Origin: an uncultured virus (IMG/VR IMGVR_UViG_3300028591_000018)
Taxonomy: Duplodnaviria > Heunggongvirae > Uroviricota > Caudoviricetes
Virus record (IMG/VR): IMGVR_UViG_3300028591_000018
Direction: 5' to 3' (one strand)
DNA: 64,000 nt
Below the pieces are notes generated by a model. That model was not told the origin of the DNA. It made no database searches and saw nothing but the letters and a program-made list of their open reading frames with translations. Made by a program: the position numbers and the translations under genes. This document shows, piece after piece, positions 1 to 64,000 of the stretch. Positions within the stretch are counted from its first letter, which is position 1; each line of letters opens with the position of its first letter.

Positions 1-2781
1 TAAAGACTTATAAGCATTTGAATCAGTAATGTTTTGAATTAATTCACCGATCTTACCAAAAATATTTTTTTGAACTACATTTCCTTCAGCATCTTTTTCA
101 CCAAAAATGAACTTATAAATAGACTTAAAAGCATCTGACCGAAATAAGTTCTCAACTGCGGTTTTAATAGACTGCAATACTCCGCCCATTCTTTTATAGG
201 CTGGAATATAACTGTTTAACTTTTCACTCCATTCAGTTCCGATATGGATCTTTTTACCTAATAGAAATTCTTCAGCAGTCTTTCCAATATCTTTTAATAA
301 TTTCCAAAAGGCACTTACTTTATCATAGATCCATTCAATAGCGCCTTTTACAACTTCACCTTCTTTTTCATAACCGAATAAAAAATCAGCGATTTTCTCA
401 AAAGCAAATAATAAACCGGTAAATATCTTTCCACCAAAACCATTTTGAAGGTCTTCCATTTTCATCTTTATTTTTTCAATCAGACCACCGCTAAAAGAAT
501 AAATTTTGGTAGTTTCACCGGTCAATAGATCAGTAACCTTTTTAACATTTAACTCGCCAAAAATATATGTAAAAACCTGTTTGATTTCTTGCGGAACAGA
601 TGAAAAGAAACCAAATATCTTAGTTCGAATAGTTTCTACAGTATTAGCAACTTTTTCGGGCAGAAGTTTAAGATGCTCATTATAAATTGAAGATATACGT
701 TCTAATAGTCCCGGAACGTGATATAAATAATCGGTCGCAAATGGGTCATTGCTAAAAACATTTTTTCCATGTAAAAATTCATCCCAAGCTTTTGGAATTT
801 TTTCTTCAAAAAAACTATGAATATTTTCTTGTACTGACTCAAAAGCATCATCAGTATAAGCAAATATTGAGGTTAACTCATAAAATCCGTTTATTAACTT
901 ACCTAAAAATGACCCTCCGCCGGACAGATCCTGAAAAGTATTAATAATTTCAATTATTGTTAAATATATGTTCTTTACAGTTTTAAAAATATTTTGAAAC
1001 CCGCCAATTAATTTATCACGTCCACCAAGTTCTGTCAAAGATGCAAAAAATCCTGTCGGTTCGTCTATATCATTAATTTTTGCAATATATTTTTCGTAAG
1101 CTTTGATTTGTTCATCAAGAGCTTTTTCTAATGCTTTTTGCTCTTCATCCCATGGAACATCAATACCGGTTTTCCATGCTTCGGCCAATTCAAGCACATA
1201 TTCATAATCATAACCAAGAGCTTCAATATTTTTTCTCTGAGTTTCGTAATCTCTTCCATATGTATTTGAAGCGAGTAAAATAGCTGTTTGTTTTAATGAA
1301 GTACGTCCGCTTTTTAACTCATTTAAAAGTTTGCTAACTGTCTCACTTTCAGATACAAAATCGGCAGAAACTTGTTTAAAAGCCTGTTCAAGACTTGATC
1401 CATAAATATATTCTGAATTTTCCTTTAATAAATCTTCAAGTGAATTGTAACTGCCGAATATGGCATTCGCAGCTGCTTCCCCTTTACTATTTTTGAGCAT
1501 ATCATAGAGTTTATCCCACAAACGGTTATCCATTTCAGTAGGATCCGGGAATTCATCTAAAAAGTTTTCATAATTTGATGCAAATAGTTGTGCTAAAGTA
1601 TCATTACGACGTTCGCTTCCACCTGCAAAAATATCCCATAAATCATTTGACAATTCTGTCCATAACTTTTTAGATTTTTCATAATTCCCGAAAATAAGTT
1701 CAAAAGTACGCATCCATCCAGAAGAAACAGCATCAGTAGTTGCTTCAATTGCCTGAGTAAAAGTAATAGCTTCCTGAGCCCTTTGAAAAGCCCGAGCTCC
1801 TAAACTATCCATTTGATAGCCTTCTGCCTGAAGAACTTTAATTACTTTTGAAACTGTAAGCCATTCACCGTTATGCTCATCTGCCCATTGCTGTTGGCGT
1901 TCATAAACAGCATTTGCGAAGTCATTATATTCAGCTAATGCGGCATTTAAAACATCTCCGGTAAACCATTTTTGTTTTAATGTCTCCCGCATGTTTTCAG
2001 CAGTTACTGCGAATTTTCCATCAAGGGTACTGATCGTTCCATCTGCATTTTCTTTTAATTCACCCAGTGCAACCGCGGTATCAATAGCTACTTGTTTAAA
2101 CTCAAGAGTAGCCATATTTGCAAGTTCAATCGATTTCCAGTCCTGAATACCGACATAGCCCATACCAATAGCTTGTGAAAGATTATACATAGCTCGGCTT
2201 GCCTGCTGAATTCCGGCACCAGAAAGAGCAGCCCAGTTGGAAATACCCATCATAGAGTCAACAGCTATATCCAGATCTACACCAGCCGAAGTAAATTTAC
2301 CAATATTGTTTACCATATCAGTAAAGCTATAGGAGGTTTCATCTGCAAACCAAATCAATTTTTCAAGATAACCATTTACTTCATTAATTGATAAACCGGT
2401 AGCTGCCATAATTGTCTGTACGGACTCGGTTTTTTGCTCGTATTTTTTCCAACCCGCTGAAATTTGATCAACTGATAATGATTTTGCCAAACTTGTTCCT
2501 GCATCAATTGCCTTATTGACAATTCGGCTAAGAACATTTGCTGCAACCATCTCAAGCATATCAAATTTAACGGTTACATTTTCAAGAGATTTTGCAAGTG
2601 GTTCTATATCACACTTTGCAGCTGCAGAAGAGATATTTTCAAAACTGTCTTCTGCACCATCAAAGTCTAAAGATTCCTTTAATTTATTTATAGTCTTAAT
2701 ACTTTGATTAACATTAGCTTCGAAATTTTCATTATCAAAACGCATTTCAACTACACGTTCATCAATTACATTTTCACTCAT
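1..2781 (-). CDS. Tail tape measure protein (5' part; runs off the left edge)
   Basis: Not in the ORF track. Hand translation from ATG 2781 gives MSENVIDERVVEMRFDNENFEANVNQSIKTINKLKESLDF, a typical TMP N-terminus; it follows the tail genes. Confidence 0.9.
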   Translation of the reverse strand, partial: MSENVIDERVVEMRFDNENFEANVNQSIKTINKLKESLDFDGAEDSFENISSAAAKCDIEPLAKSLENVTVKFDMLEMVAANVLSRIVNKAIDAGTSLAKSLSVDQISAGWKKYEQKTESVQTIMAATGLSINEVNGYLEKLIWFADETSYSFTDMVNNIGKFTSAGVDLDIAVDSMMGISNWAALSGAGIQQASRAMYNLSQAIGMGYVGIQDWKSIELANMATLEFKQVAIDTAVALGELKENADGTISTLDGKFAVTAENMRETLKQKWFTGDVLNAALAEYNDFANAVYERQQQWADEHNGEWLTVSKVIKVLQAEGYQMDSLGARAFQRAQEAITFTQAIEATTDAVSSGWMRTFELIFGNYEKSKKLWTELSNDLWDIFAGGSERRNDTLAQLFASNYENFLDEFPDPTEMDNRLWDKLYDMLKNSKGEAAANAIFGSYNSLEDLLKENSEYIYGSSLEQAFKQVSADFVSESETVSKLLNELKSGRTSLKQTAILLASNTYGRDYETQRKNIEALGYDYEYVLELAEAWKTGIDVPWDEEQKALEKALDEQIKAYEKYIAKINDIDEPTGFFASLTELGGRDKLIGGFQNIFKTVKNIYLTIIEIINTFQDLSGGGSFLGKLINGFYELTSIFAYTDDAFESVQENIHSFFEEKIPKAWDEFLHGKNVFSNDPFATDYLYHVPGLLERISSIYNEHLKLLPEKVANTVETIRTKIFGFFSSVPQEIKQVFTYIFGELNVKKVTDLLTGETTKIYSFSGGLIEKIKMKMEDLQNGFGGKIFTGLLFAFEKIADFLFGYEKEGEVVKGAIEWIYDKVSAFWKLLKDIGKTAEEFLLGKKIHIGTEWSEKLNSYIPAYKRMGGVLQSIKTAVENLFRSDAFKSIYKFIFGEKDAEGNVVQKNIFGKIGELIQNITDSNAYKSL

Positions 2782-3155
2782 AGACCCTTAACCTCCTCCC
2801 ATGATTCCTTAGCCAGTTCCTCAAATATCGGACGAATTGCCGGCTCAATATAATGCAGCCCTGCAACCCAGCCGCCATTCCTGGTGCCATGTCCAGTGTC
2901 CAGAATAATTGCGATGTTCTGACCATTTTGAATATTTGAGTTTAAAAATCGTATCGAAACTGAGTCCTTTGACCGTTCGATTTTGTAATACCATGAATCT
3001 CTTGTTCGCCCGGTCCGTACCGGAGTAACAGACTTCAGAGCTTCAACACCTTTTTCACCATATTTGTCCAAAATACCGAGATTCACGGTCTCTTTTACTT
3101 TTTCAAAGTAATTTGTCAGTTTTGAAAAATTGCCCTTTTGTCTGAATTTGATCAT
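2778..3155 (-). CDS. HK97 gp10-like tail completion/neck protein
   Basis: TPVRTGRTRDSW and GHGTRNGGWV...YIEPA motifs; position before the TMP. Confidence 0.75.
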   Translation of the reverse strand: MIKFRQKGNFSKLTNYFEKVKETVNLGILDKYGEKGVEALKSVTPVRTGRTRDSWYYKIERSKDSVSIRFLNSNIQNGQNIAIILDTGHGTRNGGWVAGLHYIEPAIRPIFEELAKESWEEVKGL

Positions 3156-3164
3156 ATCCCACCT

Positions 3165-3222
3165 TAAAAAATTAAAACGACTTGAAAATCCCGCGAAATT
3201 GCAGAAATTTCAAGCCGTTTCT
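3165..3222 (-). terminator. Intrinsic terminator after the endolysin
   Basis: AAACGGCTTGAAA...TTTCAAGTCGTTT stem followed by a T-rich tract on the minus strand. Confidence 0.55.
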
Positions 3223-3225
3223 TTA

Positions 3226-3894
3226 TTATTGATTTGATAAAAGCTGAGTTTCACCATCATTTACCGCGATCCAAATCGTGTCCCGGCACTCGCAGAACGT
3301 CAAACCGTTTTTTTCAATGGTTTTTCCGGTAAACTCTAAAGGATTTCCATAAGGAAATACTTTTTTTGAAGTAAAATCACTGTTATGTCCAAACACTCCT
3401 GATGGAGCAGATACATAAACTTCTGCAGATAATTTATCTGCGCCAAACAACCCAGAATTATTTTGAATTTCTTTCGGCTGTTTAATACTGTCATCCACGC
3501 TCATTAATGGCAGTTTCATCGGATCGAAATGACTCCGATAGTTATTCCAGGTACTTCGTGCTTCAAAGTGAAGATGCGGTCCTGTGGAATTACCGGTATT
3601 TCCGGAATATCCAATGATTTCACCCTGCGTAACTTTACGACCAACTGTAGTGGTCCGAATCGTAACAAGATGCGCGTACAATGTCGCATGAGAAGCATCA
3701 TGCTCAATAATTACACAATTTCCATAACCGGTCTTATCAAAACCGGCATAACGGACCACCCCATTTTCAGATGCAAAAATGGGGGTACCAACCGGGCAAC
3801 CATAATCAATCCCTGTGTGGAAATTGGAAGTAATTGTTTCCCCGTAATATTGAGTAATCGGCCATTCTCCGGAAAAAGGCTGACGGTAGCTCAT
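3226..3894 (-). CDS. Endolysin, M23 family peptidase
   Basis: HTGIDY (HxxxD), YAHL and STGPHLHFE (HxH) motifs; next to a holin. Confidence 0.9.
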   Translation of the reverse strand: MSYRQPFSGEWPITQYYGETITSNFHTGIDYGCPVGTPIFASENGVVRYAGFDKTGYGNCVIIEHDASHATLYAHLVTIRTTTVGRKVTQGEIIGYSGNTGNSTGPHLHFEARSTWNNYRSHFDPMKLPLMSVDDSIKQPKEIQNNSGLFGADKLSAEVYVSAPSGVFGHNSDFTSKKVFPYGNPLEFTGKTIEKNGLTFCECRDTIWIAVNDGETQLLSNQ

Positions 3895-4259
3895 CCTAAA
3901 ACCTCATCATGAGGAGGGAGCTCTCCGCCATTATTTTTCAAATCCTTTACCGCAGATTCGATATACATCACGATCACATCAACATCCAGAGTAATACCCT
4001 TTGCCGCAAGGTACTTTTCAATTACGTTGATTGCATATTTCTTTTTCTCTTCACCTTTTTCTCCGCCGAAAATCTGCTCTGCAGCCTCAACTGCTTTACG
4101 AGAGACAACATTAAGAATCTCATAAAGTTCGGGGTTCTTATCTTTTACTTTTTTAAAAATTTCAATGCACTTTCCGATCATCCACCCGGCTCCGGCACTA
4201 ATCAGGATCGGGAGGGCTGTCTCGAGAAGAATCTGCAAAATTTTACTCAAAAGTTCCAT
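3891..4259 (-). CDS. Phage holin (LL-H-like)
   Basis: N-terminal TM segment and AVEAAEQIFG..GEEKKKYA...IESAV pattern. Confidence 0.8.
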   Translation of the reverse strand: MELLSKILQILLETALPILISAGAGWMIGKCIEIFKKVKDKNPELYEILNVVSRKAVEAAEQIFGGEKGEEKKKYAINVIEKYLAAKGITLDVDVIVMYIESAVKDLKNNGGELPPHDEVLG

Positions 4260-4271
4260 TTTGAATTCTCC

Positions 4272-4616
4272 TTACTTGGTATTCCATTTGGCAGCTTTTT
4301 CAGTAATGTTTTTATCCACTAAAGCCCGATAAGATTCAAGCTCTGTATTTGCTTTTTCCAAACCGCCATTATGGGTTCCATTAATTACTGCGTAAATCAA
4401 CTCATGAAGACAATCATTTGTTACCTGTTGCCCTCTAAGAGCTAAATACTGATCATACTCACGCTCTTTCTTTTCTGCCATATTCGCAGCATTCATCCTG
4501 TCAAACTGAGTAGTCAGTGTTTTCTGAATCAGCCATTTAAAAAACCAACCGGCAGCAGCAATCAATGCCGCACCGATAAATATTAATAATTTGTTATCAA
4601 TAATACTTGTATCCAT
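4272..4616 (-). CDS. Single-TM membrane protein of the lysis cassette
   Basis: One N-terminal hydrophobic helix; directly upstream of the holin. Confidence 0.6.
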   Translation of the reverse strand: MDTSIIDNKLLIFIGAALIAAAGWFFKWLIQKTLTTQFDRMNAANMAEKKEREYDQYLALRGQQVTNDCLHELIYAVINGTHNGGLEKANTELESYRALVDKNITEKAAKWNTK

Positions 4617-4625
4617 GTTCCGGAA

Positions 4626-5165
4626 TCACCCTTTCGTATTTAACTGCTGTCTGCGTGCCGCATTCAGAGCGGCGTTCCGGCTCATTATGTCTCGCTTACT
4701 TTGCTTTTTGGGAGGCTGATTTTTAATAGAGCAGATTCGAATCAAAGTTAAAAGCCGATTCAAATGCCATTTCTGACACTCAAACGGGATTTGATAAGAA
4801 ATCATCCAATAATAAATCAACTCAGAAGTAATAACCTCATGACTTTTTGGCCCCGGCATCTCACGAACAACTGTTGCGCTCATCGGGGCTTCGATATAGC
4901 TATTCACTTTTTCGATGTTTTCTTTACTCAGTAATTCATATACTTTCGGTTTTACATTCTGAGTCAGAGTCATACAACGAATATAGTCGAGCGTTTCCTC
5001 ATAAGTTTTTGGATCCTTTGAAAGAAACGGTTTGCACCATTTCGCCTCCCATTTTGAAATAGAGACAAGTGAATGCTCCAATTGAAGCGTTTGACCTTCA
5101 GTATAGACAAATTCCTGGCTTGTCTCATTCCATTCTTCACGCGCTTTTACAACCAATTGGAGCAT
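4626..5165 (-). CDS. Putative tail assembly chaperone (second)
   Basis: LEHSLVSISKWE and WHLNRLLTLI motifs; position between MTP and TMP. Confidence 0.6.
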   Translation of the reverse strand: MLQLVVKAREEWNETSQEFVYTEGQTLQLEHSLVSISKWEAKWCKPFLSKDPKTYEETLDYIRCMTLTQNVKPKVYELLSKENIEKVNSYIEAPMSATVVREMPGPKSHEVITSELIYYWMISYQIPFECQKWHLNRLLTLIRICSIKNQPPKKQSKRDIMSRNAALNAARRQQLNTKG

Positions 5166-5182
5166 CAGTCCCTCTTAAATAA

Positions 5183-5593
5183 TTAAGCAGTCGGAAGCGC
5201 GGCCTGCTGCTGTTGCTTTTCAACTGCCGCAGCCATATCAGCAGGAATGATGCCGTTCACAAATTTAGAAGCGGCGTCAGAATCAGAAGCAAGTTCCATG
5301 AACAATTCAGAATAGGCTTCGGTCTGAGCAAAAGACTCAGACAGTTCCTGACTCTTAACAAACCGTTTACCATCAGGACTCTTTTCACCATAAGCCTTCA
5401 TAATAATATCTTTGAAGACTTTAATAATCGACGGGGCGTCCTGAGTGTCAATGATACGCTGGATCATTTCTGTCAACCCGCCGGCAGTGCTCATTTCCAT
5501 TTCCATAATTTCAGCTTTTGTGAGATTGAAATAAAAATCTTCCTCACGCTTATTACCATTGTAGTCAGTATAAGTAATGTGTTTCTTAAGCAT
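5183..5593 (-). CDS. Putative tail assembly chaperone
   Basis: ITYTDYNG..REEDFYFNL; directly after the major tail protein. Confidence 0.65.
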   Translation of the reverse strand: MLKKHITYTDYNGNKREEDFYFNLTKAEIMEMEMSTAGGLTEMIQRIIDTQDAPSIIKVFKDIIMKAYGEKSPDGKRFVKSQELSESFAQTEAYSELFMELASDSDAASKFVNGIIPADMAAAVEKQQQQAALPTA

Positions 5594-5620
5594 ATTTAGT
5601 CCTTATTCCTTTCGTTATTT

Positions 5621-5656
5621 AAAAATTAAGGAGCCCCATTTTTCAGAGGCTCCTTA
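5621..5656 (-). terminator. Intrinsic terminator after the major tail gene
   Basis: TAAGGAGCC/GGCTCCTTA stem plus T tract. Confidence 0.7.
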
Positions 5657-5677
5657 TAAAAATATCAATTTACTAAA

Positions 5678-6364
5678 TTAGGCAAAAATCTGAGCGATCT
5701 CGGCCGGCAGCGGCAGACGAGCATCAACAGCCTCAGTACTGCCACTTGCAGGAGTACCATAAAGAATCTTTTCCAAATTGCCAAGCTTGGTGGCATCAGC
5801 TTTTGTAGAATCAATGGTAATGCAAGAGACCGGCTTATGACCAGAAACAATAACCGGGGTCGTAGTGATTTCCCAACTGAAAGTGATCGCTTCAGGGGAA
5901 TCATTAATCGTCTGATACTGACGTTCAGACGGGGAAGCCTTACAGCCATAGATCAGATGGAGCTTATAACCATGATCATTACCATCAATATCATTACCAA
6001 GAACGGTACGATAACAAAGACCAAAGGTCTTGCGACTCTGCTGACCAAGAACAACACCAGTTGCGAGCTCAGCAGAACCATCACACTCAGCCCATTCATC
6101 CGGATAAGTATAAGCTTCAACCGTCGCACCAAATTCTTCAGCAGAATAGAGGTTCAGATATTTAATGTTATCTGCATAAATTGCATTAGCTTCAGCACCG
6201 GACGGGCTTTCAGAGACAGAAGAAAGACCATTCCAGGCAACACCAGGGGTATAAACACCAGAATCATTAATCGGATAAAGCACCCCATGATCAAGACCAG
6301 TTTCGTAAAAACGACTGCCACTATCATCCCATGTAAGCTTATAAACAACTTCATCGTTAGCCAT
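5678..6364 (-). CDS. Major tail protein
   Basis: YETGLDHGVLY, GVAWNGL, YADNIKY motifs (phi13-like MTP). Start moved to ATG 6364, which has an AAGGAG RBS. Confidence 0.85.
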   Translation of the reverse strand: MANDEVVYKLTWDDSGSRFYETGLDHGVLYPINDSGVYTPGVAWNGLSSVSESPSGAEANAIYADNIKYLNLYSAEEFGATVEAYTYPDEWAECDGSAELATGVVLGQQSRKTFGLCYRTVLGNDIDGNDHGYKLHLIYGCKASPSERQYQTINDSPEAITFSWEITTTPVIVSGHKPVSCITIDSTKADATKLGNLEKILYGTPASGSTEAVDARLPLPAEIAQIFA

Positions 6365-6384
6365 AATATATAATCTCCTTAAAT

Positions 6385-6714
6385 TCAAAAGTAAAGTCGA
6401 AAAGTGTCATGATTCAAATTATCCTGCTCATAATGTCTCGTATGTCTGCAGCACGGCAGATGAGCAATTTTATAAATAGTCAAACTGTTCGGAGCAGGAT
6501 CAATCACTACTACTTCATATTCAGCAGTCAATTTATGAATGCCGTTATCGGCCCGGATCGGTTCCAGATTAGTCCGGGTGTACACAATTGCGGGGTATTT
6601 CATTCGAACATTCGAAGGCGGCTGAAAATATACATTTCTGCTCCCCAAAATATCTTCGAATTTCTTTTGAAGTTCCAAACGTTTTATTTCAAATATCTCA
6701 AAAGGATCATCCAT
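6385..6714 (-). CDS. Tail terminator/completion protein
   Basis: NVYFQPP...YPAIVY motif; position before the MTP. Confidence 0.7.
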   Translation of the reverse strand: MDDPFEIFEIKRLELQKKFEDILGSRNVYFQPPSNVRMKYPAIVYTRTNLEPIRADNGIHKLTAEYEVVVIDPAPNSLTIYKIAHLPCCRHTRHYEQDNLNHDTFRLYF

Positions 6715-7021
6715 GATAAAGCCCCCCCAAAGATAAAATAAGTCGAGGATATTGCACCTCGACTTCAGAAATTTTCCATTTGGAATTCAAAAATATCACA
6801 TATCGCATTGCATGAAAATTTTCAAATGCGTATGGATCCGCAACAATACTGATACGATTCGAAATCTCGATATCGTCGTTCACATTCCCTGAAGTTTGGA
6901 GCCTTCGGGAGTTATGGATCACATCGCCATAATACTGCCGCTCCGTAACTTCTTCGGTCCAAACTCCGGGAGTAGTTTCTTTTTGAACGGCGAAACCGAC
7001 TTTTCCAGCAAATCTCGCCAT
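6707..7021 (-). CDS. Head-tail adaptor/stopper
   Basis: Size, beta-rich pattern and position after the capsid gene. Confidence 0.65.
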   Translation of the reverse strand: MARFAGKVGFAVQKETTPGVWTEEVTERQYYGDVIHNSRRLQTSGNVNDDIEISNRISIVADPYAFENFHAMRYVIFLNSKWKISEVEVQYPRLILSLGGLYHG

Positions 7022-7037
7022 TTTGAATAATTACAAA

Positions 7038-9296
7038 TTATTCACGTTCACAGACAAGACGCTGCAGACCGAAGACCTTTGTGACCTTCGCACCGTTCTT
7101 GGTAGTGATCACACGGATGGTCTGAGAATCCGGGTTCGAGATACGGCCAACCCAGGTCATGTCGGAATCCAGAGTGACCGGGCCGCTCTTACCGCCAACG
7201 ATCTCTACAGTGGTCGTAGAACCGGTCTCAGTATCGAAGGACAAAGCAAGATAGTTACCGCTCTGTTCTCTCACATTATCACTGAATCCGGTGTAATCTT
7301 CAACATAGTGCAGAGTACCGGAAATATAATCGTCATTGACATTCACGTTAGACTGAAGATCAGAAACAGACTTCCCAAGAAGCTGTTCATCAGGATCAAC
7401 AGCATCAACAGTAAGGGTCAGACCATTGCCGACATAAAATTCCAGAGCAACTGCACCAAACGGAACAGTCATCGCACCGGAGCAGCGGGTTTCGATCAGA
7501 TACTTCTGAGCATTGAAGTCAATATCGAAATCATCGAACATATTCACAGAACCACCCTGATCGGCGCCGACATTATAGTCTTCAAGATTGACATAAATAC
7601 CTGCCAGAACCAGTTCATTATTGCTGCTGTCATAGCGGGACTTACCTTCCATTACCGGAACAGTCACGATTTCCTTGCAGCGCAGAACCTGAGCAAGTTT
7701 GTCAACAGATTCATAAATGAAGCGGCCATTCAGATCTTCCAGCATCAGCATGGCAGTAAGCATGTCTTCAGTGGTAAACATGGTCGGATTACCGGAGCCC
7801 TTATAAAGCTTTCGGGATTTGACACAGCCCTTAATGAAAGCTTTCGCCTTCTGATCATCAGTGGCATTTGCGGGAATCGAAACAGGATACTTCACTGTGA
7901 ACAGATCAGCATCTTTCCAGATCGGGCGAATACACTGTTCATTGATTTTATCCTCAGAAGAAGAAAGACGGCCATCACCGATCAGATATGCACGGGCAAG
8001 TTCTTCGTCCAGCATCTGGCGCATTTCTTTCTTCATCCAGGCAACCACATCGAAATCAGTAATATCAATCTGATCATCACGATCGATCTTCTGTTTCTTA
8101 TAAACAGTGGTCGGATTTGTAGCCCGGCGGAGCAGACTGAAGACTTCGTCCTTCTTCAGATTACCCTTCATATAACCCCGGGCACGAGCTTCGTCAGCAG
8201 TGATATCCGCCATCAGAGACTTTACACGGCTGAAAGGTGTGTGATGCACTCCACCCATAACCTTCTGAACCCAATTATCTTCACGCTTGATGAAAATCGG
8301 TTCATTGGTAATATTTCGATCATCCGGGAACAGATAATCAATGTTATCAATACCATGGGCAAGGAAAGCATCCTTCAGGCTGCCGCCACGGCGGGCATCT
8401 TCAAAAATCTCTTCCATATCGCTATGAGAGAGAACATTATCATACTCATTACCCCATTCATCTTCAAAAACGTTATGTTTCATATCTTCGTCATCACCGC
8501 CATTCTGTTCGTCTGCATAGCTAGCACCATCGCGAAGTGCAGCACCAATCAAAGCTTGAAGTACTGCAGTCTGTTCATCATCAAAAGTATCCAAAATATC
8601 CTGTACAGTTCTACCTGCCATATTTTCTTCATCTCCTTCGTTATTACTGTGCTTCATTTCGTCATCTTCATCCTCTTTCTCTTCACCTTCATCGGAGTTG
8701 CCGATGTTATCATGAAGAGCCTGGCCAATGAGTGCGTAAACCACAGCTTTCTGTTTGTCAGTCAGTGTATTAAAAACATCGCCGACAGTTTCTTCTTTAT
8801 TGTTTTTGGAAGATTTGTCAGCGTGTTCAAGGCCGAATTCGATTTCTTCACCACTATAAATAATGGCTTCTTCATCGTCTTCGCCTTCACTATGAGCCAT
8901 AACGGTATCAATAAATGCCCCGGGATTTGCGCCGGCAAGGACAAGAGAAACTTCACGGATCGCACCATGAAGAACATTTGCACCCTGCTGTTTCAGTTTA
9001 TTGGCGTAAATTGAGAGAGCAGAAACATCACCGTGTTCAACCAGCATTTTTGCATTGCGGCCGGACTCAGTATCATTAAATTTGCAGTATGCATAAACAC
9101 CCTGATCACGATTCTCAAGCAGCGCATGCCCAAGAACATTTTCAGGTTCGTTATGCTGGTGGTTCCATACCAACGGAACGGTCATTCCATCGTTGTCACG
9201 GAAAGCATCACGCAAAATAACGCGGCCATCCGAGCAGCGAAGATTGTTCCGAGTAGCCCACCCTGAAAAATCATAGGTTTCTGACATACTCGTCAC
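7038..9296 (-). CDS. Prohead protease-scaffold-major capsid fusion with C-terminal extension
   Basis: N-terminal HK97-type protease (VPLVWNH, LSIYA, IREVSLVLAGANPGA), acidic linker, HK97-fold capsid region, beta-rich C-terminal tail. Confidence 0.88.
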   Translation of the reverse strand: MTSMSETYDFSGWATRNNLRCSDGRVILRDAFRDNDGMTVPLVWNHQHNEPENVLGHALLENRDQGVYAYCKFNDTESGRNAKMLVEHGDVSALSIYANKLKQQGANVLHGAIREVSLVLAGANPGAFIDTVMAHSEGEDDEEAIIYSGEEIEFGLEHADKSSKNNKEETVGDVFNTLTDKQKAVVYALIGQALHDNIGNSDEGEEKEDEDDEMKHSNNEGDEENMAGRTVQDILDTFDDEQTAVLQALIGAALRDGASYADEQNGGDDEDMKHNVFEDEWGNEYDNVLSHSDMEEIFEDARRGGSLKDAFLAHGIDNIDYLFPDDRNITNEPIFIKREDNWVQKVMGGVHHTPFSRVKSLMADITADEARARGYMKGNLKKDEVFSLLRRATNPTTVYKKQKIDRDDQIDITDFDVVAWMKKEMRQMLDEELARAYLIGDGRLSSSEDKINEQCIRPIWKDADLFTVKYPVSIPANATDDQKAKAFIKGCVKSRKLYKGSGNPTMFTTEDMLTAMLMLEDLNGRFIYESVDKLAQVLRCKEIVTVPVMEGKSRYDSSNNELVLAGIYVNLEDYNVGADQGGSVNMFDDFDIDFNAQKYLIETRCSGAMTVPFGAVALEFYVGNGLTLTVDAVDPDEQLLGKSVSDLQSNVNVNDDYISGTLHYVEDYTGFSDNVREQSGNYLALSFDTETGSTTTVEIVGGKSGPVTLDSDMTWVGRISNPDSQTIRVITTKNGAKVTKVFGLQRLVCERE

Positions 9297-9321
9297 CTCT
9301 TTTTCATTAGAATTTGTAGTT

Positions 9322-9347
9322 AAAAAGAAAAAGGCGCCGAAGCGCCG
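9322..9347 (-). terminator. Intrinsic terminator after the portal
   Basis: GGCGC-TTCG-GCGCC hairpin followed by TTTTTCTTTTT. Confidence 0.7.
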
Positions 9348-9367
9348 TTATTTAAAACATTTTGAAA

Positions 9368-11215
9368 TTATTTATCAACAATTCGATTAATAAATTCTTT
9401 ATCTGTAAGATTCTGATCCATTCCTTCTGGATCATATTCTTCAAAGAATGAATATTTTACAGAACCATATGTATCGGATATCTTATCAAAGATCTCGTTT
9501 ACATTATTGACTGGTGTTACACCACGATATTTCCATAAACTTGATTCGAACCAATATGGTTTTCCATCAAGTTCGATAACAGAAAATGTATGTGTTATAT
9601 AACTCCCATCTTCACGCTGTGCAAAAAATAAATAAGAATGATCAGGAATATCATTTTGTTTAAAATAATCATGCTGAAGATTTACAAAATCCCAGCAGGT
9701 ACCAATCTTTTCTTTCTTCATCTTTTCAACAGGCATTGTTCTATAATTATCCCAATTAAAATCATTCAAGCTTCCATCATCATACATCAAACGTTTTCCG
9801 TCATGAAGAACACCATAATCCATTTCGGTGTTCATAAAATTATTGAATTTTTCAACTTTATTCAGAATCGTTTTTTCTTGAGATAAAGGGTACGGAGGGC
9901 CATTTCTTATCCCCCATTTTTGCCCTTCAACTCCATGATGTGCTAATGCACTATTTTGAAGTTCTTGTGAATCACTTTCATCCGTATATTCTTCATCTTC
10001 CGGATATTGTTCTTCATAGCCCATTTCCGGCTGCGTAATATTCCGGTTATACATCATATCTGCATCCGGATTATCAGCAGGTTTCAGCCCAAGATAAGGT
10101 CTGAATTCATTCGGTGCCATGATCCCGTTGCCCAAAATTGATTGAGCAGCAGTAGCAAGATCAGTAACAGTAACATAACGGAATGGATCAATAAAGAATT
10201 TGATTGATTGACCCTGTGTGCGAGCGGTCTTAGTCAAAAACTTCCGCTTCATTTCATCTGTGATGGCTGAAAGAATTGGTTCAATCGTACGGTTGTTATA
10301 ATTCTGCATTGACATCATGTCAGCGGTTCCATCCAATATCACCTGATTTATCCCCAGCTGGCTGTATAGCATACTCGTCAGGTATTCAATCTGGCTCATC
10401 AGATTATTTTCCACTTGCCGATTCAACTGCGTAATTTTTTCCGTACCATCTGTATAAGCAATGCCGTATTTTGAACCGGCAAGCTGTGCTTCAATATCTT
10501 TTCGCCTTTTCTCAGCCTGTTCCTTACGGGCTTCATTTTTAATCACATAAGGAAGCTGAATAATCAGATCCAATTTTCCGGATCCGCTTTGCTCATCCAC
10601 CACATCCAGAAGATTTAATTTTCGAACCAGGCGCTGCAGTGTGGAATTCTTTTCATTCATCACCGCATACAGCGGATTTTCCACAATTCCGACAGAAGTT
10701 TTTGGAAATATCAGTTCTTCTTTACGCCCGGTTCGATCATTGTACAAACGGACTTTTACATGCTGCGGATACCAGTCAACAATTTTGCCGGTACGCATCG
10801 TACGAATATCATATGTACTATGTGTACGGGGATCGATGGACGTATCCACAGGAACAATTGCAACTACCCCTTCGTCAAGCATCGACATTACAACATCCTG
10901 AATAAATGCTCTGCCTGTCTGGTCAACATTTGCTTCCAAAGACAAACAATTATTCAGTCCGGAATTGATGGTTTCAAGATAACGTTCTTCCTCATCCTGC
11001 CGAACATGACGAATTTTTACAGATGCCGCATCCATAGCGATCCGATTGACCACGGAAGTAATAATGGAGCGCTCATTCCCCGGAGTCAGCCGGGGACGAT
11101 CAGGTCGCGTCGCATAAGACGATCCAATATTTCGATATTCCGGCACAGTCGGATCTTTGTTATTTAAAAAAGCATTCCAGGCTTGTTTCAGCCTGGCTGT
11201 GAATGTTAGCTCCAT
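9368..11215 (-). CDS. Portal protein with ~200-aa C-terminal extra domain
   Basis: First ~395 aa resemble an HK97-family portal and lie between terminase and protease; extension begins at LAHHGVEGQKWG. Confidence 0.85.
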   Translation of the reverse strand: MELTFTARLKQAWNAFLNNKDPTVPEYRNIGSSYATRPDRPRLTPGNERSIITSVVNRIAMDAASVKIRHVRQDEEERYLETINSGLNNCLSLEANVDQTGRAFIQDVVMSMLDEGVVAIVPVDTSIDPRTHSTYDIRTMRTGKIVDWYPQHVKVRLYNDRTGRKEELIFPKTSVGIVENPLYAVMNEKNSTLQRLVRKLNLLDVVDEQSGSGKLDLIIQLPYVIKNEARKEQAEKRRKDIEAQLAGSKYGIAYTDGTEKITQLNRQVENNLMSQIEYLTSMLYSQLGINQVILDGTADMMSMQNYNNRTIEPILSAITDEMKRKFLTKTARTQGQSIKFFIDPFRYVTVTDLATAAQSILGNGIMAPNEFRPYLGLKPADNPDADMMYNRNITQPEMGYEEQYPEDEEYTDESDSQELQNSALAHHGVEGQKWGIRNGPPYPLSQEKTILNKVEKFNNFMNTEMDYGVLHDGKRLMYDDGSLNDFNWDNYRTMPVEKMKKEKIGTCWDFVNLQHDYFKQNDIPDHSYLFFAQREDGSYITHTFSVIELDGKPYWFESSLWKYRGVTPVNNVNEIFDKISDTYGSVKYSFFEEYDPEGMDQNLTDKEFINRIVDK

Positions 11216-11235
11216 TTTGAATTAATTCCTGTTAT

Positions 11236-12024
11236 TTACTTTTTTTTAAATTTATTCAGGAAAGATGCTACTTCATCATCAAGTCCAATTGAATCCAAAA
11301 ATCTAGCAGCCCCCGCAATAGCGTTATACTTTGTAATTTGCAAAAATGAATTAATTTCATCACCTACATGGCCATTTACGGTAGAAGTCATGTATGCTTT
11401 GCATGCTTTACCTTGAGCGCTAGCAACATATGTATTCAAATAGTTTATACCGGATTTACCGGTTACAGTTTTGTTAGCTAATACATTATTTTTATCATGG
11501 GAGCCAGAATAATAGCTCTTCATAAAATCATGGACCTTATTTGCAGACTGTGAATAAGCTTTGTGTGCTTTGTCTTTAAGTGCCGCTATTTTTTCAGAAC
11601 TATAACCTTTAGCTTTATTATACAATGCTGAAGTTCCAGTTTTAATATTCGTAAAAGTATTTCGAACTTTATCTTTAGCTTTATTAAAATTAGCCTTTGT
11701 AAGTCCAGACTTTACTCGTAGATTATTCAGCTCATATCCGGTTGCATCTTTGAGTTTACCTGCATTTATCCGCGCAGCTGCACGTGCAGTTCTTAGACCC
11801 GCACCAATTTTAGTAAAAACATTATTTTTTTTCTTTCCATATGTTGTAGCATTATTCAGATTTCGTGCATAGGTTTCTTTCCACCAGTCAGTTCCTGGAA
11901 GATGCTTCCCCCATTCCATACCTGGACGACCATAATGATACAACTCGCCATCCATATAAACCCAGCTCCCGCCACCGTTACGACTGGAAGCTGATGCATT
12001 ACTGTAAAGATCGTTTTTACGCAT
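11236..12024 (-). CDS. Basic head-module protein with HxG..W motif
   Basis: ELYHYGRPGMEWG; Lys/Ala-rich; between terminase and portal. Confidence 0.7.
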   Translation of the reverse strand: MRKNDLYSNASASSRNGGGSWVYMDGELYHYGRPGMEWGKHLPGTDWWKETYARNLNNATTYGKKKNNVFTKIGAGLRTARAAARINAGKLKDATGYELNNLRVKSGLTKANFNKAKDKVRNTFTNIKTGTSALYNKAKGYSSEKIAALKDKAHKAYSQSANKVHDFMKSYYSGSHDKNNVLANKTVTGKSGINYLNTYVASAQGKACKAYMTSTVNGHVGDEINSFLQITKYNAIAGAARFLDSIGLDDEVASFLNKFKKK

Positions 12025-12043
12025 AAACTATCCTCCTAAAATT

Positions 12044-12898
12044 TTAAACTTTAACACCAATTTTCTCGAAAAATTTACTAACTTTATCGTCAAGACCCAT
12101 CTTATCTAAAAATATCGAACAGGCTCTTGCAACATTCATTTGAGTAGTTTGAATAATACTATTAATGCAAGTTCCAATACCATCACTGCCTTCTAAATTA
12201 CAATCTATATATTTAAATAAAGCATCATCTGCTTCTTTATCACTATATTTATCAAGATGGTTAACTAAATCACTTCCTTTTGGCATATATGTAATTCTAT
12301 TCGCTATATATTTATCATAACTTTTTTCAAAGTATGATTTAGCATACTTTTTTAATTCAAAATTTGTTTTTGCTTTTAATTTTCTTATTTTTTGATTGAT
12401 CTTATAATCAATGCCATCAATATCCCTATATGGTCTTCTATATGGAGCTCGCATTGCAAATGGTTTTTCACCTTCTACCCACTTATGAGATCTTTCATTT
12501 TTAGCATATACGTATTCGAAATTATCATTTAATCCTTGATATTTATTCTGAACTTGATCTGCTTTGCTATTAGGTCGTGATCGGTGTTTGTCATTTGAAG
12601 GCCCGAAATATTCATTCTGTTTAGAGTTATACTCGATTTCATCCTTAAATTCTTTACTGACCGAAGGTGTATTTCCTTTAATGCCCTTAATATTATTTTG
12701 TGATCGCTTTTTAGAAAAATCATTAGATTTAACTTTTTCTCGACCTCCATTTTCAAGATATCTTAATTTACCAAGTCGAGTTAAAGATCCATCTTTATAT
12801 TGGTACAATCTAACCCCGTTTTTAGAACCAGGGGTCCGATAATGTATTAAATACTCTTTCATTAATATATTCCCTCCCCCTATCATTTTATTATGCAT
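12044..12898 (-). CDS. Basic head-module protein with degenerate HxG/DGSLT motif
   Basis: YLIHYRTPGSKNGVRLYQYKDGSLTRLG; the true start may be at MMKEYL. Confidence 0.7.
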   Translation of the reverse strand: MHNKMIGGGNILMKEYLIHYRTPGSKNGVRLYQYKDGSLTRLGKLRYLENGGREKVKSNDFSKKRSQNNIKGIKGNTPSVSKEFKDEIEYNSKQNEYFGPSNDKHRSRPNSKADQVQNKYQGLNDNFEYVYAKNERSHKWVEGEKPFAMRAPYRRPYRDIDGIDYKINQKIRKLKAKTNFELKKYAKSYFEKSYDKYIANRITYMPKGSDLVNHLDKYSDKEADDALFKYIDCNLEGSDGIGTCINSIIQTTQMNVARACSIFLDKMGLDDKVSKFFEKIGVKV

Positions 12899-13718
12899 AA
12901 AATTCTTTTATAAATTTATCTATCAGAGCATCATGCTGGTCTTTCATTTGTTTATCTTTTTCACGATAATTTTGTCCTGATACTCTTGCTAAATAGCCGT
13001 TATATGAGTTATAAGCGACTGCATCATTACCATAAATCCTCTTTACTAATTCACCATCTTTTTTTACATATTTTTCTATGTCTTTTGAGCTACTTGTGTA
13101 TTTAGTTTTACCATTTACATCTTGATGATCTTTATTAAATTCAGCTTCATGCTTTTTCATATAATTAGTTTCACCTAATGCATACCCCAATCCACTAGTA
13201 GCTGCACCGATTGTAGTTGGTATGAGAATTTTATTTCCAGCTTTAGCTTGAGCATATAGCATTCCGACATCTGCGGCTACACCTATGGCGCCCAATGGAA
13301 TAGCGATCATATTTCCAGCAAAAGCTTTTCCTTTGCCATAATTTGTAGTTGAAATATAACTCTCCTGATATTCAGCAATTTTCTTTTGAACATCCGGAGG
13401 CATACTTAAAAAATCCTCGGTAAATTTTTGTTGATCTGAAATCTGTTTATCAATAATTTTTTTACCGATTTCTAATTTTTCAAATTCTTTTTTTTCTTTT
13501 TCGCTTTTATCTTTTTTACCTTTCAAATAGTTATAACGTTCAGAATAAGAAATTCTTTTCATCTCTTTAACAGTATTAACACCGTATCTCTCTCTTCCTT
13601 CCGGAGTTAAGCTGCCGTCCGGATTTTGAAAACGGCGTATGCCCCAATGCATTCCAAGAATACCCCAATGTTTTAGTTCATCATTTTCATAAATATCCGT
13701 ATGAACGAGATCTAACAA
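12891..13718 (-). CDS. Head-module protein with HWG..WG/DGSLT motif
   Basis: ELKHWGILGMHWGIRRFQNPDGSLTPEGRERYG; Gly/Ala-rich hydrophobic hairpin. Confidence 0.75.
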   Translation of the reverse strand: MLDLVHTDIYENDELKHWGILGMHWGIRRFQNPDGSLTPEGRERYGVNTVKEMKRISYSERYNYLKGKKDKSEKEKKEFEKLEIGKKIIDKQISDQQKFTEDFLSMPPDVQKKIAEYQESYISTTNYGKGKAFAGNMIAIPLGAIGVAADVGMLYAQAKAGNKILIPTTIGAATSGLGYALGETNYMKKHEAEFNKDHQDVNGKTKYTSSSKDIEKYVKKDGELVKRIYGNDAVAYNSYNGYLARVSGQNYREKDKQMKDQHDALIDKFIKEFYA

Positions 13719-13733
13719 ATCTTTCTCACCTCC

Positions 13734-15464
13734 TCACTCAAAAGCTTCACGGTTCAATTTAAATGCGACATAAGCATCCAGCATTGCCGCGACAGCGTCA
13801 ATTTTCTGGTCATAGCGTTTCTTATAAAGTTTTCGATTTCCGTTTGTATCTTCCAAAGTAATACAGTTACCCATCGTGAAAGACATCAGATCTTCATCAA
13901 ATATCAGCATACGTTCTTCGGAAAGTTTCTTCAATTCACCAAGCGGAACGGATTCTGTTCGAGCACCCTGCTTAACTTTTTCAATACCAAATCCGCCGTT
14001 TTCTGACGCCCAGCGTTCAATAAAATCCCGGGCATTATAGGGGTCATATCCAACACAGCGGACATCATAGCCGCAGCGAGTGATATGCTCATCTAAATCT
14101 TCGTAAACTTCCATCATGTTTAAAACTGGTCCGTTTAAAACAACCAGACTTCCTTCATTCATAAAACTGTCATACTTTATCCGCATGGCAGCCGGAAGTT
14201 TATTTAATGTAGAAGAGGAAATATAATTTCTGGTTTTTACGCCAAATGCTCCTCCACGAAGAGGAAACAAAAATGTAAAAGCGCAAAAGTCATCACCCTG
14301 AGAAAGATCGCATCCCATAGCACACGGCATTTTCCAAAAATCCCGTTTACGATGCGGCAAAGTTTCTTCATAGCTGAAATAATAGGTATACCCCTCCATA
14401 GGGATCCCGAATCGCTTGGCTAAAATATCATTTCTTGATGCAGGAGCTTTTTCAGCACGCTCAACATCCAATTGATAAACTTCATAAGTTACGGTTTTTC
14501 CAAGATTGGGGTTCGCTTTGATCCACATCTCAGGCAGAGCAACTTCATCAATGGAGTCAAGTTTGTAATACCATATCGAGACATGAGGAGCATAGTATTC
14601 GCCTTTTAAAATATCCATTAACTCCATTTTTATGGTGTCACCGGCGCCGTTACGGACAGTTCCTTCAGAGCTGATCGCCAGGATCAAATAATCATCAAGC
14701 TTTGATGCGCCTTGCTCAATAGCCCCAACCACGTCTTCACGAATATCGCCGGAAAGCCATTCATCGACAGTATTTATCTTTGTACGAAGTCCATTTAATT
14801 TATTAATAGACATCGGCCGAATCTCTAAAAGAGATCCGGTTAAGAAATTCTCAATACCCTTTTTCGTTGATGCCAATTTGCAGCGATCCGCTTTTGAACC
14901 AGTGGTATTTTGAAGCGAACCATCAGTCAAAAACTTAAACAATGGCCCTCTTGACCGGCTGATCGCAGTTCGAATTGGCGATAATACTTCATCTGCTTGC
15001 TTCATCGTCGGAGCGGTAGTGATTTGATGAGTTGTTGATGGATCTACATTCAGGAAATAAGACTGAATACAAGAGGCGTACATAGATTTTGCCGCGCCTC
15101 GTGCAACAATTAAATATTGCTTATTGATCAGCCGTTTTTTGATTCGTTTGGTTACATACCGTTTTAGATTAGGATCATAAACGGATCGATCGACAAAATA
15201 ATACCATCCAAAAATTTGTTCGGCCCACAACTTAAAAGTGTCCAGTAAATGCAAGTCTGAACCATCTGTGAGGGTGAGCTCATTTTCGCAATAAGAAATA
15301 AATCCTTCAACGGCAAGATCATCATAGTAGATGCCTGGATTTCGTATCAACTCGTCGATACGATTCATTTCCATTTCTATTGTCTGCGGAACAGGTATCT
15401 CTCCCCGCAGCACCTTTTGACGAAACTCACCGTAATAACGTGGTGTTGCGGTGTTTGAGAGCAT
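13734..15464 (-). CDS. terL: Terminase large subunit
   Basis: Walker A VARGAAKS, Walker B TVDEW, nuclease motifs GCDLSQGDD, YDPYNA and KIDAVAA. Confidence 0.93.
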   Translation of the reverse strand: MLSNTATPRYYGEFRQKVLRGEIPVPQTIEMEMNRIDELIRNPGIYYDDLAVEGFISYCENELTLTDGSDLHLLDTFKLWAEQIFGWYYFVDRSVYDPNLKRYVTKRIKKRLINKQYLIVARGAAKSMYASCIQSYFLNVDPSTTHQITTAPTMKQADEVLSPIRTAISRSRGPLFKFLTDGSLQNTTGSKADRCKLASTKKGIENFLTGSLLEIRPMSINKLNGLRTKINTVDEWLSGDIREDVVGAIEQGASKLDDYLILAISSEGTVRNGAGDTIKMELMDILKGEYYAPHVSIWYYKLDSIDEVALPEMWIKANPNLGKTVTYEVYQLDVERAEKAPASRNDILAKRFGIPMEGYTYYFSYEETLPHRKRDFWKMPCAMGCDLSQGDDFCAFTFLFPLRGGAFGVKTRNYISSSTLNKLPAAMRIKYDSFMNEGSLVVLNGPVLNMMEVYEDLDEHITRCGYDVRCVGYDPYNARDFIERWASENGGFGIEKVKQGARTESVPLGELKKLSEERMLIFDEDLMSFTMGNCITLEDTNGNRKLYKKRYDQKIDAVAAMLDAYVAFKLNREAFE

Positions 15465-15466
15465 AT

Positions 15467-16312
15467 TTATTTTTTGCCTTTGTTCTTCTTTGGATTAGTA
15501 ATTTGCGGTTTTGGAATGCCTTTTACATAAGCTCTATTACCTGTAATATCAGACAATCTATCTAACTCGAGAAGCATGTCTTCGTATTGTGCTGTATCAA
15601 AATTGTCCGGATCTTCTTCAATTTTTTGCGCTAAGAAATCAGATATTGCGTCCCGTGTTTTGACTAAGTCGTTTATTTGTGATTCATAATTATTTAAGTT
15701 TCTTAGATGCTGAGTATCTTCAATCATTTTCTCATCATTATTTTTTCGTTCATAATCGCTGGTTTTTTTTCGCTCATCATTTAGTTCATTAATGACCTGT
15801 TGCTTTTTTAATTCTTGTTTTAGTTTGTCCAGTTCTTCTTTTGCATTGTCTTTTTTCTGAAGATGAGCGCCTGTTACGCTATTTAAATATGCAATTGCAA
15901 GATCACTGTCACTTCCTCCGAACACAGAATAGCCAAGCATTCCCAATCCAAATTGGGTATTTCTTGCCATAAAATTTTCAAATGGTACACCAAAAACATT
16001 TTTTAAAAATCTAGGTATAGCATGCTCTTTTTTGGGAGGCGTGGTATTTCTTTTAAACTGATTCTCTTGATATATGTAATTGTTTCTTGCCTGATAATAG
16101 TCTGCTTCTTTTTGGTAACGTTTAGTCATTTTATATAGTTCTTCATCGGATAAACTACCAGCATCACTTATACCTTTAGTATTTCTGGCAGGACCGACGC
16201 CATAACGTATTCTTCCTGCAGGGGTTAGAGAACCATCGGGGTTTTGATAATTACGAACACCCCATTTCATTCCAAAAATACCCCAATGTTTTAATTCATC
16301 CTCAATATCCAT
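15467..16312 (-). CDS. Head-module protein with HWG..KWG/DGSLT motif
   Basis: ELKHWGIFGMKWGVRNYQNPDGSLTPAGRIRYG; LSDEEL motif; coiled-coil C-terminus. Confidence 0.75.
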   Translation of the reverse strand: MDIEDELKHWGIFGMKWGVRNYQNPDGSLTPAGRIRYGVGPARNTKGISDAGSLSDEELYKMTKRYQKEADYYQARNNYIYQENQFKRNTTPPKKEHAIPRFLKNVFGVPFENFMARNTQFGLGMLGYSVFGGSDSDLAIAYLNSVTGAHLQKKDNAKEELDKLKQELKKQQVINELNDERKKTSDYERKNNDEKMIEDTQHLRNLNNYESQINDLVKTRDAISDFLAQKIEEDPDNFDTAQYEDMLLELDRLSDITGNRAYVKGIPKPQITNPKKNKGKK

Positions 16313-16347
16313 TTTATGAGCGACCTCCTTTCTTTAAATGTCTTTTA

Positions 16348-16356
16348 TGCTATAAT
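16348..16356 (+). promoter_or_regulatory. Extended -10 host-type promoter
   Basis: TGCTATAAT, 7 nt upstream of ATG 16364. Confidence 0.6.
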
Positions 16357-16363
16357 GAAATTT

Positions 16364-17110
16364 ATGAAACTAGAAGTACTTGAGTGTCAAAAATGTCATG
16401 GCATATTAAAAATTGATAAGGACCTAATGCATGCCCATTGTCCTTATTGTGGCTCTAATTATTTAATTGAATCTGGTCAATTAACTCTTATTCTTTCAGA
16501 AAAAGAAAAAACTAAACGTATTGTGTCAGGAATGCGAATAATTGAACAAAATAAATGGAAAATTAAACTTAGCGAGCATTCACCAATTTTGGCTTATTTT
16601 TTATTAATACTTTTTGCATTAATATTTACAACACTACTAGAGTATTTCGATTCGGATACTTATAAAATCAGTAAATTAAATAAAACAGAAAATGCAATTA
16701 TTCGAGCTATTAATAGAAATGACTATAAAAAAGCTCTTTCCGAGTTATCTAAATTAACCATTTCAGATGACTTATCTAAAAATGATAAAAAAATCTGGAA
16801 AGAAAAGATTGAAAAATATGAAAAACTAATTCCAGAAAAACAACGTGAATATGACCTTAGCAAACCAGATAATATATTAGCACCTTTAGATGCTAAAAAG
16901 TTTTCAAATAAAACTGGAGATGAAGCGAAACAAATTTTTGAAAATGCTGGTTTTCAAAATATAAAAATGGTAGAAATAAACGGCAGTGGTGGATTATTTA
17001 AAAAAGATCATTGCGTTGACCATATAGATTTCGGCGGAAAAACTGATTTTACCACTAAAGACTATATAAATAAGAAGGACAAAATTACTATTTACTATTA
17101 TTCTAATTAA
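16364..17110 (+). CDS. Zn-ribbon plus single-TM membrane protein (moron-like)
   Basis: CQKC..CPYC, a TM helix and a PASTA-like C-terminus; AT-rich; opposite strand within the head module. Confidence 0.75.
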   Translation: MKLEVLECQKCHGILKIDKDLMHAHCPYCGSNYLIESGQLTLILSEKEKTKRIVSGMRIIEQNKWKIKLSEHSPILAYFLLILFALIFTTLLEYFDSDTYKISKLNKTENAIIRAINRNDYKKALSELSKLTISDDLSKNDKKIWKEKIEKYEKLIPEKQREYDLSKPDNILAPLDAKKFSNKTGDEAKQIFENAGFQNIKMVEINGSGGLFKKDHCVDHIDFGGKTDFTTKDYINKKDKITIYYYSN

Positions 17111-17451
17111 AGTATCTCGCTATACCCACTCGTATAAAGCCGCCATTCCAATTCTTGAATTAAATTATTTCTGCTTTCATCAACTGCGCCATTCTGGCTG
17201 GGATCAAACAACTGGAGTACTCTCAAGTGAATATATGATTTAATAAACTCAATTTTACTTAAATCATCACAAAAATCACTCCAGGTCTCTGCCGGTCCGG
17301 AAATTCGAAAAGGGGATGTAGGTCCCACACCCATCTGCCACAGAATTCCCAATATCGTATTAATATCTATTATTATGTCTTGATCAAAACTCGTATCGAA
17401 TTCAGAAATCCCAAGAAGTTTTTTTATTGAATTTAAGATACTCTCATCCAT
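17107..17451 (-). CDS. Putative head-tail connector
   Basis: SILNSIKKLLGI..FDQDII..IN and LFDP..ELEWRL pattern. Confidence 0.6.
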   Translation of the reverse strand: MDESILNSIKKLLGISEFDTSFDQDIIIDINTILGILWQMGVGPTSPFRISGPAETWSDFCDDLSKIEFIKSYIHLRVLQLFDPSQNGAVDESRNNLIQELEWRLYTSGYSEIL

Positions 17452-17476
17452 GACAAGGGCCCCTTTCCTAAAAATA

Positions 17477-17695
17477 TCATTTTCTTAACACTATATATTC
17501 TTTTAGACAGTATCCTTCATCTCCGGAAGGAGTTACTACATAATAGAAAATATCAATTGATTTGTTTTCAATAATTTCAACTTCACTTAAACATCCAATC
17601 TCACAAACAATATCAGACTGGTTATTCGATTTTTCATGGACCGGAGCCCATATACAATTTACAACCACACCATGACGCGGGTTACTGGTTTTCAT
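17477..17695 (-). CDS. SH3-like small protein
   Basis: GVVVNC...FYYVVTPSGDEGYC resembles SH3b; AGGAGA RBS. Confidence 0.55.
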   Translation of the reverse strand: MKTSNPRHGVVVNCIWAPVHEKSNNQSDIVCEIGCLSEVEIIENKSIDIFYYVVTPSGDEGYCLKEYIVLRK

Positions 17696-17835
17696 TTTGA
17701 ATTCTCTCCTGTTAAAAAGAACTGACTCTGAATCAGGATGATAAAATGACTTCTAAAGAAAAATTCATTGCAATCATCAATGAAATTAAAAAAATTATCA
17801 TCTGACGATTCTGAGGCAAAAAGCGACAAATAAAA

Positions 17836-18246
17836 TTACTTCCGCCATGGGCAGGTATCATGTAAATATCTATCTACAGGTTCAACTGGCAACAGATCTT
17901 CACTGCCATAGTGGATTGCATTATGCGTTTTCTGAGAAACACAAATTAAATACTCGGGATTTAAAATATCATCTTCACGATGAATAATGTCTTTATAAGT
18001 AATAGGATTCATATGATGGATCAAGACCTTTCCGTAAATACGGCAGCCTTCAATTCCAAGATCATTCCCATTATCCCGAACAATTACCAGATCACGAATG
18101 TGCCGCCATTCGGGTGATCTGTAAAATATTTGATTTAAATATCGATCAAAGCCAAAAGTATCTTCACCGACTTTTCCATCGAGCTTTAAATAATTAAATC
18201 GATCTTTGAAGGTTTTAAATTTTTGTAATTCTGTATATGTAAGCAT
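17836..18246 (-). CDS. HNH endonuclease (packaging-associated)
   Basis: WRHIRDLVIVRD, IHHMNP, LICVSQKTHNAIH. Confidence 0.85.
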   Translation of the reverse strand: MLTYTELQKFKTFKDRFNYLKLDGKVGEDTFGFDRYLNQIFYRSPEWRHIRDLVIVRDNGNDLGIEGCRIYGKVLIHHMNPITYKDIIHREDDILNPEYLICVSQKTHNAIHYGSEDLLPVEPVDRYLHDTCPWRK

Positions 18247-18248
18247 AT

Positions 18249-18596
18249 TTAAATATCTTCACTATCTTCTTCATTTGGTTCGCCACGATAATCACGCATA
18301 GCACGTAATGCATCCGAAAATAATTCTTCAGTGCGCTTTGCAGAATGTAAAGCTTCAGTCTTTGCTTCAATTAATTCCTTTTGTTTTAGAAGAATATCTT
18401 TTTCAATACGTTCTTTTGTTGAACCAAGCTTTAAATAGTGTGTAATTACCTGCGAAGAGGCTGTTCCTTCTCGTAATTGTTTCTCCGCAAGGTCGACGGC
18501 AAGCGAAATGAGCTGGTTTTCCCGAGCTTCCACCGACATTCCGGGTCTTTGCCGTCGCTTTACCGGACTTTCGATATCTTTCTCTTTCTTTCTCAT
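18249..18596 (-). CDS. Putative terminase small subunit
   Basis: First gene of the late module, helical (RENQLISLAVDLAEKQL); RBS AAGGAAGGAG before MRKKEK. Confidence 0.5.
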   Translation of the reverse strand: MRKKEKDIESPVKRRQRPGMSVEARENQLISLAVDLAEKQLREGTASSQVITHYLKLGSTKERIEKDILLKQKELIEAKTEALHSAKRTEELFSDALRAMRDYRGEPNEEDSEDI

Positions 18597-18751
18597 CCGC
18601 TTTGCTCCTTCCTTGAACCACTTAAAAGGCACTTTTTCAAAGGCTCAAAGCAAAAAAGAAAGGTCAAATATAAAATTCGCGGAAACAAATGAACCTTGAG
18701 CCCTTGTAAAAGCCTTCTAAGCGATTCTAAAATATAAAACATACCCCAAAA

Positions 18752-18825
18752 TATCCCCCCGGAGAATTTTCGGAGACCCCCGCGATTGGGGGAGGGGGTG
18801 GGTTTTGGGCGCCACTCCCCCCGGT
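18752..18825. other. GC-rich G/C-run element, candidate cos/packaging site
   Basis: Intergenic G- and C-runs directly upstream of the terS-HNH module. Confidence 0.45.
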
Positions 18826-18827
18826 GC

Positions 18828-19172
18828 TTATCTATTATCTTTCCAGTTATCGCGGGAAATTAGTTTGTCGAAGTCTTCTTCGGCATTATTTTCGTTATTT
18901 TCTATTTCATTTTCTTCATATTCTTGTTTTTTGACGTAGAGTTTGGTGTAGATGTTACGAAAGTCGTAGCGGATGATCTCGTCAATCGCTCTTTCGATCT
19001 CTCTTTCACGCTCTATGTCACTCATTGACGGACTGAGCCGTGCGATCCGATCGAGATAGGCACAGCTATAGTAGCCGTGATCGATGTCGAAGTCCAGCCA
19101 ATCGCTGAACTGCGTATCGGGATTGAACGGATTGTCAAATGTAGTCAAGTAGCAAGTCTGATCTTTCTCCAT
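18828..19172 (-). CDS. Hypothetical protein downstream of the RNAP
   Basis: LTTFDNPFNP..WLDFD..GYYSCAYL; AGAAAGGAG upstream. Confidence 0.7.
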   Translation of the reverse strand: MEKDQTCYLTTFDNPFNPDTQFSDWLDFDIDHGYYSCAYLDRIARLSPSMSDIEREREIERAIDEIIRYDFRNIYTKLYVKKQEYEENEIENNENNAEEDFDKLISRDNWKDNR

Positions 19173-19188
19173 ATGGCTGGACTCCTTT

Positions 19189-21987
19189 CTAAATATTGCC
19201 GTTCTTCTGTTCTCTAACGTAATAAAGGACAGTAGAAACCGGAATATTCAAAGATTCTGCGATCTCGGCATTAGAATAACCGGAACGGCGCAGAGAAAAT
19301 AATCTCGTGATTTTTGTATTGCTGAGCCCTTTTTCGGACCGTGGCGTAGCATACTCACGGACGGTATTCGTATCAGTAGCATCTAATATTTGCTTCAGCA
19401 GCGAATCAGATATTGCGCCGGCCTGAATAGCGGTCCACTCTTTCGGCGTAATATTAATCTTATAGCGCTGGGCACCTACTTCAAGCCGTGCAGCAGTCAG
19501 AAATTGCTGAGCGTACTTTCCGCTCTGCTTCTTGTCATCCCGAAGCTCCGGGTTCTCTTTGTAAAGTGCCTGCATGCGCACATTGGCACGGCGCTGGGCT
19601 TCACGTTCACGGGGGGCATTCAATCTCGAGCTGCGCAATTTTTCTTTAAGTGAATCCACTTCATTCTTAAAAACTTTCGCGGCAGACGGACTGTACTCCA
19701 GGTTCGGTGTATTGTACTTGTACTCTTTGCGAGCCTGATTGGCAAGCGCCTTGAGCTGTGATGCGTAACGGGCATAGAGCAACTCGGTCGGGTTCTGCTT
19801 TTCAGAGACAAGTTCATAAGGATCATCGATCTCGAGCATGCGGAAGCTCTCCTGAGTGCGGGTCTTCTCTCGGCCCTTCTCATCAATATAGTGGGCATCA
19901 AAGGCTTCTTTCCAAACCTTCTTGCCTGTCTCCTCATCAACATCAAATTCTCCGCGCCGCTTGGCAACACGTTCAGGGCTCTTGGCACGGGTCACGATAG
20001 TACCGGATCCATAAACCCAGCGACCATCCTCATTGTAGTGGCCCTGATATTTGTCCTTAAGCTCCTGGATCTTGTTCTCTTCTTCAGACAGCTTGTAGTC
20101 AAGCTTGTGCTTCTTGGCGTCAATGACAACCATTGAATGCTTCACTGCACGGGCAACCTCATCATCCGGAGCACCGGCAAGGGTCATGTCCATAATAAGA
20201 TTCGTGATCTTGCCCATCTCCATGTCTGTACGCTGCATGTACTTCATACCGGGCCGTTCAGGATATGAGACTTCAGGATCGAACCCTTCAAGCTCTTTCA
20301 AATATTGTCGATGAGAGACCTGCACTTTAGAGGATAATGGAATGACCATGACTGTGTCACCATCAAAATCAGCGCCGGACAGCTGCTTGGCTGTCTCTGC
20401 ATTAATACCGACTGCATCGGTCGGATTTTTAGTCAGCATAGAAATTCCTTCACGGTTCTTGTTGTTCACCGTAAGGACCGGGATCTCAAAAATTCCTCCA
20501 TGAGGGTAACGGACAAGCGCAACCTTCTCGCCATCCTTAAAGTTAGGAGCATAAATTTGGTCGTTCTTCATGCTCTTGATTGGAATAATGACCTGATAGC
20601 GCTGACGCGGAAGAGCTGCCGCATCCAGATGAACTGCAGTCGAGTCACAGTCTTCAGCAAAGGTTTCTAATAATCGGCGCTTGACGGTCGGATTTGTTAA
20701 ATTACAAATATCCTCGTACTCGGCCATCTTGTCTGCAATTGACAAATCAAGCTGATTTTTTACCAGCTTAATATTCTGCTTGGACAAAAATTGGGAAGGC
20801 AAAGATTTTGACCAGTCATTCCAGTCCCCTTCATCAGCACGTTTATTAATAAGCGATAATTTCCGTTCACCGGTCTTTGAGTCAATATAGTGGCTCTGGC
20901 CTTTTGCAGAAATATAGGAACCGAAGGGATTCATCGGATCATCAGTCTTAATATCCTTAAACGGGTCTTCGCCTTTCTCACGAGATTTTCGGGAATTGTA
21001 AATAATGTCATACCCATCCGGAATATCGTCGGAATATACTGCCATCCCTTTCATATATTTCTTTCCGTCCACTAAAATTCGGACTTGAGAATATCGGGAA
21101 CCGCCAAGTGATAAATCCTCCACACCGGGGCGAATTTGAATAAGGCCGTCACGCTGGTCACCGCCGTCTTCAATATATTTGACTAAAATACGTTTGCTGT
21201 CCATAGAAGCAGGATATTCAAATTTGTCAAATTTTTCTCCGCTTCCATCCTGAGAAGCATATTCAAATAATGGATTAATTTCTCCATACTGATATGCCTG
21301 ATTCTTCGGGGATCCGGGAGGACATAAAACCTTCAATGTCGTCCGCTGCCCATGTTCATTTGTAACCTGAGGCATGGAACCTACACGAACTTCATATCCT
21401 TCTTTCTTTAAAATATCGACAGCCTGTGTAAGCTTCTCTTTGGAAATATTCAATTCCCGATTTACTTCCGCGCCCACGTCGACCGGACCTTTTTCATCAA
21501 CTACTTTTTTCAAAAAATCAGCTGTCTGCTGCGCTTTATTCGCACGGCGCTGACGCTGCTTGTCAATAATTGAACGAAATGTTGATTCCGGAATACCCAT
21601 ACGCCGAGCTGCCTCGGTTTGAGATACTCCGTCTTTAATTAATTGGTTGGCCCATTGAATTCTGTATGCAGAAATATCGTTGTTTGATCTGCGGATCTCT
21701 GCACGAAGTTCAGATGTAGTAGAATATCCGCACTTCTTCGCGATCTCGATCTCAGAATATCCCTTGCGGCGCATCTTGCGCACACGGTTCAAAAAATCGA
21801 GTTCATGCTGAAAAGGAACTTCACCGGATCCCCAAGGGTATCGCCCTGAGTGTCTCTTTGTTCCGTAATGGGCGAAAAAATCCTTGTCTGCTTCCGGTGC
21901 GGCAACCGAAAGTAAAATATCCTGTGCAATGTCATTGTCAAGATTCATTGCCAGTGTAAACAAAATATTCTTTGCGATGCCGTTCAT
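19189..21987 (-). CDS. Single-chain two-barrel RNA polymerase (YonO/QDE-1-like) with HTH domains
   Basis: GADFDGD (DFDGD at 20356-20370), RYPH, DGLIQI/SQVR/MKG, VVIDAKK; HTH-like segments at both ends. Confidence 0.8.
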   Translation of the reverse strand: MNGIAKNILFTLAMNLDNDIAQDILLSVAAPEADKDFFAHYGTKRHSGRYPWGSGEVPFQHELDFLNRVRKMRRKGYSEIEIAKKCGYSTTSELRAEIRRSNNDISAYRIQWANQLIKDGVSQTEAARRMGIPESTFRSIIDKQRQRRANKAQQTADFLKKVVDEKGPVDVGAEVNRELNISKEKLTQAVDILKKEGYEVRVGSMPQVTNEHGQRTTLKVLCPPGSPKNQAYQYGEINPLFEYASQDGSGEKFDKFEYPASMDSKRILVKYIEDGGDQRDGLIQIRPGVEDLSLGGSRYSQVRILVDGKKYMKGMAVYSDDIPDGYDIIYNSRKSREKGEDPFKDIKTDDPMNPFGSYISAKGQSHYIDSKTGERKLSLINKRADEGDWNDWSKSLPSQFLSKQNIKLVKNQLDLSIADKMAEYEDICNLTNPTVKRRLLETFAEDCDSTAVHLDAAALPRQRYQVIIPIKSMKNDQIYAPNFKDGEKVALVRYPHGGIFEIPVLTVNNKNREGISMLTKNPTDAVGINAETAKQLSGADFDGDTVMVIPLSSKVQVSHRQYLKELEGFDPEVSYPERPGMKYMQRTDMEMGKITNLIMDMTLAGAPDDEVARAVKHSMVVIDAKKHKLDYKLSEEENKIQELKDKYQGHYNEDGRWVYGSGTIVTRAKSPERVAKRRGEFDVDEETGKKVWKEAFDAHYIDEKGREKTRTQESFRMLEIDDPYELVSEKQNPTELLYARYASQLKALANQARKEYKYNTPNLEYSPSAAKVFKNEVDSLKEKLRSSRLNAPREREAQRRANVRMQALYKENPELRDDKKQSGKYAQQFLTAARLEVGAQRYKINITPKEWTAIQAGAISDSLLKQILDATDTNTVREYATPRSEKGLSNTKITRLFSLRRSGYSNAEIAESLNIPVSTVLYYVREQKNGNI

Positions 21988-21993
21988 AAAAAA

Positions 21994-22557
21994 TTATGCC
22001 TCCATTTCCTTCAGCTGGATGTCTCTTAAAATTTTGTCGAAACTCTTGATCTTATCCATGATCTCAGAAATACGATCCGGATCCGGAGTTTCATAAATAA
22101 TCTCGTTGGACTGATAAATTCTCAGCTCAGTTTCAATCTCATGCGGATCAAAGTGATACTCGAGACAAAATAGCGCATTATAAATATGAAGCTGCTCCAT
22201 ATGAGCAGGGATGGTCCCCGTCTTCAGATCATGAATGCGCAATAAATTCTTTCGATAGCTGATCGCATCAGCAGTACCGAAGCAATTCTCTGAAAAATAC
22301 AGGATCTGCTCGGAATGCATCTTATACCCGATCGCATCATTGACAAACATATTTAATGTCAAATTCGACTTGGGCAGCCGCTGATTCAGCTTAATACACT
22401 GTGAAGCAAAATCATGCAGCATGGTTCCGCGTTCCTTTGCAAGATCATTCTGATAGGTTTCAATGAGTTTCTCGGGATCGTAATTGATCCAATGATACTT
22501 GGACGCACCTAAAAATGCGTGCCTACCCTCAAGGTTGGAATGATTGTTGAAGTTCAT
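21994..22557 (-). CDS. PD-(D/E)XK nuclease-like protein (DUF2800/Cas4-like)
   Basis: RGTMLH, FGTADAI, IHDLKTG, QLHIY. Confidence 0.75.
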   Translation of the reverse strand: MNFNNHSNLEGRHAFLGASKYHWINYDPEKLIETYQNDLAKERGTMLHDFASQCIKLNQRLPKSNLTLNMFVNDAIGYKMHSEQILYFSENCFGTADAISYRKNLLRIHDLKTGTIPAHMEQLHIYNALFCLEYHFDPHEIETELRIYQSNEIIYETPDPDRISEIMDKIKSFDKILRDIQLKEMEA

Positions 22558-22819
22558 AAAAAACCTCTTCCTTATTCTCAGGGCATATGAAACGAGAAAA
22601 TGACATGCGGTTCAGCATGTCAACGTAATATTCCTGGTTTGGCTGTTTGTGCTCATGCGCAGACTTTTTAGTTTCAAGCATTGCCCAGTGCTTTCCATAG
22701 AGCACCAAAACATCAGGAATGCCTTGCAAATAGTTCGCATCATTCTTCAAAACAACACAACCCGGAAAGCGCTCTTTCAATTCATCGATCACGCGCTTTT
22801 GAAATATTCTTTCAAGCAT
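22529..22819 (-). CDS. VRR-NUC domain nuclease
   Basis: ERIFQ..GIPDVLVL..LETK..QPNQ; start at MLERIF with GAAAGGA RBS. Confidence 0.85.
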   Translation of the reverse strand: MLERIFQKRVIDELKERFPGCVVLKNDANYLQGIPDVLVLYGKHWAMLETKKSAHEHKQPNQEYYVDMLNRMSFSRFICPENKEEVFYELQQSFQP

Positions 22820-22836
22820 TGTTTGTTTCCTTTCGA

Positions 22837-23000
22837 TTGTCTGAATATTAGAGCTGTCCTGGCCCACCTTCTATTTCCGCCATAGTAAAGGAGAAAAAAT
22901 GTAAAGGAGATTGGCCCATGAAAAATAGAAACCTATGAAGAAAGGGAGGATCTTCATTGGAAAATAGAAAGTGGGATAGGCCGGCCCTAATCTCAGACAA
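22837..23000 (-). ncRNA. Structured leader/ncRNA with anti-SD segments
   Basis: Nested inverted repeats (TTGTCTGA/TCAGACAA, ATTAGGGC/GCTCTAAT, CCCACTTTCTATTT/AAATAGAAGGTGGG) enclosing three CTCC(C)TTT tracts. Confidence 0.55.
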
Positions 23001-23070
23001 AAAAATAAGAGGCCATGTACTGATCATGGCTTCTTAAAAACAAAAGAGAGAAGAAACTATCTTCTTCTCT

Positions 23071-23098
23071 CTATAAAAGGGCATGTTTTTTATGCGAA
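23071..23098 (-). promoter_or_regulatory. Phage promoter motif copy 1
   Basis: TTCGCA-TAAAAAACATGCCC-TTTTAT-A. Confidence 0.7.
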
Positions 23099-23109
23099 GT
23101 CAGAAAATA

Positions 23110-23406
23110 TCAGATTCTGTCCTCGCGTTCATCGAGTTCATGCTGGTGATTCTTATGACAGATCACGCATTCGGGAAAATTCGTACGGCATGAATAACAT
23201 TCAGGGCCATAGGCTTCTACGTACTCGTCAAGAAATTCTTTCCTTGTGATGACTGCTCCGCACTTCGGACAAATATAGCATTCCTTTTGCGGATCCCACA
23301 TCATAAATACTCCGCAGCAATCAGTAAGTACACCTTCACCATCCTGGTCATAAACGTCTTCATAGCGGTCACCAAAAATGGCACCGCAATCCACATCTCT
23401 TATCAA
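23110..23406 (-). CDS. Cys-rich Zn-finger protein
   Basis: CC, CPKC, CYSC and CVIC pairs. Confidence 0.6.
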   Translation of the reverse strand: MIRDVDCGAIFGDRYEDVYDQDGEGVLTDCCGVFMMWDPQKECYICPKCGAVITRKEFLDEYVEAYGPECYSCRTNFPECVICHKNHQHELDEREDRI

Positions 23407-23634
23407 GTTCGGTTTGGCTCCTTTCGAAATATTAATGGTCTATCCATTATACCCGAAAGCAGCTCCCATTAACCAAATAGAAAATATTCGTCCCTACGAC
23501 CTTATCAACCTTATTGATCTTATTGATCTCATTGGTCTTATTGACCTTATAGGTTTTTTCAACCTTCCAAATCGGTTGAAAAATACCCATCTTCAAACCC
23601 CTTAAAATCAGCATGAAAACCCTCCAAAAACCGC

Positions 23635-23915
23635 TTCTGCCCATTTGCCCACTTTTTTTTCTATATTACTATATATATTACATTTTTCATTTTTTAATTT
23701 CATTAATAAAAAAGGTGGGCAAATGGGCAGAAAGCCCTTTTTTGATCAATTTTACGAGTAAATTTGCCAAAAATCTCTGCCCACTTTTGATTTTAAAAGT
23801 GGGCAATTGCCCACTTTTTTTGGGCAGAAAGCAATTTTTTCAACTTCCAAAACCCAAAAACCCAAAATAAAAGTGGGCAGAAGCCCATTTTTGGCCACAA
23901 AAGTGGGCAGAAAAA
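23635..23915. repeat. TGCCCACTTT/AAAGTGGGCA repeat cluster with AT-rich core; probable replication origin
   Basis: About 10 (T)GCCCA / TGGGC(A) units in both orientations; a ~24-bp inverted repeat flanks a ~50-bp AT-rich spacer. Confidence 0.65.
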
Positions 23916-24293
23916 TGGACATAAAATTCGGCACCAAAACCGCTATTTTTTAACCACTTTTTCCACCTTTAAATTGCCTGTTACAACCCCTCTGACAATG
24001 TTAGCACCAAGAATATCGATGCAGTCTTCCCGACCTTTAAATGGACATTTTTCGCAATTGTTCTTATTTTTTTCAAGATTCGTGCAGTTGTTCAAAATAT
24101 CAAGTGTATCATTAGCAGACTTAAATGTTAACATCATCTTGTTTCTCCTTTTCTGTTTCAGAAATATCAATGCCTTCAGCCGGCAGCTCACGCTTTACCT
24201 CAAATACTTCAATGGCTTCTTCTTTAGCCTTCTGTTCATTCAAGGCATCGATGTACACCTGAGCAATATTCTCAACGATCTTTTCAAAAATAT

Positions 24294-24830
24294 TCATGCG
24301 ATCTTATGCCCTTTAACCGTAACACTGCGGTTTATGTTAAGACTTTTCGGAAAACGGTCCTCAAAAACATCCCACTGCTGATAAGGCAGCATCGGCTGAT
24401 CTTCTTCGGAAACACCAGGTTCTTCTTTAAGACTCTCCTTATACTTATTCAAATAATAGCGGGCGTCATTCCCAAAGGTATCACCGCAAATATCATCACT
24501 CTGATACGGGCAGCCCTGGCAGGTCTCGTACGAACGACAGCAATCAAAAGCAGAAATCACCTCTTCAAGCTTCCTGGAGGGTTCTTTGATCTCCATCGGA
24601 TTAATGTAACCGGCCGGTAAAATCGGAACACCGGTGCTTGAGTTACTTAGACCTTCTTTAAAATTCCGATACTCTTTCAAATACTCAATGGCGTCTTTGA
24701 CCATCTGACCGTCGCAGTCATCTTCAAGAGGCTCGTACGGGCAACTCTTACAATGGCTTTTATCCGGATTCAGGCCATAGCAGCATTCCAGACCATAAAT
24801 AACATTACTGATTTGATTCTTCTCCATCAC
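24294..24830 (-). CDS. Hypothetical protein with two Cys-rich repeats
   Basis: CC..CxxCPY..C..DA..YL unit occurs twice. Confidence 0.65.
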   Translation of the reverse strand: MMEKNQISNVIYGLECCYGLNPDKSHCKSCPYEPLEDDCDGQMVKDAIEYLKEYRNFKEGLSNSSTGVPILPAGYINPMEIKEPSRKLEEVISAFDCCRSYETCQGCPYQSDDICGDTFGNDARYYLNKYKESLKEEPGVSEEDQPMLPYQQWDVFEDRFPKSLNINRSVTVKGHKIA

Positions 24831-25585
24831 TAAAATCCTTCTAAAATTTCATAAGCTTCCCAGTTTCTTCCTTTGAATTCCCTGGTTATGATGTAAGTAT
24901 CCTCATCGTCCTCACGCTCAACCAGAAGCACATGCTCATTGTCTACGTGACTGGTACCTAAAATCTTCACCGGCCAGAGATCCATCTTGGTAGGTTTGAT
25001 GGAATAATAGACGATGAGAATATCTTTACCCACCATGGCAGGATCAGTTAGTTTGCCCCACGACAGTGTGTTCCAGTTCATGGTGTTCATAAAACTCCTC
25101 AGGTACTTTCAATTTAAGATCATCCTCAATGAGATTCTTAAGAAATGCGTCACAAATCTCGCGATTATCTTGTCTCGTCAGAATCCACACCCTTTTGAAC
25201 CCATAAGTTTCATCCATAATCGCAGCACCGAAATTAGCCTGAGTCGGTTCCTGTTCGACAATCACACGCATCTCTTCAGTGGCATTACTAATGAAAATAT
25301 CAACGGCTGGATGATAAGCTTCATACTCATCGACCGTAAGATTTTCCAAAACTGCAGGAGAACCATCTCCGGCAAGGGTAAAATACAATTCAATAACGTA
25401 GTACATCTGAACTCCTTTTATTCATACAACATTAGCAAAATTAAGACGACAAGCATTACCACCGGTAAGCTTAAAAGATAGATACCTAAAATGTCGTATT
25501 CATGATCTCTAAAAAATTTGCTGAGACGTTTCATATGTTCTTCTTTTAAAAAATAAATAGCCCTTGTTTAAGGGGCTTTTAATAC

Positions 25586-25765
25586 TTATTCAACAATACC
25601 GACGCTCCAGCGAGCGTCATTAAACCCTAAATTCCTTAGGGTGTTGCATAATTGCCGGGCACGGTATTCTTCACCGAATACCCGACTTTCTACATTATTT
25701 TTTGTGGTCCACGTAACCACGTAGACCTCCTTTATTTCTTTAATAACTACAATTTTCTTTTTCAT
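25586..25765 (-). CDS. 59-aa cassette gene (not in ORF track)
   Basis: MKKKIVVIKEIKEVYVVTW...; AAGGAGG RBS; flanked by a promoter motif and a terminator. Confidence 0.7.
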   Translation of the reverse strand: MKKKIVVIKEIKEVYVVTWTTKNNVESRVFGEEYRARQLCNTLRNLGFNDARWSVGIVE

Positions 25766-25776
25766 AGTTATCCTCC

Positions 25777-25804
25777 TTATTAAAGGAGCTGTAAATTATA
25801 CGAA
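25777..25804 (-). promoter_or_regulatory. Phage promoter motif copy 2
   Basis: TTCGTA-TAATTTACAGCTCC-TTTAAT-AAGGAGG. Confidence 0.7.
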
Positions 25805-26039
25805 AAACAGGCACTAATGCCTGTAATACTCATAACCCTTTTTATCATCATCTTCCTTTTCAACTTCCTCAATAATCTGCCAGATCTTATTCTCCGGCAT
25901 GTCCAGTGTCTCAGCAATCTCGCTGACCAAATATCCTTCATCGAGAAACTTGTAAATCTTAAGAATCAGTTGATCCTTTTGCATAATAAACTCCTATGAT
26001 AAAAAATAAGAAAAAAAATAAAGGGCTTGCGCCCTCTTC

Positions 26040-26354
26040 CTAGCAATTAATGCTAGGGTAATATGCTTCTGCCCATTCCTGGGCCATTTCTTCTGCTTCT
26101 TGCGGGGTTTCCGCAATAACACAGACTAACACATTTCTACTTCCTCCATGTTCATGGAGTTGTAGAATATATACACCTTCATCATCCTCCTCACTGGGAA
26201 TATAATTTCCCTGTGAGGGATTATCCGTTATATATTTATCCCAGGCACGAATTTTGTCCTGGGGCCAAATCTCGGCCTGACCGATAGTCAGACCGTCATC
26301 CCAATTATAAGAGTGGGAATAATTTCCCCACCCATTTATAAAATAAATGTTCAT
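26040..26354 (-). CDS. Acidic cassette gene
   Basis: MNIYFING...; AGGAGG RBS; own promoter and terminator. Confidence 0.75.
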   Translation of the reverse strand: MNIYFINGWGNYSHSYNWDDGLTIGQAEIWPQDKIRAWDKYITDNPSQGNYIPSEEDDEGVYILQLHEHGGSRNVLVCVIAETPQEAEEMAQEWAEAYYPSINC

Positions 26355-26401
26355 TTTTCCTCCTGGAGAGAATAAAATTTCAGACTTTTGTCTATTTCTC
26401 T

Positions 26402-26429
26402 CCATTAGAGGGCTTGTTGATATCGCGAT
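26402..26429 (-). promoter_or_regulatory. Phage promoter motif copy 3
   Basis: ATCGCG-ATATCAACAAGCCC-TCTAAT-G. Confidence 0.7.
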
Positions 26430-26691
26430 CGATCTATAAATCTAATTACTTTGTCCAAGGTCTTCGTTGTTATCCTCGGATTCGGATATGTCTATTAAAG
26501 AACTATGAACTTCTTTTTCTAACCAACATAATCTTCTAATCAATTCCTGAATTTCATCGTGGTCTCTTCCTACTTTAGTTTTCAAATCTTCATAATCTTG
26601 AATACCAGCAATGATCCCCAGAACCGCTAAAGTAGCCAGAATTCCAAACACAAAATATAAGGCGCCCATTAATCACTCCAATCATTCATTT

Positions 26692-27180
26692 CTAACTCAC
26701 AAACCACGGACCGGAAAACGCATCAAAAAACTTTTGCGGTAAAGGCAATCCGGTAAACTCCAGTTTGCTATCTTCCCACAACTGAGTTTTGATCTTCATC
26801 AAAATATCAATAGTTACCCGGCCGATGCCATTCATACAAATCAGGTTGTGTCTCGGTATCCGCATTAACTGAGCAAGGGTTGTAATATTGTTTCTCGCTA
26901 ACACCCCGGCAACACGGGTGGTCTCACGCTTGGAAAAATATTCTGAGAGCTTATCTGCCAGCTCTTGTTGGTATGCGGCTCGTGTTTTGTGAATAATAGT
27001 CTCCTTTGTCTTCATCTCAAGAAGGATCTTCACTTCCGAACGCCACAGTCCTTTTGTCGGAACTGTCTTCTCAACAAAGTCATTAAAGTCCAAAATATCA
27101 TTGTCCGTAAGAACTTTGATAACGTGTTTCGGACGTTTGAATCTTCGGTTTTTTAAAATACAAGTTTGAAGATTGTACAT
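26692..27180 (-). CDS. Protein with RNAP alpha-CTD/HhH-like domain
   Basis: RVAGVLARNNITTLAQL..NLICMNGIGRVTIDIL. Confidence 0.6.
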   Translation of the reverse strand: MYNLQTCILKNRRFKRPKHVIKVLTDNDILDFNDFVEKTVPTKGLWRSEVKILLEMKTKETIIHKTRAAYQQELADKLSEYFSKRETTRVAGVLARNNITTLAQLMRIPRHNLICMNGIGRVTIDILMKIKTQLWEDSKLEFTGLPLPQKFFDAFSGPWFVS

Positions 27181-27799
27181 AGATCCTTTTTTCTCCTTTC
27201 TATCCCAGTATTTTATAGATAAGCATTTTTCCGTCATAAAATCTAATCGTTATAAACGTTGGATAAGACCCAAGAGGATACGAACCATCTGTCATCTTTC
27301 CAATAGGTAATTCAATTGCATGCGACTTTTCGCATTCGGAAGCTTTATCAGATTCATCATATACTCGTCCGCAGATTTCACATTTATATACCGTCTGGTT
27401 GACAAGTTTTTCCATAAATATCAATCTTCCTCTCTATCTTTGTACTGTTCGTGCAAGACTTCGATGAGCTGCTTCGTTAATACAGGATCATAGCTATCTT
27501 TGTATAATCTCTCTATCACATCTTTCTGCCATTTATCTTTGTCCCCGCAATAAAACTTGTAAGGATTATCGCATTCAAAACCCATCACACCGCACAGGAA
27601 ACCAATCGAGATGTAACCTTTATCGCGTAAACGTTCTATGAGTTCTTTAAATTTCTTTTCTAATTTGTCTTCTTCTGATTCATCTTTTTCAAAATGAAAT
27701 TCATATTCATCTTCTTCACGAAGAAATTCATAATAATTAAATGTATACGGCATAATTATTTTCCCCTCTCGTTTTTTTCAAAATTTCGCCATTCCATCT

Positions 27800-28387
27800 T
27801 TAATCCAATATTGTTTTCCATACCACGAATGGGAGTGCATTATCGCTATATAGATCTCTAAGAGCAGTGTTCTTAGCAAGCTTATGAAACCCGTCTAAAC
27901 CGTTTGACGCGATTTCATTTAAAAATATTCGTATGAGCTTCTCGGTATCCGGATGAAAATGCCTGCCGCTTCTAACTTTGTTGTAGTATTCAAGCGGTGA
28001 TGCCTGTGTCCATTTATCTTTGCTGTACACCTTTCCGGCACCTACCCAGTCACATACCATTTCCACGACATATTTGTATGGGATCTTGTTAACTTTCAAT
28101 GACCCGTCTTCCTCATTGAAATCCGTCCAGAATTCCCAATGATGCGGATTGCATCCTTTATGATGCAGCCATGCGAGAGAATATCCGTTTTCAGCCGCGT
28201 CACCGTAATGAGGACTTTTGTCACCACAAAAGTATTTAGCAGACGAGAAGAACTCCGTCTTTCCAAATTTTGACAGGTCATGCGTTATTCCCTGCCATGT
28301 TATCCCGCAAGCCTTACACTCAAGGAATACGTACCATTTATGTTTACAGATAGTTTTGAAAAATTTCCAATATGAATTAAGACTCAT
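27800..28387 (-). CDS. DUF5662-like HD-superfamily protein
   Basis: HKWYV, HDLSKF, WLHHKGCNPHHWE, EMVCDW. Confidence 0.75.
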   Translation of the reverse strand: MSLNSYWKFFKTICKHKWYVFLECKACGITWQGITHDLSKFGKTEFFSSAKYFCGDKSPHYGDAAENGYSLAWLHHKGCNPHHWEFWTDFNEEDGSLKVNKIPYKYVVEMVCDWVGAGKVYSKDKWTQASPLEYYNKVRSGRHFHPDTEKLIRIFLNEIASNGLDGFHKLAKNTALRDLYSDNALPFVVWKTILD

Positions 28388-28596
28388 AAAATCCTTTATC
28401 GATACGGGCTTCAACGATGTAATAATATTCATCATCTGATACAATGTAAGTATCGTCGACGCCATCATATTTATAAGAAATGGAACATTTATCAAGATAA
28501 GCTACAGCTTTTTCTTTTGAAGTAAAAACACCAACAACATTTTCGCAGTCAAGAAGCGCGTTCACACCATAAAGAATATAAACGATAGAGTTCATC

Positions 28597-29040
28597 CTAA
28601 TTTTTACCCCTTTTAATAATCTCAAACCGAACCGGACCAATTCCCTTAATTTGTTTGAGCTGATCATTTGAATACGCTACCAGCAAACGCAAGTTTGTAA
28701 TTCCGTTTGCGATAAGAATGTTGTATGCACGAATCGCTTCTCCTTTACGATCTTCTGGTGACCGCATGATCAGACGGTTCTTCAATTCCAACTTTCTCAT
28801 TTCAATAGTGTTGCGAAACAGAAGTTCTTTTCTGCGCAAATCTTCAAGAAATCGTACTTCGCTTTTACTAAGGCCGTACATACGATGATTGTAAGGCGGA
28901 GTCCATTCGATCAAATCGTCCATATCGGCGATACCGTATTTATAAGTTAAAACATAGAACATGTTTTGCCGACGACTTGGCGCGATTTCATAAGAATGAT
29001 CAATGTAGTACATAAGAGAAATAGAAGTCGATTCATTCAT
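28597..29040 (-). CDS. Protein with RNAP alpha-CTD/HhH-like domain
   Basis: IRAYNILIANGITNLRLL..DQLKQIKGIGPVRFEII. Confidence 0.65.
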   Translation of the reverse strand: MNESTSISLMYYIDHSYEIAPSRRQNMFYVLTYKYGIADMDDLIEWTPPYNHRMYGLSKSEVRFLEDLRRKELLFRNTIEMRKLELKNRLIMRSPEDRKGEAIRAYNILIANGITNLRLLVAYSNDQLKQIKGIGPVRFEIIKRGKN

Positions 29041-30544
29041 AGTCCCATCCTTTTACCAAAGCCAGTTTTTATCTACGATTACTTCTCTAACTTTGTAGAT
29101 CTTGTCGTCTATTATTCTTGTTTTTGGAATAAAATATTCGATTTCTTTACCGTCTTTTGTTGTTTTACGGCCATCTTTTTCCGGGTCGAATCCGTACATC
29201 TTCATATGATAGACATAATCTTCTTCTGTCAGGCAATGAATATTTTTACGGAAACCGTCATAATAAATTATTTGAATCATTATGCTTTTCATTTGGCAAG
29301 CCTTCTTCCAAGAATAGCAAACGGCAATACTACCATTGCTAATTCATCTACAGTGATGACGTTGTATCCTTCTGGCAAATATCCATCAACGTCGAGATAT
29401 ATACACACGCCAAATCCAACCGGATGGTACCATACGTTTGAATCATCGGATTCCTGAGTAAAATTTATTCTTTCCAGAACATCTTTTATTTCGTCGAATG
29501 AGGGTGTTCCTTGTTCAACGTAAATGGCATATCGAGCATATGAATACGCTGTATTATCGGCAAGATTAAAAAAGAGTATTTTCCAGAGCATGAATATCAA
29601 TCCCCCACATCTTTATAGCTAATGTTTAGATTATCCGTAACAATTCTTTCCTTGCGAATAAGTCTTGAATTAACCCATACCTCAATTTCAACAATGTAAT
29701 ATCCCGAATACGGAATGTATTCATCTTCGATGTGTTTGTATGAAATAATAGTACTGAGAGGACCGATGCTAACTTTTCTATTAGGCATAATATCGTTCAC
29801 GTTTGTTTCCTTTCTATCCACCCATTTCTGTATAATGATTCCACGGCATTTGAGATGCTCGATAGTCTTCTTCCCATCTTCTGGATATTGCATCATCATG
29901 AGCCTGTTTCATGCATCCATCTCTAAAGCCTTTTTGATATGCGAAATTTGTATTTTTCAGCATATTTCTGTACTCTTTAAGATATTCGAGCGCATCGGCT
30001 TCCCACGGTGTGGGCGAATACGGCGCCTCAAATATCACTTCATCCAGCGTCTTCATAAGCGCCTTCTTTCGTTCTGTAAATAAAGCTTCCAATTCTTTGC
30101 CACCGATCATTTCCTCTGATAGCATAATCTTCACCGTCCAAATTTTTTCGCACCGCTGTGATGATTTCCCAATGTCCTTTACAACCTCGATCTTTAATAT
30201 ACACAGGCTCGCCAATCATTTCGGCAAGCTGATGGAAATCAAGCGGAATGTAGTCAGGTGAATTTCCAAGTGGTGGCTCTTCACTAGTGGCTTTCATTTC
30301 TTCAAGTCTCCGAAGAACTTTCGTCCAGACATGATTCTCCTGATTATGTTCTTTATATGAATTATCCTTGTCAATATAATAAAAAGTATAGGTTTCGTAC
30401 TGCTTCAGCCATCCCATCTGCCAACAACGTAACAGGAAACTGTCGAGTACGGCCATTTCATCAGGAGCCATTTCAATATTTGTAGATTCAAGCAAATCTT
30501 TTTTGGCTTCTGCAATTACTTTATAGCGGTTATCTGTACAGGTA

Positions 30545-30850
30545 TCACTCATGGCCACCTCTCCACTTCACTCCACAGTTTGGGCAAAAATTCTCGTATT
30601 CTAATTCATGAAAAAATGTTGCACCGCATACGGTACACTGAGATACACAAAATCCAATGCATTCGCATTCCCCCGTTCGCTTACCCATAGCAGTATTCCA
30701 TGTTTTTGCAGCCTCTTCAAGTGTTTCGAAGATCGCTGTTTTCATTCCACATTCCTCACAGGAAATGTAATAACCTTCTGTTTTCATGTATCCAATCATA
30801 TGAGCATACGCTTCACTGCCACAACCGCATTTTGCAAGGTTTTCAATCAT
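30545..30850 (-). CDS. Lar-like (restriction alleviation family) Zn protein
   Basis: CGCG..YYISCEECG..EEAAKTWN plus a C-terminal FCPNCG ribbon. Confidence 0.6.
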   Translation of the reverse strand: MIENLAKCGCGSEAYAHMIGYMKTEGYYISCEECGMKTAIFETLEEAAKTWNTAMGKRTGECECIGFCVSQCTVCGATFFHELEYENFCPNCGVKWRGGHE

Positions 30851-31091
30851 ATTTTCACCATTCTATAGACTTTCCCTTCTCAAATTCCATCCATACTCGA
30901 TTGCGACGATCTTCAGATCATCGGTGATCAAATAGTCCTCGTCATCTGCAGGGGTCCAGTCACCAAAAATCCCGCGCTTAACTTTAATGGCCCTCCATAG
31001 GCCACGATCCTCGGGAGCCAATATCCCGGGATCACGGTAACGGAGGGCATAGTGTTCACCATTAATTAATACGATTCGTCCATACAAGGCT

Positions 31092-31565
31092 TTATCGCTC
31101 CTTGGGACGACCTTTGGTCCACTGCTTTCGTTTGGACGAAGGATACTTTGGCTTGTCACCGACTTCATAAAATTCAAAATAATCCATGGAATAGTCCATA
31201 GTTCCGCCTTTGGCAATAACTTTCGGAAGAGCTTCAAAAATCTCTTTCGCACTGAGCTGTTTGCTTTTCGCAGTCTTGGCAGGTTTGTACCAGGTATTGC
31301 AAAAATCCCTGGCTCGTTCCTCAGCCTGCTGGTAACCCATAGCTTTCACCAGAAGAGTTACCTGCCGGTCGCCTTTAAACTCAGTCACAGATACTTCCTG
31401 CACAGGAGGACAAACAGACTTATCCAGACAGGTATCCGGTCCGGACAGTCCAAGAGCTTCAGTCTTTGTTCGGTGAACCGGTCTCAGAATATTGGTAATT
31501 CCGTCATCCCAATAGTGATGAGGATCGTACTTTCCACTACAGACAACCGCAAAAAACATCGACAT
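31092..31565 (-). CDS. Hypothetical protein, paralogous to 26040-26354
   Basis: Shared WDDG(I/L)T and G.R.V...V.A...Q.AEE.A..(F/W)...(W/Y)Y pattern. Confidence 0.6.
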   Translation of the reverse strand: MSMFFAVVCSGKYDPHHYWDDGITNILRPVHRTKTEALGLSGPDTCLDKSVCPPVQEVSVTEFKGDRQVTLLVKAMGYQQAEERARDFCNTWYKPAKTAKSKQLSAKEIFEALPKVIAKGGTMDYSMDYFEFYEVGDKPKYPSSKRKQWTKGRPKER

Positions 31566-32659
31566 CTTAGCCCTCCTTGGTATTTTCGTTCATAATCTTG
31601 CTGATATGTCGGACAAAGTCCAACCGGGACGTCTCATTGACGATCTTGGCCATCTGGTCATACAGAAAACATGCATTCCCAAGAACCACAGTCTCACGAG
31701 TCAACCCCTTCGGATTGATGAAATATTCATAAAGCATATGGTAAAAACGCTCTATGGATTGTTTTTCAATAATAGCATTGCGCTTTTTATTTAAAATGTC
31801 TGAGTATTCATAAAGGTTGTCGATAATAGATTCGACATCCATATCAGACATAGCTTCATATCTGTCTCCCCAGCATTCATCTTCATTTTGTTCTTCGTAC
31901 TCTTCAATTTCATCCTGAAAAATTCCTTCAGGATCTGTAAAATCTTCATCAAGCCTTTCCAAATCCGATTGAAGATCCATAGCTTTATGACGAATTTCAG
32001 CAATAAGTTTTAAATACTCATCAAGAGAATCAATAGTAATTTCCATTTGTTTCCTATCCTTTTATTTTTAAAAGCAAGAGGAGAAGCGCGGAATACCCCA
32101 ACACTTCTCCTCACGATCAATCTTCCGATATCAAAGCACTATTATTTAATCCCCTTAAATAAATTAAAAGTTGCTGTAAGCGCTTTTAGCTGGAAGACAA
32201 ACTCAGCAATTATTCACCGTCGCTGATCTCAACTTCGACTTCTTCAATAACCGGTGTTTCCACCGGTGCAAAATATCCTGTATGAGTCGCATAAGAATAA
32301 ATCCCATAACCCAACACAGAAACTACAAAAAGGCCGGCAACGGCCAGAACAACACGTTTGAAAATTTTAGACATAGTTTTCTCCTATAAAATATAAATAG
32401 CCTGTAAAGGCTTTATTCAACCCAATCATCTGCTTCGTCATCCGACAAAACTTTTACATCAGTTTCATTTAATAATTTAGTGTACTTGTCACCCAATTTT
32501 TTAATATCATCCATTGCGTTACACAAGAACGAACCATCATCCAGAATAGCCGTACAAAGTACCATGAACATTTCTTTAATCCACAATGCTGTGAATACAA
32601 AAATCAGGATGAGACAATTAAACCAATTTGTAAAATATCTTTTCATTTCTTTCCTTTTA

Positions 32660-32770
32660 TACAAAAAAGACAGACAAGATCCACCCGCACCATATGGATC
32701 CTGTCTGCCAGAGGCTCACAAGGGTTATGGATTAAATTATTGGAAAGGAGGTTAGTTTGTAGTGCGGAGG
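32660..32770 (-). ncRNA. Candidate anti-SD small RNA ending in a terminator
   Basis: ORF-less gap containing AACCTCCTTTCC, followed by the GCAGACAGGATCCA/TGGATCTTGTCTGT stem and a T6 tract. Confidence 0.45.
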
Positions 32771-33079
32771 AAAATATCAAAGTTTAATCAGCTTTTGGAT
32801 CTCTCCAAGGATTTGTTCATCTTTGTTGATCACATCCGAACAAATCTTTAGCGTCTGAGCATCATGCTCAAGAATATCATTCATACGATTCAGGCTGTCT
32901 TTATATTTTTCTTCGAGTTCCGTTCGGAGCTCGTCCTGCATCGCTCGAATATTGCGGAGATCCTCATTGATCTTATGGTTGACGATCATACAAACAACCG
33001 CCAACCCCAAAATCCACGCAAAGAAAATAAAAAGGTAAAGTTCCATATCTACCATACTCCTCCTTATTTGTTGTACTCT

Positions 33080-33721
33080 TCATAAATACTTGTACTCTTC
33101 ATAAATACACTGAAGAATCGCCAAATTCTTCGGACCGCAGCGTTTCAGCGAGTCTAACGACTCATACGGCATATCAAGCAGATCCTTCAATGTTTTCAGT
33201 CCGGTTGCTTTCAGCATACGGCTGAACTGACTCTTTGTATGATAAGAAGTCATATCACCGAATCGCTGATCGTAAATATCAATCAAAAGGATCTCGTCTT
33301 TTGACTTGGCGACCATCTTGCTTAATTCTTCCGGAGTCGGCCCTACGATCTTATGAGAATATAAATCGTAGAGCTGTTTCTTGATGTCATCCAGATCGTT
33401 CAGGCATCGTCCCTGTGAATGCTGCAAATACCTTTGCATCCTTTCCAGTTCTTCCATTTTAGAAACAATATTTTCAGGAAGCGGATGTTTTTTAAGATGC
33501 AAAGCCATCGTTACATCAATTGAATCCTCCAAATTCTTCTTATGTTCTTCGAAAGAACTCCGGAGTTCATTGAGCCCTTCATTAAGAATATAAGTCTGGG
33601 CCGAAACATTCACCAGATTCGTATTGAGATCGTCAAACTTGCTTTCCAAAGCAGTCAGACGTTCTGCCAGGGATCCGATTTCAGTCTGAGAAACACCACC
33701 AAGAAATTCAACAAAAGACAT
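33080..33721 (-). CDS. Coiled-coil protein with C-terminal alpha-CTD/HhH-like domain
   Basis: RMLKATGLKTLKDLL..ESLDSLKRCGPKNLAIL; RBS AAAGGAGAAAAAATG. Confidence 0.6.
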   Translation of the reverse strand: MSFVEFLGGVSQTEIGSLAERLTALESKFDDLNTNLVNVSAQTYILNEGLNELRSSFEEHKKNLEDSIDVTMALHLKKHPLPENIVSKMEELERMQRYLQHSQGRCLNDLDDIKKQLYDLYSHKIVGPTPEELSKMVAKSKDEILLIDIYDQRFGDMTSYHTKSQFSRMLKATGLKTLKDLLDMPYESLDSLKRCGPKNLAILQCIYEEYKYL

Positions 33722-33734
33722 TTTTTCTCCTTTT

Positions 33735-34166
33735 TTATTCTTCGTCTTCGTCATTTGCACTTTCTTTAATATCATTAAAGAGTTTGCAGATTGCTGTAAC
33801 AGTCATAGGATGCAAGCCAAGGGCATCCACGATTTCATACATAACTTTCCCATGATCAAGCATATCCGCTGTATAAATCAGGGCCGATTCACAGAGGTCT
33901 TTGTCTTCTGTGTTGTAGCTGTTGTAATAGGCATACTCATCATGCCGTTCGCATTGAATAATTTTGTCGAAGAGTTTTCTCTTCATACTGTAATATTCGC
34001 GATCGTCCAACAGGCAGTAAGCCATTTTGGAAAATGATCCCTTTGACTGAATCTCCGTCATATCGACAGGAACAGGTTCAGAGATTTCACCAAGAGCAGA
34101 AAGAAAACTGCTGGTGTTCCGATAAGTCCGGCCGCAGGAGGCCTTCAGCAATGCACCTAATTTCAT
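33735..34166 (-). CDS. Hypothetical protein with C-terminal HTH-like segment
   Basis: MYEIVDALGLHPMTVTAI; AAAGGAG RBS before MKLGALL. Confidence 0.55.
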   Translation of the reverse strand: MKLGALLKASCGRTYRNTSSFLSALGEISEPVPVDMTEIQSKGSFSKMAYCLLDDREYYSMKRKLFDKIIQCERHDEYAYYNSYNTEDKDLCESALIYTADMLDHGKVMYEIVDALGLHPMTVTAICKLFNDIKESANDEDEE

Positions 34167-34219
34167 TTGTTTCTCCTTTAAAAAATAAAAGCCCGTGTGA
34201 ACGAGCTTTTTTGAAATCG

Positions 34220-34303
34220 AAAAAATAAAAGGAGAGTTTTGTTTCAACGGGTACTCTCCTAAACCCAAATCAATGAAGAGCGTACTAAAAGCTCTTCTCC
34301 ATC
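34220..34303 (-). ncRNA. ORF-less promoter-terminator unit (~85 nt)
   Basis: Promoter at 34302-34329, GAAGAGC/GCTCTTC hairpin, AGGAGAGT/ACTCTCCT terminator and T tract. Confidence 0.55.
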
Positions 34304-34329
34304 ACTATAGCACATGTTTTTTTCGCGAA
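34302..34329 (-). promoter_or_regulatory. Phage promoter motif copy 4
   Basis: TTCGCG-AAAAAAACATGTGC-TATAGT-G. Confidence 0.7.
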
Positions 34330-34862
34330 TTATTCGAAATACTTCCATCGCTCCGGATCAAGAATCATAAGAGGCTCGTTTCTGTCTGAATAATTCCATT
34401 GTTCGATGATCTCTTCCATGTCTTTCAAAGACAGTATCAGGACTTTCTCCAATGAATACTCCCGATCTACTATGTAATGACCTGTTTTGTATCCGGCTTT
34501 GCGGAACACAAACCAGGCTCCGGCCAAGCTGAATGCGCCGAAGAAAATATAAAAGAGTTTGCTCATGACTTGTTCTCCCACCAATCCGGTTTGACCATAA
34601 CGATGATATCATCATCTTCTTTATCATCATCTCTCATTTTTGTGGTGATGTTCTCAATATCTTCGATCGTCACATAGCGGATCTCACTTTCCCATTGTTC
34701 TGTGCTTCGCTCTTTTCCGTTTTTAAATCCTTGGAAAAAAGCAACAGCAGATGTTATTACGAAACCGATAATAAAAACAGCTTTCATACTTTTACTGCAT
34801 CACGCCTCCTTTGGAAAAATTAATAGGATGAGATTGCTCTCAATCCTATTATAATGTGGGTT

Positions 34863-35069
34863 TCAAACCCACTGGTCCGGGTTAACCACCCGGCGGGTGC
34901 CGGTCTTACCCCGGCGGATTTTAGCCCGCTTTTCAGCGGTTTGCATAATCATTTCGGCATTCTCTGAACGCCATTCATAATTACAAGAGCCGTCTGAATA
35001 GACGACTTTCGTGTACCCTTTTTCCGGTCCTCTTCGGACCAGTTGTTCAGATACAATTTTACGTTCCAT
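34863..35069 (-). CDS. Basic cassette gene
   Basis: 68-aa ORF with AGAAAGGAG RBS, own promoter and terminator. Confidence 0.7.
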   Translation of the reverse strand: MERKIVSEQLVRRGPEKGYTKVVYSDGSCNYEWRSENAEMIMQTAEKRAKIRRGKTGTRRVVNPDQWV

Positions 35070-35113
35070 TTTCTCCTTTCTTGAAGGTTACTCCCATTTC
35101 GCCTTCTTTTTCT

Positions 35114-35141
35114 CTATTAAAGGAGCTGCAAATTACGCGAA
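35114..35141 (-). promoter_or_regulatory. Phage promoter motif copy 5
   Basis: TTCGCG-TAATTTGCAGCTCC-TTTAAT-A. Confidence 0.7.
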
Positions 35142-35146
35142 ATTCG

Positions 35147-35278
35147 AAAAAATAAAAGGATACTCAGTTAATCCGTAATTCCCTCTTATACGAAAGTTCA
35201 CCCTGAACATTGGCAAACGATCATTCATCAATTGGATGTTCGGTCCTTTGATGCGTCCTTACAAATCTTCTTTTCTCC
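35147..35278 (-). ncRNA. ORF-less promoter-terminator unit (~130 nt)
   Basis: Follows the promoter at 35277-35304 and ends at TTTTATTTTTT; no convincing RBS-ORF. Confidence 0.45.
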
Positions 35279-35304
35279 AATTAAGGCATTGCGAATATTG
35301 CGAA
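35277..35304 (-). promoter_or_regulatory. Phage promoter motif copy 6
   Basis: TTCGCA-ATATTCGCAATGCC-TTAATT-G. Confidence 0.6.
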
Positions 35305-35323
35305 AAATTAAGAGCCCCAGCTC

Positions 35324-35452
35324 TTACCAGAGACTGGGGTCCAATCCTAAAAAATTCCATGCCTCGGGCCAGAACCCGAAGCAAACCAATGTGGCGTATA
35401 CCACCAAAAATACTAAAATGGCTTTCGCAAGCCATAAGTATACATTTTTCAT
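35324..35452 (-). CDS. 42-aa membrane peptide (not in ORF track)
   Basis: MKNVYLWLAKAILVFLVVYATLVCFGFWPEAWNFLGLDPSLW; AAAGGAG RBS; terminator overlaps the stop. Confidence 0.7.
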   Translation of the reverse strand: MKNVYLWLAKAILVFLVVYATLVCFGFWPEAWNFLGLDPSLW

Positions 35453-35496
35453 TTCTACTCCTTTTTAAAAATTTTGAGCAGATCATCCGTGTCTGC

Positions 35497-35524
35497 TCAT
35501 TAAAGGAGATGCGTATTCTGCGAT
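35497..35524 (-). promoter_or_regulatory. Phage promoter motif copy 7, with GAGCAG hairpin at 35476-35498
   Basis: ATCGCA-GAATACGCATCTCC-TTTAAT-GAGCAG. Confidence 0.7.
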
Positions 35525-35561
35525 TTTGGAAAAAATTTCGAGGGCTTGTTAGGCCCTCTTT

Positions 35562-35756
35562 TTATTGAAGAATATTCTCCGGGTTCGGAGTATATTCATT
35601 TTTGTTTTTCAATATAATAGCGACGTCACCATTATAGCGACGTCCCAACATCCGAGTGATGCCTCGAATTTGTTCCTCTGTCTTAGGGACAGAGGAGTAC
35701 AATTTGTATGTTTTAGAAGAACTCGTCTTCCAAAACATATAAAAATATCTTTTCAT
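35562..35756 (-). CDS. Cassette gene
   Basis: MKRYFYMFW...; AGGAGG RBS; own promoter and terminator. Confidence 0.7.
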   Translation of the reverse strand: MKRYFYMFWKTSSSKTYKLYSSVPKTEEQIRGITRMLGRRYNGDVAIILKNKNEYTPNPENILQ

Positions 35757-35804
35757 TTTTCCTCCTGGAGAGAATTTAGTTTTAGACTCTTCGTCTATTT
35801 CTCT

Positions 35805-35832
35805 CCATAAAAGAGGTTGCGGATATCGCGAT
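35805..35832 (-). promoter_or_regulatory. Phage promoter motif copy 8
   Basis: ATCGCG-ATATCCGCAACCTC-TTTTAT-G. Confidence 0.7.
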
Positions 35833-35901
35833 CGAAAAAAAAGAGGAGATGTTAATAGCAACATCTCCTTTAGAATGCAAGGCCATGCTTTTATCGCGTT
35901 T

Positions 35902-37080
35902 TTACACTTTCCCCTCCGCGAAGGATTTTTCATTGAAATTCTTTTTCAGCTTCAGCGCTTTAAGGATCGCCAGATCAATACTGCTGTGAGATTTCAGATG
36001 ATAGTAGTAAAGATCTTTAAACGGCGTGTTCAAGCGGTCAATTCGTCCCGACGACTGCAGCATGACTTTGTATGAATAGTTCTGACTGAAAAATATAATT
36101 GTGTCCGTCTCCGTACAGTTCCAGCCTTCGCATCCGGCTGTGTATTGAACCAGATAAACCCATTTCTCCGTGGTTGGGATCGGTTCATGTTTATGACCGT
36201 TCCATTCAGCAATGGAAATATCAACCCCGTAATTCAGCCCTTTCAGCAGCTCCAACTCATAATCAAAGTTGTAAAAGATAATCGCTTTGGGATGATCCTT
36301 TAAAATATTAATCACCTGTCTTCCACGGGTATCATCTGTATTTACGAGTCTTCTGAGACTGTAACACAGCTCTGCAGCGTTATCCATGGGCTTTTCTTTA
36401 TAGAGATCCCAGCGGGTGCGTACCAGACTTTTATACACCAAAGAATCAAACTCGCACCAAATATCAATGTGATGCTGAACCGCTTCCCGATGGAAGTCCA
36501 TTGTCACCAAAATATCTTTTCGATATTTGTTCAGCACCGCCAGACCCACGTAGTGATCGATTTTTGGGAACTTTGCAAATCTGGACCAAACAATATGCTT
36601 AGTTGTGAACTCAGACTTGTTTCTAAAGAAGCCATTGGCGATGAAGACAGGTATATAATCAGACCAGGTGTCTCCCGGCGTGGCCGAAAGAAGTATCCAT
36701 CGGTTATGTCTGGAGATACGGATGAAGGATTTTGCCCAGGTGCCATATCCCACAACTCTCTGCTCATCAAATATAAAGAAAGCATCTTCCACCTCACGAT
36801 AATCTTTGATCTTGTTCCAGGAATCGATAACCTTCGGTGAAATATCAAACGGTTCCAGTTCCTTTTCCCATTCCTGTGTATCCCGTTTCCGGGCAGTGGT
36901 GATGATATAAAGAGGCGGAGCTCCTTTCAGCTTTTTGGGCTTTTTCAGATCTCCGCCGTATTGTGTAAAATAATAGGCCAATGCCGTCCGGGATTTTCCG
37001 CTTCCGACTCCACCGCAGAGGATGCAGCCGTTTTTCATTCTCCGTACCGCATCCCGCTGGTAGTCGTAAAGTTCAATCAT
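35902..37080 (-). CDS. SF2 (SNF2/DEAD-like) helicase
   Basis: LYDYQ, GVGSGKS, FDEQ, LSATP, QSSGRIDR. Confidence 0.9.
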   Translation of the reverse strand: MIELYDYQRDAVRRMKNGCILCGGVGSGKSRTALAYYFTQYGGDLKKPKKLKGAPPLYIITTARKRDTQEWEKELEPFDISPKVIDSWNKIKDYREVEDAFFIFDEQRVVGYGTWAKSFIRISRHNRWILLSATPGDTWSDYIPVFIANGFFRNKSEFTTKHIVWSRFAKFPKIDHYVGLAVLNKYRKDILVTMDFHREAVQHHIDIWCEFDSLVYKSLVRTRWDLYKEKPMDNAAELCYSLRRLVNTDDTRGRQVINILKDHPKAIIFYNFDYELELLKGLNYGVDISIAEWNGHKHEPIPTTEKWVYLVQYTAGCEGWNCTETDTIIFFSQNYSYKVMLQSSGRIDRLNTPFKDLYYYHLKSHSSIDLAILKALKLKKNFNEKSFAEGKV

Positions 37081-37471
37081 AAAATATCAAACCTTTTCTT
37101 CTGGTCCATAATTAATAGGCTCATCAAGTTCTTTGATCCAATCGTAAAATGCAAATGGGATCAACATAAATAAAGGTGCAACAACAATGATTGCAATCAT
37201 AAACCACTCCAATCTTTTGTATTATCTATTAGCCAATCCTCATATATATTTTTTCGTGTTCCTCTCGTTTGCAAATCCCGGTACGAATCGACTAGTTCCA
37301 ACGTCATCGTACTATAGAAATTGAAATCGGAATGCGGATTCATATGCAAACAATCCAGAATGTACTGTGAAGCTTCCTGTAAACTATAAAAAGCTTTTAA
37401 CGGAACGTCCCTATAAGAATCCATAGAGTCATCTTCATTCGGCACATGTACACCGGACACGATATAAATCT

Positions 37472-37891
37472 TCATTTTTTCAACGCTCCTTCACCATATT
37501 GAATCTTCATTTTTCCGTGCTCATCACGAATATAATAATGAGTACGTTCGTCATTCTCATTAAACCAATAGAACTTGATCGGAACTTCCGGGTTATCTAA
37601 GAATATCTTTTTGATCGCCAGGTCCGGGCATTTGCTGTGTGACCAGAAGGACACTGAATCGCTCCCCGGGTTATATCCTGCATGAGAGACATTCTCCTGA
37701 GCACCCCAGTTGCGTAATGCCCATGCAATTGTTGCAACACGTTTAGATTGTGTGTTTTTGACAACCTTGTTTAGATCAAAGTTATATGGGCATCCATCTG
37801 TAAAATTATTATCTTTAACCATATATTGTTTAAGAATGTCAGGAGGAGCAATAAGATCACAAATAGTGTATATTATTTTTTTCTTTGTCAT
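37472..37891 (-). CDS. YubB/DUF1281-like protein (divergent)
   Basis: FDLNKVV..WALRNWG..IKKIFLDNP; similar to 39013-39684. Confidence 0.55.
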   Translation of the reverse strand: MTKKKIIYTICDLIAPPDILKQYMVKDNNFTDGCPYNFDLNKVVKNTQSKRVATIAWALRNWGAQENVSHAGYNPGSDSVSFWSHSKCPDLAIKKIFLDNPEVPIKFYWFNENDERTHYYIRDEHGKMKIQYGEGALKK

Positions 37892-37900
37892 TTATAAATA

Positions 37901-38455
37901 TCAATTATTCCCTTCTTCAAGATGGTATCCAAGATAATCAATCAAATCTACTCCACTCCATAAAATATCAAGAGGAATAGCATATTGATTATTAGATGCT
38001 AGATTAACACCAAGATAAGGATCAAGATGTGGCTCATCACCAGGAATATATCGTCCAAATTTGATGATAATTCCAGTAGATAAACTTAAACTTTTTAGTA
38101 CACAAAGTTGTTTCTTTATTTCATGAGGATAGTATCCGGTATAAATAATAATTGGATAAATCCTTGCGAAATATTTTTTTCGAAACAACAGAATAAGAGC
38201 CAACATTTCATCAAAGCTATCAAATGGCTCTAGTCCACCAAATATCAATGCTTCTGTAATTGGGTTGTTTTCAAAACGGTCAATAATTTCTGAAAGTGAA
38301 ATATCAATCATTTTAGCATTATAAAGTTCCGTATTTTGACAAACTATTTTCCCAGCATCATTATTGCATTTACCAGAACAATAAGGAAAGCCGAGGAATA
38401 ACCCCGGCTTCTTATAGTTCGTAAAATCTTCTTCAATTAGATTCACAAGTTTCAT
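37901..38455 (-). CDS. nrdG: Anaerobic RNR activating enzyme (radical SAM)
   Basis: CSGKC...CQN, GGLEPF, IYTGY, KFGRY, LASNNQ; nrdD lies nearby. Confidence 0.8.
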   Translation of the reverse strand: MKLVNLIEEDFTNYKKPGLFLGFPYCSGKCNNDAGKIVCQNTELYNAKMIDISLSEIIDRFENNPITEALIFGGLEPFDSFDEMLALILLFRKKYFARIYPIIIYTGYYPHEIKKQLCVLKSLSLSTGIIIKFGRYIPGDEPHLDPYLGVNLASNNQYAIPLDILWSGVDLIDYLGYHLEEGNN

Positions 38456-38606
38456 AAAGAGTTGTCCTTATAAGTTCAAAGTATTCATCTTTTGCACGAT
38501 GTTTATTAAAAGCTTTCAATTCTTTTTGTGCAGCCTCTTCATCCAGAAATGCCCCCATATATGTCATAATGTACATTCCCAGAATCTGTTTTCCATTATG
38601 GATTCA

Positions 38607-39023
38607 TCATCCTTTTCGATCGTTCCAGTTATTAATAGCATCACGCAGTTTAAAATAGCGCTTTGTCTGCAGACCACAATCATGACATTCGATAAAAAAG
38701 CTGTGATTATATTCTTTCAGATCTGCGATGCCATGGCACTTCGGACAATTTTTCAACGCACTTGTATCTACAATGCTTGGTGAGTATTTTTCACGCAGCT
38801 TTTTTTCAGCATCTTCACGTGTAAAGAAAAATGCGGTACCTTCATAACTTCCCCAGTAAGATCCTTCATTATTTGTTTTCATCTGTATTACACCGCCTGA
38901 ATAAATCTCAAGACTGCTGACATGGACTGCTTTTACAAAAGGATGATCTTCCGCCATGTTCTCGATCACATAAATATCTTTTCCGACATAGTCAAGATAC
39001 TTGTCCAGATTCTCAATTTTCAT
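38607..39023 (-). CDS. Protein with C-terminal Lar-like Zn domain
   Basis: LKNCPKC..FIECHDCG..DAINNWNDR. Confidence 0.6.
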   Translation of the reverse strand: MKIENLDKYLDYVGKDIYVIENMAEDHPFVKAVHVSSLEIYSGGVIQMKTNNEGSYWGSYEGTAFFFTREDAEKKLREKYSPSIVDTSALKNCPKCHGIADLKEYNHSFFIECHDCGLQTKRYFKLRDAINNWNDRKG

Positions 39024-39684
39024 CTTCTTTCTCTCTTTCTGAAAAAACCTCAGGATCCCAGTCTTCCCAACGAGTCCATACACCATGCTCATTCCGGCCG
39101 ATGCAGTGATGACCGTCATAATCCTCATCGTACCAGCTGAAGTTGATCACACAGTTAGGATTGTCTTTAAATATCTTATCGATGATCGGTTCGGGATAAG
39201 ACCAGGCTGTATCAAAATGGACTACGCCAAAACCATTATCATCATAAGAGACACGCGTTTCACAGGCATTCCATTTGGTTCCCCAATTATCAATAGACCA
39301 GGTATACCAGCTTCGATATCCGTATGATTTATAAGCCGTGAAATATTTCTCCCCTCTTCGATAGTATTCCCCAGAATGGTTATTACAGTCGCGCAGCATT
39401 CTTTCAATCATGACTGGATCATTGAAATACCATCCATCATTGTTAAAAATATTTCCAAATCGTATAAAAATTTCACGTGGGCTGATTTTGCCCCTGGCGC
39501 TCAGATACCAATAAAGGCATAGCGTAGTATCACCGCCTTCAGACATATCAGGATCCTGATAAATATCGGGACGTGGGATCACCTTATTAAAGTCAAAATA
39601 GAGATCCCCATCTTCATCCTTTGACAAATATTTTTCAATGACTGCTTTGGGAGCTTCCAGCATGCAATAAGTCCAATTCGGCAT
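39013..39684 (-). CDS. YubB/DUF1281 ferredoxin-like protein
   Basis: MPNW, FDFNKVIPRP, NWGTKWNA, FDTAWSYP. Confidence 0.75.
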   Translation of the reverse strand: MPNWTYCMLEAPKAVIEKYLSKDEDGDLYFDFNKVIPRPDIYQDPDMSEGGDTTLCLYWYLSARGKISPREIFIRFGNIFNNDGWYFNDPVMIERMLRDCNNHSGEYYRRGEKYFTAYKSYGYRSWYTWSIDNWGTKWNACETRVSYDDNGFGVVHFDTAWSYPEPIIDKIFKDNPNCVINFSWYDEDYDGHHCIGRNEHGVWTRWEDWDPEVFSEREKEDEN

Positions 39685-39686
39685 TA

Positions 39687-40538
39687 TTATTTCCTTTCAG
39701 TAAAATCTTCAATATCAATAAATGGTGTCACACTGCCAGTGAAGACCGGGAGCTTGCCATCCCAGGCTTCGATCTTACGGATCTCAATGAGTTCCGGTGC
39801 AAGACTTTCCTGGATCAGGGTGTTTGCATCAGCTTCAGCCTCTGCAGCAATACGGATCTTTTCAGCTTCCGCTTCTGCCTTCAAGATCGAAACTTTCTTA
39901 TCCGCTTCAGCTTTGCTGATAGCAGTCTGGTTCTCGATCTCAATACGCTTCTGTTCCTGAATGGCAAGGGACTTTTGTTGGATCGCCTGATTGTAAACGT
40001 CCTCAAAGTCCATATTGTTGATGATGACCTTGTGAATATAAATTGTGCCTTCATCATACTTTTCATCCAGGGATTCCTGTAGCTTCCGCATAGCCAGCGG
40101 CTCGATCATTGCACGGTTGGTCACCTGATCCGGACCCAGTTCTACCATGGCAGCCTTCAGAGCCGAAGCGATCAGGCTCTGGGTCAGCAGATTCTTTGTA
40201 TAATCGCTGATATTAGCATAAATCCAGGCAGATTTCTGAGGGGAGATATTGTAAGTCACCGAAATGTTTTCGGCAAACACTGGTGTCTTGTCATTCGTCT
40301 CACCCCAGACTTTAGTCTCCACTTTATATTCCTGCTGTTTGTTGTTCACATTCTCAATCTTTTCAACAAAAGGGATCGTGATAAACAGCTGACCATTCGG
40401 AAGGGGCTCTGTACGGATCTGTCCGAACGTGGTCTTTACACCGGTATAACCGGTCGGAATAATATGAAGATTACAGACAACAACCAGGACCAGCAGCAAT
40501 GCGACCCCAAGAGCAATATATAATTTAATGTTTTTCAT
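39687..40538 (-). CDS. SPFH/band 7 (prohibitin-like) membrane protein
   Basis: N-terminal TM, GYTGVKTTFG, AEAEAE coiled coil, WDGKLP. Confidence 0.88.
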   Translation of the reverse strand: MKNIKLYIALGVALLLVLVVVCNLHIIPTGYTGVKTTFGQIRTEPLPNGQLFITIPFVEKIENVNNKQQEYKVETKVWGETNDKTPVFAENISVTYNISPQKSAWIYANISDYTKNLLTQSLIASALKAAMVELGPDQVTNRAMIEPLAMRKLQESLDEKYDEGTIYIHKVIINNMDFEDVYNQAIQQKSLAIQEQKRIEIENQTAISKAEADKKVSILKAEAEAEKIRIAAEAEADANTLIQESLAPELIEIRKIEAWDGKLPVFTGSVTPFIDIEDFTERK

Positions 40539-41320
40539 TCATTTCCTTTTCTATTAATTCAATTTCATTATCTTCTTCAAATTAATGAAACTTGGTGTTG
40601 TTCAGCAGCCAATGATTTTTCGGGTCATTAACAACCTGACTGAAGACCTCCCCGCTGGAAAACGTCTTCCATATTGCACAGGTATAATTATCCGAATCAA
40701 TGGTGTAAATATAATACTCAGCCAAATCCACACACTTTCTGTGACATGCACGTTCAACAAAATCGGAGTGCATCTGACGCAAAGTATCTTCCACGGTAGA
40801 GTGCAGACCAATGACCTGATGGGGGTGATCCATCTCCTGATAAATCAATTCATACATTTATTTCCTTTCATTCCTGTCTTTTTTATTCCTTTACAACATT
40901 GCATTTAGCTCCGAATTCCTTACAGAACCAGGTGCCGTCAGAAGTTTTGGTAAACCCGTTATCTGTCAGGAATCGCTCAATAAATATCAATGCTTCCTCT
41001 TCAGTATCTTCTTCGAATTGCATATCATAATTCCGATAAGTTTCGTATCCGGTATAAGGAGGATAAGTAAATTTCAATATATAACTAATCATTTCATATT
41101 TCTTTCAAACCAGCTTCCGTAATAGGCCAATACCTTGAACCGATAAACACCATTTACGATCTCATCAACAAACTTAACTTCATAATGATCTTTGGGCTGA
41201 ATAATTATTCTGTTCACATTAGGTATGTCATCACGAATTACTTGGCTTAATACACACTTCCGTATTTCAATGTATAAAGTATTTGTATCTCTATCAATAT
41301 AAAACCAATGGCCAAATTTG

Positions 41321-43234
41321 TTATTCAACTTTCATCCAATCACGTAACTTAAATTCCTCCTTACGAGGCTCACTGTAGCTCCGTACGGGTGTTAAAAATC
41401 CGACAATGCGCTGATAAGTCGTCACCTTCGGACCGCCGCAGATCGGGCAGACATCGCCGTAAAAACCATGGTTATGAGCACAAGCGCTGATTCGGGTGCA
41501 GAAGGCAAAATACTTCACACCCGACTTTGCCAGTTCCTGCAGCAGGTCCCAGGCAATATCAAATGACCGGAACGGACTGTCCAGGTTGATATGACAGATG
41601 GATCCGCCGGTGCAGGCTTCATCGATCCTGGCGCTGATGCGGATCTTGTTTTCGATCGAGGTCCGCACGGCCAGCGGAATCCATTGGTTAGCATAGAGCG
41701 GGAGCTCATATTTCTCATCCGGGAAAAATATCTTATCCTTTCGCATGAGTTTTGCCGCGGCGGATTCCGCAGGAACGGCTTCGATGTTGATCATATAATC
41801 ATGATCTTTCTTGAATTCATCTTTGATCTCATGAATAGTTTTCAGGATCTGTTCGGCAAATATCAATCCGTCTTCGGTATAGGTGGTATAGCCAAAACTG
41901 TCCTTACGAACGCAGCCGAACCGATCCAGTGTCTCATAGATCCCGATGATGCCGATCGTGGAATATAATTTATCCATTTCCACGATGCCTTTATCGAAAT
42001 TCTTCATCAGCCCTTTTTCAATATTCCGCTGAATGATATGACGGACTACATCCAGTGCCTTCAGGCAGGTTAGTACCCGATCTTCCAGAATATCAAAGTA
42101 TTTGTCCGTATCGCCATTTGATTCATAGGCAATACGGGCCAGGTTGATGGTGTTGACTTTTTCGGAGCCGACTTTCAGCGCAGTCCCGCCGATGGAGTTC
42201 ATATAAAGATCCTTGACATTATTAGAAAGCCGGCAGCAGGAGCTGAGGCTGGTAACGGAGTCATCAATGAAGAAATTGCTGTCGCACCACTTCATGTTCT
42301 GTTCGCAGGCCCATTCAGCAAAGGCCCTGTCCACAAAATTGCCGTCCTTGTCCTTCAGCAGACTGATCGTGTTGACCGGATAAGTCATCATGTTCTTTTC
42401 CCGAATCTCATGCATAGTATCCATGAAGAGTTTCTGGAACTCCATGATCTGCTCGAGTTCATCATACATCAGCTTTCCGTCCGGAAATACCATTCCGCCA
42501 AACAATGCTTCCAGATAGGGATGATCAAAAATAGAAGTGTTCGTGAAAGCGGACTGGATGTTGCCGCGCAGAAACGGCTGGTTCAGTGCATAGATCAGAC
42601 GCTGAATCTGCTGCTTGGCATACTTGATCGGAGTTTCTGTATAGTAATCCTTCTGAATATCACGGTCCCAGAAGTAATACATATAGATGATCAGATCCGG
42701 AAGGCCGACCGCACCGCTGGAACTGTTAGCGCAGAAGCTGATGAACTCCTTGACAAAGTCAACGAAAGTCCCGAGATGCTTCGGGGGTTCCGCATTGAAA
42801 TTATCAATGAAGAACAGCCCTTTTTCGGCAAGATCCTGCAGGGATGAGGCCCAGCAATAATGCAGATAGCTCGCATGATGGGCATCATGCATGTAAAGAG
42901 CTCCGGTCCATTCCAGTTCGAGCCAATGCTTTGCGGTATCCAGACCGTATTTTTTCTTCATTTCATAAAATATCTTGTTGAACGCCAGCAGCTTCTGGTG
43001 AGGCTTTGCCATCTCATTCAGCAGCGTCACTACAGATTTATTGGAGACATTCGCATTAGCATCTACTGAGGCATCTGCTACTGTCTCTGTGTCAATAAAA
43101 TTATCAATAAAGTCAGTATAGTCGAGCTGACTGTCTGAAAGCCCGTTCAGCATAGCCAGCCCTTCTCCGTGAATTGATTTGAGTTTTGTAAATTCGTATG
43201 AAAAATCAGGATCCAGTTTGATGTTGATCTTCAT
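41321..43234 (-). CDS. nrdD: Anaerobic (class III) ribonucleotide reductase
   Basis: YMHD, SCCRL, VNTINLARIA, EAVPAE, Zn Cys pairs and glycyl-radical loop QRIVGFL. Confidence 0.92.
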   Translation of the reverse strand: MKINIKLDPDFSYEFTKLKSIHGEGLAMLNGLSDSQLDYTDFIDNFIDTETVADASVDANANVSNKSVVTLLNEMAKPHQKLLAFNKIFYEMKKKYGLDTAKHWLELEWTGALYMHDAHHASYLHYCWASSLQDLAEKGLFFIDNFNAEPPKHLGTFVDFVKEFISFCANSSSGAVGLPDLIIYMYYFWDRDIQKDYYTETPIKYAKQQIQRLIYALNQPFLRGNIQSAFTNTSIFDHPYLEALFGGMVFPDGKLMYDELEQIMEFQKLFMDTMHEIREKNMMTYPVNTISLLKDKDGNFVDRAFAEWACEQNMKWCDSNFFIDDSVTSLSSCCRLSNNVKDLYMNSIGGTALKVGSEKVNTINLARIAYESNGDTDKYFDILEDRVLTCLKALDVVRHIIQRNIEKGLMKNFDKGIVEMDKLYSTIGIIGIYETLDRFGCVRKDSFGYTTYTEDGLIFAEQILKTIHEIKDEFKKDHDYMINIEAVPAESAAAKLMRKDKIFFPDEKYELPLYANQWIPLAVRTSIENKIRISARIDEACTGGSICHINLDSPFRSFDIAWDLLQELAKSGVKYFAFCTRISACAHNHGFYGDVCPICGGPKVTTYQRIVGFLTPVRSYSEPRKEEFKLRDWMKVE

Positions 43235-43466
43235 TTACAGTGTTCTCCTTCTCCGGCTCAACCCAGCCATGTGTCAGGGCATCGATGAATTTCATCGCTT
43301 TGGAAAAATCCATATAAACACCTTTGGCATAAAGAACCGGTACTGATTGAAAACCAAGCTTCTCCATTTGATCCACATCAGTAACCAATATATAAGAGAC
43401 ACCCGCCTGGTTCATCTTCATTTCAAGTGTTTTACAAAGCGGGCAACCAGTTGAGTAAAGTATCAT
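43206..43466 (-). CDS. Glutaredoxin-like protein
   Basis: LYSTGCPLC, SVPVL. Confidence 0.8.
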   Translation of the reverse strand: MILYSTGCPLCKTLEMKMNQAGVSYILVTDVDQMEKLGFQSVPVLYAKGVYMDFSKAMKFIDALTHGWVEPEKENTVNEDQHQTGS

Positions 43467-43969
43467 ACTTCCTCCTTATCGGTCGATCCCAAACCGCCGG
43501 TGCGTTCCAGCGAGGCTTTATCCCCGCTGCAAATATCAAACGGCAGGATGATCCCCTGGCAAATAGCGGTTCCTGCGAGAATCCGGCAGTCTTTTTCGCC
43601 ATTATTCACCAGTTTGACCATGATGTGCCCCTCATTACTCGAGTTATTAAAATAATCACGGTCAATGATCCCGACAGTATTGGCCAGACCGATCCGGTAT
43701 TTAAATCCAAGTCCGGACCTCGGGACGATCATCAGAAAATGTCCGGGATCCAGTTCGACTTTTAACCCGGTCGGAATCACAATTGATGCACCGGCTCGCA
43801 GCAGAAGATTGATCGGGCTGAAAATATCATAACCGGCGCTTTCTGCAGTAGCCCGTCTCGGAATGATGAACTTAGCATCCTCAAGGCTGTTTTCTCCGCT
43901 GATCGGCCAATGATGTTCCATCCAATCCTTCCGGATCTGCTCATCACTTACTTTGTAAAACTTATCCAT
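43463..43969 (-). CDS. dut: Trimeric dUTPase
   Basis: SAGYDI, PRSG, GIIDRDY, RTGGLGST. Confidence 0.93.
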   Translation of the reverse strand: MDKFYKVSDEQIRKDWMEHHWPISGENSLEDAKFIIPRRATAESAGYDIFSPINLLLRAGASIVIPTGLKVELDPGHFLMIVPRSGLGFKYRIGLANTVGIIDRDYFNNSSNEGHIMVKLVNNGEKDCRILAGTAICQGIILPFDICSGDKASLERTGGLGSTDKEEV

Positions 43970-43970
43970 T

Positions 43971-44588
43971 CTATTTCCTTTCTTTTCCTGTGATCAATCC
44001 TGAATTCGGAAGTTCTTCGATCCAATTACAGAAAATTCTCCACTCATCCAGTTTGTGATCTTTACGCAATGCATACATATTTGCCAGAACTTCATAGTTC
44101 AGCATAACTGTACGGAGCTGGTTATAAGATGATGGCAGCATCTGAATGATCTGCCACCACCAGGTCTTATCCTTTGTTTCCAGAAAATTCTCCCGCGCGT
44201 TATTTAGAGCCCGAATTGTGTGTTTTTCAAAGATCTGTTTATAATCGTCTGTAAGATGCTCCACACTAAAATCTGAAATATCAAACGGCTTTCGGGTGAT
44301 CGTATGCATGGTAGATTGAGAGTTTGCTACCGTCCCTACTTTATAGGTATCAAACTCTTTCCACCAGTACATCGGAGCTAAAATATCAATCCAGGCAACG
44401 ATCATACGGCGGTATTTCGCATGGGAAGGACCTGATTTTGCCAGTCGTTCCATCAGGCTGTAATCATTCGGGCCGATATAAAAACCGCCGGAGTCAGATT
44501 TCCTCCGGCTGTCGTACGAGTTCCGCATACCCAGGATCGACGGCAATTCTCCGTGAAGTTCGAGCAGGCAAATATCAATCATTTGCAT
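43971..44588 (-). CDS. ThyX-like thymidylate synthase (divergent)
   Basis: SHAKY, APMYWWKEFDTY, SQSTMH, LPSSY, NY..L, R..HKL.EW; next to dut; canonical RHR motif absent. Confidence 0.6.
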   Translation of the reverse strand: MQMIDICLLELHGELPSILGMRNSYDSRRKSDSGGFYIGPNDYSLMERLAKSGPSHAKYRRMIVAWIDILAPMYWWKEFDTYKVGTVANSQSTMHTITRKPFDISDFSVEHLTDDYKQIFEKHTIRALNNARENFLETKDKTWWWQIIQMLPSSYNQLRTVMLNYEVLANMYALRKDHKLDEWRIFCNWIEELPNSGLITGKERK

Positions 44589-45166
44589 TCGTCCTTACGA
44601 TGGCTGAACCATTTCCGGATCACCTGAGCACGATAAGTCTGCATGATCTTTGCGTAATCACCAAATGTTACTTCATTGAAGTTAGCTTTTGCATTGTTAA
44701 TGGCCATATCGAATTCTGTACGAATCCCGGCATTTTCAAGCATTTTATACAGTTTTCCGCGTTTGGAAATATCAAACTTCGCTTTCTTCATCTGTTCTTC
44801 TTCAGAAAGATCTTTTCCGTAAAACTTCTTCAGAGCCAGAAAGTTTGCAATTCTGTTCAGCAAAATATAATTGGCGAGTTCAACGCCTTCGATTTTTTTT
44901 GTAGGCATAATTCATTCCTCCATAACTAAAATATCAAAGATGGTACATTAAATACAGTATGATGATACCCAGCATAATAAAACCGTCAAAGATCAGAACC
45001 CCACCGAGAGTAATGATCGCAAGATCACCGAGAATCCTGAACAACAGTCCGCTGAGCAGACAAATCAATGCAAATATCAATAAAGCGCCTAACATGGTGA
45101 TTTCCTTTTGAAAATATAAAAGACGGAGCCGAGTACATTACCCGACCCCGTCTCCACGAGTCTTAA

Positions 45167-45679
45167 TTAGAACGGAACTTCTTCGGTTTCCGGATTTTTT
45201 ACATCATATTTGTTACCGAAAATACCCGGTCGTTCACGGAAGTAAAGCTGATCCAGATACGCTTTGATCCCATGTCCAAATCGTTCATTTTCCCACTCAG
45301 AACCATTAATGACCAAACCAATATCCGTCATCGGAACATTATCCAGATCGTCCAGCATTTCTGCATCATACTGAATCTGGCGATAGTTATTCACCATAAA
45401 AATCTTCGGTGGCCAGCGGCTTTCCATATTGATCTTGACATTAAGGGTGTAATAAGGTTCCTCGTCTTCATTGCGAGGTTTGCGGATTTTTACATTCCAG
45501 CCTTTTTCGCCCATAATAACTGCCATGTCTTTATCAGGCAGGATCACATCAATATTCCGGTTGCCTTTAGCATTGTATTCCGTCTGGGCACCGGCAAAAT
45601 TATGAAAGCGCAATTCAGCATCGTCAATAACCAGCTGTTCTTTACCACGTTCGTTAACAACAAATCTCATTTCAGACAT
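45167..45679 (-). CDS. Single-stranded DNA-binding protein
   Basis: FHNFAG..YNAKGNRN, GWNVK, GIKAYL and an acidic EEVPF tail. Confidence 0.75.
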   Translation of the reverse strand: MSEMRFVVNERGKEQLVIDDAELRFHNFAGAQTEYNAKGNRNIDVILPDKDMAVIMGEKGWNVKIRKPRNEDEEPYYTLNVKINMESRWPPKIFMVNNYRQIQYDAEMLDDLDNVPMTDIGLVINGSEWENERFGHGIKAYLDQLYFRERPGIFGNKYDVKNPETEEVPF

Positions 45680-45938
45680 ATTCTTTATCTTCTCCTGTGT
45701 TTTTATTTGTTTTTGATTTAATAGTTTTTAAATAAACATTCAGCATTTCAATCCAGCGATTGAAATCAGACAGCAAAAGGAATGTTTTTTCAACTCCATA
45801 GATCCGCAGCACCAGATCGTACATAAGAATCCCGATCAGCAGCGGAATCGTTGCAATGATCAGCCATACCCATAAAAGCAGCTGAAGCAACCTGGTAAGC
45901 ACCAAACATACGAATTTCAAAAGTCACCTCTTAAAATA

Positions 45939-48900
45939 TCAAACAGGTTCCGGAACATCCCGGAACCATTCGAAATCACCATACTGTGAAATATCAATTA
46001 TCGCTTCATCCACCAATCGGTCATAATAAGACCGGTCTATGAATGCATCATAGTTGCCAAAATCCCGGATATCTTCTGATTCCATCCAGAGATAATCTTT
46101 GGCTCCTGCTGCGGAATCGTATTTCACATTTCCGTCTTTATCAATAGCTTCACGAACGAGCCGTCCGCCACCCATTCCCGGTTTAACCGGACAAAATTGC
46201 CCGACACGACCAACGAATTGATAGTCATGTTCTCCTTCCGGAAGCTTTTCATTAAAATCAAGAACCAGACAGCTGGTTACCTGTTTGGTTTCGCACATGT
46301 CTTCGAACTCAATCGGCGCTTTAGCAAAGAGTGTTTTAAAGACATACGGAACCTGAAATTCTGTACCGGTTGCAGTCCAGCCTTTTTTCCAGGCATTTTT
46401 TTTATCTGTCGGATCCCAATTTTTATCATGAGCAATGTAAACAGCATCATTCACCAGACAGAATCGGTCAAACTCTGCTTCTGTTTCAAAGTTGTAACCG
46501 AACTCATGCCCAAAAGCTTTTACAAAGTCAAATATCTTTTGATCCCAATTCGGAATCTTGATTGAATCAGTTTTTATGTGCGCCACCTGATAGCCGCGCT
46601 TTTGCACTTCCTGCTTCAGCAGTGTCATGAACAATGCGCCGCGTTTGGCCACAATATTATCCTTATTCCGCAGATCCCGGAATGGATTCTCAAACCTGGC
46701 ACTGGTCAAACCATACACCGAGTTGATTGCAATCTTCAAAGCATTTGCCAGCCCCTTTGCCTGATCTGCATTCGTCAGCCACTTCGCCAGTTTTCCATCC
46801 ATCATCTTTGCAGCTTCTGAAAAGTCACCGGTTTTAATGGCTTTCTTTACCGCTACACGAATATCCACAAGGTCATAGAACTTTCGGCTGTACTTTGGCC
46901 CAAAGAGTCTCTCAGCCCATATGCTGTGGGGGTGCATAGAAGTTACATCTGCGTCCCAGACATTTCCGTACATACCGGGCTCAGAATATACTCGTCCACC
47001 CTCTCCGATCTCCTGATCAAGATAAGTTGATTTCCCAGCATCAAACTTATACCCGGGAAAGAAGGGCAGGATCGAGTATCCAGAGGGTAAGGATCCTCCA
47101 TTGTAAGTTTGATAGGTTGGTAATCCGCTGCTGTCGAACACGTGAAATTCATAATCTTCTCCAAATAGTTCCCTGTACTCCGAATATCTTTCCGGACCGA
47201 CCGGTTCAGCCAGATTGCGGTAGTTAAACTGACTTTGCGGGTTCCGGTCCTGACCGAATATAATTCGGGTTGTCAGACTGTTGGTTGTGGCGTTAGGTGT
47301 CATTCCGGCAATATCTGCCAAAATCATCCGTGCCAGAAAATCGTCCTGACGATCCTTACTGAAAAATACCGCCTCGGTTGCGATCACATCATTATCACAA
47401 TAAAGAGCAACTTCCTCCCAACGATCCTTCGGAACCGGCTGATCCCAGGGAAGTGCCAGTTCTTTGTGATGGATTCCCAGATCGATTTCAAATTTTTTCA
47501 GGGATTGTTTTACACTGCTGAAGTCATAAATATCTGTATAGGAAACTTCATAAGCATCTCTGAAAAATGCGTTCTTATCTTTATCGATAATCCCTTTGGA
47601 AACTTCATAGATCTGTTCAAGATTCTTACCAAGTGATCGTGCATACAAAATATGATTGTCATATCTCCGACAATTGAAACCGACAAGATGAAAATTGGTC
47701 ATCAATTTGTAAACTTCTTCCGGATCCGGGTTGAACATCCGTACCGGAGGATGGTCAGGGCCCGGATACTTCCAGCAGATCAGCAAAAGATTCGGAAAGA
47801 CCTCAACATCGAAAAATATCAATGGGAGATTCTCATTCTGTTCTTCTGCAGTCGGTTCAATATAATCATCGGAGCATAGTTTCATCTTTCCGACAAGCTT
47901 GATTGCTTCCCTGGCATGGTGAGTGGACTGTGCAGCAAATGAATAAATTGCATCATGCATCTTCCGCACATCATAAGACAAACCGTCATTGTAGGCGCGT
48001 TCCAAATCGTTGTAGATCATGTTGACACAGTTATATGTGCCATTGACATTTTCTTTATTCAGGTTTCGCTCGATCGCCTTGATCAGTGCTTTGTCGTTAA
48101 TAAACGACTTAAAATTAATCACTTTCTTTTTCTCTTTCTTCAAAGGGAGACCTGAAGAAATCGTGGCTACCGGCAGGTCATTGCATTTTGTCAGCATTCT
48201 CCGGAGAGAACTTCCGCCATTAAACACCTTTACTTCAATGTGATCCGCGTAATTGATCTGCAGCTCGGTCGGATCACCCTGATAAATATAATGCAGGTGG
48301 ATTCCGGCACCGGACTTACTTAATTCTGCGTAAGTCGGAGGCCATTTTGAAGCTGCTTCCAGATTCTTTTCAAAACATTTGTTGCCGTTTTCATCCGGAA
48401 TATCAAAGTCAATGACAATGTGCTCCAGCGGCACTTTTACATAATGCAATTTTCGTGTGTTGATGCCTGAAAGTTTTGTAAAACAATTATCCCAGGCTTT
48501 CAGCGGAGTTCCTTCTGAGTTTGCATACTGAGCAGGAGCTTTAGCCATGAGAATATCAAACAGGGAATCTTCACAGTTAAATGTCAGCCATTTATCGTCC
48601 TTTTTATCTCCATTTTGAATGTCTTTCTTTTTCCAGGTCTCTTCGAATTTTTCGGTTTTGAATCCACTGAACCAACTGCGGATCCGTGTTCCGTCTTCGA
48701 GTGTGACCCGATCTTTATAGTCTTCAAAGTAGTTTTTCAGTTCTTCTTTGAAAGCTCTTTGGGAAAACGGATAAACTACTTTAGCTTCCTCGCAGAATGT
48801 TTTATACATGTCATACGCAGCTTTCAGTGACACTCCGTTTTCTTTTTTAAACACAAAATAGCTGTCCGAGACAAAGTTGAAAAAATCATTTGACGCGTCC

Positions 48901-49937
48901 AGCATTTTCAACGGAACATACTCTTCATAGCATTGAGGATCGTCCAGATAAACCTGCTGACAATGCCATGCGATCGCCCCAAGTTCAAAGTCGATCATTT
49001 TCATCAAAATGTCGTATTCTCTTTTTGGAATCTTATGCCCGGTCGGTGTAACATCGATCAAACGTCTCAGCAAGCCTGATTTCGCATCGGTTATCCGCAC
49101 CGGTTTGTTAGTTCCCATAAATAGAAATGAGTTGAAGCGCATCGAATACTGTGGTTTATTTTTTTCATTTACCAGTAATGTCTCGTGAGAGACAATAGAG
49201 TTCAAACGGGTGTTGTCTTCAATATGAGACAGATCGCCATCATGCTGGATCGCAACCAATGGGTTGGACTTGAACGGTTCCAGTGCAAAACTGGCATTCG
49301 CCGATCCAAGTGCTTTCGCGTCAAACACACTACAATATCCTTCAAAGAGTTTTTCAATGATATGAATTACAGTGGACTTGCCTGATGCCGGAGGTCCGTA
49401 AAACACCAGAAATTTCTGGATGTTTTTCGAATCCCCGCTAACAACCGCACCGATCGCCCATTCGATCTTGTGTCTTTCTTCTTCAGAATATAAAACAGAA
49501 AGAAGCCGGTCCCATGCTTCTATGCTGCCTTCCTCAAGCGGATAGCTCAGTGTTTTGCTGGCGTAATCCCGTTTTTTGGTTTTCTGATTGGAAAATATCA
49601 ATTTCTCGTCCAGCTGATGATAATTTTCCCGCATCTGCTCTTTACAATAGTGATGGAACGTATCAATCATCTTGTTATTGCCCATTTTCAGATGCTTGAT
49701 TTTCGGTTTGCGGTCCCACTTACCGCGATGCGCTTCATAATAGTCATCCATCTCACGATCAATAATATCAATCAGATCCTGTTCGACGGTTGACCACAGG
49801 TTTTTTTCTTCAACCCATACTGCGTAAAAATCTTTCGCACGAACCATTAAGTCTGAGGTCCTGTTATTGACAATGAACATTGGGAAAATCTCCGTTCCTT
49901 TTTTTGTTTCTTCATCGGAGATCGTAACAAAGTCCAT
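45939..49937 (-). CDS. SF3 helicase-primase-family B DNA polymerase fusion
   Basis: GPPASGKST and MGTN; IDFD and SKSGAGIHLHY; Exo motifs FDVE, GFN..YD, YCDND; PolB motifs DVTSMHP, KIAINSVYG, KTDS. Confidence 0.85.
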   Translation of the reverse strand: MDFVTISDEETKKGTEIFPMFIVNNRTSDLMVRAKDFYAVWVEEKNLWSTVEQDLIDIIDREMDDYYEAHRGKWDRKPKIKHLKMGNNKMIDTFHHYCKEQMRENYHQLDEKLIFSNQKTKKRDYASKTLSYPLEEGSIEAWDRLLSVLYSEEERHKIEWAIGAVVSGDSKNIQKFLVFYGPPASGKSTVIHIIEKLFEGYCSVFDAKALGSANASFALEPFKSNPLVAIQHDGDLSHIEDNTRLNSIVSHETLLVNEKNKPQYSMRFNSFLFMGTNKPVRITDAKSGLLRRLIDVTPTGHKIPKREYDILMKMIDFELGAIAWHCQQVYLDDPQCYEEYVPLKMLDASNDFFNFVSDSYFVFKKENGVSLKAAYDMYKTFCEEAKVVYPFSQRAFKEELKNYFEDYKDRVTLEDGTRIRSWFSGFKTEKFEETWKKKDIQNGDKKDDKWLTFNCEDSLFDILMAKAPAQYANSEGTPLKAWDNCFTKLSGINTRKLHYVKVPLEHIVIDFDIPDENGNKCFEKNLEAASKWPPTYAELSKSGAGIHLHYIYQGDPTELQINYADHIEVKVFNGGSSLRRMLTKCNDLPVATISSGLPLKKEKKKVINFKSFINDKALIKAIERNLNKENVNGTYNCVNMIYNDLERAYNDGLSYDVRKMHDAIYSFAAQSTHHAREAIKLVGKMKLCSDDYIEPTAEEQNENLPLIFFDVEVFPNLLLICWKYPGPDHPPVRMFNPDPEEVYKLMTNFHLVGFNCRRYDNHILYARSLGKNLEQIYEVSKGIIDKDKNAFFRDAYEVSYTDIYDFSSVKQSLKKFEIDLGIHHKELALPWDQPVPKDRWEEVALYCDNDVIATEAVFFSKDRQDDFLARMILADIAGMTPNATTNSLTTRIIFGQDRNPQSQFNYRNLAEPVGPERYSEYRELFGEDYEFHVFDSSGLPTYQTYNGGSLPSGYSILPFFPGYKFDAGKSTYLDQEIGEGGRVYSEPGMYGNVWDADVTSMHPHSIWAERLFGPKYSRKFYDLVDIRVAVKKAIKTGDFSEAAKMMDGKLAKWLTNADQAKGLANALKIAINSVYGLTSARFENPFRDLRNKDNIVAKRGALFMTLLKQEVQKRGYQVAHIKTDSIKIPNWDQKIFDFVKAFGHEFGYNFETEAEFDRFCLVNDAVYIAHDKNWDPTDKKNAWKKGWTATGTEFQVPYVFKTLFAKAPIEFEDMCETKQVTSCLVLDFNEKLPEGEHDYQFVGRVGQFCPVKPGMGGGRLVREAIDKDGNVKYDSAAGAKDYLWMESEDIRDFGNYDAFIDRSYYDRLVDEAIIDISQYGDFEWFRDVPEPV

Positions 49938-50388
49938 TATTATTCCTCCGACAAAATTTCAATCAGCTCTCTTTTTGCTTCCTTATCTTCTAATCGCTTC
50001 AGCCGTTTATCCAGTTTATCGATAACATCAAGAATGATGAAACCAGCACAGGCCATAAAGATCATCCCCCATCCGCTCATCTTAAAATTACGCTGGATGT
50101 TATTGTTGATTTGATCCTGTACAGCCACTGAATCTTTCAGATACTGAATATCTTTTCCCAACTGGAAACTGTCGCGTGCTTTTTTAAATCCCATCATTTT
50201 TCCTCAACTTTCTCAAACAGCAATTCAAAAATATCTTTATTTGCCGGATAGATTCGGCCATTTTGATCTTTGATCAAATAGTTTCCGCCCGGCACATGAA
50301 GCTTTTGCATATTAACAGTGATCACTACATCCTGTTCAAGATGCTCGGCTTCAAGCTGCACCTGTTTTGTTTTGTAAATATCAATCAT

Positions 50389-50937
50389 TCAGACCTCACT
50401 TGTCGAGTTCAGGTACCAGGTCATTTGGCACCAGATTTCAACATTTCTTAAATCTTTTTTACAATTCGCTATAGTAAACAGGCCTCCTCTTCCGTTGGCT
50501 TCGTACTTACGATCCAACATGCGCTCTATAATTCTGTCTACATATTCCGCATCAAATTTGTCATCTGTCATTCCGCCGAGATTCATGTTGGTAATCATCT
50601 TCCAGAACCATCGCCAGGTCCTGTCGCCATAATCAAAGTCCTGCATAAGCTCGGTTTCGCATCGAATTGAGAGCGCCACCAGCATTTCCAGAACCGAACA
50701 AGGCCGAATATCAATTTCCTGTTCGATTCTGTACCGCGGCACTCTCACTTCTGATCCGAATCTGTACCGCAGGTTTATCCCGTCAATAAAACGGTTTTCA
50801 TCCAGCGGCAGCAGATAAACAAAATCAATTTGATGTAAATGAAAAAGAAGCTCGTGGTATTCGAGCTTCTCAACGTATCCATCACTGCAGACGAGATCAT
50901 AGAGCCACTCAAAATATTGGTGCTCTAAATCCCGCAT
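50389..50937 (-). CDS. Hypothetical protein
   Basis: 182-aa ORF with GGAGG RBS (YFEWL, DENR..DG, CSVLEML). Confidence 0.7.
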   Translation of the reverse strand: MRDLEHQYFEWLYDLVCSDGYVEKLEYHELLFHLHQIDFVYLLPLDENRFIDGINLRYRFGSEVRVPRYRIEQEIDIRPCSVLEMLVALSIRCETELMQDFDYGDRTWRWFWKMITNMNLGGMTDDKFDAEYVDRIIERMLDRKYEANGRGGLFTIANCKKDLRNVEIWCQMTWYLNSTSEV

Positions 50938-50947
50938 GGTTTACCTC

Positions 50948-51640
50948 CTACAGTGAGAAATTGGCAAGTGTTTCATCTCTCAGAAAAACAGCATAATCCG
51001 TTTCCTGACGATTGTTCCTGACAAATACTGCATCTGCTTCATATACGCCGAATTCATTCAATGCATCATCACCGATCGCAGCATGAACATCTTCGATCAC
51101 GTTTCCTTCATCATCTACCAGATTCCGATCCCGCAGATAATATAAATTAATCTGATCATAGGAAGGGATATCTCCGAATTCCTGCGGACTGATCAGTTCA
51201 ATATCATCATAGGCAGTTGCCAGAGATTCCAGTTCTTCATCCGGGACCTCGTTCTTTACCGGTTCTTCATTCTTTTTTCCGGAATAGCTAATGTAATGTT
51301 CATTTTCAACGATTCCGCGATGAAAGGCCATCAGATCCGGCTTTTCCCGGGCCTTGCTGGCATTGTCAAGAATCTTTTTGCTGATATCAGTCAGGGCTTT
51401 CTCATCAAGATCTTTAGAATCTTCGTCATTACTTTCTTCAAAAAGTTCATAATTATGCTCTCTTTCCTGGAACGACTGCTCAATACCAATTCTCGCTTCT
51501 TCAATTTCTTCGTTTACGCGTTCCTCAAATTCATCTTCGAGTTTGTCAAGTTTCTTTTTAAAATACACACCGGTTGCAACAACACCGATGCCGCCTCCTG
51601 CTACAAAGAGCAGGATTCCTTTAATAACTTCAGAATTCAT
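50948..51640 (-). CDS. Acidic protein with N-terminal TM
   Basis: Hydrophobic N-terminus, coiled coil, acidic body. Confidence 0.7.
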   Translation of the reverse strand: MNSEVIKGILLFVAGGGIGVVATGVYFKKKLDKLEDEFEERVNEEIEEARIGIEQSFQEREHNYELFEESNDEDSKDLDEKALTDISKKILDNASKAREKPDLMAFHRGIVENEHYISYSGKKNEEPVKNEVPDEELESLATAYDDIELISPQEFGDIPSYDQINLYYLRDRNLVDDEGNVIEDVHAAIGDDALNEFGVYEADAVFVRNNRQETDYAVFLRDETLANFSL

Positions 51641-51881
51641 TATCTCGTTTCCTTTCTTCTTTAATCGTGATCACTGTGACCGACATTCCACCGAATAGTA
51701 AAGACAGACTCATTAACAGACCTCCAAAAAGATGCCGCTTTCTGGAAGTATCGAGAAGCCCGTCCATTATCGACAGAAAATAATCAAGTTTATCGATCAT
51801 AGACACCGCTTTTTAAAACCGCGATTCCGCTGATCATAAAAATCGCGGAAATCGCTCCAAAAGAAAAAGAAATCAGCTTTA

Positions 51882-52829
51882 TCATGCCGCAAACCCTTTT
51901 ACCAGACCCAGATCGGTCATAGGATTCAGCGGATGACAGTTGAAATGAAGCGGAATCACCGGTTCAAGTCCGTTTGCGAAATCCCGTACGATCTGATTAC
52001 TGAAATCATTGATACCGAAATCGATCACATCTTCAAGTCTCGGATCATGCTTATCCCAGAACCATCCCCAGCCGAAACTTTCAGCAGGCGGATTTTTCCC
52101 AAAGTGCTGATAAAGTTCATTCACCATGAAATATCCTTTGGAATAGTCTGTTGCCCGGGACTGCATAATGTCCTGACATTCTCGCTGAATGAGCTTAAGT
52201 ACACTCATATTATTTCCTGGAGTATGCTGATAGTTCGGGTTGGTACGGTCAAATATAAAATCGAACGGCCCGCCGGCACCGGTTTCAACCAGCTTCTGAT
52301 AAATCGGAACTTTCTTGGTTTTGCCGTCTTCACCCACTTCGATTTGAGTGCCGATCTTTTTATTTGTCAAACCGTAAAAAAGATCATTCTCTGCTTCTTC
52401 GCCGACTTTATCACGAACCCTCTCACGATAATTTTCCAGCTGCTGTGTCAGGACCATCGCCGTAGATGCCAGTGCAGCATTACGTTTCACCATAATGCCA
52501 TGACTGTACCAAATGGCGACGATCGACAAAATTTCCAGCAAAAGCGGGATCCAAAACACTTTCAAATAACGCCAGGCGCTTTTTCCGCCGATTTTAATAC
52601 AATTAGCAACATGTTTCTTACGGTCAGGTTCTTCTTCATTTTCATAGCGGGTCTGCTCTTCTTCAAGCTCCGCATGATTTTCTTCTGTTGCTGCTTCTGC
52701 TTCTTTCATTTTTGAGCAGGCTGTGATCAGCGCAGCAACACCCAAAATAATGCCGCCGGCTGTTAAAATTTCAGGACTTGCCTGCTTCAAGACAAGTCCC
52801 GCTTTCGATAAAATTACTTTTACGTTCAT
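51882..52829 (-). CDS. DUF6353-like membrane-anchored protein, paralog 1
   Basis: SPEILTAGGI; two hydrophobic segments; YRERV..G.E.E; GWGW. Confidence 0.7.
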   Translation of the reverse strand: MNVKVILSKAGLVLKQASPEILTAGGIILGVAALITACSKMKEAEAATEENHAELEEEQTRYENEEEPDRKKHVANCIKIGGKSAWRYLKVFWIPLLLEILSIVAIWYSHGIMVKRNAALASTAMVLTQQLENYRERVRDKVGEEAENDLFYGLTNKKIGTQIEVGEDGKTKKVPIYQKLVETGAGGPFDFIFDRTNPNYQHTPGNNMSVLKLIQRECQDIMQSRATDYSKGYFMVNELYQHFGKNPPAESFGWGWFWDKHDPRLEDVIDFGINDFSNQIVRDFANGLEPVIPLHFNCHPLNPMTDLGLVKGFAA

Positions 52830-52837
52830 ACAACCCC

Positions 52838-53446
52838 TTATTCATCTTCTTCAATTGGTCTTGGTTCCGGAAGATTCAAATAATATCTTCCGTCTTTTGC
52901 ACGAAATGCTGAGGCTTTATCCAAATTCGCCCAGCCATATTTCACATCTGCCCAGGTTTGATCCACACCGGCATATGAGCACAAATCACTGATCGTAACA
53001 GTTCCGTACTCACGAATATCACTCCGCAGATCAGTCAGGACTTTTTCTGCTTCTCTGCGGCTGTCAAAGCTGATGTCTTTATATGTCAGCACTTGACCGG
53101 ACTCGTAGTTACGATTGTATCCGCTGCGTTTATTTCCATTTTGATAACTTTTGCTGTAGCTGGTATAAGATCCGCTATGTTTATATCGATCCGGCAGCGT
53201 GCTGCGATATGTGCCGTCCGGAGATTTGAACATACTGTAAATCAGACTGCTGCATACTTCGTTCAACCAGTCCAATGTGTTCGGTATGACTATTTCGGTG
53301 ACAAAATTATCTTTAATTTCATGATAATTTTTCACGATCACTTCATCATAGATCGTCCGGAAAATGCTCCGCCGGCCGGAAGTTACTTTTCCCTGGGCGA
53401 CCGGTTTAATTTCCCGGTCATTCTTATTCGGGACATTTTCGCTCAA
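52838..53446 (-). CDS. Hypothetical protein
   Basis: FDSRREAEKVL..YG..TISDL..KYGW..LPEP; this C-terminus resembles that of the DUF6353-like proteins. Confidence 0.65.
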   Translation of the reverse strand: MSENVPNKNDREIKPVAQGKVTSGRRSIFRTIYDEVIVKNYHEIKDNFVTEIVIPNTLDWLNEVCSSLIYSMFKSPDGTYRSTLPDRYKHSGSYTSYSKSYQNGNKRSGYNRNYESGQVLTYKDISFDSRREAEKVLTDLRSDIREYGTVTISDLCSYAGVDQTWADVKYGWANLDKASAFRAKDGRYYLNLPEPRPIEEDE

Positions 53447-53525
53447 TGCTCCTCCTTTTCTTTAATTAAAAAAAATAAGAGGAGAAGAATCTTTCGATTC
53501 AACCCCTCTATAAGATCACCGGAAA

Positions 53526-53924
53526 TTATTTCTTCCGGTTTTTATTATTCAATAATCGGGCATGCGCCCGCTGAAGGGCACTGGGCCCTTCGTCACCAGC
53601 AGTTTCCTGCTGGATTTCAGTATTCATTGCAGCCGGTGCAGTTGCTACCGGATCTGCATTTTCTTCTTTCGCCCGTCTTTCACGGGCTTTGTCTGCAACC
53701 TTAATGGCCGCAGGCTCCACAACTTTTCGGAAGAGCCATTTAAGGCCCTCCCAAATTCCAACGCTCAGCGCGAAGCCGAGCGCCCCTCCCAGGGCAACCT
53801 GCCCTGGTGTAATTTCGGCATATTCGTCCTCAGTATTAACTGGGACGATCTGATTGTTCCCCTCAACGGGGACTTCGATCATCGGGACGTTAGTCCCGTT
53901 TGTATAGTTGGAATTTTCTTCCAT
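53526..53924 (-). CDS. Single-TM cassette protein
   Basis: Own promoter and hairpin; AGAAAGGA RBS; downstream terminator. Confidence 0.7.
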   Translation of the reverse strand: MEENSNYTNGTNVPMIEVPVEGNNQIVPVNTEDEYAEITPGQVALGGALGFALSVGIWEGLKWLFRKVVEPAAIKVADKARERRAKEENADPVATAPAAMNTEIQQETAGDEGPSALQRAHARLLNNKNRKK

Positions 53925-53981
53925 TTTTGTTTCCTTTCTTTTTTTTTTTCAAAAAATAAAGAGCAGATAATCCATGTCTGC

Positions 53982-54009
53982 TCTTTAAAGCACTTGATTT
54001 TTTCGCGAA
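53982..54009 (-). promoter_or_regulatory. Phage promoter motif copy 9, with GAGCAG hairpin at 53961-53983
   Basis: TTCGCG-AAAAAATCAAGTGC-TTTAAA-GAGCAG. Confidence 0.7.
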
Positions 54010-54015
54010 CCTGAT

Positions 54016-54798
54016 TTAGAGAACTGTAAGACGGTTGCGATAATGATAAATTGCAATATACGGTGTTCCGTTCTTCGTCATACCGGTTGTATAGTCAAAC
54101 ATGATGCTTTGTGATCCGTCAAATTTCCCGGACCGTTTCCAACCGATATTTTCGAAGTTCGTATTGATTCCGAGCAGAGCTTTTGTGTAATCATCGAGAT
54201 AGAGCTCTTCTTCGGTTTCATAAATACCCTGAAGATCCCTTTCGACGGATTTCACATGCTCCATACTGTCATGAAAATATCTTGTGGTAATTGAATCATA
54301 AAACAGCGTGTCCCCATGCCCGGTTTCAATAATTCCGCGGACCGCACCTTCTGTTTCGAACGGATGCTTTTCTACCTGCTTTTCCATAGCAGTATCCCGG
54401 ATCGCCTGTTCTTTTTTATCACCGACGGTTTCCAAGGTCGCATCCATATAATCCTTCAAATATGATTCAGAAAGCGCATATGCAGTGGATAGAGCTGCAT
54501 AGCGCTTTACCATTCGTGTCGTGTTCACCACCAGACATCCGATTGTCAGACCTAAAATAATCACAACAGGAATGAACCTTTTCCACACGACTTTTATTAT
54601 TTCTTTAGGAGTTAATTCCTCAACCCCCATTTCTTCTTTGGCCTCTTCAATATCTTCTGCGGATTCTCTTCCGGCTTTTACAGCCAGAATAACCGCCGAG
54701 ACCATACCGATAATTACAGCACCCGTCGCAATCGGGGTACTGTTTGCTTTTGCCCACATCACAAAATGTTGGGCAAGCGCTTTGATTGGTACTTTCAT
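54016..54798 (-). CDS. DUF6353-like protein, paralog 2
   Basis: NSTPIATG; two hydrophobic segments; FYDSITTRYF; IGW. Confidence 0.7.
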   Translation of the reverse strand: MKVPIKALAQHFVMWAKANSTPIATGAVIIGMVSAVILAVKAGRESAEDIEEAKEEMGVEELTPKEIIKVVWKRFIPVVIILGLTIGCLVVNTTRMVKRYAALSTAYALSESYLKDYMDATLETVGDKKEQAIRDTAMEKQVEKHPFETEGAVRGIIETGHGDTLFYDSITTRYFHDSMEHVKSVERDLQGIYETEEELYLDDYTKALLGINTNFENIGWKRSGKFDGSQSIMFDYTTGMTKNGTPYIAIYHYRNRLTVL

Positions 54799-55149
54799 TT
54801 GTTTCCTCCTACAAAAAATACGCTGAAACTTCATCCGCAGCATCACGCATGTTGCAGAAAAGTTTATGCGCTTCACTGTCCGGATTTGCCTGAGCAGCCC
54901 GGGCGTTCATCCGGTTGATAAAAATATCAATCAGATTGATCAGCTCATCTTCAAATCTATGCTCGATGAGATAATTTTTTAATTCATTCAACCCCTGACG
55001 CTTCTGAGCGATCGTCAGTTCTTTTTCAGGTGAGATCGGATGATCCGGGAAGCTCACCTGAATATCGATATAATTTTCAATGATATCGATAGCAATTCGA
55101 ACATCATTTAAATAGACAGGAGCTTCATCCTCAGGATTGTAGTAGACCA

Positions 55150-55908
55150 TTAAATAATCATCTCCATCGGCCGCGGCATCGGCAGATCAATCACATAATA
55201 TTCAAGGCCGCTTTCATCCGTATCTTTAAAAATATGAGGATAAAGCATACTTACACCATAACGTCTGGTCAGATCATACGAGTCCCATCCGTAAGCAAAA
55301 TACTTTTGGTCCATCGGTTCCCGTACTTTGGCCAGTTTGAAAAATTCAGCCATCTCGCAGCATTCCGGGCCTTTTTCCATTTTTACATTAAGCTCTGAAA
55401 TGGCGTTTGTGACATCTTCAATGCACGAAACAGTAAAAAATGAATCATATCCCGGAAGCATACAGGTGATCCCATCATATTCTTTCGGAGGATCATTATG
55501 AATATTCTCCCGGGTAACTTCTGAGATGATCCGATCATCGCTTTCTTTTCCATTTTGAAAGACGTTATGCTGCCGGTATTGGTTATATGCTGTTGTAACT
55601 CCGGCTGCATATACAGTCAGATCCCTTATCCGGTGATGAGATATCACCGCTGAACTGACAATGCAAAACAATGTAGCCAACAGACAAAGAAAAGAAGGAG
55701 CATAAATTTTGACTAATGTTTTACCCATTTCAAAGCTTTGAGTTTCCTCTTCGGCAGCTTCATTTAATACTTCTGCAGCTTCTTCGGTTTCTTTGATCGT
55801 CAAAATATAAAGTCCGATCAACCCGATTCCTGCGGCTGCACTTAAAAGAAAAGGAACATTCCGCTGAAGGATCTTCAATGCGGCTGCTCCTGCTTTAGCA
55901 AGATTCAT
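55150..55908 (-). CDS. DUF6353-like protein, paralog 3
   Basis: NVPFLLSAAAGIG; two hydrophobic segments; YGW. Confidence 0.65.
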   Translation of the reverse strand: MNLAKAGAAALKILQRNVPFLLSAAAGIGLIGLYILTIKETEEAAEVLNEAAEEETQSFEMGKTLVKIYAPSFLCLLATLFCIVSSAVISHHRIRDLTVYAAGVTTAYNQYRQHNVFQNGKESDDRIISEVTRENIHNDPPKEYDGITCMLPGYDSFFTVSCIEDVTNAISELNVKMEKGPECCEMAEFFKLAKVREPMDQKYFAYGWDSYDLTRRYGVSMLYPHIFKDTDESGLEYYVIDLPMPRPMEMII

Positions 55909-56342
55909 ATCTCCTCCTATGCGGCAAGAACCCGCATACTTTTCAGAATATCTCCCAACCGTTCTCCGTCTGCTTTTCTTCTGTCAAGTTCCCACATCTC
56001 ATATGATGTAAGCTCTCGTTTCAGCGTCCAGTGATGCCCGATTGAATGGTCATAAATATGCGTACGCTGATATTGCTGTTCCCGTTCAATTTTGCTCTTA
56101 CGGAACTTTGTAATGGCCCAGTTTGCACCACCGATAATGGTACTGCCGACAGTAATAACTTCCGGGTTATCAACGCACCACTTTGCAACTTCTTTAACCT
56201 GCTTCACAATCCATTTACATGCTTTCACGAACTTGTTCCAGCACTTTTTCACAAGGTTCTTTACCTTTTTCAATAAATTTTTCATTTGTTTCCTCCTTGA
56301 AAAAATAAAAGTGCAAGCGAAAGCTCACACTTTTTAAAATTA

Positions 56343-56477
56343 TTACTTTTTGCTTCCGCCTTGGAAGCATTTAAGAGCGATTGTCGCTCCTATGACAATT
56401 AAAATAATTGGCCTAATATCGGACCATACGGTCCAGCCAAAACAACATAAAAATAAGGTTACTAATATGCTAACCAT
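56343..56477 (-). CDS. 44-aa two-helix membrane peptide (not in ORF track)
   Basis: MVSILVTLFLCCFGWTVWSDIRPIILIVIGATIALKCFQGGSKK; AAAGGAG RBS; cassette context. Confidence 0.65.
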   Translation of the reverse strand: MVSILVTLFLCCFGWTVWSDIRPIILIVIGATIALKCFQGGSKK

Positions 56478-56529
56478 ATTTTTTTTTCTCCTTTTAACAA
56501 AAAATTAAGAGCAGATCATCTATGTCTGC

Positions 56530-56557
56530 TCAATAAAGGAGTTGTAAATTTCGCGAT
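56530..56557 (-). promoter_or_regulatory. Phage promoter motif copy 10, with GAGCAG hairpin at 56509-56531
   Basis: ATCGCG-AAATTTACAACTCC-TTTATT-GAGCAG. Confidence 0.72.
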
Positions 56558-56877
56558 CAGTTTGAGTCTGATTCAAAAACCCGAATTACTTTATAATCAA
56601 AAAGTTTTGCTCCGAGTTCATCAAGTTCATCGGCGGTCAGATTCTTTCCCCGCTTTTCAAACGGGCATGCATAATCAATAGAAGTCATGTACAGTGCGTA
56701 CTGAGCAATATGTGCCGGAAGGGCTCCGATCACATGTTTGCCTTTAATATCATCAATGGTAACGCTGGCTTTTACTTCTCCGGTAATTCCGCGGCGTTTC
56801 AGCCACTCTACAGTACCCTCATGACGGGTCACAATAAGGGTTTCAATTTTAGGGGTTTGCGTATCTGCAACGGTCAT
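56557..56877 (-). CDS. Csx16 (Cas_VVA1548)-like protein
   Basis: LIVTRHEGTVEWLKRRG...VIGALPAHIA...RGKNLTADEL...GAKL matches the Csx16 pattern (S/T)RHxG..EW / VIGxLPxHxA. Confidence 0.75.
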   Translation of the reverse strand: MTVADTQTPKIETLIVTRHEGTVEWLKRRGITGEVKASVTIDDIKGKHVIGALPAHIAQYALYMTSIDYACPFEKRGKNLTADELDELGAKLFDYKVIRVFESDSN

Positions 56878-57531
56878 AAAATCCTCCTTCAGGAATTCAA
56901 ATATTCAAGGTCGCGCTCCCAGTGAAGCGCTAATGCATCTTTGTCAGTCAAACCGATAAACTCGTCATTATCAAAGGTCAATTCATTTGGATAATATGTG
57001 AACAGAAGCGTCCAATCTTCTTTTTCATCATGCCAGATAAAAACACCCATTAAAGATGGGTCTGAAATACATTTTCTGATTTCACATTTAACAATGACGT
57101 CCATGTCCATACTAAATTTCCTTTCTGTCAAATACTGTCTCCCATCGCATTTTCGGGAGCGGTTTCATACGAAGCGCCCACATGATCTGGCGCACAGTAA
57201 CAGTTGGGTAAAGTCCATCCTTACAAGGCTTTGCCCGTTTTTCAAAAAACTCCGGAAAGTTCGGATTCAGATAAATATCTGCAGCCAGATTTCTTCCGAT
57301 TTCACGCCAGTAAGTGCATTTTGTTTGCTGACTGAAGTATTGCCGGATTACAGCAATCCCCCGATCCTTGACCAAATATAATGTGCAGCGGTCATACACC
57401 GGATGCTTACACAAATAAAGCCGGCCATAAACTCCCGGTCCATGGTCGGAAGATTCGTAATGGTATCGCATAATGCCCTAAAAAAAATAAGAGGCTATGC
57501 ACCGAAGTGCACAACCTCTATAAAATATCGT

Positions 57532-58065
57532 TTAACTTCTTTTCTTAAACATTCGATCGAAATCGAATGCATGCCGGGAAATATCTTTCCCCGATGCAGA
57601 GGTGATCGTCTCACCTCCTGCCTCAAACGTGTTCTGGCGCTGCATCAATGCGCCATAACATATGAATGATACTACGGTACCTGCAATGCTCAACAGAGCA
57701 TTGAGGAAACCATTTCTCTTAATAGATTTAACCTCTTCTACCCGAAGAGCAATCTCCTCCTCGCGGCACTGCTTATCGAACTCGATTTTTTCAAGTTCGG
57801 CTTCGGATTTTTTCTTTTCGAGTTCAAGCCGTGTATGTGCGACTTGTACCTCTTTCATCGTTTTTAACGATGAAATCAATTTTTCCGATTTTTCTGGCTG
57901 TTCATCCGAACAAGCCATGGCCTTTTTCAATAGTTCATCCGACGCTTCTGCGTAGATGTCTTCCGGAATTTCAACGATTTCCGGGTTTTCAACAATTTGT
58001 GCCGCTTCTTCAGCGACACTTATTTCATTCACAGATTTATTATTTTTTTGATACTTCTTTCCCAT
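57532..58065 (-). CDS. Coiled-coil protein with C-terminal TM (cassette gene)
   Basis: Own promoter, hairpin and terminator; AAAGGAG RBS. Confidence 0.7.
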   Translation of the reverse strand: MGKKYQKNNKSVNEISVAEEAAQIVENPEIVEIPEDIYAEASDELLKKAMACSDEQPEKSEKLISSLKTMKEVQVAHTRLELEKKKSEAELEKIEFDKQCREEEIALRVEEVKSIKRNGFLNALLSIAGTVVSFICYGALMQRQNTFEAGGETITSASGKDISRHAFDFDRMFKKRS

Positions 58066-58112
58066 TTTTCTCCTTTTTTACAAAAAATAAAGAGCAGATC
58101 ATCCGTGTCTGC

Positions 58113-58140
58113 TCTTTAAAGGCGTTGATTTTCTCGCGCT
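58113..58140 (-). promoter_or_regulatory. Phage promoter motif copy 11, with GAGCAG hairpin at 58092-58114
   Basis: AGCGCG-AGAAAATCAACGCC-TTTAAA-GAGCAG. Confidence 0.65.
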
Positions 58141-58494
58141 CAGTTTTCGTATTTAATTTTTACATCAAATACAGCGCTCAGTGAAAAATCAAGATTTTTC
58201 AGGGTATCCTGATCTTTCAACTCCAGAAGCAACTCTGCTGACCCATCGGAATGCACAATTTTATAAAGTGTTCCGATCGGCTCTGGTTTTACAGATTTTT
58301 TGATCAATCTGCCAATACACCAGCCGATAGCTCCTCCGATCGCAAACCAGATCGGAATCGGCACCGCTATAATGAAATTCTCAATCTCCTGAATCATGAA
58401 AACTCCGTATAAAAACTTTTTTCATTTTTCCTCCCCCGGGAATTTTTGCATTAAGAATATACCATTTTGAATTGTCACCTGAGTACGGAACTTT

Positions 58495-58827
58495 TCAGTC
58501 AGATTCATATCCTCTTTCTATCAGTTCAAGAATTGCATAATTTGCAATATCTTTCAAAGTATCTTCGATGCTTTCATCAGCAACATGCACATCGTGACTA
58601 CTATAAAGCCTTTTCAAACGATTGAGTTTATCGGTGAGACGATAGCAGATTGAATTCGGAAATTCCTTCCGAAGTTCCGCAAAACTGTCGCCATAATCTG
58701 CATTTTTCCGTTCATACAAATCTGTCAGTTCCTTACAGATTTTTTTATGCTTATTAACCTTATTATGTTGTTTACCCATTTCCATTAATTCATCACAGTA
58801 TTTTTTATCATATTCGGTGGTATTCAT
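58495..58827 (-). CDS. DUF1599 / nucleotide-modification-associated domain protein
   Basis: KNADYGDSF, RLTDKLNRL, ESIEDTLKDIANYAIL. Confidence 0.8.
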   Translation of the reverse strand: MNTTEYDKKYCDELMEMGKQHNKVNKHKKICKELTDLYERKNADYGDSFAELRKEFPNSICYRLTDKLNRLKRLYSSHDVHVADESIEDTLKDIANYAILELIERGYESD

Positions 58828-59211
58828 TTTTTCCTCCTCCATTTTGAATGCCCTATTAATGCCGAAACGGTTACTGCTTGTTCTATAATATTCACAAATC
58901 ACATTAAAACACATAGCCAAGCTCCACCAATCCACTGATAATATCATCCAAATGCTCATCTGCAAGCCGTTGAATGGCTCCGCGCATTCGTTCCGGGTCT
59001 TTTTCCATTAAACATTCATACAATTTATTACATAGCCATGCTTTTTCATAGCAATCAATAATCTTCCGGTTAGCTTGTTTTTCCGGTTGATATACCGCAC
59101 GGGAATATGATCCTCTGAGGCCCTTCACAAGCTTCTCGGTAAGCACCACATTGTACTCGTTGATTCGTTGATTTGTGATCGGATTTACTTCATCAACCAT
59201 ATAGATTTTTC

Positions 59212-59535
59212 TCATTTTTTCTGATCCTTTTCATATTGTCGTTTGAAGAATTCAAAAGCCTTGTCGACCGTAAGATAACCGACTACTTCATCACCATATT
59301 CTTCTTCTGTAATATCAAAACCCATCGCTTCCAGAAGTCCGTACTCATGACCATATGAACCCATATTGCACACAACATCCCCACATCCAGGCTTCCTAAG
59401 TTCCCATTTTCCATCTGAGGAATACCGGATCTGTCCGCCAAATATTGGATTATCATCACATAAGAATTCATGCGGAATTCCGGCGATTTCAAGTTCTTCA
59501 TGCAATTTCTGTAACGGTTTAATTAAATCTGTCAT
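59212..59535 (-). CDS. Hypothetical protein
   Basis: MTDLIKP with GGAGG RBS; GSYGHEYGLLEAMG..VVGYLT. Confidence 0.7.
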   Translation of the reverse strand: MTDLIKPLQKLHEELEIAGIPHEFLCDDNPIFGGQIRYSSDGKWELRKPGCGDVVCNMGSYGHEYGLLEAMGFDITEEEYGDEVVGYLTVDKAFEFFKRQYEKDQKK

Positions 59536-59559
59536 TTTACCTCCAATAAGATCCAATAG

Positions 59560-59658
59560 AAAAAAAATAAAAGAAGTTGAACCGAATCGAACGGTTCCAG
59601 GCGGGCAGACAAGACCCGTCGCCCACTCACAAACTTTCGTTTGCTTTAACTTCTTCTC
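59560..59658 (-). ncRNA. tRNA-like small RNA (non-canonical)
   Basis: 8-bp closing stem, GAAA-tetraloop arm, central arm and GAACCG-TTCGATT-CGGTTC T-arm; own promoter (copy 12, 59657-59684) and T tract. Confidence 0.65.
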
Positions 59659-59683
59659 ATTAAAGTCCATGTTAATATTGCGT

Positions 59684-59826
59684 AAAAAATAGCAGGAGAT
59701 GTGTTAACTATAAACTCTACCTGTTGTGCAGCTATCTCACAACAGCAACTTTATAGCAACGGATATCTCCTGCTTAATTTAATGCCAGCTCATTTTTTCT
59801 CCTTTCTTTAAGTGAACTAGCTCCTA
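59684..59826 (-). ncRNA. Small RNA with SD and MSWH minigene (59779-59793)
   Basis: Promoter copy 13 at 59823-59850; AAAGGAG-AAAAA-ATG AGC TGG CAT TAA; long AGCAGGAGAT/ATCTCCTGCT terminator stem. Confidence 0.65.
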
Positions 59827-59848
59827 TTTAGACTATGTTTTTCATGCG

Positions 59849-59954
59849 AAAATAAATAGGAGAAGCGCCTGCAATTAACGCTTCTCCTTTCAAATAATTA
59901 ATAATATTTGTACAGTGCTAGGTCATTTTTCCTCCTTCCTATTGCACTCTCATC
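59849..59954 (-). ncRNA. Small RNA with SD and MT minigene (59918-59926)
   Basis: Promoter copy 14 at 59953-59980; AAGGAGG-AAAA-ATG ACC TAG; AGGAGAAGCG/CGCTTCTCCT terminator. Confidence 0.65.
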
Positions 59955-59979
59955 ATTATAGAAGATGTTTTTTTCGCGG

Positions 59980-60071
59980 AAAAAATAAGAGCCTTTGCAA
60001 CGACTCTTATTTTTAATAAATATCTTTGCACCTCCTTTCTTCATAGGAACCTGCTTTCGGGTATGCAGGTC
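59980..60071 (-). ncRNA. Small RNA with orphan SD
   Basis: Promoter copy 15 at 60070-60097 (TTCGCA-N14-TATAAT); ACCTGC/GCAGGT hairpin; AAAGGAGGTG; AAAAATAAGAG/CTCTTATTTTT terminator. Confidence 0.6.
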
Positions 60072-60097
60072 ATTATAGAGAATGTAAATCTTGCGAA

Positions 60098-60514
60098 TTA
60101 TTTCCGCAATTTCGAGAGGATCCAGAAAAATCTTCGAAAGCTTTCATAATACGTTTCCTTACAGCAGGGAACGTCCATACGAGCCGTCAGGTATTCATAG
60201 GAAATTCCTTCTGTGACTCCTTTGAAAATATAATTTCCCAAATCCTCCGAACAAGCTTTTGCCGCCTTATCAACCATATCCAGATGGTCTGTCAGCAATT
60301 CCCGCCGCAGCACAGCCGTAAGAACCGGATCACTCGGCCCCGCGGATTTTCCAATTTTTTCGGAATACGGCGATCCCATCAGGCTGATCATTTTCAGCTC
60401 TTCCTTCCATTCCGGATACTGAAGGCAAAAATGCTTCAGCTCATAAAACCGATGTCTGCTGATCCAGTATGAACTGCGCTTTGAGATCTCAGGACGAATA
60501 TTGGTACCCATCAC
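60098..60514 (-). CDS. Putative transcriptional regulator (RinA/ArpU-like)
   Basis: ELKHFCLQY.EW..DPV..A; C-terminal HTH-like ISYEYL..TYYESFRRFFW. Confidence 0.5.
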   Translation of the reverse strand: MMGTNIRPEISKRSSYWISRHRFYELKHFCLQYPEWKEELKMISLMGSPYSEKIGKSAGPSDPVLTAVLRRELLTDHLDMVDKAAKACSEDLGNYIFKGVTEGISYEYLTARMDVPCCKETYYESFRRFFWILSKLRK

Positions 60515-60753
60515 CGCTCTCCCTTCCAGACAAAGCCTGTATGCTCGAAAAGCAGTTTGGGCGAAATATAATAATTGATCCGCCCGTATTTGCTGTTCAT
60601 TTCCTCAATAGAGGTGACCAGTTTGCCGTTCCGTGTTGCGTTCCCGATAGGTAGCCATCCACAGATCAAACCGGCCCGCACCCAGCACGCATCCTTCCCG
60701 TACGCCCGCGCTGCCACGGACACCGGTACATTACCGTTAGAATACTCTTCCAT
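60511..60753 (-). CDS. Small winged-HTH / excisionase-like protein
   Basis: VPVSVAARAYGKDACWVRAGL..LPIG..YYISP. Confidence 0.55.
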   Translation of the reverse strand: MEEYSNGNVPVSVAARAYGKDACWVRAGLICGWLPIGNATRNGKLVTSIEEMNSKYGRINYYISPKLLFEHTGFVWKGER

Positions 60754-60836
60754 AAATTTCTCCTTTCGTGAGTCTTCTATCTCCGAAACTTATTCTATGA
60801 TAGCCAGGCGTAATCTAAAATAAAAACTTATGTTGA

Positions 60837-60890
60837 AAAAATAAAAGGAGTTGTAAAAATAAAAGGAGTTGTAAAAATAAAAGCCCTTGT
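60837..60890. repeat. 18-bp tandem repeat (2 exact copies and 1 variant)
   Basis: AAAAATAAAAGGAGTTGT twice, then AAAAATAAAAGCCCTTGT. Confidence 0.85.
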
Positions 60891-60908
60891 GGGGCTCAAC
60901 TTCCTTTC

Positions 60909-61085
60909 TTATTCAAATTTTGCTGAGATCTTCTCAGCAAAGTCCATTCCGATTTCGAACGCTTCTCCATAAAGCGTCATAAACATCTTGAAATACCACC
61001 GACGAAGCGGTGGAATACAACAAATAATTATGGACAAAACTGTCCAAATCAATAAAAATCCAAAATAAATATTTATAAAATTCAT
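60909..61085 (-). CDS. 58-aa membrane peptide (not in ORF track)
   Basis: MNFINIYFGFLLIWTVLSIIICCIPPLRRW...; AAAGGAG RBS; cassette context. Confidence 0.7.
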   Translation of the reverse strand: MNFINIYFGFLLIWTVLSIIICCIPPLRRWYFKMFMTLYGEAFEIGMDFAEKISAKFE

Positions 61086-61131
61086 CTTTTTTCTCCTTTT
61101 TTAAAACAACGAGCAGATCATCCATGTCTGC

Positions 61132-61159
61132 TCAATAAAGGAGTTGTAAATTTTGCGAA
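61132..61159 (-). promoter_or_regulatory. Phage promoter motif copy 16, with GAGCAG hairpin at 61111-61133
   Basis: TTCGCA-AAATTTACAACTCC-TTTATT-GAGCAG. Confidence 0.72.
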
Positions 61160-61183
61160 AAATAAGAGGCCTTGCGGCCTATC

Positions 61184-61348
61184 TTATTCAATCGTAATCG
61201 GGGTGATCACGATTTCTTCTACCACGATTTCTTCCAGTTTTGGTCCGGGATCAAGTCCCGGGGTTTCATTAATTTTCTCTGATCCGCTGCACGCGGATAA
61301 AGTAATGGCCATTATGGCCAGCAATACAATGATAAAGAACTTTTTCAT
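61184..61348 (-). CDS. Small lipoprotein (cassette gene)
   Basis: MKKFFIIVLLAIMAITLSAC lipobox; promoter copy 17 at 61372-61399. Confidence 0.75.
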   Translation of the reverse strand: MKKFFIIVLLAIMAITLSACSGSEKINETPGLDPGPKLEEIVVEEIVITPITIE

Positions 61349-61438
61349 TTTATCCTCCTTTAGCTCTTTCTTCATTAGAGGATCTGTTCTTATCGCGAAA
61401 AAAATAAGAGCCCTTGTGGGCTCCATTTTGATTCGGTT

Positions 61439-61768
61439 TCATTTCGCCTGCTTGGCCCAAAATCCCATGCCAAGCTCCGATGCATATTCATGCATCAGAT
61501 CTATGTCATTATATGACCAATGTACCCATTGGTACTTGGCCATATCAGAGAACCTATCAGGTTCTCCTTCCGGTGCGGTTTCCCACACGCCTTCGACCTT
61601 AGCGGTCGCAATAATCTCACCTGCATTATTATGCAGGTAGAAGTTTGTTATTGGTTCCACAACGTATTTTACGTTGCGGTTTAATACATACAGTGCCATC
61701 AGGCTGACGACACAAACAACTGCTGCGATAACAGCAGTCTTCATCATAATGGAATTAAACTTTTTCAT
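61439..61768 (-). CDS. Membrane-anchored cassette protein
   Basis: N-terminal TM; promoter copy 18 at 61801-61828; GAGCCCACAAGGGCTC terminator. Confidence 0.7.
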   Translation of the reverse strand: MKKFNSIMMKTAVIAAVVCVVSLMALYVLNRNVKYVVEPITNFYLHNNAGEIIATAKVEGVWETAPEGEPDRFSDMAKYQWVHWSYNDIDLMHEYASELGMGFWAKQAK

Positions 61769-61788
61769 TTTTATTCTCCTTTCAAATT

Positions 61789-62217
61789 TTAAGTTTTCTT
61801 CCATAGTAGACCTTGCGCATATCGCGACCAGAGATAGATACTCAGGTAACTTGCACCGCAGCCGGCAGTAATACCGCTTTGGATTTTTACAAAAGTATTA
61901 CGGTCATAGTGTTTATATGGAAGAAGAAAAGAAGGAAGAGTAAGAAAAACTTTTCCGCATTTTTGACAGCGGTATTTTGGAAGATAGATCCAATATCGGA
62001 ATCCATAAAAATCAATCATTTTGCGTTTGCGATATCCGTACCGCCACATGGCAAGGCCGGTATTGCATTCAGGACAGCATACGGGTTTAGTGTATCGAAG
62101 ATGATACCCATCAGAATAAACTATCGGCTCGTATTCGATCATGATCATGTAAAAAATAAGTGCATAATACATACGAAAAAATAAAAAGGATAAGTTACAA
62201 ATTTGTGATCCGTTCAC
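61789..62217 (-). CDS. Zn-ribbon protein (DUF6431-like); start uncertain
   Basis: CPEC..YGYRKR..RCQKCG..LPSFLLPYKHY. Confidence 0.6.
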   Translation of the reverse strand: MNGSQICNLSFLFFRMYYALIFYMIMIEYEPIVYSDGYHLRYTKPVCCPECNTGLAMWRYGYRKRKMIDFYGFRYWIYLPKYRCQKCGKVFLTLPSFLLPYKHYDRNTFVKIQSGITAGCGASYLSIYLWSRYAQGLLWKKT

Positions 62218-62374
62218 ACCGGATCATTCATAAATCCTATCCTGTAAAAATTCAAGCTACAATTTTGCTCTCCACGGGTCATGTAGCCAACCTCTGTTTA
62301 TGACCGTTCCTTTCCAAGTTTACGGTTAACCCAATTTCCGGTAAGGCACTTTCATAAAGCACACCTTTCCCTCA
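62176..62374 (-). ncRNA. Structured ~200-nt RNA unit
   Basis: Promoter copy 19 at 62372-62399; several hairpins; AGGATAG/TTATCCT closing stem and T tract. Confidence 0.55.
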
Positions 62375-62433
62375 CTATAGTCCATGCGCACATCGCGAAA
62401 AATAAAGAGCCCTTGTGGGGCTCGTTTCAAAGG

Positions 62434-62655
62434 TCAGTGATGACCTTTGAACAGAAATACTTCTAAGTCTGAGTCGTAGTCCAACTCTGACTCTGAAACC
62501 TTTTTTACTGGCTGCTTTTCTGCAGCCTCTACGTCTTCGATATACCCTTTGATATATCCAAAAACCCCAATTAACGTGACAGTAGCTGCCACAAAACAAT
62601 AAATTGTATTTATTGTTTCAATAATTTTTTTGATTATTTTAAAAAATTTTTTCAT
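62434..62655 (-). CDS. Single-TM cassette protein
   Basis: AAAGGAG RBS; promoter copy 20 at 62704-62731, GAGCAG hairpin at 62683-62705, terminator at 62398-62423. Confidence 0.7.
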   Translation of the reverse strand: MKKFFKIIKKIIETINTIYCFVAATVTLIGVFGYIKGYIEDVEAAEKQPVKKVSESELDYDSDLEVFLFKGHH

Positions 62656-62778
62656 ATTTTTTTTCTCCTTTTTAAAAATAAAGAGCAGATCATTTATGTC
62701 TGCTCAATAAAGGCGTTGTAAAAACCGCGATTATAAATTGTAGGAGTATAATAACTTCTACAAGGAGAAAAAATATCA

Positions 62779-63999
62779 ATGCTGATAAAGTGTCCGGAAT
62801 GTGAACTGTCAGTGAGTGATAAAGCCATTATATGCCCTCACTGCGGCTATCCTTTAAAGCCCGAAGCGAAGAATATCAATTACCGATCCACCAGAAGGAA
62901 GCGCCTTCCGAATGGTTTTGGGCAAATATCAAAGATCAAAGGGGCGAACCTTCGTAAACCTTTCCGAGCCATGGTCACGATCGGAAAAACCGACGAAGGA
63001 AAACCCGTATGCCGATTATTACAGCCGGAAGCCTACTTCGAAACCTACAATGATGCTTATCAGGCATTAGTAAAATATAATAAAGATCCATATGTATTTA
63101 GCAATAATTTAACTGTTGGAGAGCTATACGAAAGATGGAGTGAATATCATTTTAAAACAATTTCTGCAGGTGCGGCGACAAACCTTGGAGCAGCCTGGAA
63201 ATACTGCAATTCCATCAAAAATATCAAACTTGTTGATCTGCGAAGTCGGCACATAAAGTATTGCATGGAAGAAGGAACTGTTACACTAAAAAACGGAAAT
63301 ATCAAACATCCCTCAGTAAACATGAAAAACGTGATTAAAGTCATGTTTAATCAAATGCTTGATTATGCTGTTGAATACGAATTGATCGATCGAAATTATG
63401 CCCGAAACTTCTCTGTATCAAAAGAAGACCGTAAAGAGATGGCAGAAAACCGTGAAAGCCATATCCCGTATACTGATGAAGAAATCGAAAAACTCTGGGA
63501 AAATATCAATTTCAATGAAGTTATAGGTATTATTCTGATTCAGTGCTATACCGGTTGGCGTCCGAAAGAACTTGAAATCATGAAAATCAGTGATATTGAC
63601 CTTGAACTTGGAACCATGAAAGGCGGTGTCAAAACCAGAGCCGGCAAAAATCGCATTGTACCGATCCACTCAAGAATCTATGATCTCATTAAAAAGTATT
63701 ATGAAGCCAGTAAAAAATCCGGCAGCGAATATCTTTTTACAATGACCGGCCGCAGCAAACTATTTTCCTACACGAAATTCGATTGGAACCTGAAACAAAT
63801 CAAGTCACAATTAAATCTAAACGACCGTCACCGTCCCCACGATGGTCGTGCGCACTTTATCACCCAGGCCAAAAAATATCACATGGATGAATACGCCATC
63901 AAACGAATCGTCGGACATGAAATCAAAGACCTAACCGAAAACGTCTACACCACCCGAGATCTCGAATGGCTAAAAGCCGAAATCGAAAAAATACCTTAA
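62779..63999 (+). CDS. int: Tyrosine integrase with N-terminal Zn ribbon
   Basis: TGWRPKEL (R), KT (K), HDGR (HxxR), VGH, VYT (Y); AAGGAG RBS. Confidence 0.92.
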   Translation: MLIKCPECELSVSDKAIICPHCGYPLKPEAKNINYRSTRRKRLPNGFGQISKIKGANLRKPFRAMVTIGKTDEGKPVCRLLQPEAYFETYNDAYQALVKYNKDPYVFSNNLTVGELYERWSEYHFKTISAGAATNLGAAWKYCNSIKNIKLVDLRSRHIKYCMEEGTVTLKNGNIKHPSVNMKNVIKVMFNQMLDYAVEYELIDRNYARNFSVSKEDRKEMAENRESHIPYTDEEIEKLWENINFNEVIGIILIQCYTGWRPKELEIMKISDIDLELGTMKGGVKTRAGKNRIVPIHSRIYDLIKKYYEASKKSGSEYLFTMTGRSKLFSYTKFDWNLKQIKSQLNLNDRHRPHDGRAHFITQAKKYHMDEYAIKRIVGHEIKDLTENVYTTRDLEWLKAEIEKIP

Positions 64000-64000
64000 A

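Follow-up and report, generated by a model that had tools for sequence, protein, structure and literature searches.

Introduction

Ring nucleases decide between recovery and growth arrest after type III CRISPR signalling, and viral copies turn this switch against the host. Ring nucleases encoded by viruses and plasmids can act as anti-CRISPRs (PMC12830947, PMC13148439), and AcrIII-1 is the only viral ring nuclease family that the available text of PMC12409355 and PMC12830947 cites as a functioning anti-CRISPR. The nearest described relatives of the gene reported here are the cellular Csx16 proteins, which lie in or next to a type III locus. Csx16 was earlier predicted to be a ring nuclease on account of conserved His, Arg and Asp/Glu residues and a partial likeness to DUF1874, and its homology with DUF1874 was only suggested (PMC8284326). 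One purified Csx16 has meanwhile been reported to degrade cyclic tetra-adenylate (cA4) fully, with no degradation of cA6, and none of cA3 even at 10 µM, which was 10-fold more enzyme, so that Csx16 still behaved as cA4-specific (PMC12409355, Hoikkala et al. 2025). According to the available text of that study, cA3, cA4 and cA6 were the only substrates assayed with Csx16 (PMC12409355), which lends no support to a cleavage of SAM-AMP. The same source surveyed 38,742 genomes and counted 68 type III loci with Csx16, all of which also have cA4-type effectors; of 28,114 phage genomes, 2 have Csx16, compared to 36 with AcrIII-1 (PMC12409355).

The related families differ in their activity. At high enzyme concentration, cA3 is cleaved by the sister family Csx20 as well; Csx15 has almost no nuclease activity, and a function as a sponge is considered for it (PMC12409355). 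Csx15 is also said to include non-enzymatic members (PMC13148439). Csx20, Crn1 and Crn4 are, like Csx16, small stand-alone cOA phosphodiesterases, and their phage copies may be anti-CRISPRs (PMC12409355, PMC12830947). Crn4, which has phage and plasmid orthologues, has an unrelated fold and a broad specificity (PMC12830947).

Here, we analysed a Csx16-family gene that is carried by a phage. A sequence-only reading of the same DNA had described Csx16 as proposed to degrade cyclic oligoadenylate; the degradation stands, and the qualification that it is only proposed has been overtaken by the cA4-specific activity cited above (PMC12409355). Our literature search found no test of a phage-encoded Csx16 as an anti-CRISPR. 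If the gene works as such, it would add a second family, unrelated in sequence, to the tested viral ring nucleases, in a prophage lineage that is widespread in Clostridia of the human and animal gut, and it would offer a handle on how far type III immunity shapes phage-host dynamics in the gut. Since both the activity of Csx16 and its occurrence in phages are already in print, the gain would be incremental.

A temperate phage of gut Clostridia without cas genes

The DNA examined, here called the window, is the whole 64,000-nt (64-kb) stretch of the uncultured virus record IMGVR_UViG_3300028591_000018, and it represents a tailed, temperate, siphovirus-like phage. We scanned its 87 ORFs of at least 80 aa, and the recognizable ones are all phage genes, including the following, which were assigned by family scan:

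1-2781, minus strand, tape measure gene
13734-15464, minus strand, TerL gene
45939-49937, minus strand, gene for a DNA polymerase/primase of 1332 aa
62779-63999, plus strand, tyrosine integrase gene at the right end

Further structural and lysis genes encode an M23 lysin, a holin, a tail assembly chaperone, a portal protein and a capsid-region protein that carries a prohead protease domain, and the nucleotide and replication genes include those for an anaerobic ribonucleotide reductase (NrdD), a dUTPase and a single-strand annealing/binding protein. The DNA polymerase has its closest counterpart in Faecalibacterium phage FP_oengus (54% identity), and scanning it against the genome contigs returned no relatives. 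TerL has 152 relatives in genome contigs, and the best 80 of these 152, at 74-83% identity, include prophages in isolates of Hungatella hathewayi, Clostridium leptum, Blautia glucerasea, Enterocloster lavalensis, Cuneatibacter caecimuris and Faecalibacterium tardum. The TerL relatives together with the affinity of the polymerase thus indicate that the window is a member of a widespread lineage of temperate phages of gut Clostridia.

The sequence-only reading had stated that the window holds neither cas genes nor an array, and this proved correct. Apart from the PF09652 match described below, none of the 87 ORFs belongs to a Cas family, Rfam gave no matches in the 64-kb window, CRISPR repeats included, and there is no repeat array. 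The sole short-range direct repeat consists of two copies of a palindrome of 25 nt (23794-23892). The 64-kb window contains no tRNA either. A degraded remnant of a CRISPR locus was considered as the origin of the gene and rejected, as the window contains no cas fragments and no repeats.

A divergent member of the Csx16 family

The gene of interest is an intact ORF on the minus strand that starts with ATG and encodes 106 aa. The elements of its immediate surroundings are:

56557-56877, minus strand, Csx16-family (Cas_VVA1548) gene, candidate cA4 ring nuclease and anti-type III CRISPR gene (from the PF09652 match, predicted fold and motifs)
56883-56887, minus strand, Shine-Dalgarno sequence GGAGG, 5 nt before the ATG (read from the sequence and the ORF coordinates)
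56889-57131, minus strand, ORF80, directly upstream of the Csx16 gene (ORF call; no Pfam or PHROG family)

The Csx16-type signature that had been claimed for this protein was confirmed with the Cas_VVA1548 profile. Pfam PF09652 (Cas_VVA1548/Csx16) matches with 64.2 bits (E 1.3e-17, gathering cut-off 25), and the alignment places residues 15-97 on profile positions 2-90 of 91, i.e., the full domain. It is the sole Pfam family found for the protein at E <= 1, a scan in which DUF1874 (AcrIII-1/Crn2) did not appear. The NCBIfam model TIGR02620 'Csx16', a hypothetical-equivalog domain model with a curated cut-off of 46.35 bits, gives 35.3 bits (E 1e-8), and because this score is below the cut-off, the protein belongs to a divergent branch of the Csx16 family. 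Neither Pfam nor NCBIfam returned a match to Csx20, Crn1 or Crn4, PHROGs contains no family for the protein (best E 0.28), and a PDB sequence search yielded no ring nuclease (best E 0.33, DARPins).

To assess selection we compared codons with two homologues on viral contigs, L001 and L003. The dN/dS values were 0.22 against L001 (dS 1.13) and 0.26 against L003, indicating that the Csx16 gene is under purifying selection. A chance ORF was rejected in view of the strong ribosome binding site, the family match and the dN/dS of 0.22.

Conserved residues and predicted fold

When the window protein was aligned with 156 distant family domains, three conserved motifs emerged. Position 17 is Thr or Ser in 149 of the 156 domains, followed by R18 (145) and H19 (149); G51 is found in 154, L53 in 141 and P54 in all 156; R76 in 139 and G77 in 147. 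The window protein carries the consensus at each of these places (T17 R18 H19, G51 L53 P54 and R76 G77), and these residues are invariant across 27 of 27 close relatives. The RH motif mentioned by the sequence-only reading is therefore present as R18-H19, and it is both the family consensus and invariant in the clade. The S/T-R-H, G-x-L-P and R-G motifs are common to the window protein and the CRISPR-locus Csx16 of Allochromatium vinosum, and are located after strand 1, strand 3 and strand 4, respectively. We infer that these are the catalytic residues.

Two positions set the window protein apart. It has Ala55 where the family has Leu, and, as the one notable departure, a Ser at position 38, in the loop after strand 2. 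This column is His in 100 of the 156 distant domains, Gln in 24 and Arg in 10. His is also present in the A. vinosum CRISPR-locus Csx16, in the copies of Deinococcus proteolyticus, Allomeiothermus silvanus and an archaeal plasmid, and in Methanobacterium virus Drs3. Ser is found in the window protein, L001 and L003, and in 27 of 27 close relatives; Gln or Asn occurs in the viral contig L002, Bacillus phage Shbh1, plasmid pSC2 and Clostridium phage phiCs5676-1.

An AF2 model of the 106-aa protein (pLDDT 89.3, pTM 0.75) shows five strands that alternate with helices. The predicted fold is a small, five-stranded Rossmann-like (CARF-like) one with a weak likeness to DUF1874, and in this model the conserved loops would lie at the C-terminal edge of the sheet, the side at which ligands bind in Rossmann-like folds. 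Foldseek searches of the model against PDB and BFVD gave no match at E <= 0.001; the structural matches are all weak and many are generic Rossmann-like proteins, and there is a weak likeness to the AFV3-109 fold. The same weak likeness is described for cellular Csx16, where it is linked to Crn2 (PMC12409355).

An accessory gene in the early arm

Leftward transcription applies to all window genes except two. The Csx16 gene is situated about 6 kb into the leftward arm from the integrase end, between integrase and replication module, and a long way from positions 1-17451, where the packaging and structural genes are found. Expression early in infection would fit this position, and the earlier assignment to the early region is borne out as far as gene order goes. 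The following elements define its neighbourhood:

56498-56531, minus strand, terminator-like hairpin (56509-56531) followed by a U-rich run, 26 nt past the Csx16 stop codon (RNA fold)
57112-57471, minus strand, ORF119 (phrog_17256, E 5.2e-51), a conserved backbone gene at the upstream edge of a variable slot
57490-57519, minus strand, strong terminator-like hairpin of 13 pairs with a T-run that closes the preceding unit (terminator scan)
51882-52829, 54016-54876 and 55150-55908, minus strand, three paralogous DUF6353/phrog_2152 genes (family scan)

The RNA fold of 56478-56560 on the minus strand has a free energy of -16.7 kcal/mol (z -2.47), and 3 of 200 shuffled sequences fold as well; a consensus terminator scan did not list the hairpin at 56509-56531. 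The hairpin at 57490-57519 probably marks the upstream edge of a three-gene cassette, ORF119-ORF80-Csx16. There is no consensus sigma-70 promoter on the minus strand between this hairpin and ORF119, so the boundaries of the cassette are inferred ones. The stop codon of ORF80 (56889-56891) abuts the Shine-Dalgarno sequence of the Csx16 gene, and the two genes are probably co-translated or co-transcribed. In the region 55800-62800, we found 20 terminator-like sites versus 5.8 ± 2.4 expected from shuffled sequences, which suggests that this hairpin-dense early arm is divided into numerous short cassettes, each with a terminator of its own.

The 90-kb viral contig L001 shows full synteny with this region, with ORF152, DUF1599, ORF119, ORF80, Csx16, ORF122 and the DUF6353 genes. 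Its Csx16 homologue is 79% identical to the window protein, and its ORF80 homologue (67.5% identity) is located upstream of the Csx16 homologue with about 300 nt in between. The DUF6353 set, just downstream of the Csx16 slot, is conserved in L001 as well as in prophages from five isolate genomes. These genomes contain six prophage copies that keep ORF119, at 50-57% identity, as well as the DUF6353 genes, and the approximately 1-kb slot between them holds other small genes; Csx16 and ORF80 are absent from the ORF119-adjacent slot in all six copies. We also searched for the Csx16 family in 50 genomes with TerL-related prophages, which were drawn from the 80 best TerL loci and chosen for Clostridia labels and isolates, and found it in none of them. 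As a positive control, the search recovered the family in 4 of 5 genomes taken as holders. A survey of 400 other genomes of the phylum of one Clostridia MAG gave no matches and hence no cellular comparators. The difference in slot content between prophages, together with the absence from these 50 genomes, shows that the Csx16 gene is accessory cargo in a variable slot. Its capture by the phage, as the sequence-only reading had it, is conjectural.

Upstream in the same arm, the minus-strand ORF at 58495-58965 encodes a DUF1599 protein ('nucleotide modification associated domain 1') whose L001 homologue is 81% identical over 89 residues; a function in DNA modification is possible.

Size and architecture of the family

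A search of 5.8 billion clustered proteins returned 27 at E <= 0.001, being the window's own sequence and 26 others. This close clade is 59-83% identical to the window protein and entirely metagenomic, with several members on contigs of 72-90 kb. A profile built from the 27 relatives reached further: at E <= 0.001 it retrieved 1802 clusters at 50% identity, so that the family comprises at least this number in metagenomes, and 475 of them at E <= 1e-10. When the window protein and the 149 best distant representatives were examined, PF09652 was matched by all 150 and any other nucleotide-binding family by none; TIGR02620 was matched by 129 of them at E <= 1e-4. Tandem fusion of two Csx16 domains occurs in 12 of the 149 distant representatives listed, and the Allomeiothermus (A. 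silvanus) plasmid copy also has two Csx16 domains in one chain. These two-domain fusions fit with a dimeric working unit.

One of the 150 proteins is a fusion with the anti-restriction protein Lar. The window itself encodes Lar restriction-alleviation domains on the minus strand at 38607-39128 (36.2 bits, over the cut-off) and at 30545-30850 (21.9 bits, under the cut-off). The Lar-domain proteins of the window and the Lar-fused Csx16 relative link Lar and Csx16 as putative counter-defence modules.

Csx16 on other mobile elements

An alignment-based scan of IMG/VR found 25 contigs that encode relatives 31-79% identical to the window protein; a single-protein pattern scan of the viral contigs gave no relatives. 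The neighbours on these 25 contigs include terminases, portals, capsids, primases and an RNA polymerase. When the 238 ORFs of at least 110 aa within 5 kb of the relatives were inspected, no cas families were present except PF09652 itself and an IS605-type TnpB. Four genome contigs found with the clade motifs show a phage or integrated-element context, also without cas genes. Three cultured phages encode relatives, Methanobacterium virus Drs3, Bacillus phage Shbh1 (gp42) and Clostridium phage phiCs5676-1, and tblastn against plasmids gave matches in six records that represent five distinct plasmids. The phage and plasmid copies are only 29-37% identical to the window protein, and in Shbh1, phiCs5676-1 and pSC2 the Csx16 domain is located inside a longer protein. 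Four of the five distinct plasmids, from Paenibacillus, Deinococcus, Allomeiothermus and an archaeon, carry orphan copies outside any annotated CRISPR locus:

L036, L038, L039 and L040, orphan plasmid copies annotated as 'Csx16' on the large plasmids pSC2, pDEIPR02, pMESIL02 and P-10H_0

Their neighbours are hypothetical genes, ssb genes, type IV secretion coupling proteins and lytic transglycosylases. The fifth, A. vinosum pALVIN01, is the only plasmid copy inside a type III-B locus (Cmr4-6, Csm6, Cas1/Cas2); its annotated Csx16 is 33% identical to the window protein (E 5e-13). This sequence, obtained by the plasmid tblastn, is the one CRISPR-locus comparator used in this study. We examined the surroundings of copies on 25 viral contigs, on 4 genome contigs, in 3 cultured phages and on 5 plasmids, and a single one of these loci is part of a CRISPR locus. 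As a tentative wider reading, most of the diversity of this 'CRISPR-associated' family might consist of phage and plasmid counter-defence genes.

A fifth genome contig, a candidate from a Limnobacter MAG (L030), turned out not to be Csx16: it had a tblastn E of 9e-5 and a malonate decarboxylase operon context, and PF09652 was absent from the genome.

Several of the viral contigs have further features. On L005-L007, L016, L021 and L023 the Csx16 homologue adjoins packaging genes. On L017 the homologue lies between the large terminase and portal genes, and the contig also contains a DruA (Druantia) gene (E 2.2e-88):

L017, 2413-3732 and 8001-8270, DruA/Csx16 side loci

A pentapeptide-repeat protein is encoded directly after the Csx16 homologue on L002 (8270-8728) and L003 (6903-7406). 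The pentapeptide-repeat fold is known for DNA mimicry, and this may be a second counter-defence gene.

Type III CRISPR in the host group

Among the 50 genomes with related prophages, the cut-off for Cas10/Csm1 was exceeded in a single genome, that of Faecalibacterium tardum, and the cut-off for Cas10/Cmr2 in a single other genome, a Ruminococcus MAG (G423). Both modules look complete, with Cas6-Csm5-Csm3-Csm2-Cas10 in F. tardum and a type III-B set of Cas6, Cmr2, Cmr3, Cmr4 and Cmr6 in the Ruminococcus MAG, which also holds a related prophage. Right after Cmr6 in the latter (L156, 6998-8227) lies a gene of 409 aa with a sub-threshold match to a Card1-like endonuclease (23 bits versus 26.4). 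Card1 is a cA4-activated type of effector, and it is possible, as far as this match goes, that the 409-aa protein is one as well. Type III CRISPR therefore does occur in the likely host group, but it is not common there. This scarcity fits a rare accessory counter-defence gene, without proving selection by type III.

Proposed function and alternatives

Since Csx16 is cA4-specific and occurs in phages (PMC12409355), the window gene is best read as encoding a ring nuclease that serves the phage as an anti-type III CRISPR. We estimate the probability that it is a stand-alone Csx16-family ring nuclease that degrades cA4 and counters type III immunity at roughly 60%. According to this model, the phage would produce the protein early, and the small Rossmann-like (CARF-like) chain would form a homodimer in which the conserved loops T17-R18-H19, G51-x-L53-P54 and R76-G77 bind cA4, the second messenger that Cas10 would make once the type III complex senses phage RNA. 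Cutting of cA4 into linear products would keep the cA4-activated effector nucleases off, and the phage, or a lysogen carrying the gene, would escape type III immunity.

The window protein shares with cellular Csx16 the same Pfam family over its full length, a similar size (106 aa versus 105 aa in A. vinosum) and the motifs. It differs in being phage-encoded without cas genes, in scoring below the TIGR02620 cut-off and in having Ser38 instead of His, and whereas cellular Csx16 is found in or next to a type III locus, the window copy is not. In this it resembles the other phage and plasmid copies, which are stand-alone proteins or fused domains on mobile elements outside CRISPR loci; compared to these, it is part of a close-knit group of 27 metagenomic proteins, several of which are encoded on phage contigs 72-90 kb long. 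AcrIII-1/Crn2 (DUF1874) has no sequence match to the window protein, and the structural likeness is weak.

Ser38, the sub-threshold TIGR02620 score and the scarcity of Cas10 in related hosts weaken the main reading and keep rival explanations alive, which are taken here in order of how well they survive. The broadest is that the gut-phage Csx16 clade is not a plain copy of the cellular cA4 off-switch. Its members could have an altered chemistry or substrate, either as a sponge or as a nuclease for another cyclic oligonucleotide, or they could provide lysogen protection made by the prophage, in which case prophage Csx16 would damp type III self-targeting triggered by leaky prophage transcripts. 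The invariant Ser38, the TIGR02620 score under the cut-off and the temperate phage setting together lead to this alternative, which we regard as tentative and on the whole unlikely.

In a narrower form, the protein would be a phosphodiesterase for another signal, such as cA3, cA6 or a CBASS-type cyclic oligonucleotide, and would counter another defence or a type III variant. This fits the divergent branch under the TIGR02620 cut-off, with Ser38, and with Ala55 instead of the family Leu, and the rarity of bona fide Cas10 (2 of 50 genomes with related prophages); moreover, Csx20 also cuts cA3 at high concentration (PMC12409355). However, the only Csx16 assayed in that source is cA4-specific even at 10 µM (PMC12409355), and one of the two type III loci of the host group is followed by the 409-aa gene with its sub-threshold Card1-like match, which makes a different signal quite unlikely.

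It is also improbable that the protein is a non-cutting sponge that binds cA4 or another cyclic oligonucleotide and sequesters the signal. Ser38 stands in place of a His that 100 of the 156 distant domains and the CRISPR-locus Csx16 have, which would agree with loss of cutting, and Csx15, nearly without nuclease activity, for which a sponge role is discussed (PMC12409355) and some members of which are described as non-enzymatic (PMC13148439), offers a precedent. However, the S38 column is naturally variable (Gln in 24, Arg in 10), R18 and H19 show the highest conservation among the polar residues of the family (145 and 149 of 156) and are invariant in the clade, and a sponge requires stoichiometric amounts.

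A role outside defence signalling, for instance nucleotide binding in phage DNA or RNA metabolism with only the small Rossmann-like fold in common, is the least likely of the alternatives: the weak structural matches to many generic Rossmann-like proteins, the neighbour genes without assigned function, and the at least 1802 metagenomic clusters, set against 68 CRISPR loci in 38,742 genomes (PMC12409355), would suit it, but the match is to one specific family at full length (PF09652 in 150 of 150 representatives), the conserved polar motif is common to the CRISPR-locus member, the gene occupies a variable accessory slot and not the replication module, and a fusion to the anti-restriction protein Lar occurs in one member of the family.

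Other features of the window

The two copies of the 25-nt palindromic repeat at 23794-23892 are 74 nt apart and hairpin-forming, and do not constitute a CRISPR array. DUF7211 proteins flank TerL on both sides. Within the minus-strand packaging block there is a plus-strand ORF at 16316-17110 (264 aa) with a weak IBR zinc-finger match, which is the sole sizeable plus-strand ORF besides the integrase gene. Finally, the minus-strand ORF at 19189-21987 encodes a protein of 932 aa with helix-turn-helix matches at residues ~109-146 and 886-929 and no recognizable domain in between.

What the first reader, a model, noticed from the sequence alone, without database searches (positions are those of the whole stretch)
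59560..60097. Tandem array of four independently promoted small RNAs that mimic translation substrates
Seen: four contiguous promoter-RNA-terminator units of ~120-165 bp with no real protein gene. They are an orphan-SD RNA, an MT minigene RNA, an MSWH minigene RNA and a tRNA-like RNA. The three SD-bearing RNAs each have a complementary segment in the anti-SD RNAs at 22.9 or 32.7 kb. Inference: an undescribed phage RNA module of mRNA-start and tRNA mimics, acting as ribosome or defence decoys or as one arm of a sense/antisense timing circuit tied to the phage RNAP.
Basis: partly seen in the sequence, partly recalled or inferred. Interest (0 to 1): 0.9.

Follow-up and report, generated by a model that had tools for sequence, protein, structure and literature searches.

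The report
Phage small-RNA array with tRNA mimic
A gut phage carries four back-to-back mini transcription units that appear to make small non-coding RNAs rather than proteins, one of them a tRNA-shaped RNA that cannot decode and that recurs in many related phages.

Summary
Read on the minus strand, 59560-60097 has four copies of this temperate Oengusvirus-like phage's recurrent promoter-like motif. Each is followed by a folded RNA and a hairpin plus U-run, and no credible ORF is present.

Unit 4 is a real structured RNA. It forms a cloverleaf with a canonical T-arm, kept in six distinct sequences: 162 of 162 cells paired and 5 pairs with compensatory changes. It is a divergent relative of promoter-abutting tRNA-like leaders with non-standard anticodon arms. 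A model of those leaders hit 37 times in 83 related loci, with strong hits in 33.

Units 2 and 3 are conserved in close relatives. Unit 3's SD/start segment has a perfect complement in the leader of the operon encoding the phage's YonO-like RNA polymerase, in 3 of 3 genomes (15, 16 and 11 nt).

Best reading: early small RNAs consisting of antisense regulators plus a tRNA-derived leader. The ribosome-decoy idea remains untested, and no RNA-end data could be obtained. I found no description in print.

The parts
60101..60514 (-). Conserved 138-aa gene (phrog_11237) immediately upstream of the array. It served as the anchor for finding related loci.
   Evidence: The model has pLDDT 84.6 and only weak sigma-region-4 and Q-like fold matches.
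60072..60095 (-). Promoter-like motif 1, with a TATAAT hexamer at 60077-60072.
   Evidence: 0 mismatches; 30.7 bits.
59979..60069 (-). Unit 1 RNA. It has a 5' hairpin at 60069-60050, a 12-nt SD-like run at 60040-60029 with no start codon, and a terminator hairpin at 60014-59981 plus U-run.
   Evidence: It is absent from L004, L005 and L006. A tentative look-alike exists in L087.
59955..59978 (-). Promoter-like motif 2, with a TATAAT hexamer at 59960-59955.
   Evidence: 0 mismatches; 35.5 bits.
59848..59950 (-). Unit 2 RNA. It has an SD at 59939-59931, a Met-Thr-stop at 59926-59918, and a terminator stem at 59888-59858 plus a U-rich tail.
   Evidence: The promoter, SD and a 2-codon ORF are also present in L004 and L005 (Met-Lys, with synonymous codons). 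L006 has none.
59825..59848 (-). Promoter-like motif 3, the weakest copy.
   Evidence: 24.0 bits. It needs 3 mismatches to the pattern. It is conserved in L004, L005, L006 and L089.
59684..59821 (-). Unit 3 RNA. It has a 9-bp hairpin at 59821-59784 with the SD-like run (59807-59799) in its loop and the start codon in the stem. The 4-codon ORF lies at 59793-59779, and a long terminator hairpin at 59774-59691 is followed by a U-run.
59659..59682 (-). Promoter-like motif 4. Its hexamer ends at 59659, 4 nt before the cloverleaf begins.
   Evidence: 0 mismatches; 30.6 bits.
59571..59655 (-). Unit 4, a tRNA-like cloverleaf. The acceptor-like helix pairs 59655-59648 with 59578-59571. Arm 1, capped by a GNRA loop, is at 59644-59629. 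Arm 2, which is invariant, is at 59626-59600. The T-arm is at 59597-59579.
59560..59570 (-). U-run after the cloverleaf, a possible partial terminator. The SD and ATG (59535) of the next gene follow with no promoter in between.
59215..59535 (-). First gene of the operon led by unit 4 (107 aa, no family match).
22887..22901 (-). Perfect 15-nt complement of unit 3's SD/start segment. It lies in the leader of the endonuclease-exonuclease-RNA polymerase operon.
22932..22945 (-). Perfect 14-nt complement of unit 1, in the same leader.
23449..23462 (-). Perfect 14-nt complement of the loop and 3' arm of unit 1's 5' hairpin. It lies in the 5' UTR of the small gene 23406-23113.
32735..32750 (-). A 15-of-16-nt complement of unit 2, which also holds a 10-nt complement of unit 1's SD-like run. 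It lies in a 3' UTR.

Best explanation
The region is an RNA-only early module of a temperate Oengusvirus-like siphophage.

Each of four copies of the phage's early/middle promoter motif drives a short non-coding transcript. Units 1 to 3 end at strong hairpin/U-run terminators and release RNAs of roughly 90-140 nt. Each of these displays a purine-rich, SD-like segment.

At least unit 3, and in this phage also unit 1, most likely acts in trans. It would base-pair through that segment with pyrimidine-rich stretches in the long structured leader of the middle operon. That operon encodes an endonuclease-like protein, an exonuclease and the phage's YonO-like RNA polymerase. Early transcription would thereby be linked to the onset of polymerase expression.

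Unit 4 is a tRNA-derived cloverleaf. It has an acceptor-like helix and a canonical T-arm, its D-arm is replaced by a GNRA-capped hairpin, and its anticodon arm is replaced by a long invariant hairpin. It is transcribed with little or no 5' leader. It serves as the structured 5' leader of the next operon and may also be released as a tRNA-shaped RNA, but it cannot decode.

Shown here: the motif statistics, the folds, conservation, covariation in unit 4, family membership by covariance model, and the complementarities and their recurrence. Inferred: promoter activity, RNA ends, pairing in vivo and its regulatory effect.
For: Promoter motif. It is strand-specific and enriched: 12 matches against 0.5 expected, all on the minus strand. 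Across the window and 83 loci it scores 467 times on the gene strand and 14 times on the other strand.

Unit size. The three intervals are shorter than the 5th percentile of 383 intervals.

Coding. No credible ORF exists under three genetic codes.

Conservation. Units 2-4 are conserved behind the same gene in L004, L005 and L006, whose anchor protein is 63-72% identical.

Unit 4. Across 27 pairs in 6 distinct sequences, 162 of 162 cells pair. Five pairs show changes on both sides. None of 500 shuffles reaches the covariation score, and slid controls pair at <=49.4%. The GNRA loop is kept in 6 of 6 sequences. A covariance model built only from 14 tRNA-like leaders of more distant relatives hits unit 4 over its full length (16.5 bits, E 5.6e-4 in an 801-nt search).

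The wider family. That model gives 37 hits in 83 loci, all on the gene strand. All 37 abut the promoter motif. Of the 34 with enough downstream sequence, 32 have no further promoter within 100 nt and 30 have an SD plus start codon within 70 nt.

Antisense link. All 3 of 3 perfect complements of >=14 nt between the array and the rest of the 64-kb window fall within 22887-23462. Each of the two relatives' genomes carries a perfect complement (16 nt and 11 nt) to its own, different unit-3 sequence in the homologous leader. In the 90,190-base G001 genome the 14-mer occurs only at those two places. G001 lacks unit 1, and no >=10-nt complement to its array other than unit 3's was found in its leader. 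The leader is strongly structured (z -5.15), and the unit-3 target is unpaired in the minimum-energy fold.
Against: No transcript data. The two RNA runs that hold parts of this phage gave no usable cover of the array, and contigs cannot show RNA ends.

The promoters have no -35 hexamer, and the generic scan called none of them.

Unit 3's hairpin shows only one-sided changes, and the shuffle control is uninformative.

The complementary segment is an RBS-like sequence. In the window the 14-mer also occurs at a real gene start (33719-33732). The opposite strand at 22.9 kb could therefore simply carry RBS-like elements. Small non-conserved ORFs follow them in the window, G001 and G002 (read by eye).

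By shuffling, the single matches are only moderately unusual: 10 of 300 shuffles for unit 1 and 2 of 300 for unit 3. Unit 2 is not unusual at all (244 of 300). Among 200 random 100-nt pieces of the window, 11 reach 14 nt.

Unit 4 is missed by ARAGORN, by Rfam and by the family model with default filters on the whole window.

Three of the six unit-4 sequences were fetched with an exact 22-nt arm-2 pattern, so arm 2's invariance in those three is by construction.
Confidence: 0.5

Rival explanations
1. Cis-acting promoter and attenuator stack. The four units are tandem promoters for the downstream operon (59535 onward), each followed by a leader terminator. The short RNAs would be by-products, like the short terminated transcript from lambda's late promoter (recalled). 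Expression would depend on a phage antiterminator or activator, perhaps the neighbouring 138-aa protein.
For: Hairpin plus U-run leaders directly after promoters are common in this phage. The same leader hairpin follows six other promoters. Unit 4 is followed by a gene with no promoter in between. The 138-aa protein gives weak fold matches to a Q antiterminator chain (Z 5.6) and to sigma region 4 (Z 4.4-4.9).
Against: This model does not explain why unit 3's internal hairpin/SD segment is kept across relatives. It also does not explain why complements of units 1 and 3 cluster in another operon's leader. The terminators of units 1-3 are long and stable. The fold matches are below the level the tool's own notes call trustworthy.
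Confidence: 0.2
2. Mimics of translation substrates. The long SD-like runs would sequester 30S subunits or shield the RNAs from 5' exonuclease. The 2- and 4-codon ORFs would drive peptidyl-tRNA drop-off. The tRNA-like RNA would occupy tRNA-handling enzymes or tRNA-directed defence nucleases.
For: Unit 1 carries the longest SD-like run on the minus strand of the window (12 nt; 10 runs of >=9 nt in all). A 2-codon ORF behind a good SD is present in the window, L004 and L005, with a synonymous change between L004 and L005. In unit-3 homologues the start-codon position holds ATG, GTG or TTG in 5 of 5 sequences. Short minigenes are known to sequester tRNA as peptidyl-tRNA (PMC2490762, abstract and passages). 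Strong SD sequences without a start codon are known to stabilise RNA (PMC7509114, passage).
Against: SD-like runs of 9-11 nt also precede ordinary genes here, for example 11 nt at 16333. ORF length is not conserved: 4, 4, 11 and more codons across homologues, and in L087 the Trp codon is a stop that improves pairing. In unit 3 the start codon lies inside a stem. Any ATG in an ORF-less unit is followed by an early stop, so 'minigenes' may be incidental. Minigene toxicity was reported for hosts with defective peptidyl-tRNA hydrolase. Nothing here tests ribosome or enzyme binding.
Confidence: 0.12
3. Decayed gene cassettes. The units would be remnants of small protein cassettes (promoter, RBS, first codons, terminator) left by deletions in a mosaic region, with no function of their own.
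For: More distant relatives carry small protein genes in the same position, each with its own promoter and terminator. Examples are the 36-, 48- and 77-aa ORFs in FP_oengus and many 35-67-aa cassettes elsewhere. Unit 1 is unique to the window among the four closest sequences. Unit 2's terminator and ORF differ between relatives.
Against: Unit 4 shows compensatory changes. Unit 3's 5' part is kept in 5 sequences with 43 of 45 cells paired. ORF-less arrays occupy the same position in L004, L005, L006 and L091 with partly unrelated sequences. Remnants would not be expected to keep complements elsewhere in the genome.
Confidence: 0.1

Closest known systems
tRNA genes (Rfam RF00005) and phage-encoded tRNAs
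   Same: Unit 4 has a cloverleaf, a 7-nt T-loop closed by a G-C pair, and an acceptor-like helix formed by the 5' and 3' ends. The related leaders in other phages score 40.2-61.7 bits on RF00005.
   Different: Unit 4 itself is not called by ARAGORN or Rfam. Its D-arm is a GNRA-capped hairpin. Its anticodon arm is a 9-10-bp hairpin with a 5-nt loop in the fold. No CCA is encoded. It abuts a promoter and is followed by a U-run and a gene. In the relatives ARAGORN reports loops with 2- or 4-base 'anticodons' in 13 of its 25 calls, and I read GNRA tetraloops in two more.
Bacterial and mycobacteriophage YrlA-type Y RNAs, which are tRNA mimics (Chen et al. 2014, PMC4201824; abstract and passages read)
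   Same: Both are non-coding RNAs with a tRNA-like module (T-arm and acceptor-like stem) that does not decode. Both are found in phages.
   Different: In YrlA the RNA ends form the Ro/Rsr-binding stem at the anticodon side, and the 'acceptor' is a closed stem-loop. In unit 4 the ends form the acceptor helix. The PHROG scan of 82 window ORFs named no Ro60/Rsr protein. No Rfam family matched even at E<=10. The 5' motif quoted in that paper is not conserved across the six sequences, by my reading.
Trans-acting antisense small RNAs of temperate phages, such as lambda OOP, P22 Sar and P1/P7 C4
   Same: These are short, promoter-to-terminator phage RNAs that would act by base pairing with a phage mRNA leader to time gene expression.
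   Different: Here the RNAs are encoded 37 kb from the target rather than opposite it. The seed is an SD/start-like sequence. There are several units in tandem. Pairing is only predicted.
STAB-SD and SP82-type 5' stabilisers of Firmicutes (Agaisse and Lereclus 1996, seen as a reference entry; Hue et al. 1995, as cited in PMC7509114, passage read)
   Same: Both have a strong SD-like sequence near an RNA 5' end that is not followed by a productive ORF.
   Different: Those elements sit in the 5' UTR of a long mRNA that they stabilise. Units 1-3 end at their own terminators.
Lambda bar-type minigenes (PMC2490762, abstract and passages; the lambda bar details themselves are recalled)
   Same: Both have a good SD followed by a 2-4-codon ORF and a stop, on a phage genome.
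   Different: Here the ORF length and codons vary between relatives. One start codon is buried in a stem. Translation has not been shown.
Anticodon-less tRNA mimics in leaders of an unrelated uncultured 192-kb phage
   Same: Both are tRNA-derived RNAs lacking an anticodon loop, placed in the leaders of early phage transcripts and preserved by compensatory changes.
   Different: That note is a lead, not evidence.

Membership tests
tRNA (RF00005) | Scores at or above the Rfam gathering threshold, or is called by a tRNA finder. | tested here: not met
   Unit 4 got no ARAGORN call and no Rfam hit at gathering or at E<=10. Relatives' leaders do reach 40.2-61.7 bits.
tRNA (RF00005) | A 7-nt anticodon loop on a 5-bp stem, able to decode. 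| tested here: not met
   In the fold, arm 2 is a 9-10-bp bulged stem with a 5-nt loop. It is invariant in all six sequences.
tRNA (RF00005) | A T-arm with a conserved 7-nt T-loop, stacked on an acceptor helix formed by the two ends. | tested here: met
   Four of the 6 T-stem pairs show compensatory changes.
Promoter-abutting tRNA-like leaders of Oengusvirus-like phages (defined here, model R1) | Matches the covariance model built from 14 members over its full length. | tested here: met
   16.5 bits, E 5.6e-4, model positions 1-74, in an 801-nt search with filters off. There was no hit with default filters on the whole window, so this is a weak, divergent member.
Promoter-abutting tRNA-like leaders of Oengusvirus-like phages (defined here, model R1) | Starts within a few nt of the promoter motif and is followed by a U-run and then the next gene's SD, with no promoter between. 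| tested here: met
   For the window. For the family: 37 of 37, 30 of 37, 32 of 34 and 30 of 34.
YrlA / Y RNA | Rfam model match; an Ro60/Rsr gene nearby; RNA ends forming the Rsr-binding stem. | tested here: not met
   No Rfam hit. The PHROG scan of 82 ORFs named no Ro60/Rsr protein. The ends form the acceptor helix, whereas YrlA is built the other way round.
tmRNA | A tRNA-like domain plus a tag reading frame, as called by ARAGORN or Rfam. | tested here: not met
Trans-acting antisense sRNA | A discrete transcript with its own promoter and terminator. | tested here: inconclusive
   The motifs and terminators are present. No RNA-end data were obtained.
Trans-acting antisense sRNA | Conserved complementarity to a target RNA. 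| tested here: met
   For unit 3, 15, 16 and 11 nt in 3 of 3 genomes, each matching its own sequence variant. Caveat: the seed resembles an RBS.
Lambda bar-type minigene | A translated 2-8-codon ORF whose expression sequesters a tRNA as peptidyl-tRNA. | not testable with these tools
   Only the SD, start and stop can be seen. ORF length is not conserved.
STAB-SD 5' stabiliser | An SD-like run in the 5' UTR of a longer mRNA that it stabilises. | tested here: not met
   SD-like runs are present, but units 1-3 end at strong terminators before any gene. Whether read-through occurs is unknown.
Sigma-70-type promoter | A -35 and a -10 hexamer at 16-18 nt spacing. | tested here: not met
   The scan of 58800-60800 called none of the four. 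They have a -10-like hexamer plus a conserved upstream block instead.

The most novel reading that the evidence does not exclude
A widespread group of gut phages may run part of its early programme with RNA alone. SD-loop small RNAs made from dedicated early promoters would pair with the leader of the operon encoding the phage's own YonO-type RNA polymerase and set the timing of the switch to late transcription. Alongside them, a tRNA mimic without an anticodon would be born directly at a promoter with no need for 5' processing. It would engage host tRNA-handling enzymes, or blunt tRNA-directed defences, while also capping the next operon's mRNA.
Probability: 0.22. Interest if true: 0.85.

Novelty: new variant of a known kind. 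Interest (0 to 1): 0.62.

Why it matters
Relatives of Faecalibacterium phage FP_oengus are common in gut viromes. Oengus itself was reported in up to 40% of samples (PMC5883640, passage read). Their non-coding content has not been described in anything I could find. If the reading holds, there are two consequences:
- Many 'tRNA-???' or odd suppressor-like calls in such phages would be leader RNAs rather than decoders. That affects the annotation of phage tRNAs and inferences about stop-codon recoding.
- The array would give a simple, testable case of small RNAs controlling a phage-encoded single-subunit two-barrel RNA polymerase operon.

The tRNA-like leader is also a compact natural example of a tRNA body reused as an mRNA 5' module.

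Tried and rejected
Searches that found nothing:
- Nucleotide similarity to 50,697 phage records gave no match.
- A single-protein scan and an exact 26-nt scan of viral contigs found nothing.
- No whole genome is held for this window.
- This scan holds no earlier notes on this genome or this sequence.

RNA evidence:
- One sheep-gut metatranscriptome holds contigs identical to parts of 58.0-61.1 kb but gives essentially no cover of the array. A second run holds a diverged 151-nt contig over 59967-60117. Both are contigs, may derive from DNA, and cannot show RNA ends. I draw nothing from them.

Protein-coding readings:
- Table 11, TAG=Q and table 4 give only frames that cross terminators or promoters.
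- The 152-aa frame at 59212-59670, which would extend the downstream gene over the cloverleaf, is rejected. Arm 1 differs in length by 2 nt between the window and all five relatives, so the frame is not kept.

Other rejected or unsettled ideas:
- Unit 3 as a conserved peptide. The ORF is 4 codons in the window, L005 and L089 but longer in L004 and L006, and L087 has a stop at the Trp position.
- YrlA/Y RNA and tmRNA (see Membership tests).
- The 138-aa protein as a recognisable regulator. It has no Pfam family and no Foldseek match at E<=0.001. VIA-align gave only Z<=5.6, which is too weak to name it.
- Homology of unit 1 to a unit in L087. The pairwise alignment is only 77% identical over low-complexity sequence, so this is tentative.
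- The window-wide default-filter search with the family model found nothing. Only the unfiltered local search did.
- One script meant to locate features by typed strings was not run. Coordinates were instead read from the ruler.
Full report
CONTEXT

The window is a temperate siphophage. An integrase lies on the plus strand at 62779-63999. Every other recognised gene is on the minus strand, running from early genes near 62.6 kb down to terminase, portal, head and tail genes below 19 kb.

The phage encodes a 932-aa YonO-like, RdRP-fold RNA polymerase at 21987-19192 (phrog_4291; a weak PF05183 match). Its nearest named relative is Faecalibacterium phage FP_oengus. A preprint places that phage in a supercluster defined by this polymerase (10.1101/842583, passages read). 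No whole genome is held for the window.

THE OBSERVATION

Read on the minus strand, the interval between the 138-aa gene (60514-60101) and the next gene (ATG at 59535) holds four copies of one motif. The motif is a CGC block, an A, an ACA block and a TATAAT-like hexamer at fixed spacing.

- The pattern has 12 matches at <=2 mismatches in the window, all on the minus strand, against 0.50 expected.
- A PWM built from 13 window sites finds 20 minus-strand and 2 plus-strand hits. All minus-strand hits lie between 62.7 and 23.07 kb, which is the early/middle region.
- A PWM rebuilt from 19 of these window sites scores 467 times on the gene strand and 14 times on the other strand across the window and 83 related loci.
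- The sites sit behind terminators and in front of SD sequences. I therefore read them as promoters.
- They have no -35 hexamer, the generic sigma-70 scan calls none of the four, and I have no transcript data. Promoter activity is inferred.

Each of the four copies is followed by folded RNA and a hairpin plus U-run. Motif-to-motif spacings are 117, 130 and 166 nt, all below the 5th percentile (177 nt) of 383 such intervals. No ORF with an SD exceeds 4 codons. Frames of 30 aa or more under table 11, TAG=Q or table 4 cross terminators or promoters.

UNIT 4, THE tRNA-LIKE RNA

The RNA at 59655-59571 folds as a cloverleaf. It has:
- an 8-bp helix formed by the two ends;
- a hairpin capped by a GNRA tetraloop where a D-arm would be;
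- a long bulged hairpin where the anticodon arm would be;
- a 6-bp arm with a 7-nt loop of canonical T-loop form, closed by a G-C pair.

ARAGORN and Rfam do not call it.

Homologues follow the same gene in three viral contigs that were found through the neighbouring protein (L004, L005, L006). Three further metagenome contigs were found with an exact 22-nt arm-2 pattern (L087, L089, L091; L088 and L090 duplicate L005 and L006).

On the six distinct sequences, all 162 cells of 27 pairs are paired. Five pairs changed on both sides, four of them in the T-stem and one in arm 1. None of 500 shuffles reaches the covariation score, and structures slid by 1-3 columns pair at <=49.4%. The tetraloop is GNRA in 6 of 6 although its letters differ. 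Arm 2 is identical in all six. For L004 and L006 this is an independent observation. For the three pattern-derived contigs it is by construction.

THE WIDER FAMILY

ARAGORN run on the 83 related loci plus a window segment gave 25 calls. By eye, 24 of them sit directly behind the promoter motif. ARAGORN labels 13 of the 25 as 'tRNA-???' with 2- or 4-base 'anticodons'. The rest carry odd assignments such as tta, tca and aaa. I read a GNRA tetraloop in place of the anticodon loop in two leaders (L058, L057).

Rfam's tRNA model scores 12 such genes in 15 loci at 40.2-61.7 bits. An alignment of 14 of them supports a cloverleaf, with 13 of 20 pairs showing compensatory changes.

A covariance model of these 14 (R1) finds 37 matches at E<=0.01 in the 83 loci, all on the gene strand. 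Thirty-five of them, in 33 loci, have E<=1e-8.
- All 37 abut the promoter motif.
- 30 of 37 are followed at once by a U-run.
- Of the 34 with at least 100 nt held downstream, 32 have no further promoter there and 30 have an SD plus start codon within 70 nt.
- The genes that follow belong to at least two unrelated families.

These elements are therefore promoter-abutting 5' leaders, not free-standing tRNA genes.

R1 contains no sequence from the window's clade. It matches unit 4 over its full length at 16.5 bits, E 5.6e-4, in an unfiltered 801-nt search. It finds nothing with default filters on the whole window. I read unit 4 as a divergent member whose D-arm and anticodon arm have been replaced.

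In the window the helix begins 4 nt after the -10-like hexamer. If the hexamer works like a bacterial -10 element, transcription would start at or just inside the helix, with little or no 5' leader for RNase P to remove. This is inference.

UNITS 1 TO 3

Unit 3's promoter, 5' hairpin, SD-like loop and start codon are conserved in L004, L005, L006 and L089. L087 carries a diverged copy. The 9-bp stem is paired in 43 of 45 cells, but only one-sided changes occur and the shuffle control says nothing. The structure is compatible with the data, not proven.

The 4-codon ORF is not conserved as a peptide. It has 4 codons in the window, L005 and L089 and more in L004 and L006. In L087 the Trp codon is a stop that turns a G-U pair into an A-U pair.

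Unit 2's promoter and SD are conserved in L004, L005 and L006. A 2-codon ORF is present in the window (Met-Thr) and in L004 and L005 (Met-Lys), and absent in L006. The terminators differ.

Unit 1 is absent from L004, L005 and L006. It has only a tentative look-alike in L087.

L091 has three other ORF-less units behind the same gene, ahead of its unit 4. L087 has ORF-less units just upstream of its unit 4. An ORF-less array ahead of the tRNA-like leader is thus a trait of this subgroup. More distant relatives, such as FP_oengus, have small protein cassettes there.

THE COMPLEMENTARITIES

Excluding the units' own hairpins, the array has exactly three perfect complements of 14 nt or more in the 64-kb window. 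All three lie within 22887-23462:
- unit 3's SD/start segment (15 nt, at 22887-22901);
- unit 1 (14 nt, at 22932-22945);
- the loop and 3' arm of unit 1's 5' hairpin (14 nt, at 23449-23462).

The first two sit in the 250-nt leader between the promoter motif at 23102-23069 and the start codon at 22818 of the operon encoding an endonuclease-like protein, an exonuclease and the RNA polymerase. That leader folds far better than shuffles (z -5.15), and the unit-3 target is unpaired in the minimum-energy fold.

In the complete genomes of L004 (G001) and L006 (G002) I fetched the homologous leader. Each carries a perfect complement to its own unit 3: 16 nt in G001 and 11 nt in G002. The sequences differ between genomes. 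The G001 14-mer occurs only at unit 3 and, inverted, in that leader within 90,190 bases. G001 lacks unit 1, and its leader shows no other complement of 10 nt or more to its array.

Cautions:
- The seed is RBS-like. The window's 14-mer also precedes a real gene at 33719-33732.
- The single matches are only moderately unusual by shuffling: 10 of 300 for unit 1 and 2 of 300 for unit 3. Unit 2 is not unusual at all (244 of 300). Of 200 random 100-nt pieces of the window, 11 reach 14 nt.
- The plus strand at these sites reads as an SD plus start codon followed by short, non-conserved frames, by my reading. A plus-strand element therefore cannot be excluded.
- I favour the minus-strand reading. The promoter motif shows minus-strand transcription entering this leader, and no motif copy lies on the plus strand nearby.
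- The 32.7-kb complement of unit 2 (15 of 16 nt) lies in a 3' UTR. I did not test it in relatives.

MECHANISM

Best reading (confidence 0.5): units 1-3 give short early RNAs. At least unit 3, and here also unit 1, pairs with the leader of the polymerase operon and modulates its read-through or translation. Unit 4 is a tRNA-derived structured leader of the next operon that may also be released as a tRNA-shaped RNA.

Rivals:
- a cis-acting stack of promoters with leader attenuators (0.2);
- mimics of translation substrates (0.12);
- decayed cassettes (0.1, credible only for units 1 and 2).

The literature I read shows that strong SD sequences without a start codon can stabilise RNA (PMC7509114, passage). 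It also shows that very short minigenes sequester tRNA as peptidyl-tRNA in hosts with defective hydrolase (PMC2490762, abstract and passages).

WHAT IS KNOWN

I found no description of these RNAs.
- The search 'tRNA-like / prophage / Faecalibacterium' returned 0 papers.
- Seven papers mention FP_oengus. I read passages in two of them. The Cornuault et al. paper has no occurrence of 'tRNA' or 'promoter'. The preprint mentions tRNA only for another cluster.
- A five-term search returned 18 papers (17 listed), none on this by title or abstract.

YrlA-type Y RNAs are the nearest published tRNA mimics found in phages, but they are built the other way round and need Ro60/Rsr. Earlier notes of this scan report anticodon-less tRNA mimics in the leaders of an unrelated large phage. 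Those are unchecked leads that agree with the leader reading.

VERDICT

This is a new variant of known kinds: a tRNA mimic and phage antisense RNAs. The family-wide, promoter-abutting tRNA-like leader is the firmest new element. The link between the small RNAs and the polymerase-operon leader is the most interesting element, and it is still unproven.

Noticed in passing
window, minus strand, just downstream of the promoter motifs at 62735, 61163, 58144, 56561, 54013 and 35528: The same 23-nt leader hairpin follows six promoters. It has a 7-8-bp stem and a 9-nt loop, and in most cases a U-run follows, placed right before the SD of the next gene. It could be a nut- or put-like antitermination site, an attenuator or a 5' stabiliser.
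   Followed up: no
window 23102-~23000, 34333-~34215 and 35308-~35145 (minus strand): Three further ORF-less promoter-to-terminator units. One is a bare hairpin plus a second terminator at 23.07 kb. The others are an RNA of about 85 nt at 34.3 kb and one of about 135 nt at 35.3 kb.
   Followed up: partly
window 60101-60514 (-): The conserved 138-aa protein (phrog_11237; at least 489 relatives in viral contigs) models well (pLDDT 84.6). Residues ~63-138 superpose weakly on sigma region 4 domains (Z 4.4-4.9, rmsd 2.3-4.2), and the top row is a Q antiterminator chain (Z 5.6, rmsd 9.2). All of this is below the tool's trust level.
   Followed up: partly
all promoter motif copies in the window: The CGC block is often the centre of a short palindrome flanked by T-runs and A-runs, about 15 nt upstream of the -10-like hexamer, and there is no -35 hexamer. 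This suggests a site for a dimeric activator or repressor, loosely like the activator box of T4 middle promoters (recalled).
   Followed up: no
L030 ~6204-6348, L073 ~1992-2135, L057 ~3478-3590, L021 ~3847-3951, L083 ~5811-5975: Related phages carry other ORF-less, promoter-abutting structured RNAs of 110-170 nt. Their 5' and 3' ends pair and are followed by a U-run, but the interiors are not tRNA-like.
   Followed up: no
L065, L068, L080, L082, L083 (tta) and L079, L081 (tca): Some family members are called by ARAGORN as suppressor or SeC tRNAs, although position 33 of the loop is not U. Automatic annotation could misread them as evidence of stop-codon recoding.
   Followed up: no
window 58000-61124: Contigs of one sheep-gut metatranscriptome run are identical to several parts of the window, for example 60901-61124 at depth 25.8. 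The phage or a near-identical one is therefore present in that kind of sample.
   Followed up: partly
window 20727-20736, 20961-20969, 21883-21891: Three of the four 9-10-nt complements of unit 4's invariant arm 2 fall inside the RNA polymerase gene. Each is at chance level individually. The clustering is unexplained and may be chance.
   Followed up: no
window 28682-28698: A near-copy (16 of 17 nt) of unit 4's GNRA-capped arm 1 hairpin occurs inside the early/middle region.
   Followed up: no
window 22887-22960, plus strand: Read on the plus strand, this stretch shows an SD followed by a start codon and an immediate stop. A second SD with a 6-codon frame and an SD-like hairpin loop also occur. 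It is a mirror image of the array's features with no recognisable promoter.
   Followed up: partly

Follow-up and report, generated by a model that had tools for sequence, protein, structure and literature searches.

Small RNAs of gut Firmicute phages are, to our knowledge, almost unexplored. Among better described systems, the lambda bar minigenes are phage-borne and combine a strong Shine-Dalgarno (SD) sequence, an AUG and a stop after few codons; they cause peptidyl-tRNA drop-off, with toxicity occurring in pth-defective hosts. Sponges of the CsrB/RsmZ type carry GGA in the hairpin loops of a small RNA, in several units in tandem, and GGA displayed in a loop binds CsrA; any Firmicute-type SD likewise contains GGA. 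AgvB and AsxR of EHEC are prophage anti-sRNAs that mimic mRNA target sites, and leader-peptide attenuators place a short ORF directly before an intrinsic terminator. In Bacillus, the STAB-SD of cryIIIA mRNA and the polypurine 5′ stabiliser of SP82 each have an SD-like sequence near the 5′ end that serves no conserved protein. According to the review PMC3997798, which cites Agaisse and Lereclus (1996) and Hue et al. (1995), such elements stabilise the downstream RNA, and strong SD sequences close to the 5′ end have this effect in bacilli even where there is no start codon.

The element described here, unit 3, shares some feature with each of these systems. It lies on the minus strand of a 64,000-nt stretch of DNA (the window) from an Oengus-like temperate phage, where a 562-nt gap in the early region holds four promoter-to-terminator cassettes in tandem, of which unit 3 comes third; the locus is a compact array of four small RNAs, each with its own predicted promoter. 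Unit 1 (59980–60095, minus strand, as are all four) has a promoter-like motif, a 5′ hairpin and the 12-nt SD-like sequence AGAAAGGAGGUG, behind which no start codon lies at working distance; it ends in a terminator and has homologues in contigs L085 and L087. Unit 2 (59849–59978) has a promoter-like motif, a hairpin with GGAAGGAGGAA in its loop, the codons AUG ACC UAG, and a terminator at 59888–59858. Unit 3 (about 59824–59684, ~140 nt) follows its promoter-like motif with an SD-in-loop hairpin and a rod hairpin that includes the terminator, and unit 4 (59560–59682) combines a promoter-like motif with a tRNA-like cloverleaf whose acceptor-like stem and U-run form the terminator. The U-run terminators adjoin the next promoter-like motif, unit 3 ending at 59684 and the following motif running from 59682. 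The order is unit 3, unit 1, unit 4 in L085, and unit-3-like, an ORF cassette, unit-1-like, unit 4 in L087; because unit order varies among relatives, the cassettes appear to be independent. A 48-aa ORF at 59898–60044 on the minus strand was rejected as a gene, as it lacks an SD and spans a terminator and the next promoter-like motif.

The promoter-like motif is common to coding genes, tRNAs and the small units, and was found 5′ of each. At unit 3 it occupies 59822–59848 (minus strand) and reads CGC-N8-CAT-N3-CT-AAATA, followed by GGA. A strict regular expression for the motif matched eight times in the window, all eight on the minus (coding) strand, against a shuffle mean of 0.7, and across 245 related sequences a looser version matched 715 times in the forward and 58 times in the reverse orientation. 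The tRNA 5′ end lay 2–5 nt past the hexamer in 18/18 promoter-tRNA units, and on this ground a sigma-70 −10 box was rejected as a reading of the hexamer. Because these 5′ ends come only 2–5 nt after the hexamer, we infer that transcription starts directly behind it, which for unit 3 makes the GGA at about 59824 the likely start. The motif is a candidate promoter for a YonO-like phage RNA polymerase; the promoter of such polymerases is left open in the pertinent sections of PMC5467207, and the sections consulted of the Oengus papers mention neither promoters nor small RNAs. A PDB sequence search with the 932-aa polymerase-like protein of the window gave no match.

The 5′ module of unit 3 is a 5′-terminal hairpin (59784–59821, minus strand) in which the 5′ arm GCUAGUUCA (59821–59813) pairs with the 3′ arm UGAGCUGGC (59792–59784) through nine base pairs, two of them G-U. 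The 20-nt loop CUUAAAGAAAGGAGAAAAAA (59812–59793) displays the SD, AAAGGAG (59799–59805), and the U and G of the start codon lie inside the 3′ arm. The original prediction, made from the letters of the window, had described just this arrangement, a 9-bp pairing including G-U that loops out the SD and holds the AUG in the stem, and both parts of it were borne out. ViennaRNA folded the minus strand of 59684–59850 to −48.4 kcal/mol (200 shuffles: mean −32.35, sd 3.48, none as good; z −4.61) and reproduced all the helices described here; the plus strand folded less well (−39.2, z −3.49); and the hairpin recurs in the unit 3 homologues of five related phage contigs (L085, L087, L165, L166 and L167). 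For the 5′ module of the window alone, the predicted energy was −11.3 kcal/mol; the SD was unpaired with a probability of 0.68 and the start codon with one of 0.34. Across the six homologues, hairpin energies were −11.3 to −13.9 kcal/mol and the SD was unpaired with a probability of 0.51–0.99. The corresponding prediction for the start codon was 0.0 in L167 and 0.3 in L165 and L166; the GUG start of L085 is paired in the minimum-energy fold, and the start codon of L087 lies outside the stem.

With its flank, the displayed SD reads AGAAAGGAG, which is the standard ribosome-binding site (RBS) context of the phage and starts ~18 nt from the inferred 5′ end of unit 3. The 12-mer AAAGGAGAAAAA from this context occurs seven times on the coding strand of the window and once on the plus strand. 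The SD would have an extended match of 9–12 nt to the 16S 3′ end, for an assumed 16S sequence. Across the homologues, 88.3% of the 60 pair cells of the hairpin were paired, vs 18–45% when the partner was slid by 1–3 columns. Recurrence of the hairpin in these relatives, along with that of the rod described below, makes the arrangement more than a chance fold. Covariation in this hairpin is weak: with the exception of one double change, the changes are one-sided or wobble, and 80/500 shuffles score at least as high as the real alignment. Within the loop, the SD core is retained and the remainder varies; an NUG lies 5–6 nt behind GGAG in 5/6 homologues and ~9 nt behind it in L087.

Five nucleotides behind AAAGGAG begins the mini-ORF AUG AGC UGG CAU UAA (59779–59793, minus strand), encoding MSWH and a stop, so that a strong SD, a start and a stop fall within a few codons, as in lambda bar. 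The original prediction took MSWH for a functional minigene and suggested a ribosome or tRNA sink; efficient translation would then lead to peptidyl-tRNA drop-off and to sequestration of tRNA or ribosomes. Other very short SD-led ORFs do occur in the clade (M-T-stop in unit 2, M-N-stop at 46532 in genome G003, M-K-stop in unit 1 of L165 and L166, and M-D-stop in L087). The homologues nevertheless speak against the minigene, since the ORF has four codons in the window, L085 and L166 but 11 in L165, two in L087 and at least 36 in L167, where it stays open to the 3′ end without a stop. The last sense codons likewise differ (His, His, Pro, Leu, Asp). A peptide or tRNA sink is disfavoured because the length of the mini-ORF is not conserved. 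Unlike the lambda bar genes, moreover, unit 3 has a start codon that is predicted to be mostly sequestered (probability unpaired 0–0.34), and the occurrence of bar toxicity in pth-defective hosts further counts against this explanation. A true minigene therefore seems highly improbable, and the comparison suggests that it is the RNA rather than a peptide that matters in unit 3. An exact-pattern scan of viral_contigs for the minigene gave 0 matches.

Behind the mini-ORF stands a rod-like composite hairpin (59691–59774, minus strand), in which a 10-bp outer stem is followed by a middle helix that covaries and by an apical hairpin whose sequence is conserved. The outer stem is formed by AGCAGGAGAU (59774–59765) and AUCUCCUGCU (59700–59691), and encloses the middle helix, of CUAUAAA type, and the inner CUGUUGUG hairpin (59745–59721). 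The conserved apical core, delimited by the conservation line of alignment A4, spans 59713–59752 on the minus strand and includes the inner hairpin, with its GAGAUAGCU loop region, and a following GGUAGAGU; one of its U-A pairs is G-C in L167. The outer stem contains G+C and directly precedes the U-run AUUUUUU (59684–59690, minus strand), which ends the transcript; the base of the rod doubles as the intrinsic terminator of unit 3. The ~90-nt multi-stem terminator noticed earlier behind the ORF is thus present, with its stems and U-run, and ends at 59684; a simple terminator scanner with a loop limit of 8 nt missed it. The rod recurs in two contigs with compensatory changes, and 7 of its 31 consensus pairs show compensatory double changes among the window, L167 and L085. 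L165 and L166 have the same 5′ module with a different rod.

The position of the mini-ORF directly before a terminator also recalls leader-peptide attenuators. In a translation-gated attenuator of this kind, the hairpin would open, the mini-ORF would be read and a ribosome at its stop would cover the 5′ arm of the terminator, so that transcription could continue across unit 4 and the gene that follows it. The spacing in the window would suit such an arrangement, with 4 nt between the stop (59781–59779) and the outer stem (from 59774); the gap is about equal in L085 (by eye), and the mini-ORF stops within the stem in L165 and reads all the way across it in L167. However, this distance is not conserved, being ~9 nt in L166 and ~27 nt in L087. 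Unlike the units behind a leader-peptide attenuator, every unit downstream of unit 3 has its own promoter-like motif, and the order of the units is itself variable. Inspection, which was not systematic, revealed no alternative antiterminator pairing, and the polymerase may be a phage enzyme, in which case ribosome coupling would be uncertain. Attenuation by translation of the mini-ORF is accordingly quite unlikely.

In comparisons with relatives, the 5′ module was 57–80% and the rod 73–77% identical, and the neighbouring gene in the same relatives had 68–72% DNA and 63–76% protein identity. Among the differences listed for three other gut samples, those within 59684–59850 were one substitution and two insertions, and unit 2 and the flanking gene differed far more. 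Together with the paired cells of the 5′ hairpin and the double changes of the rod, these patterns show purifying selection on both modules of unit 3, and point to an RNA-level element with its own promoter-like motif and terminator that is conserved in relatives. They also bear on the possibility that unit 3 is the remnant of a gene cassette, in which an internal deletion left a promoter, an RBS, a start, a few codons and a terminator; the 5′ module would then be functionless and the rod an elaborate terminator. The standard RBS context and the drifting ORF length would agree with such an origin, and a promoter fused straight to a terminator is seen at 23096 in the window, at 3920 in L038 and at 3024 in L046. 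A remnant is nonetheless unlikely: the 5′ module matches the neighbouring coding gene in conservation, at a divergence that should leave neutral DNA unalignable; the SD core has been retained within an otherwise variable loop; the 31 pairs of the rod, seven with double changes, far exceed what a terminator needs; and unit 3 is nearly invariant in the three other samples, among the differences listed.

The reading that we favour, with a probability of roughly 0.35, is that unit 3 acts as a non-coding sRNA of the phage, with a 5′ module on which the 30S subunit docks without productive translation, by analogy with STAB-SD, and a conserved rod that carries the effector function. The phage-specific promoter would probably start the RNA at the base of the first hairpin, giving a ~140-nt transcript made independently of the other cassettes. 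Its first module would expose the consensus RBS in the 5′-terminal hairpin loop with the start codon paired; a 30S subunit would dock on the loop SD, productive translation being rare or never occurring, and the docked subunit together with the 5′-terminal stem would shield the RNA from 5′-end-dependent decay in a Firmicute-type host. The few codons behind the SD would be incidental. The second module, the 31-bp rod, would terminate transcription at its base, and its conserved tip would be the likely effector, bound by some protein or RNA.

Supporting this stabiliser role, the SD of unit 3 is not used for a conserved protein, as in the Bacillus elements, and the sister unit 1 carries its 12-nt SD-like sequence with no start codon at all. 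Unlike STAB-SD and SP82, unit 3 appears to be a stand-alone small RNA, with its SD in a 5′-terminal hairpin loop and a paired start codon behind. One objection is that the SD would be redundant if the 5′-terminal stem were enough to protect the end; the weak covariation of the 5′ hairpin and the position of the L087 start codon outside the stem also weigh against this reading. Docking and stabilisation as proposed also assume the RNase set of the host as well as its 16S 3′ end, and the case for the rod as effector draws on three sequences, L165 and L166 carrying a different rod.

A displayed GGA could equally be read by a protein. In this case the loops of units 1–3 would act as a sponge, titrating CsrA or another GGA-binding translational repressor of the host. 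GGA lies in the apical loop of a stable hairpin in 6/6 homologues, the loop of unit 2 is GGAAGGAGGAA, and the three GGA-loop units stand in tandem. Against this, GGA is present in every SD of the phage, and the motif in the loops is indistinguishable from an ordinary SD. Units 1–3 together have about seven GGA motifs; of the three in unit 3, the loop contains one, the second lies at the presumed 5′ end and the rod stem buries the third, and unlike CsrB/RsmZ each RNA would expose one or two. CsrA binding would require neither the retained start codon nor the extended complementarity (9–12 nt) to the 16S 3′ end; csrA would have to be present in the host, and we know of no RNA sponge of CsrA in Firmicutes. 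We therefore consider a protein sponge distinctly unlikely.

An RNA could also be the partner. The original prediction singled out pairing with 22887–22901, on which the evidence is divided. On the minus strand, the coding-strand RNA of this site matches the SD-spacer-AUG of unit 3 as a perfect complement over 15 nt, and no other coding-strand RNA of the window offers the 5′ module a longer complement; on the plus strand, the site reads as an RBS followed by ATG TAA. Less favourably, the 12-mer within it is the standard RBS of the phage, with the seven coding-strand copies noted above, the full 15-mer is common to two other genes, and beyond the promoter and terminators the region is not conserved in the related genomes G001 and G003. 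At the syntenic place, G001 has an exact 16-nt complement to its own, different unit 3 loop, with one changed position matched on both sides, and G003 has an 11-nt complement that is no better than those elsewhere in its genome. In both genomes the syntenic site is the RBS of a small opposite-strand ORF. Because the ORFs behind this inverted RBS are not conserved (40 aa counted from the ATG behind the RBS in G001, 21 aa in G003, ATG-TAA in the window), it is not obviously kept for a protein. Judged by complementarity, the site and its 16-nt counterpart in G001 would agree with an RNA partner no less than with a ribosome.

These matches suggest an RBS-mimic antisense or sponge RNA, in which unit 3, through its loop-displayed SD-spacer-AUG, and unit 1, through its SD region, would pair with the CU-rich stretch 22945–22887 of coding-strand RNA. 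This stretch has a triple-terminator checkpoint on one side and the VRR-NUC-like, nuclease and RNA-polymerase genes on the other, and pairing would tune read-through or translation at the early-to-late switch; in a variant, unit 3 could soak up antisense RNA aimed at RBSs of its sequence. The joint-longest complement of unit 1 (14 nt, tied with one at ~23460) falls ~45 nt from 22887–22901, and no complement of unit 2, the rod or unit 4 is longer than 11 nt. As with AgvB and AsxR, a phage small RNA would copy a sequence recognised on mRNAs, here the RBS; unlike them, its only candidate partner is the CU-rich stretch. Other observations make such pairing doubtful, if possible: 22868–23010 folds no better than shuffles on either strand, a single informative position co-varies, the pairing segment takes in the UG of the AUG, which is locked in the stem, and transcription of 22945–22887 is only presumed.

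A broader version, which we regard as rather unlikely, would make units 1–3 a battery of RBS-mimic RNAs, produced early by the YonO-like RNA polymerase and titrating RBS readers. If so, untranslatable perfect RBSs would titrate the 30S anti-SD, a GGA-binding repressor or the CU-rich RNA stretch just before the nuclease, RNA-polymerase and late genes, and units 1–3 would time the early-to-late expression switch; together with the tRNA-like unit 4, they would form a phage RNA toolkit aimed at host translation. Should the SD loop either dock ribosomes, as in the stabiliser reading, or pair with a late-operon leader, unit 3 would represent a new phage way to stabilise or deploy regulatory RNA; even otherwise, its conserved structure would define a new RNA family. 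A displayed-but-locked RBS joined to a conserved structured domain had no counterpart in Rfam or in a full-text literature search.

Rfam gave no match at gathering score for the whole window; at E ≤ 10, the best hit in 59540–60110 was rli43 with 22 bits vs a gathering score of 100, and at E ≤ 1 nothing relevant appeared in 57000–63000. A covariance model of the 5′ module (R2) recovered only its six training members from 377 kb, the next best match having 17.6 bits and an E-value of 0.12, and a model of the rod (R1) recovered only its three training members and their reverse strands from 1.83 Mb. Exact-pattern scans of viral_contigs found the rod tip in the L167 contig only, and the unit 4 core in only three contigs, all already known. 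The 562-nt gap had no blastn match in 50,697 phage records. Alignment-based scans yielded 240 related loci, and searches with each single flanking protein yielded 0 and 1; the NCBIfam hints for these flanking proteins were weak and sub-threshold. About 30 closer relatives of the flanking protein (P0002–P0031), with 60–81% identity, are encoded on ENA or Logan contigs. From metatranscriptome run X9 (16% of sampled words), a single 230-nt contig was obtained, which covers 59309–59538, corresponds to the neighbouring gene and is uninformative on the small-RNA units.

Within the array, covariation clearly supports two of the RNAs: unit 3, in its rod, and the tRNA-like unit 4. The latter folds to −36.4 kcal/mol (z −4.14), is 84–89% identical to its close relatives, and shows double changes at 6/32 pairs among six sequences. 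By eye, the apical core of the unit 3 rod resembles the 5′ third of the FP_oengus tRNA, a likeness to be taken as a lead only.

The window is a phage or prophage: its genes, nearly all on the minus strand, include those for terminase, portal, prohead protease, primase-polymerase, NrdD and a tyrosine integrase, and its closest named relative is Faecalibacterium phage FP_oengus (54% identity across a 1332-aa polymerase). Public runs carrying the labels sheep gut metagenome and goat gut metagenome contain the stretch. Unit 3, the small-RNA cassette of interest, is encoded by the minus strand and occupies part of a 562-nt gap between a 138-aa gene upstream (phrog_11237; 60514-60098, minus) and a 107-aa gene downstream, whose start at 59535 (minus) was assigned from a good ribosome-binding site (RBS). 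The elements of the original prediction were all found on the minus strand where it had placed them: hairpin arms at 59821-59813 and 59792-59784, a loop (59812-59793) with the Shine-Dalgarno (SD) sequence AAAGGAG at 59805-59799, a four-codon ORF, AUG AGC UGG CAU UAA (59793-59779), and a composite hairpin (59774-59691) that runs into AUUUUUU, ending at 59684. Every stem named there is present in the predicted fold, whose energy was −48.4 kcal/mol, against −32.35 kcal/mol for shuffles (z −4.61; 0 of 200 as good), and the plus strand folded more weakly (z −3.49).

At E ≤ 0.001, 699 relatives of the neighbouring 138-aa protein were found, and an alignment of 41 of them led to 240 loci from three collections. 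Only five contigs among these loci have the small-RNA gap in common with the window (L165, L166, L167, L085 and L087; L166 is the same contig as L086), and L041 shares unit 4 only. The 5′ hairpin is kept in all six homologues (−11.3 to −13.9 kcal/mol), with an SD predicted to be mostly unpaired (P(unpaired) 0.51-0.99). In the alignment of this 5′ module 88.3% of 60 cells were paired, versus 18-45% with slid partners. Most sequence changes in the hairpin are G-U wobbles and one is a double change, and the observed score is reached in 80 of 500 shuffles; the hairpin is conserved, but its covariation is no proof of it. A covariance model of the module, run over 377 kb, returned one copy per phage and no further matches.

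A start codon (AUG, GUG or UUG) stands 5-6 nt after GGAG in five of the six homologues and ~9 nt after it in L087, and in five of six it is predicted to lie inside the stem. Its predicted P(unpaired) is 0.0 in L167, 0.3 in L165 and L166, and 0.34 in the window; the GUG of L085 is paired in the minimum-energy fold. The ORF has four codons in the window (MSWH), L085 (M-NWH) and L166 (MDWP), 11 in L165 and two in L087, and is open to the RNA end in L167; its conserved UGG codon is stem sequence. With ORF length unconserved and the start codon predicted to be stem-locked, the MSWH minigene is not supported as the functional unit. Unlike a bar-type minigene, unit 3 has neither a conserved ORF nor, by prediction, an accessible start codon, and that it is a true minigene is highly improbable.

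The composite hairpin, or rod, is common to the window, L167 and L085. It has 31 consensus pairs, seven of which, mostly in the middle helix, show pair-keeping changes on both sides, and a tip of conserved sequence. Behind the same 5′ module stands another long hairpin in L165 and L166, and a simple terminator in L087. A covariance model of the rod (1.83 Mb) gave no members beyond these three, a pattern scan of viral_contigs matched the L167 contig alone, no Rfam family fits the rod, and curated RNA families gave no match for unit 3. Identity to the window is 57-80% for the 5′ module and 73-77% for the rod (L167, L085), and for the gene adjoining the gap 68-72% (DNA) and 63-76% (protein). Neutral sequence should not align at that divergence, so that both modules are taken to be under selection; that unit 3 is instead a decaying cassette is unlikely. 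In contigs of three other gut samples the differences listed for 59684-59850 are a substitution at 59702 and insertions at 59806 and 59829, with many more listed for unit 2 and the flanking gene, a near-invariance that is only a hint. The data firmly support unit 3 as a small-RNA gene that is conserved, structured and bounded on its own, with an ORF that is not the selected feature.

The order of the units is 1-2-3-4 in the window and 3-1-4 in L085, and in L087 unit 4 comes last, after a unit-3-like unit, a real ORF cassette and a unit-1-like one. Such variation is more readily explained by independent modules than by a leader belonging to a single gene. An attenuator gated by translation of the short ORF is quite improbable. 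Coding cassettes of the phage run from a conserved 5′ hairpin through a U-rich run, an A-rich stretch, GGAG and an A run to ATG. The hairpin opening most of them is near-identical (CAGACAYGGAUGAUCUG type; examples behind 62729, 61157, 58138, 56555, 54007 and 35522, minus), the U-rich run and RBS coming next; it resembles a leader or attenuator element that these cassettes have in common.

The 12-mer RBS context of unit 3 has seven copies on the coding (minus) strand of the window, so unit 3 displays the phage's ordinary RBS; its placement in a hairpin loop is unusual. We favour the reading that the SD loop would dock 30S subunits without productive translation (probability about 0.35): the SD is under selection, its spacing from a start codon is a working one, and a stable stem locks that codon. 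The L167 version, having no stop codon, could not tolerate translation. Sister unit 1 (59980-60071, minus; also L085 980-1085 and L087 ~1735-1850) consists of a 5′ hairpin, an even longer SD-like sequence, AGAAAGGAGGUG, and a terminator, with no start codon at working distance ahead of the latter; the 12 nt of AGAAAGGAGGUG would match the Firmicute 16S 3′ end. Within the loop of unit 3 the SD core is constant and the remainder variable. The CsrA-type sponge of the original prediction, which would use this loop as a protein-binding site, has a low probability. In bacilli, RNA is stabilised by a strong SD close to its 5′ end even when initiation does not take place (PMC3997798). In its working, unit 3 would come closest to a small RNA fitted with a STAB-SD-type 5′ stabiliser, or to an mRNA-mimic sponge. 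Full-text literature on the phage group and on phage-encoded SD-decoy RNAs yielded nothing describing unit 3, and the one RNA run compared with the window covers the neighbouring gene only.

An RNA partner for the SD loop at 22887-22901 is a doubtful alternative to 30S docking, judged from sequence comparison. The proposed complement is exact over 15 nt, the longest to the 5′ module on the coding-strand RNA of the window. Unit 1 has a 14-nt complement ~45 nt from this site and an equal-length one near 23460, and for unit 2, the rod and unit 4 the longest is 11 nt. G001, a complete relative, has a unit 3 loop of its own with one changed spacer position, and an exact 16-nt complement to that loop occurs at the syntenic position, with the homologue of the 23096 promoter-terminator unit on one side and the VRR-NUC-like gene on the other; in the related phage G003 the complement there is 11 nt, no better than elsewhere in its genome. 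On the opposite strand the partner sites carry an RBS and ATG, and the ORFs behind them bear no relation to one another (G001: 40 aa counted from that ATG; G003: 21 aa; window: ATG-TAA). Neither strand of 22868-23010 folds better than shuffles, and the partner stretch has no conservation in G001 and G003 beyond promoter and terminators. Given the opposite-strand RBS, the lack of excess folding and of wider conservation, the match may be either a real RNA-RNA pair or two opposite-orientation copies of one consensus RBS. The plus strand of 22868-23010 also holds near-copies of the RBS regions of units 1 and 3, comprising an SD in a hairpin loop, an ATG-TAA and an SD-ATG-2 codons-stop arrangement; the minus strand is correspondingly CU-rich.

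The gap comprises four consecutive units, each opening directly behind the preceding U-run with the same motif: CGC, 8 nt, CAT, 3 nt, C/T-T and a TATAAT-like hexamer rich in A/T. With a strict regular expression, eight copies were found in the window (62397, 60095, 59978, 59848, 59682, 35522, 34327 and 23096), all on the minus strand; shuffled sequences averaged 0.7 copies and never exceeded 4. In the homologous region the motif also occurs in FP_oengus and in an unannotated faecal phage record, and one FP_oengus copy, with a tRNA behind it, was read as driving that tRNA. A looser form, CGC-N8-CA(T/G/A)-N3-YY plus A/T-rich hexamer plus G, occurs 715 times forward versus 58 reverse in 245 related sequences (1.65 Mb). 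It is family-wide (L002, L003 and most of L005-L244), upstream of coding genes, tRNAs and small non-coding units. Across 18 distinct promoter-tRNA units, ARAGORN places the tRNA 5′ end 2-5 nt after the hexamer (at exactly 3 nt for 11 of them), so transcription must begin right after the hexamer. A sigma-70-type promoter was rejected on geometry, since the start would follow the hexamer directly. Our inference is that the phage's YonO-like RNA polymerase would use this motif as its promoter, in which case unit 3 RNA would start at the GGA at ~59824, three bases ahead of the hairpin.

The 932-aa protein encoded at 21987-19189 (minus) matches phrog_4291 and carries GADFDGD at residue 540, and both of its ends have helix-turn-helix or sigma-region-4-like domains; a PDB sequence search gave no match. 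Its FP_oengus homologue is described as a putative YonO- or crAss-like RNA polymerase with a DxDGD loop (bioRxiv 10.1101/842583). The word "promoter" is absent from that preprint, and promoters, tRNAs and small RNAs go unmentioned in the available parts of the Oengus papers. The wider locus, with this candidate promoter, the tRNA-like unit 4 and an array of RBS-bearing RNAs, may be the larger prize.

Unit 4 (59560-59662, minus) is a tRNA-like cloverleaf RNA, uncalled by ARAGORN and Rfam, with a GGUUCGAUUC T-arm, an acceptor-like stem ending in a U-run and no normal anticodon loop. Six sequences give 32 consensus pairs, six with double changes, and identity among close relatives is 84-89%, versus 68-72% for the neighbouring gene. 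Among the examples listed, 11 of 14 promoter-linked tRNA-like genes bear the ARAGORN label tRNA-??? (abnormal anticodon loop), and such genes are numerous in, for example, L006, L021, L027, L049, L050 and L066. Unit 2 (59849-59954, minus) is a short promoter-to-terminator unit with an SD-led two-codon ORF; ORFs of this kind (M-T-stop, M-N-stop, M-K-stop) occur in unit 2, at G003 46532 (L253 1544) and in L165 and L166 at ~3960-4000. 'Empty' cassettes, with the promoter-like motif fused directly to a terminator hairpin, were seen at 23040-23096 (minus), L038 3920 and L046 3024. A short non-coding cassette (promoter-like motif, ~120-nt RNA, U-run) lies at ~35140-35302 (minus), G001 41584 and G003 72916, its GUAAGGACGC segment being conserved in all three phages. 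Elsewhere in the phage, a 106-aa protein (56557-56877, minus) matches Pfam PF09652 (Cas_VVA1548) at E 1.3e-17.

Follow-up and report, generated by a model that had tools for sequence, protein, structure and literature searches.

A predicted hairpin displays the ribosome-binding site of a two-codon frame in a small promoter-to-terminator unit of a ruminant-gut phage

Results

An array of four small units in the early region

The window, i.e. the whole stretch of 64,000 nucleotides that was analysed (IMG/VR record IMGVR_UViG_3300028591_000018), carries nearly all of its long ORFs on the minus strand. Matches to PHROG families identified a tape-measure protein, a portal, a large terminase and a head protease, together with a 1332-aa DNA polymerase/primase and an anaerobic ribonucleotide reductase; an integrase is encoded on the plus strand (62779-63999). 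A 932-aa protein (19189-21987, minus strand) matched a PHROG family labelled 'RNA-dependent RNA polymerase'. It contains at residue 540 the motif ADFDGD, which we take to be a mark of two-barrel RNA polymerases, and both of its ends gave helix-turn-helix (HTH) or sigma-region-4-like matches; no sequence relative was found among solved structures. Its nearest cultured relatives, about 44% identical, belong to phages of Arthrobacter, Gordonia, Streptomyces, Lactococcus and Faecalibacterium. Relatives at this level of identity are present in 250 phage records, where many are annotated merely as 'helix-turn-helix DNA-binding protein'. The contig that encodes the protein of the window is 84,899 bases long. 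The metagenome runs containing the window DNA come from sheep and goat gut, and related loci were found in assemblies of Lachnospiraceae, Ruminococcus and other Clostridia, which points to a large temperate phage of ruminant-gut Clostridia of about 85 kb.

Four small units lie in tandem on the minus strand of the early region, between the genes 60098-60514 and 59212-59535, and each of them opens with the same 27-nt motif. Unit A (59985-60097) consists of the promoter motif, a 5′ hairpin, a 12-nt box AGAAAGGAGGUG without an ORF, and a terminator. The second is the MT unit, the subject of this study. The third, unit C or the MSWH unit (59686-59850), is conserved in the related loci L002, L003, L004, L082 and L084. 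In the fourth (unit T, 59555-59684), the promoter is followed by a cloverleaf-like (tRNA-like) RNA, whose closing stem runs into a series of U. The first gene past the array (59212-59535, minus strand) differs in each relative (compared with L002 and L004, 3343 onward) and hence looks like a variable cargo position.

The tRNA-like RNA of the fourth unit has counterparts in L002 (3192-3310), L004 (3195-3310), L082 (1108-1235), L084 (1848-1960) and L198 (2785-2900), with 91-98% identity in these five relatives, and its fold has a z value of -4.06. It combines a canonical-looking T arm (loop UUCGAUU) with a closing stem of 9-10 bp, a minimal D arm and a non-canonical 'anticodon' arm; paired changes are seen in the T stem of L198, a Roseburia faecis locus. 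Neither ARAGORN nor Rfam called this RNA. Several tRNA genes of related phages carry the phage promoter and an extended closing stem (L066 3729-3806, L237 3973-4046 and L234 2455-2528). Rfam tRNA matches were also obtained at L066 5058-5145 and L062 3121-3189, and ARAGORN reported odd anticodon loops (4-letter or 2-letter 'anticodons') in three tRNA genes of related phages.

Anatomy and predicted fold of the MT unit

The stretch flagged by the original prediction, 59849-59980, corresponds to the entire unit, from the first base of the promoter motif at 59980 to the U-rich tail of the terminator at 59848, and all its elements are on the minus strand. The 27-nt promoter motif (59954-59980) scores 27.4 bits in a position-weight matrix, and its position suggests that the transcript probably starts at or beside 59954. 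It is followed by a 5′ hairpin (59914-59948), in which the 5′ arm AGUGC-AA-UAGG (59948-59938) pairs with the 3′ arm CCUA-GCACU (59922-59914) to form 5 + 4 base pairs interrupted by an AA bulge and closing the 15-nt loop AAGGAGGAAAAAUGA (59937-59923). The Shine-Dalgarno (SD) sequence AAGGAGG (59931-59937) is unpaired in this loop, 4 nt upstream of the AUG and at around +18 to +24 from the predicted transcript start. The two-codon frame AUG ACC UAG occupies 59918-59926, with the AUG and the first base of ACC in the loop and the remainder in the 3′ arm. The same GGAGG-AAAA-AUG arrangement is found in real phage genes, in the units at 35832 and 26429.

An AU-rich spacer, together with the outer 3′ flank of the hairpin (59889-59913), leads to a second SD-like box, GAAAGGAG (59884-59891), which is preceded by AAUUAUUU and has no ORF after it. 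This box doubles as the 5′ strand of the stem of an intrinsic terminator (59848-59888), made of a 12-bp stem (59888-59858, 6 G-C pairs), a 7-nt loop and a U-rich tail, which is interrupted by an A and overlaps the next promoter. Hence, downstream of the frame there are just a 30-nt spacer and the terminator, and no message to protect. A promoter motif and a terminator are both present, the former as a motif match from which the start site is deduced, and this supports the proposal that MT is a stand-alone small RNA unit. We searched for a homologue with a long ORF, in which case the stop would have been a recent nonsense mutation, and found none; with the terminator 30 nt past the stop there is no space for one.

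The minimum-energy fold of the unit calculated with ViennaRNA contains exactly the hairpin that had been described from the letters. Both the pairing of the two arms (59948-59914) and the AUG-ACC-UAG frame with its SD in the loop (AAGGAGG-N4-AUG within 15 nt) were thereby confirmed. The 101-nt unit folds at -30.9 kcal/mol (z = -4.34; none of 200 shuffles was as good), an energy that comes mostly from the terminator. The hairpin alone reaches -8.1 kcal/mol, compared with -3.27 ± 1.85 for shuffled sequences, 17 of 1000 being equally stable. Among the 62 SD+ATG sites of the minus strand, only three, MT included, place the SD and the A of the AUG together in a single hairpin loop with 7 or more closing pairs, and five, including MT and the neighbouring MSWH, are followed by frames of at most 5 codons.

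Rfam gave no match in the window at the gathering threshold; at E ≤ 5 the matches to the unit were all sub-threshold and carried by the terminator (best rli43, 22 bits against a gathering score of 100). No tRNA was called in the window by ARAGORN. A 48-aa ORF (59898-60044, minus strand), which crosses the terminator of unit A and the MT promoter and has no SD box, was rejected by inspection. Contigs from RNA libraries cover 59309-59538 (X11, identical to the window) and 59967-60117 (X15); neither lies over the MT hairpin, and contigs cannot prove absence. Run X2 has no contig across 59898-59951. An antisense partner was also considered and rejected: RNAduplex calculations between MT RNA and units A, C and T or three start regions gave z values between -1.16 and +0.49 relative to shuffled sequences. 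Matches to the complement of the loop number 22 in the window where 6.7 are expected; 19 of them lie on the plus strand and represent RBSs belonging to other minus-strand genes rather than antisense partners.

The promoter motif is confined to the gene strand

The motif, of 27 nt, has a consensus of roughly TTCGCGAAATTTACA-N4/5-CTATAATG. Its matrix was derived from seven instances taken by coordinates and then refined iteratively with the window and four close loci. It matches 22 sites on the minus strand of the window (62731, 62399, 61828, 61399, 61159, 60097, 59980, 59850, 59684, 58140, 56557, 54009, 35900, 35832, 35524, 35304, 35141, 34329, 26429, 25804, 23098 and 3197) and none on the plus strand. 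At a threshold of at least 20 bits, the count is 19 against 0, with no match in any of five shuffled windows. Over 241 related loci (1.08 Mb), 483 matches fall on the gene strand and 3 on the other; five of these sequences had contributed to the training of the matrix, but the strand bias and the matches in the other loci are independent of the training. The half of the window that carries the structural genes has one weak copy (3197). As we read the motif, the spacing of its blocks is unlike that of a -35/-10 sigma-70 promoter, and a simple sigma-70 scan gave no excess (7 sites for 9.1 expected). We infer that the motif is read by a phage factor, and the HTH-flanked 932-aa polymerase is the obvious candidate. 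For YonO, the SPbeta enzyme, excerpts of one article describe the promoter as still to be determined in 2017 (PMC5467207).

The motif is usually followed by a 5′ hairpin, after which comes the RBS of a real gene. A leader hairpin directly follows the promoters at 62731, 61159, 58140, 56557, 54009 and 35524 of the window, and likewise those at 67 in L002, 432, 859 and 1289 in L004, and 170 and 1391 in L084. Its 6-bp stem occurs in four covarying versions, fully paired in 12 of 12 units, and its loop is of the type CA-N1-2-GGAUGA, which presumably resembles the CsrA SELEX site. Stretches led by a promoter but showing no obvious ORF were seen at 23098-23020 (a 5′ hairpin and a terminator), 34329-34210, 35304-35230 and 62399-62320, all on the minus strand, and G-AUG follows the promoter immediately in the units at 34329 and 59980. 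At 60800-60900 (minus strand), the 3′ half of the promoter motif (TTTTTACAACTCCTTTTATT), without the CGCG part, occurs twice in tandem between a terminator and the gene 60511-60753.

The arrangement of the promoters raises the possibility that the array acts in cis. Four tandem promoters with leaky terminators would then feed the promoter-less genes downstream, from 59535 to around 58400; MT would add one promoter, and its hairpin and SD would serve as a 5′ stabiliser of the read-through transcripts. Consistent with this, no motif is present between 59684 and 58140, so that the genes 59212-59535, 58904-59215 and 58495-58965 have no promoter of their own, the tail of the MT terminator is interrupted by its A, and in this phage a promoter is as a rule followed immediately by a 5′ hairpin. 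However, the MT terminator is strong on paper, three more terminators precede the first gene, the relatives do with one unit fewer, and the predicted MT fold showed no alternative antiterminator structure. We consider such a promoter stack improbable.

The MT unit is restricted to one phage lineage

The gene upstream of the array (PHROG 11237) has 699 relatives in the protein collection, 45 of which were used for an alignment, and 80 loci were fetched from each of three collections. Just five distinct loci among those fetched share the intergenic array (L083 and L003 being one contig), and all five lack the MT unit. L002 and L003 (72% and 71% protein identity) carry an A-like unit with the frame ATG AAA/AAG TAA, followed by an MSWH-type and a tRNA-like unit, an order also found in L004 (63%). 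The order is MSWH-type, A-type and tRNA-like in L082 (76%), while L084 (63%) has a hybrid MSWH-type unit (TTG GAC TAG), a cassette with a real 80-aa gene, an A-type and a tRNA-like unit.

BLAST of the MT unit against the whole records of L002, L003, L004 and L198 returned only matches of 14-19 nt (E ≥ 0.036); the unit is thus absent from two relatives rated complete, L002 (90,190 bp, with direct terminal repeats) and L004 (90,166 bp). No match was obtained by blastn against 50,697 phage records, nor in any of four exact scans of viral and genome contigs with 23-nt and 27-nt stretches of the hairpin. With blastn-short against 241 loci, the promoter and a generic RBS leader were matched and nothing else. 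Since the order of the array differs among relatives and MT is missing from them, we regard the region as a shuffling hot spot of promoter-to-terminator modules, to which MT is a lineage-specific addition.

The same data can be read in a neutral way. The unit would be debris of cassette shuffling, left after deletion of the ORFs, with one small gene contributing its promoter, RBS and first codons, another its leader and RBS, and a terminator at the end; whether transcribed or not, it would have no function, and the hairpin and the early stop would be incidental. Besides the restriction to one lineage, this is suggested by the variable order of the modules (A-MT-C-T in the window, C-A-T in L082, and C-like, gene, A, T in L084) and by the second SD-like box. 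Indeed, this box and its leader read AAUUAUUUGAAAGGAG, which is the generic gene leader and RBS in this group of phages and has exact matches of 19 nt with gene leaders of nine loci, here present as a further copy without an ORF. When the first 70 nt of the unit were compared with 541 other units, the best local matches, in L192 and L154, were to the leaders preceding a 138-aa gene (score 33; 99th percentile, 28). The 138-aa gene that owns this leader is present in 140 of 244 loci, but neither in the window nor in the five closest loci.

A variant strain retains the core of the unit

Four of the 15 listed runs were compared, and the goat-gut run X3 provided the sole variant strain with an MT unit. 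Its 1822-nt contig over 59200-60162 is about 96% identical to the window, with 30 substitutions and 9 gaps; positions are listed for 25 of the substitutions and 7 of the gaps, and the other 5 and 2 could fall in parts that we describe as unchanged. MT is the fastest-changing piece of the array, with at least 10 differences per about 100 nt (59890, insertion; 59901; 59905; 59907; 59912; 59915, deletion; 59916; 59918; 59947, insertion; 59949), compared with 2 in the 165-nt MSWH unit (59702 and 59829). These listed MT differences concentrate in the outer stem and the spacer, those at 59915, 59916 and 59918 lying in the 3′ arm, and none of them falls in the 27-nt promoter, in the loop and inner stem (59919-59946) or in the 31-nt terminator. 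The start and the ACC codon are kept, and the stop TAG is changed to TAA (59918, C to T on the plus strand).

The X3 variant was rebuilt by applying the listed differences by coordinates, and was then folded. The 5′ 50 nt gave -9.4 kcal/mol as compared with -9.1 for the window, again with a hairpin around the RBS. However, 89 of 324 alternative sets of letters at the same places folded at least as well, showing that the retention of stability is not significant. Of the features that the original prediction would have relatives keep, the SD loop and an immediate in-frame stop persist in this one strain; compensatory change was not significantly supported. A kept core between changed flanks fits constraint, as judged from one strain with clustered differences and an incomplete list; the clustering may reflect a single recombination event. 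For the neutral reading, these results cut both ways: the highest divergence of the array and the non-significant compensation are as expected from debris, but a promoter, an RBS loop, a start, a stop function and a terminator that are unchanged among the listed differences, with changed sequence in between, are not.

MT and MSWH share a design

The proposal that the two neighbouring units are built alike was upheld, as both display the RBS in a loop. The MSWH unit has the same type of promoter, an RBS in the loop of the 5′ hairpin, a start at the junction of the loop with the 3′ arm, a tiny frame and similar letters around the start. In an alignment, the promoter and the RBS/start letters are in register while the 5′ arm and the 3′ domain are not. 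The 5′ arm of MT is not alignable, its pairing is offset by 3 nt, and MT has no counterpart of the structured 3′ domain of about 90 nt with a conserved inner hairpin. Moreover, MSWH is conserved in five relatives and MT in none of them. A covariance model of the MSWH-family hairpin (R1, six members; self-score of the window copy 53.1 bits) gave 32 matches at E ≤ 10, none of which falls in 59856-59980; ordinary gene RBSs scored 15-17 bits. MT and MSWH therefore share a design, and they are not demonstrably one family.

The ~90-nt 3′ domain of the MSWH type is found in the window (59690-59775, minus strand), L004 (3110-3195) and L082 (890-975); L002 and L003 have a different 3′ domain. In the ~90-nt domain, the inner hairpin carries a paired change (UGUUGUG/CACAACA versus UGUUGGG/CCCAACA), and the long outer stem around it doubles as terminator.

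The 9 predicted pairs of the MSWH-family hairpin are accompanied, in six sequences, by several one-sided changes that preserve pairing and by no two-sided change. The frame has 4 codons in the window, L082 and L003, 11 in L002 and 2 in L084, and in L004 it meets no stop before the terminator; the start codon is ATG, GTG or TTG. This variable length indicates that the peptide is not the conserved part, and makes the 'minigene' doubtful as a coding entity.

These observations bear on the idea that MT is a minigene of the lambda bar type. Its frame would be translated, and drop-off of fMet-Thr-tRNA or slow termination would damp host translation during phage development by tying up tRNA-Thr, a release factor or ribosomes. 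Excerpts of a study of toxic minigenes attribute their action to the accumulation of peptidyl-tRNA (PMC2490762). A strong SD, an optimal-looking start, one sense codon and a stop are indeed present at 59937-59918, and the stop is retained as TAA in X3. The same promoter also leads the two-codon frames of L002, L003 and L084 given above, and ATG AAT TAA in L004 (at 2079). However, the sense codon is different in every unit, and we estimate that an early stop is unremarkable in non-coding DNA of 37% G+C, where chance alone predicts it; furthermore, the frame length is unconserved in the MSWH family. The bar effect was seen in Pth-deficient E. coli, and toxicity is not known from hosts other than Pth-deficient ones. 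Although every part of a minigene is in place as originally proposed, an action of this kind appears unlikely for MT.

ORF-less units with strong SD boxes form a class

Among 441 distinct promoter-led units of the window and the loci, 44 reach a terminator in the first 200 nt or so and lack an SD-led ORF of 20 codons, as scored by a conservative detector that misses the MSWH family with its long terminator. Read by eye, 18 of the 44 contain a strong SD-like box, and the remaining 26 are mostly tRNA genes or other structured RNAs (read by eye and with tRNA calls). The unit A family (window 59985-60097, minus strand; L082 978-1108; L084 1257-1395 and 1728-1850) has the 12-nt box after the 5′ hairpin in the window, in L082 and in the first unit of L084, with no frame conserved. 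We take this box to be the full complement of the canonical 16S 3′ end. Its maintenance without a conserved frame speaks for a use of SD boxes at the RNA level.

On the other hand, the 5′ box and the terminator of promoter-SD-terminator units in L076, L132 and L200 recur in small-gene cassettes of L104 and L170. Read by eye, these units look like deletion remnants of small genes, which suggests that such units can also arise and persist by decay. These cassettes add to the case for a neutral remnant. Conversely, display of the RBS in a loop is uncommon and yet occurs in two adjacent tiny units, and the neighbouring ORF-less SD units are conserved across distances of 63-76% protein identity, neither of which is readily explained by debris. 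The original argument that a shared design speaks for selection rather than gene decay is thus borne out weakly at most: the unit is missing beyond one strain that is about 96% identical, its stability is not significantly retained, the MSWH covariance model misses it, and ORF-less units resembling deletion remnants are known from related phages.

Discussion

We tentatively favour the view that MT is a small RNA gene that is young and specific to its lineage and that works, if at all, by ribosome docking. The 27-nt phage promoter, probably read by the single-chain two-barrel RNA polymerase of the phage itself, would drive a transcript of about 100 nt ending at the intrinsic terminator. The 5′ hairpin would keep the RBS and the AUG single-stranded in its loop, allowing a 30S subunit to dock. 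Translation would advance by one codon before the UAG, and the active part would be the RNA and not the peptide. A docked ribosome could shield the RNA from 5′-to-3′ decay in the manner of strong SD boxes in Firmicutes, and abundant MT RNA could also hold back initiating ribosomes. In B. subtilis, according to excerpts of the hbs study, ribosomes bound at a strong SD block RNase J1 (PMC5737220). The unit may have originated in a recombination hot spot by the joining of cassette boundary modules, namely a promoter, an RBS with a start, a generic leader with its RBS, and a terminator.

Several observations favour the docking RNA. The unit is bracketed by a promoter motif and a terminator; its hairpin is part of the predicted minimum-energy fold and exceeds shuffled sequences in stability; the loop display of the RBS is rare, with a spacing to the AUG as in real phage genes; the listed changes of X3 spare the core and leave a start, ACC and an in-frame stop; SD-bearing units without ORF are conserved in relatives, as seen for the box of unit A and the MSWH hairpin and in 18 units of the class; and the phage encodes the ADFDGD protein with HTH ends. 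The docking RNA is weakened by the absence of MT from the five array loci, the two complete 90-kb relatives and the four exact-pattern scans, by its change, the fastest in the array, with clustered differences and no significant retention of stability, and by similar-looking deletion remnants in related phages. A neutral cassette remnant is accordingly a close rival, nearly as likely as the docking RNA. The MT unit occurs in this phage lineage only, and it may be no more than a recent by-product of cassette shuffling.

A bolder version, which we hold to be rather unlikely, is that MT and its neighbours form a phage battery of ribosome-docking mini-RNAs, i.e. SD decoys or minigenes, each with a phage-polymerase promoter and a terminator, which would load 30S/70S ribosomes of the host and, by translating one to a few codons, tie up ribosomes, tRNA or release factors, and to which the shuffling of cassette boundary modules would continually add new members such as MT. 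Such a device for host takeover or translation tuning would be undescribed for Firmicute phages, as far as the literature on the YonO promoter, phage minigenes and STAB-SD goes. If MT is instead a remnant, it offers an example of the recombination among promoter, RBS and terminator modules by which tiny transcription units are built and lost in this phage group. On the practical side, the promoter motif allows small RNA genes to be annotated in a large uncultured group of Clostridia phages.

Three known systems can be compared with MT. The decoy RNAs CsrB and RsmZ are small, terminator-ended RNAs with GGA-containing boxes in hairpin loops. MT likewise is a small unit ended by a terminator, with a GGA box displayed in a loop; it differs in having just one or two boxes, and the idea of a CsrA decoy was dropped as no CsrA domain was found in 94 phage ORFs scanned. 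The Firmicute 5′ stabilisers provide a second parallel. STAB-SD of B. thuringiensis cryIIIA is a ribosome-mediated 5′ stabiliser, and in STAB-SD and hbs, as in MT, a strong SD lies near the 5′ end and no real ORF is needed. These stabilisers protect a long downstream mRNA, whereas MT has a spacer and a terminator only.

The third comparison is with the lambda bar minigenes (barI/barII), reportedly described by Hernandez-Sanchez et al. in 1998. They are phage-borne as well, consist of an SD box, an AUG, one sense codon and a stop, and are the model for how a two-codon frame acts, through peptidyl-tRNA drop-off and tRNA starvation. The bar elements are not known to carry their own promoter or terminator or to lie in a hairpin loop. 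They have no sequence relation to MT, whose host is a Clostridia-type Firmicute. If the MT RNA is made and bound by ribosomes, it would represent a naturally occurring minigene or SD decoy of a phage, equipped with a promoter and a terminator of its own, and the conserved units next to it would offer a built-in comparison set for function, a question that the lambda bar elements left open.
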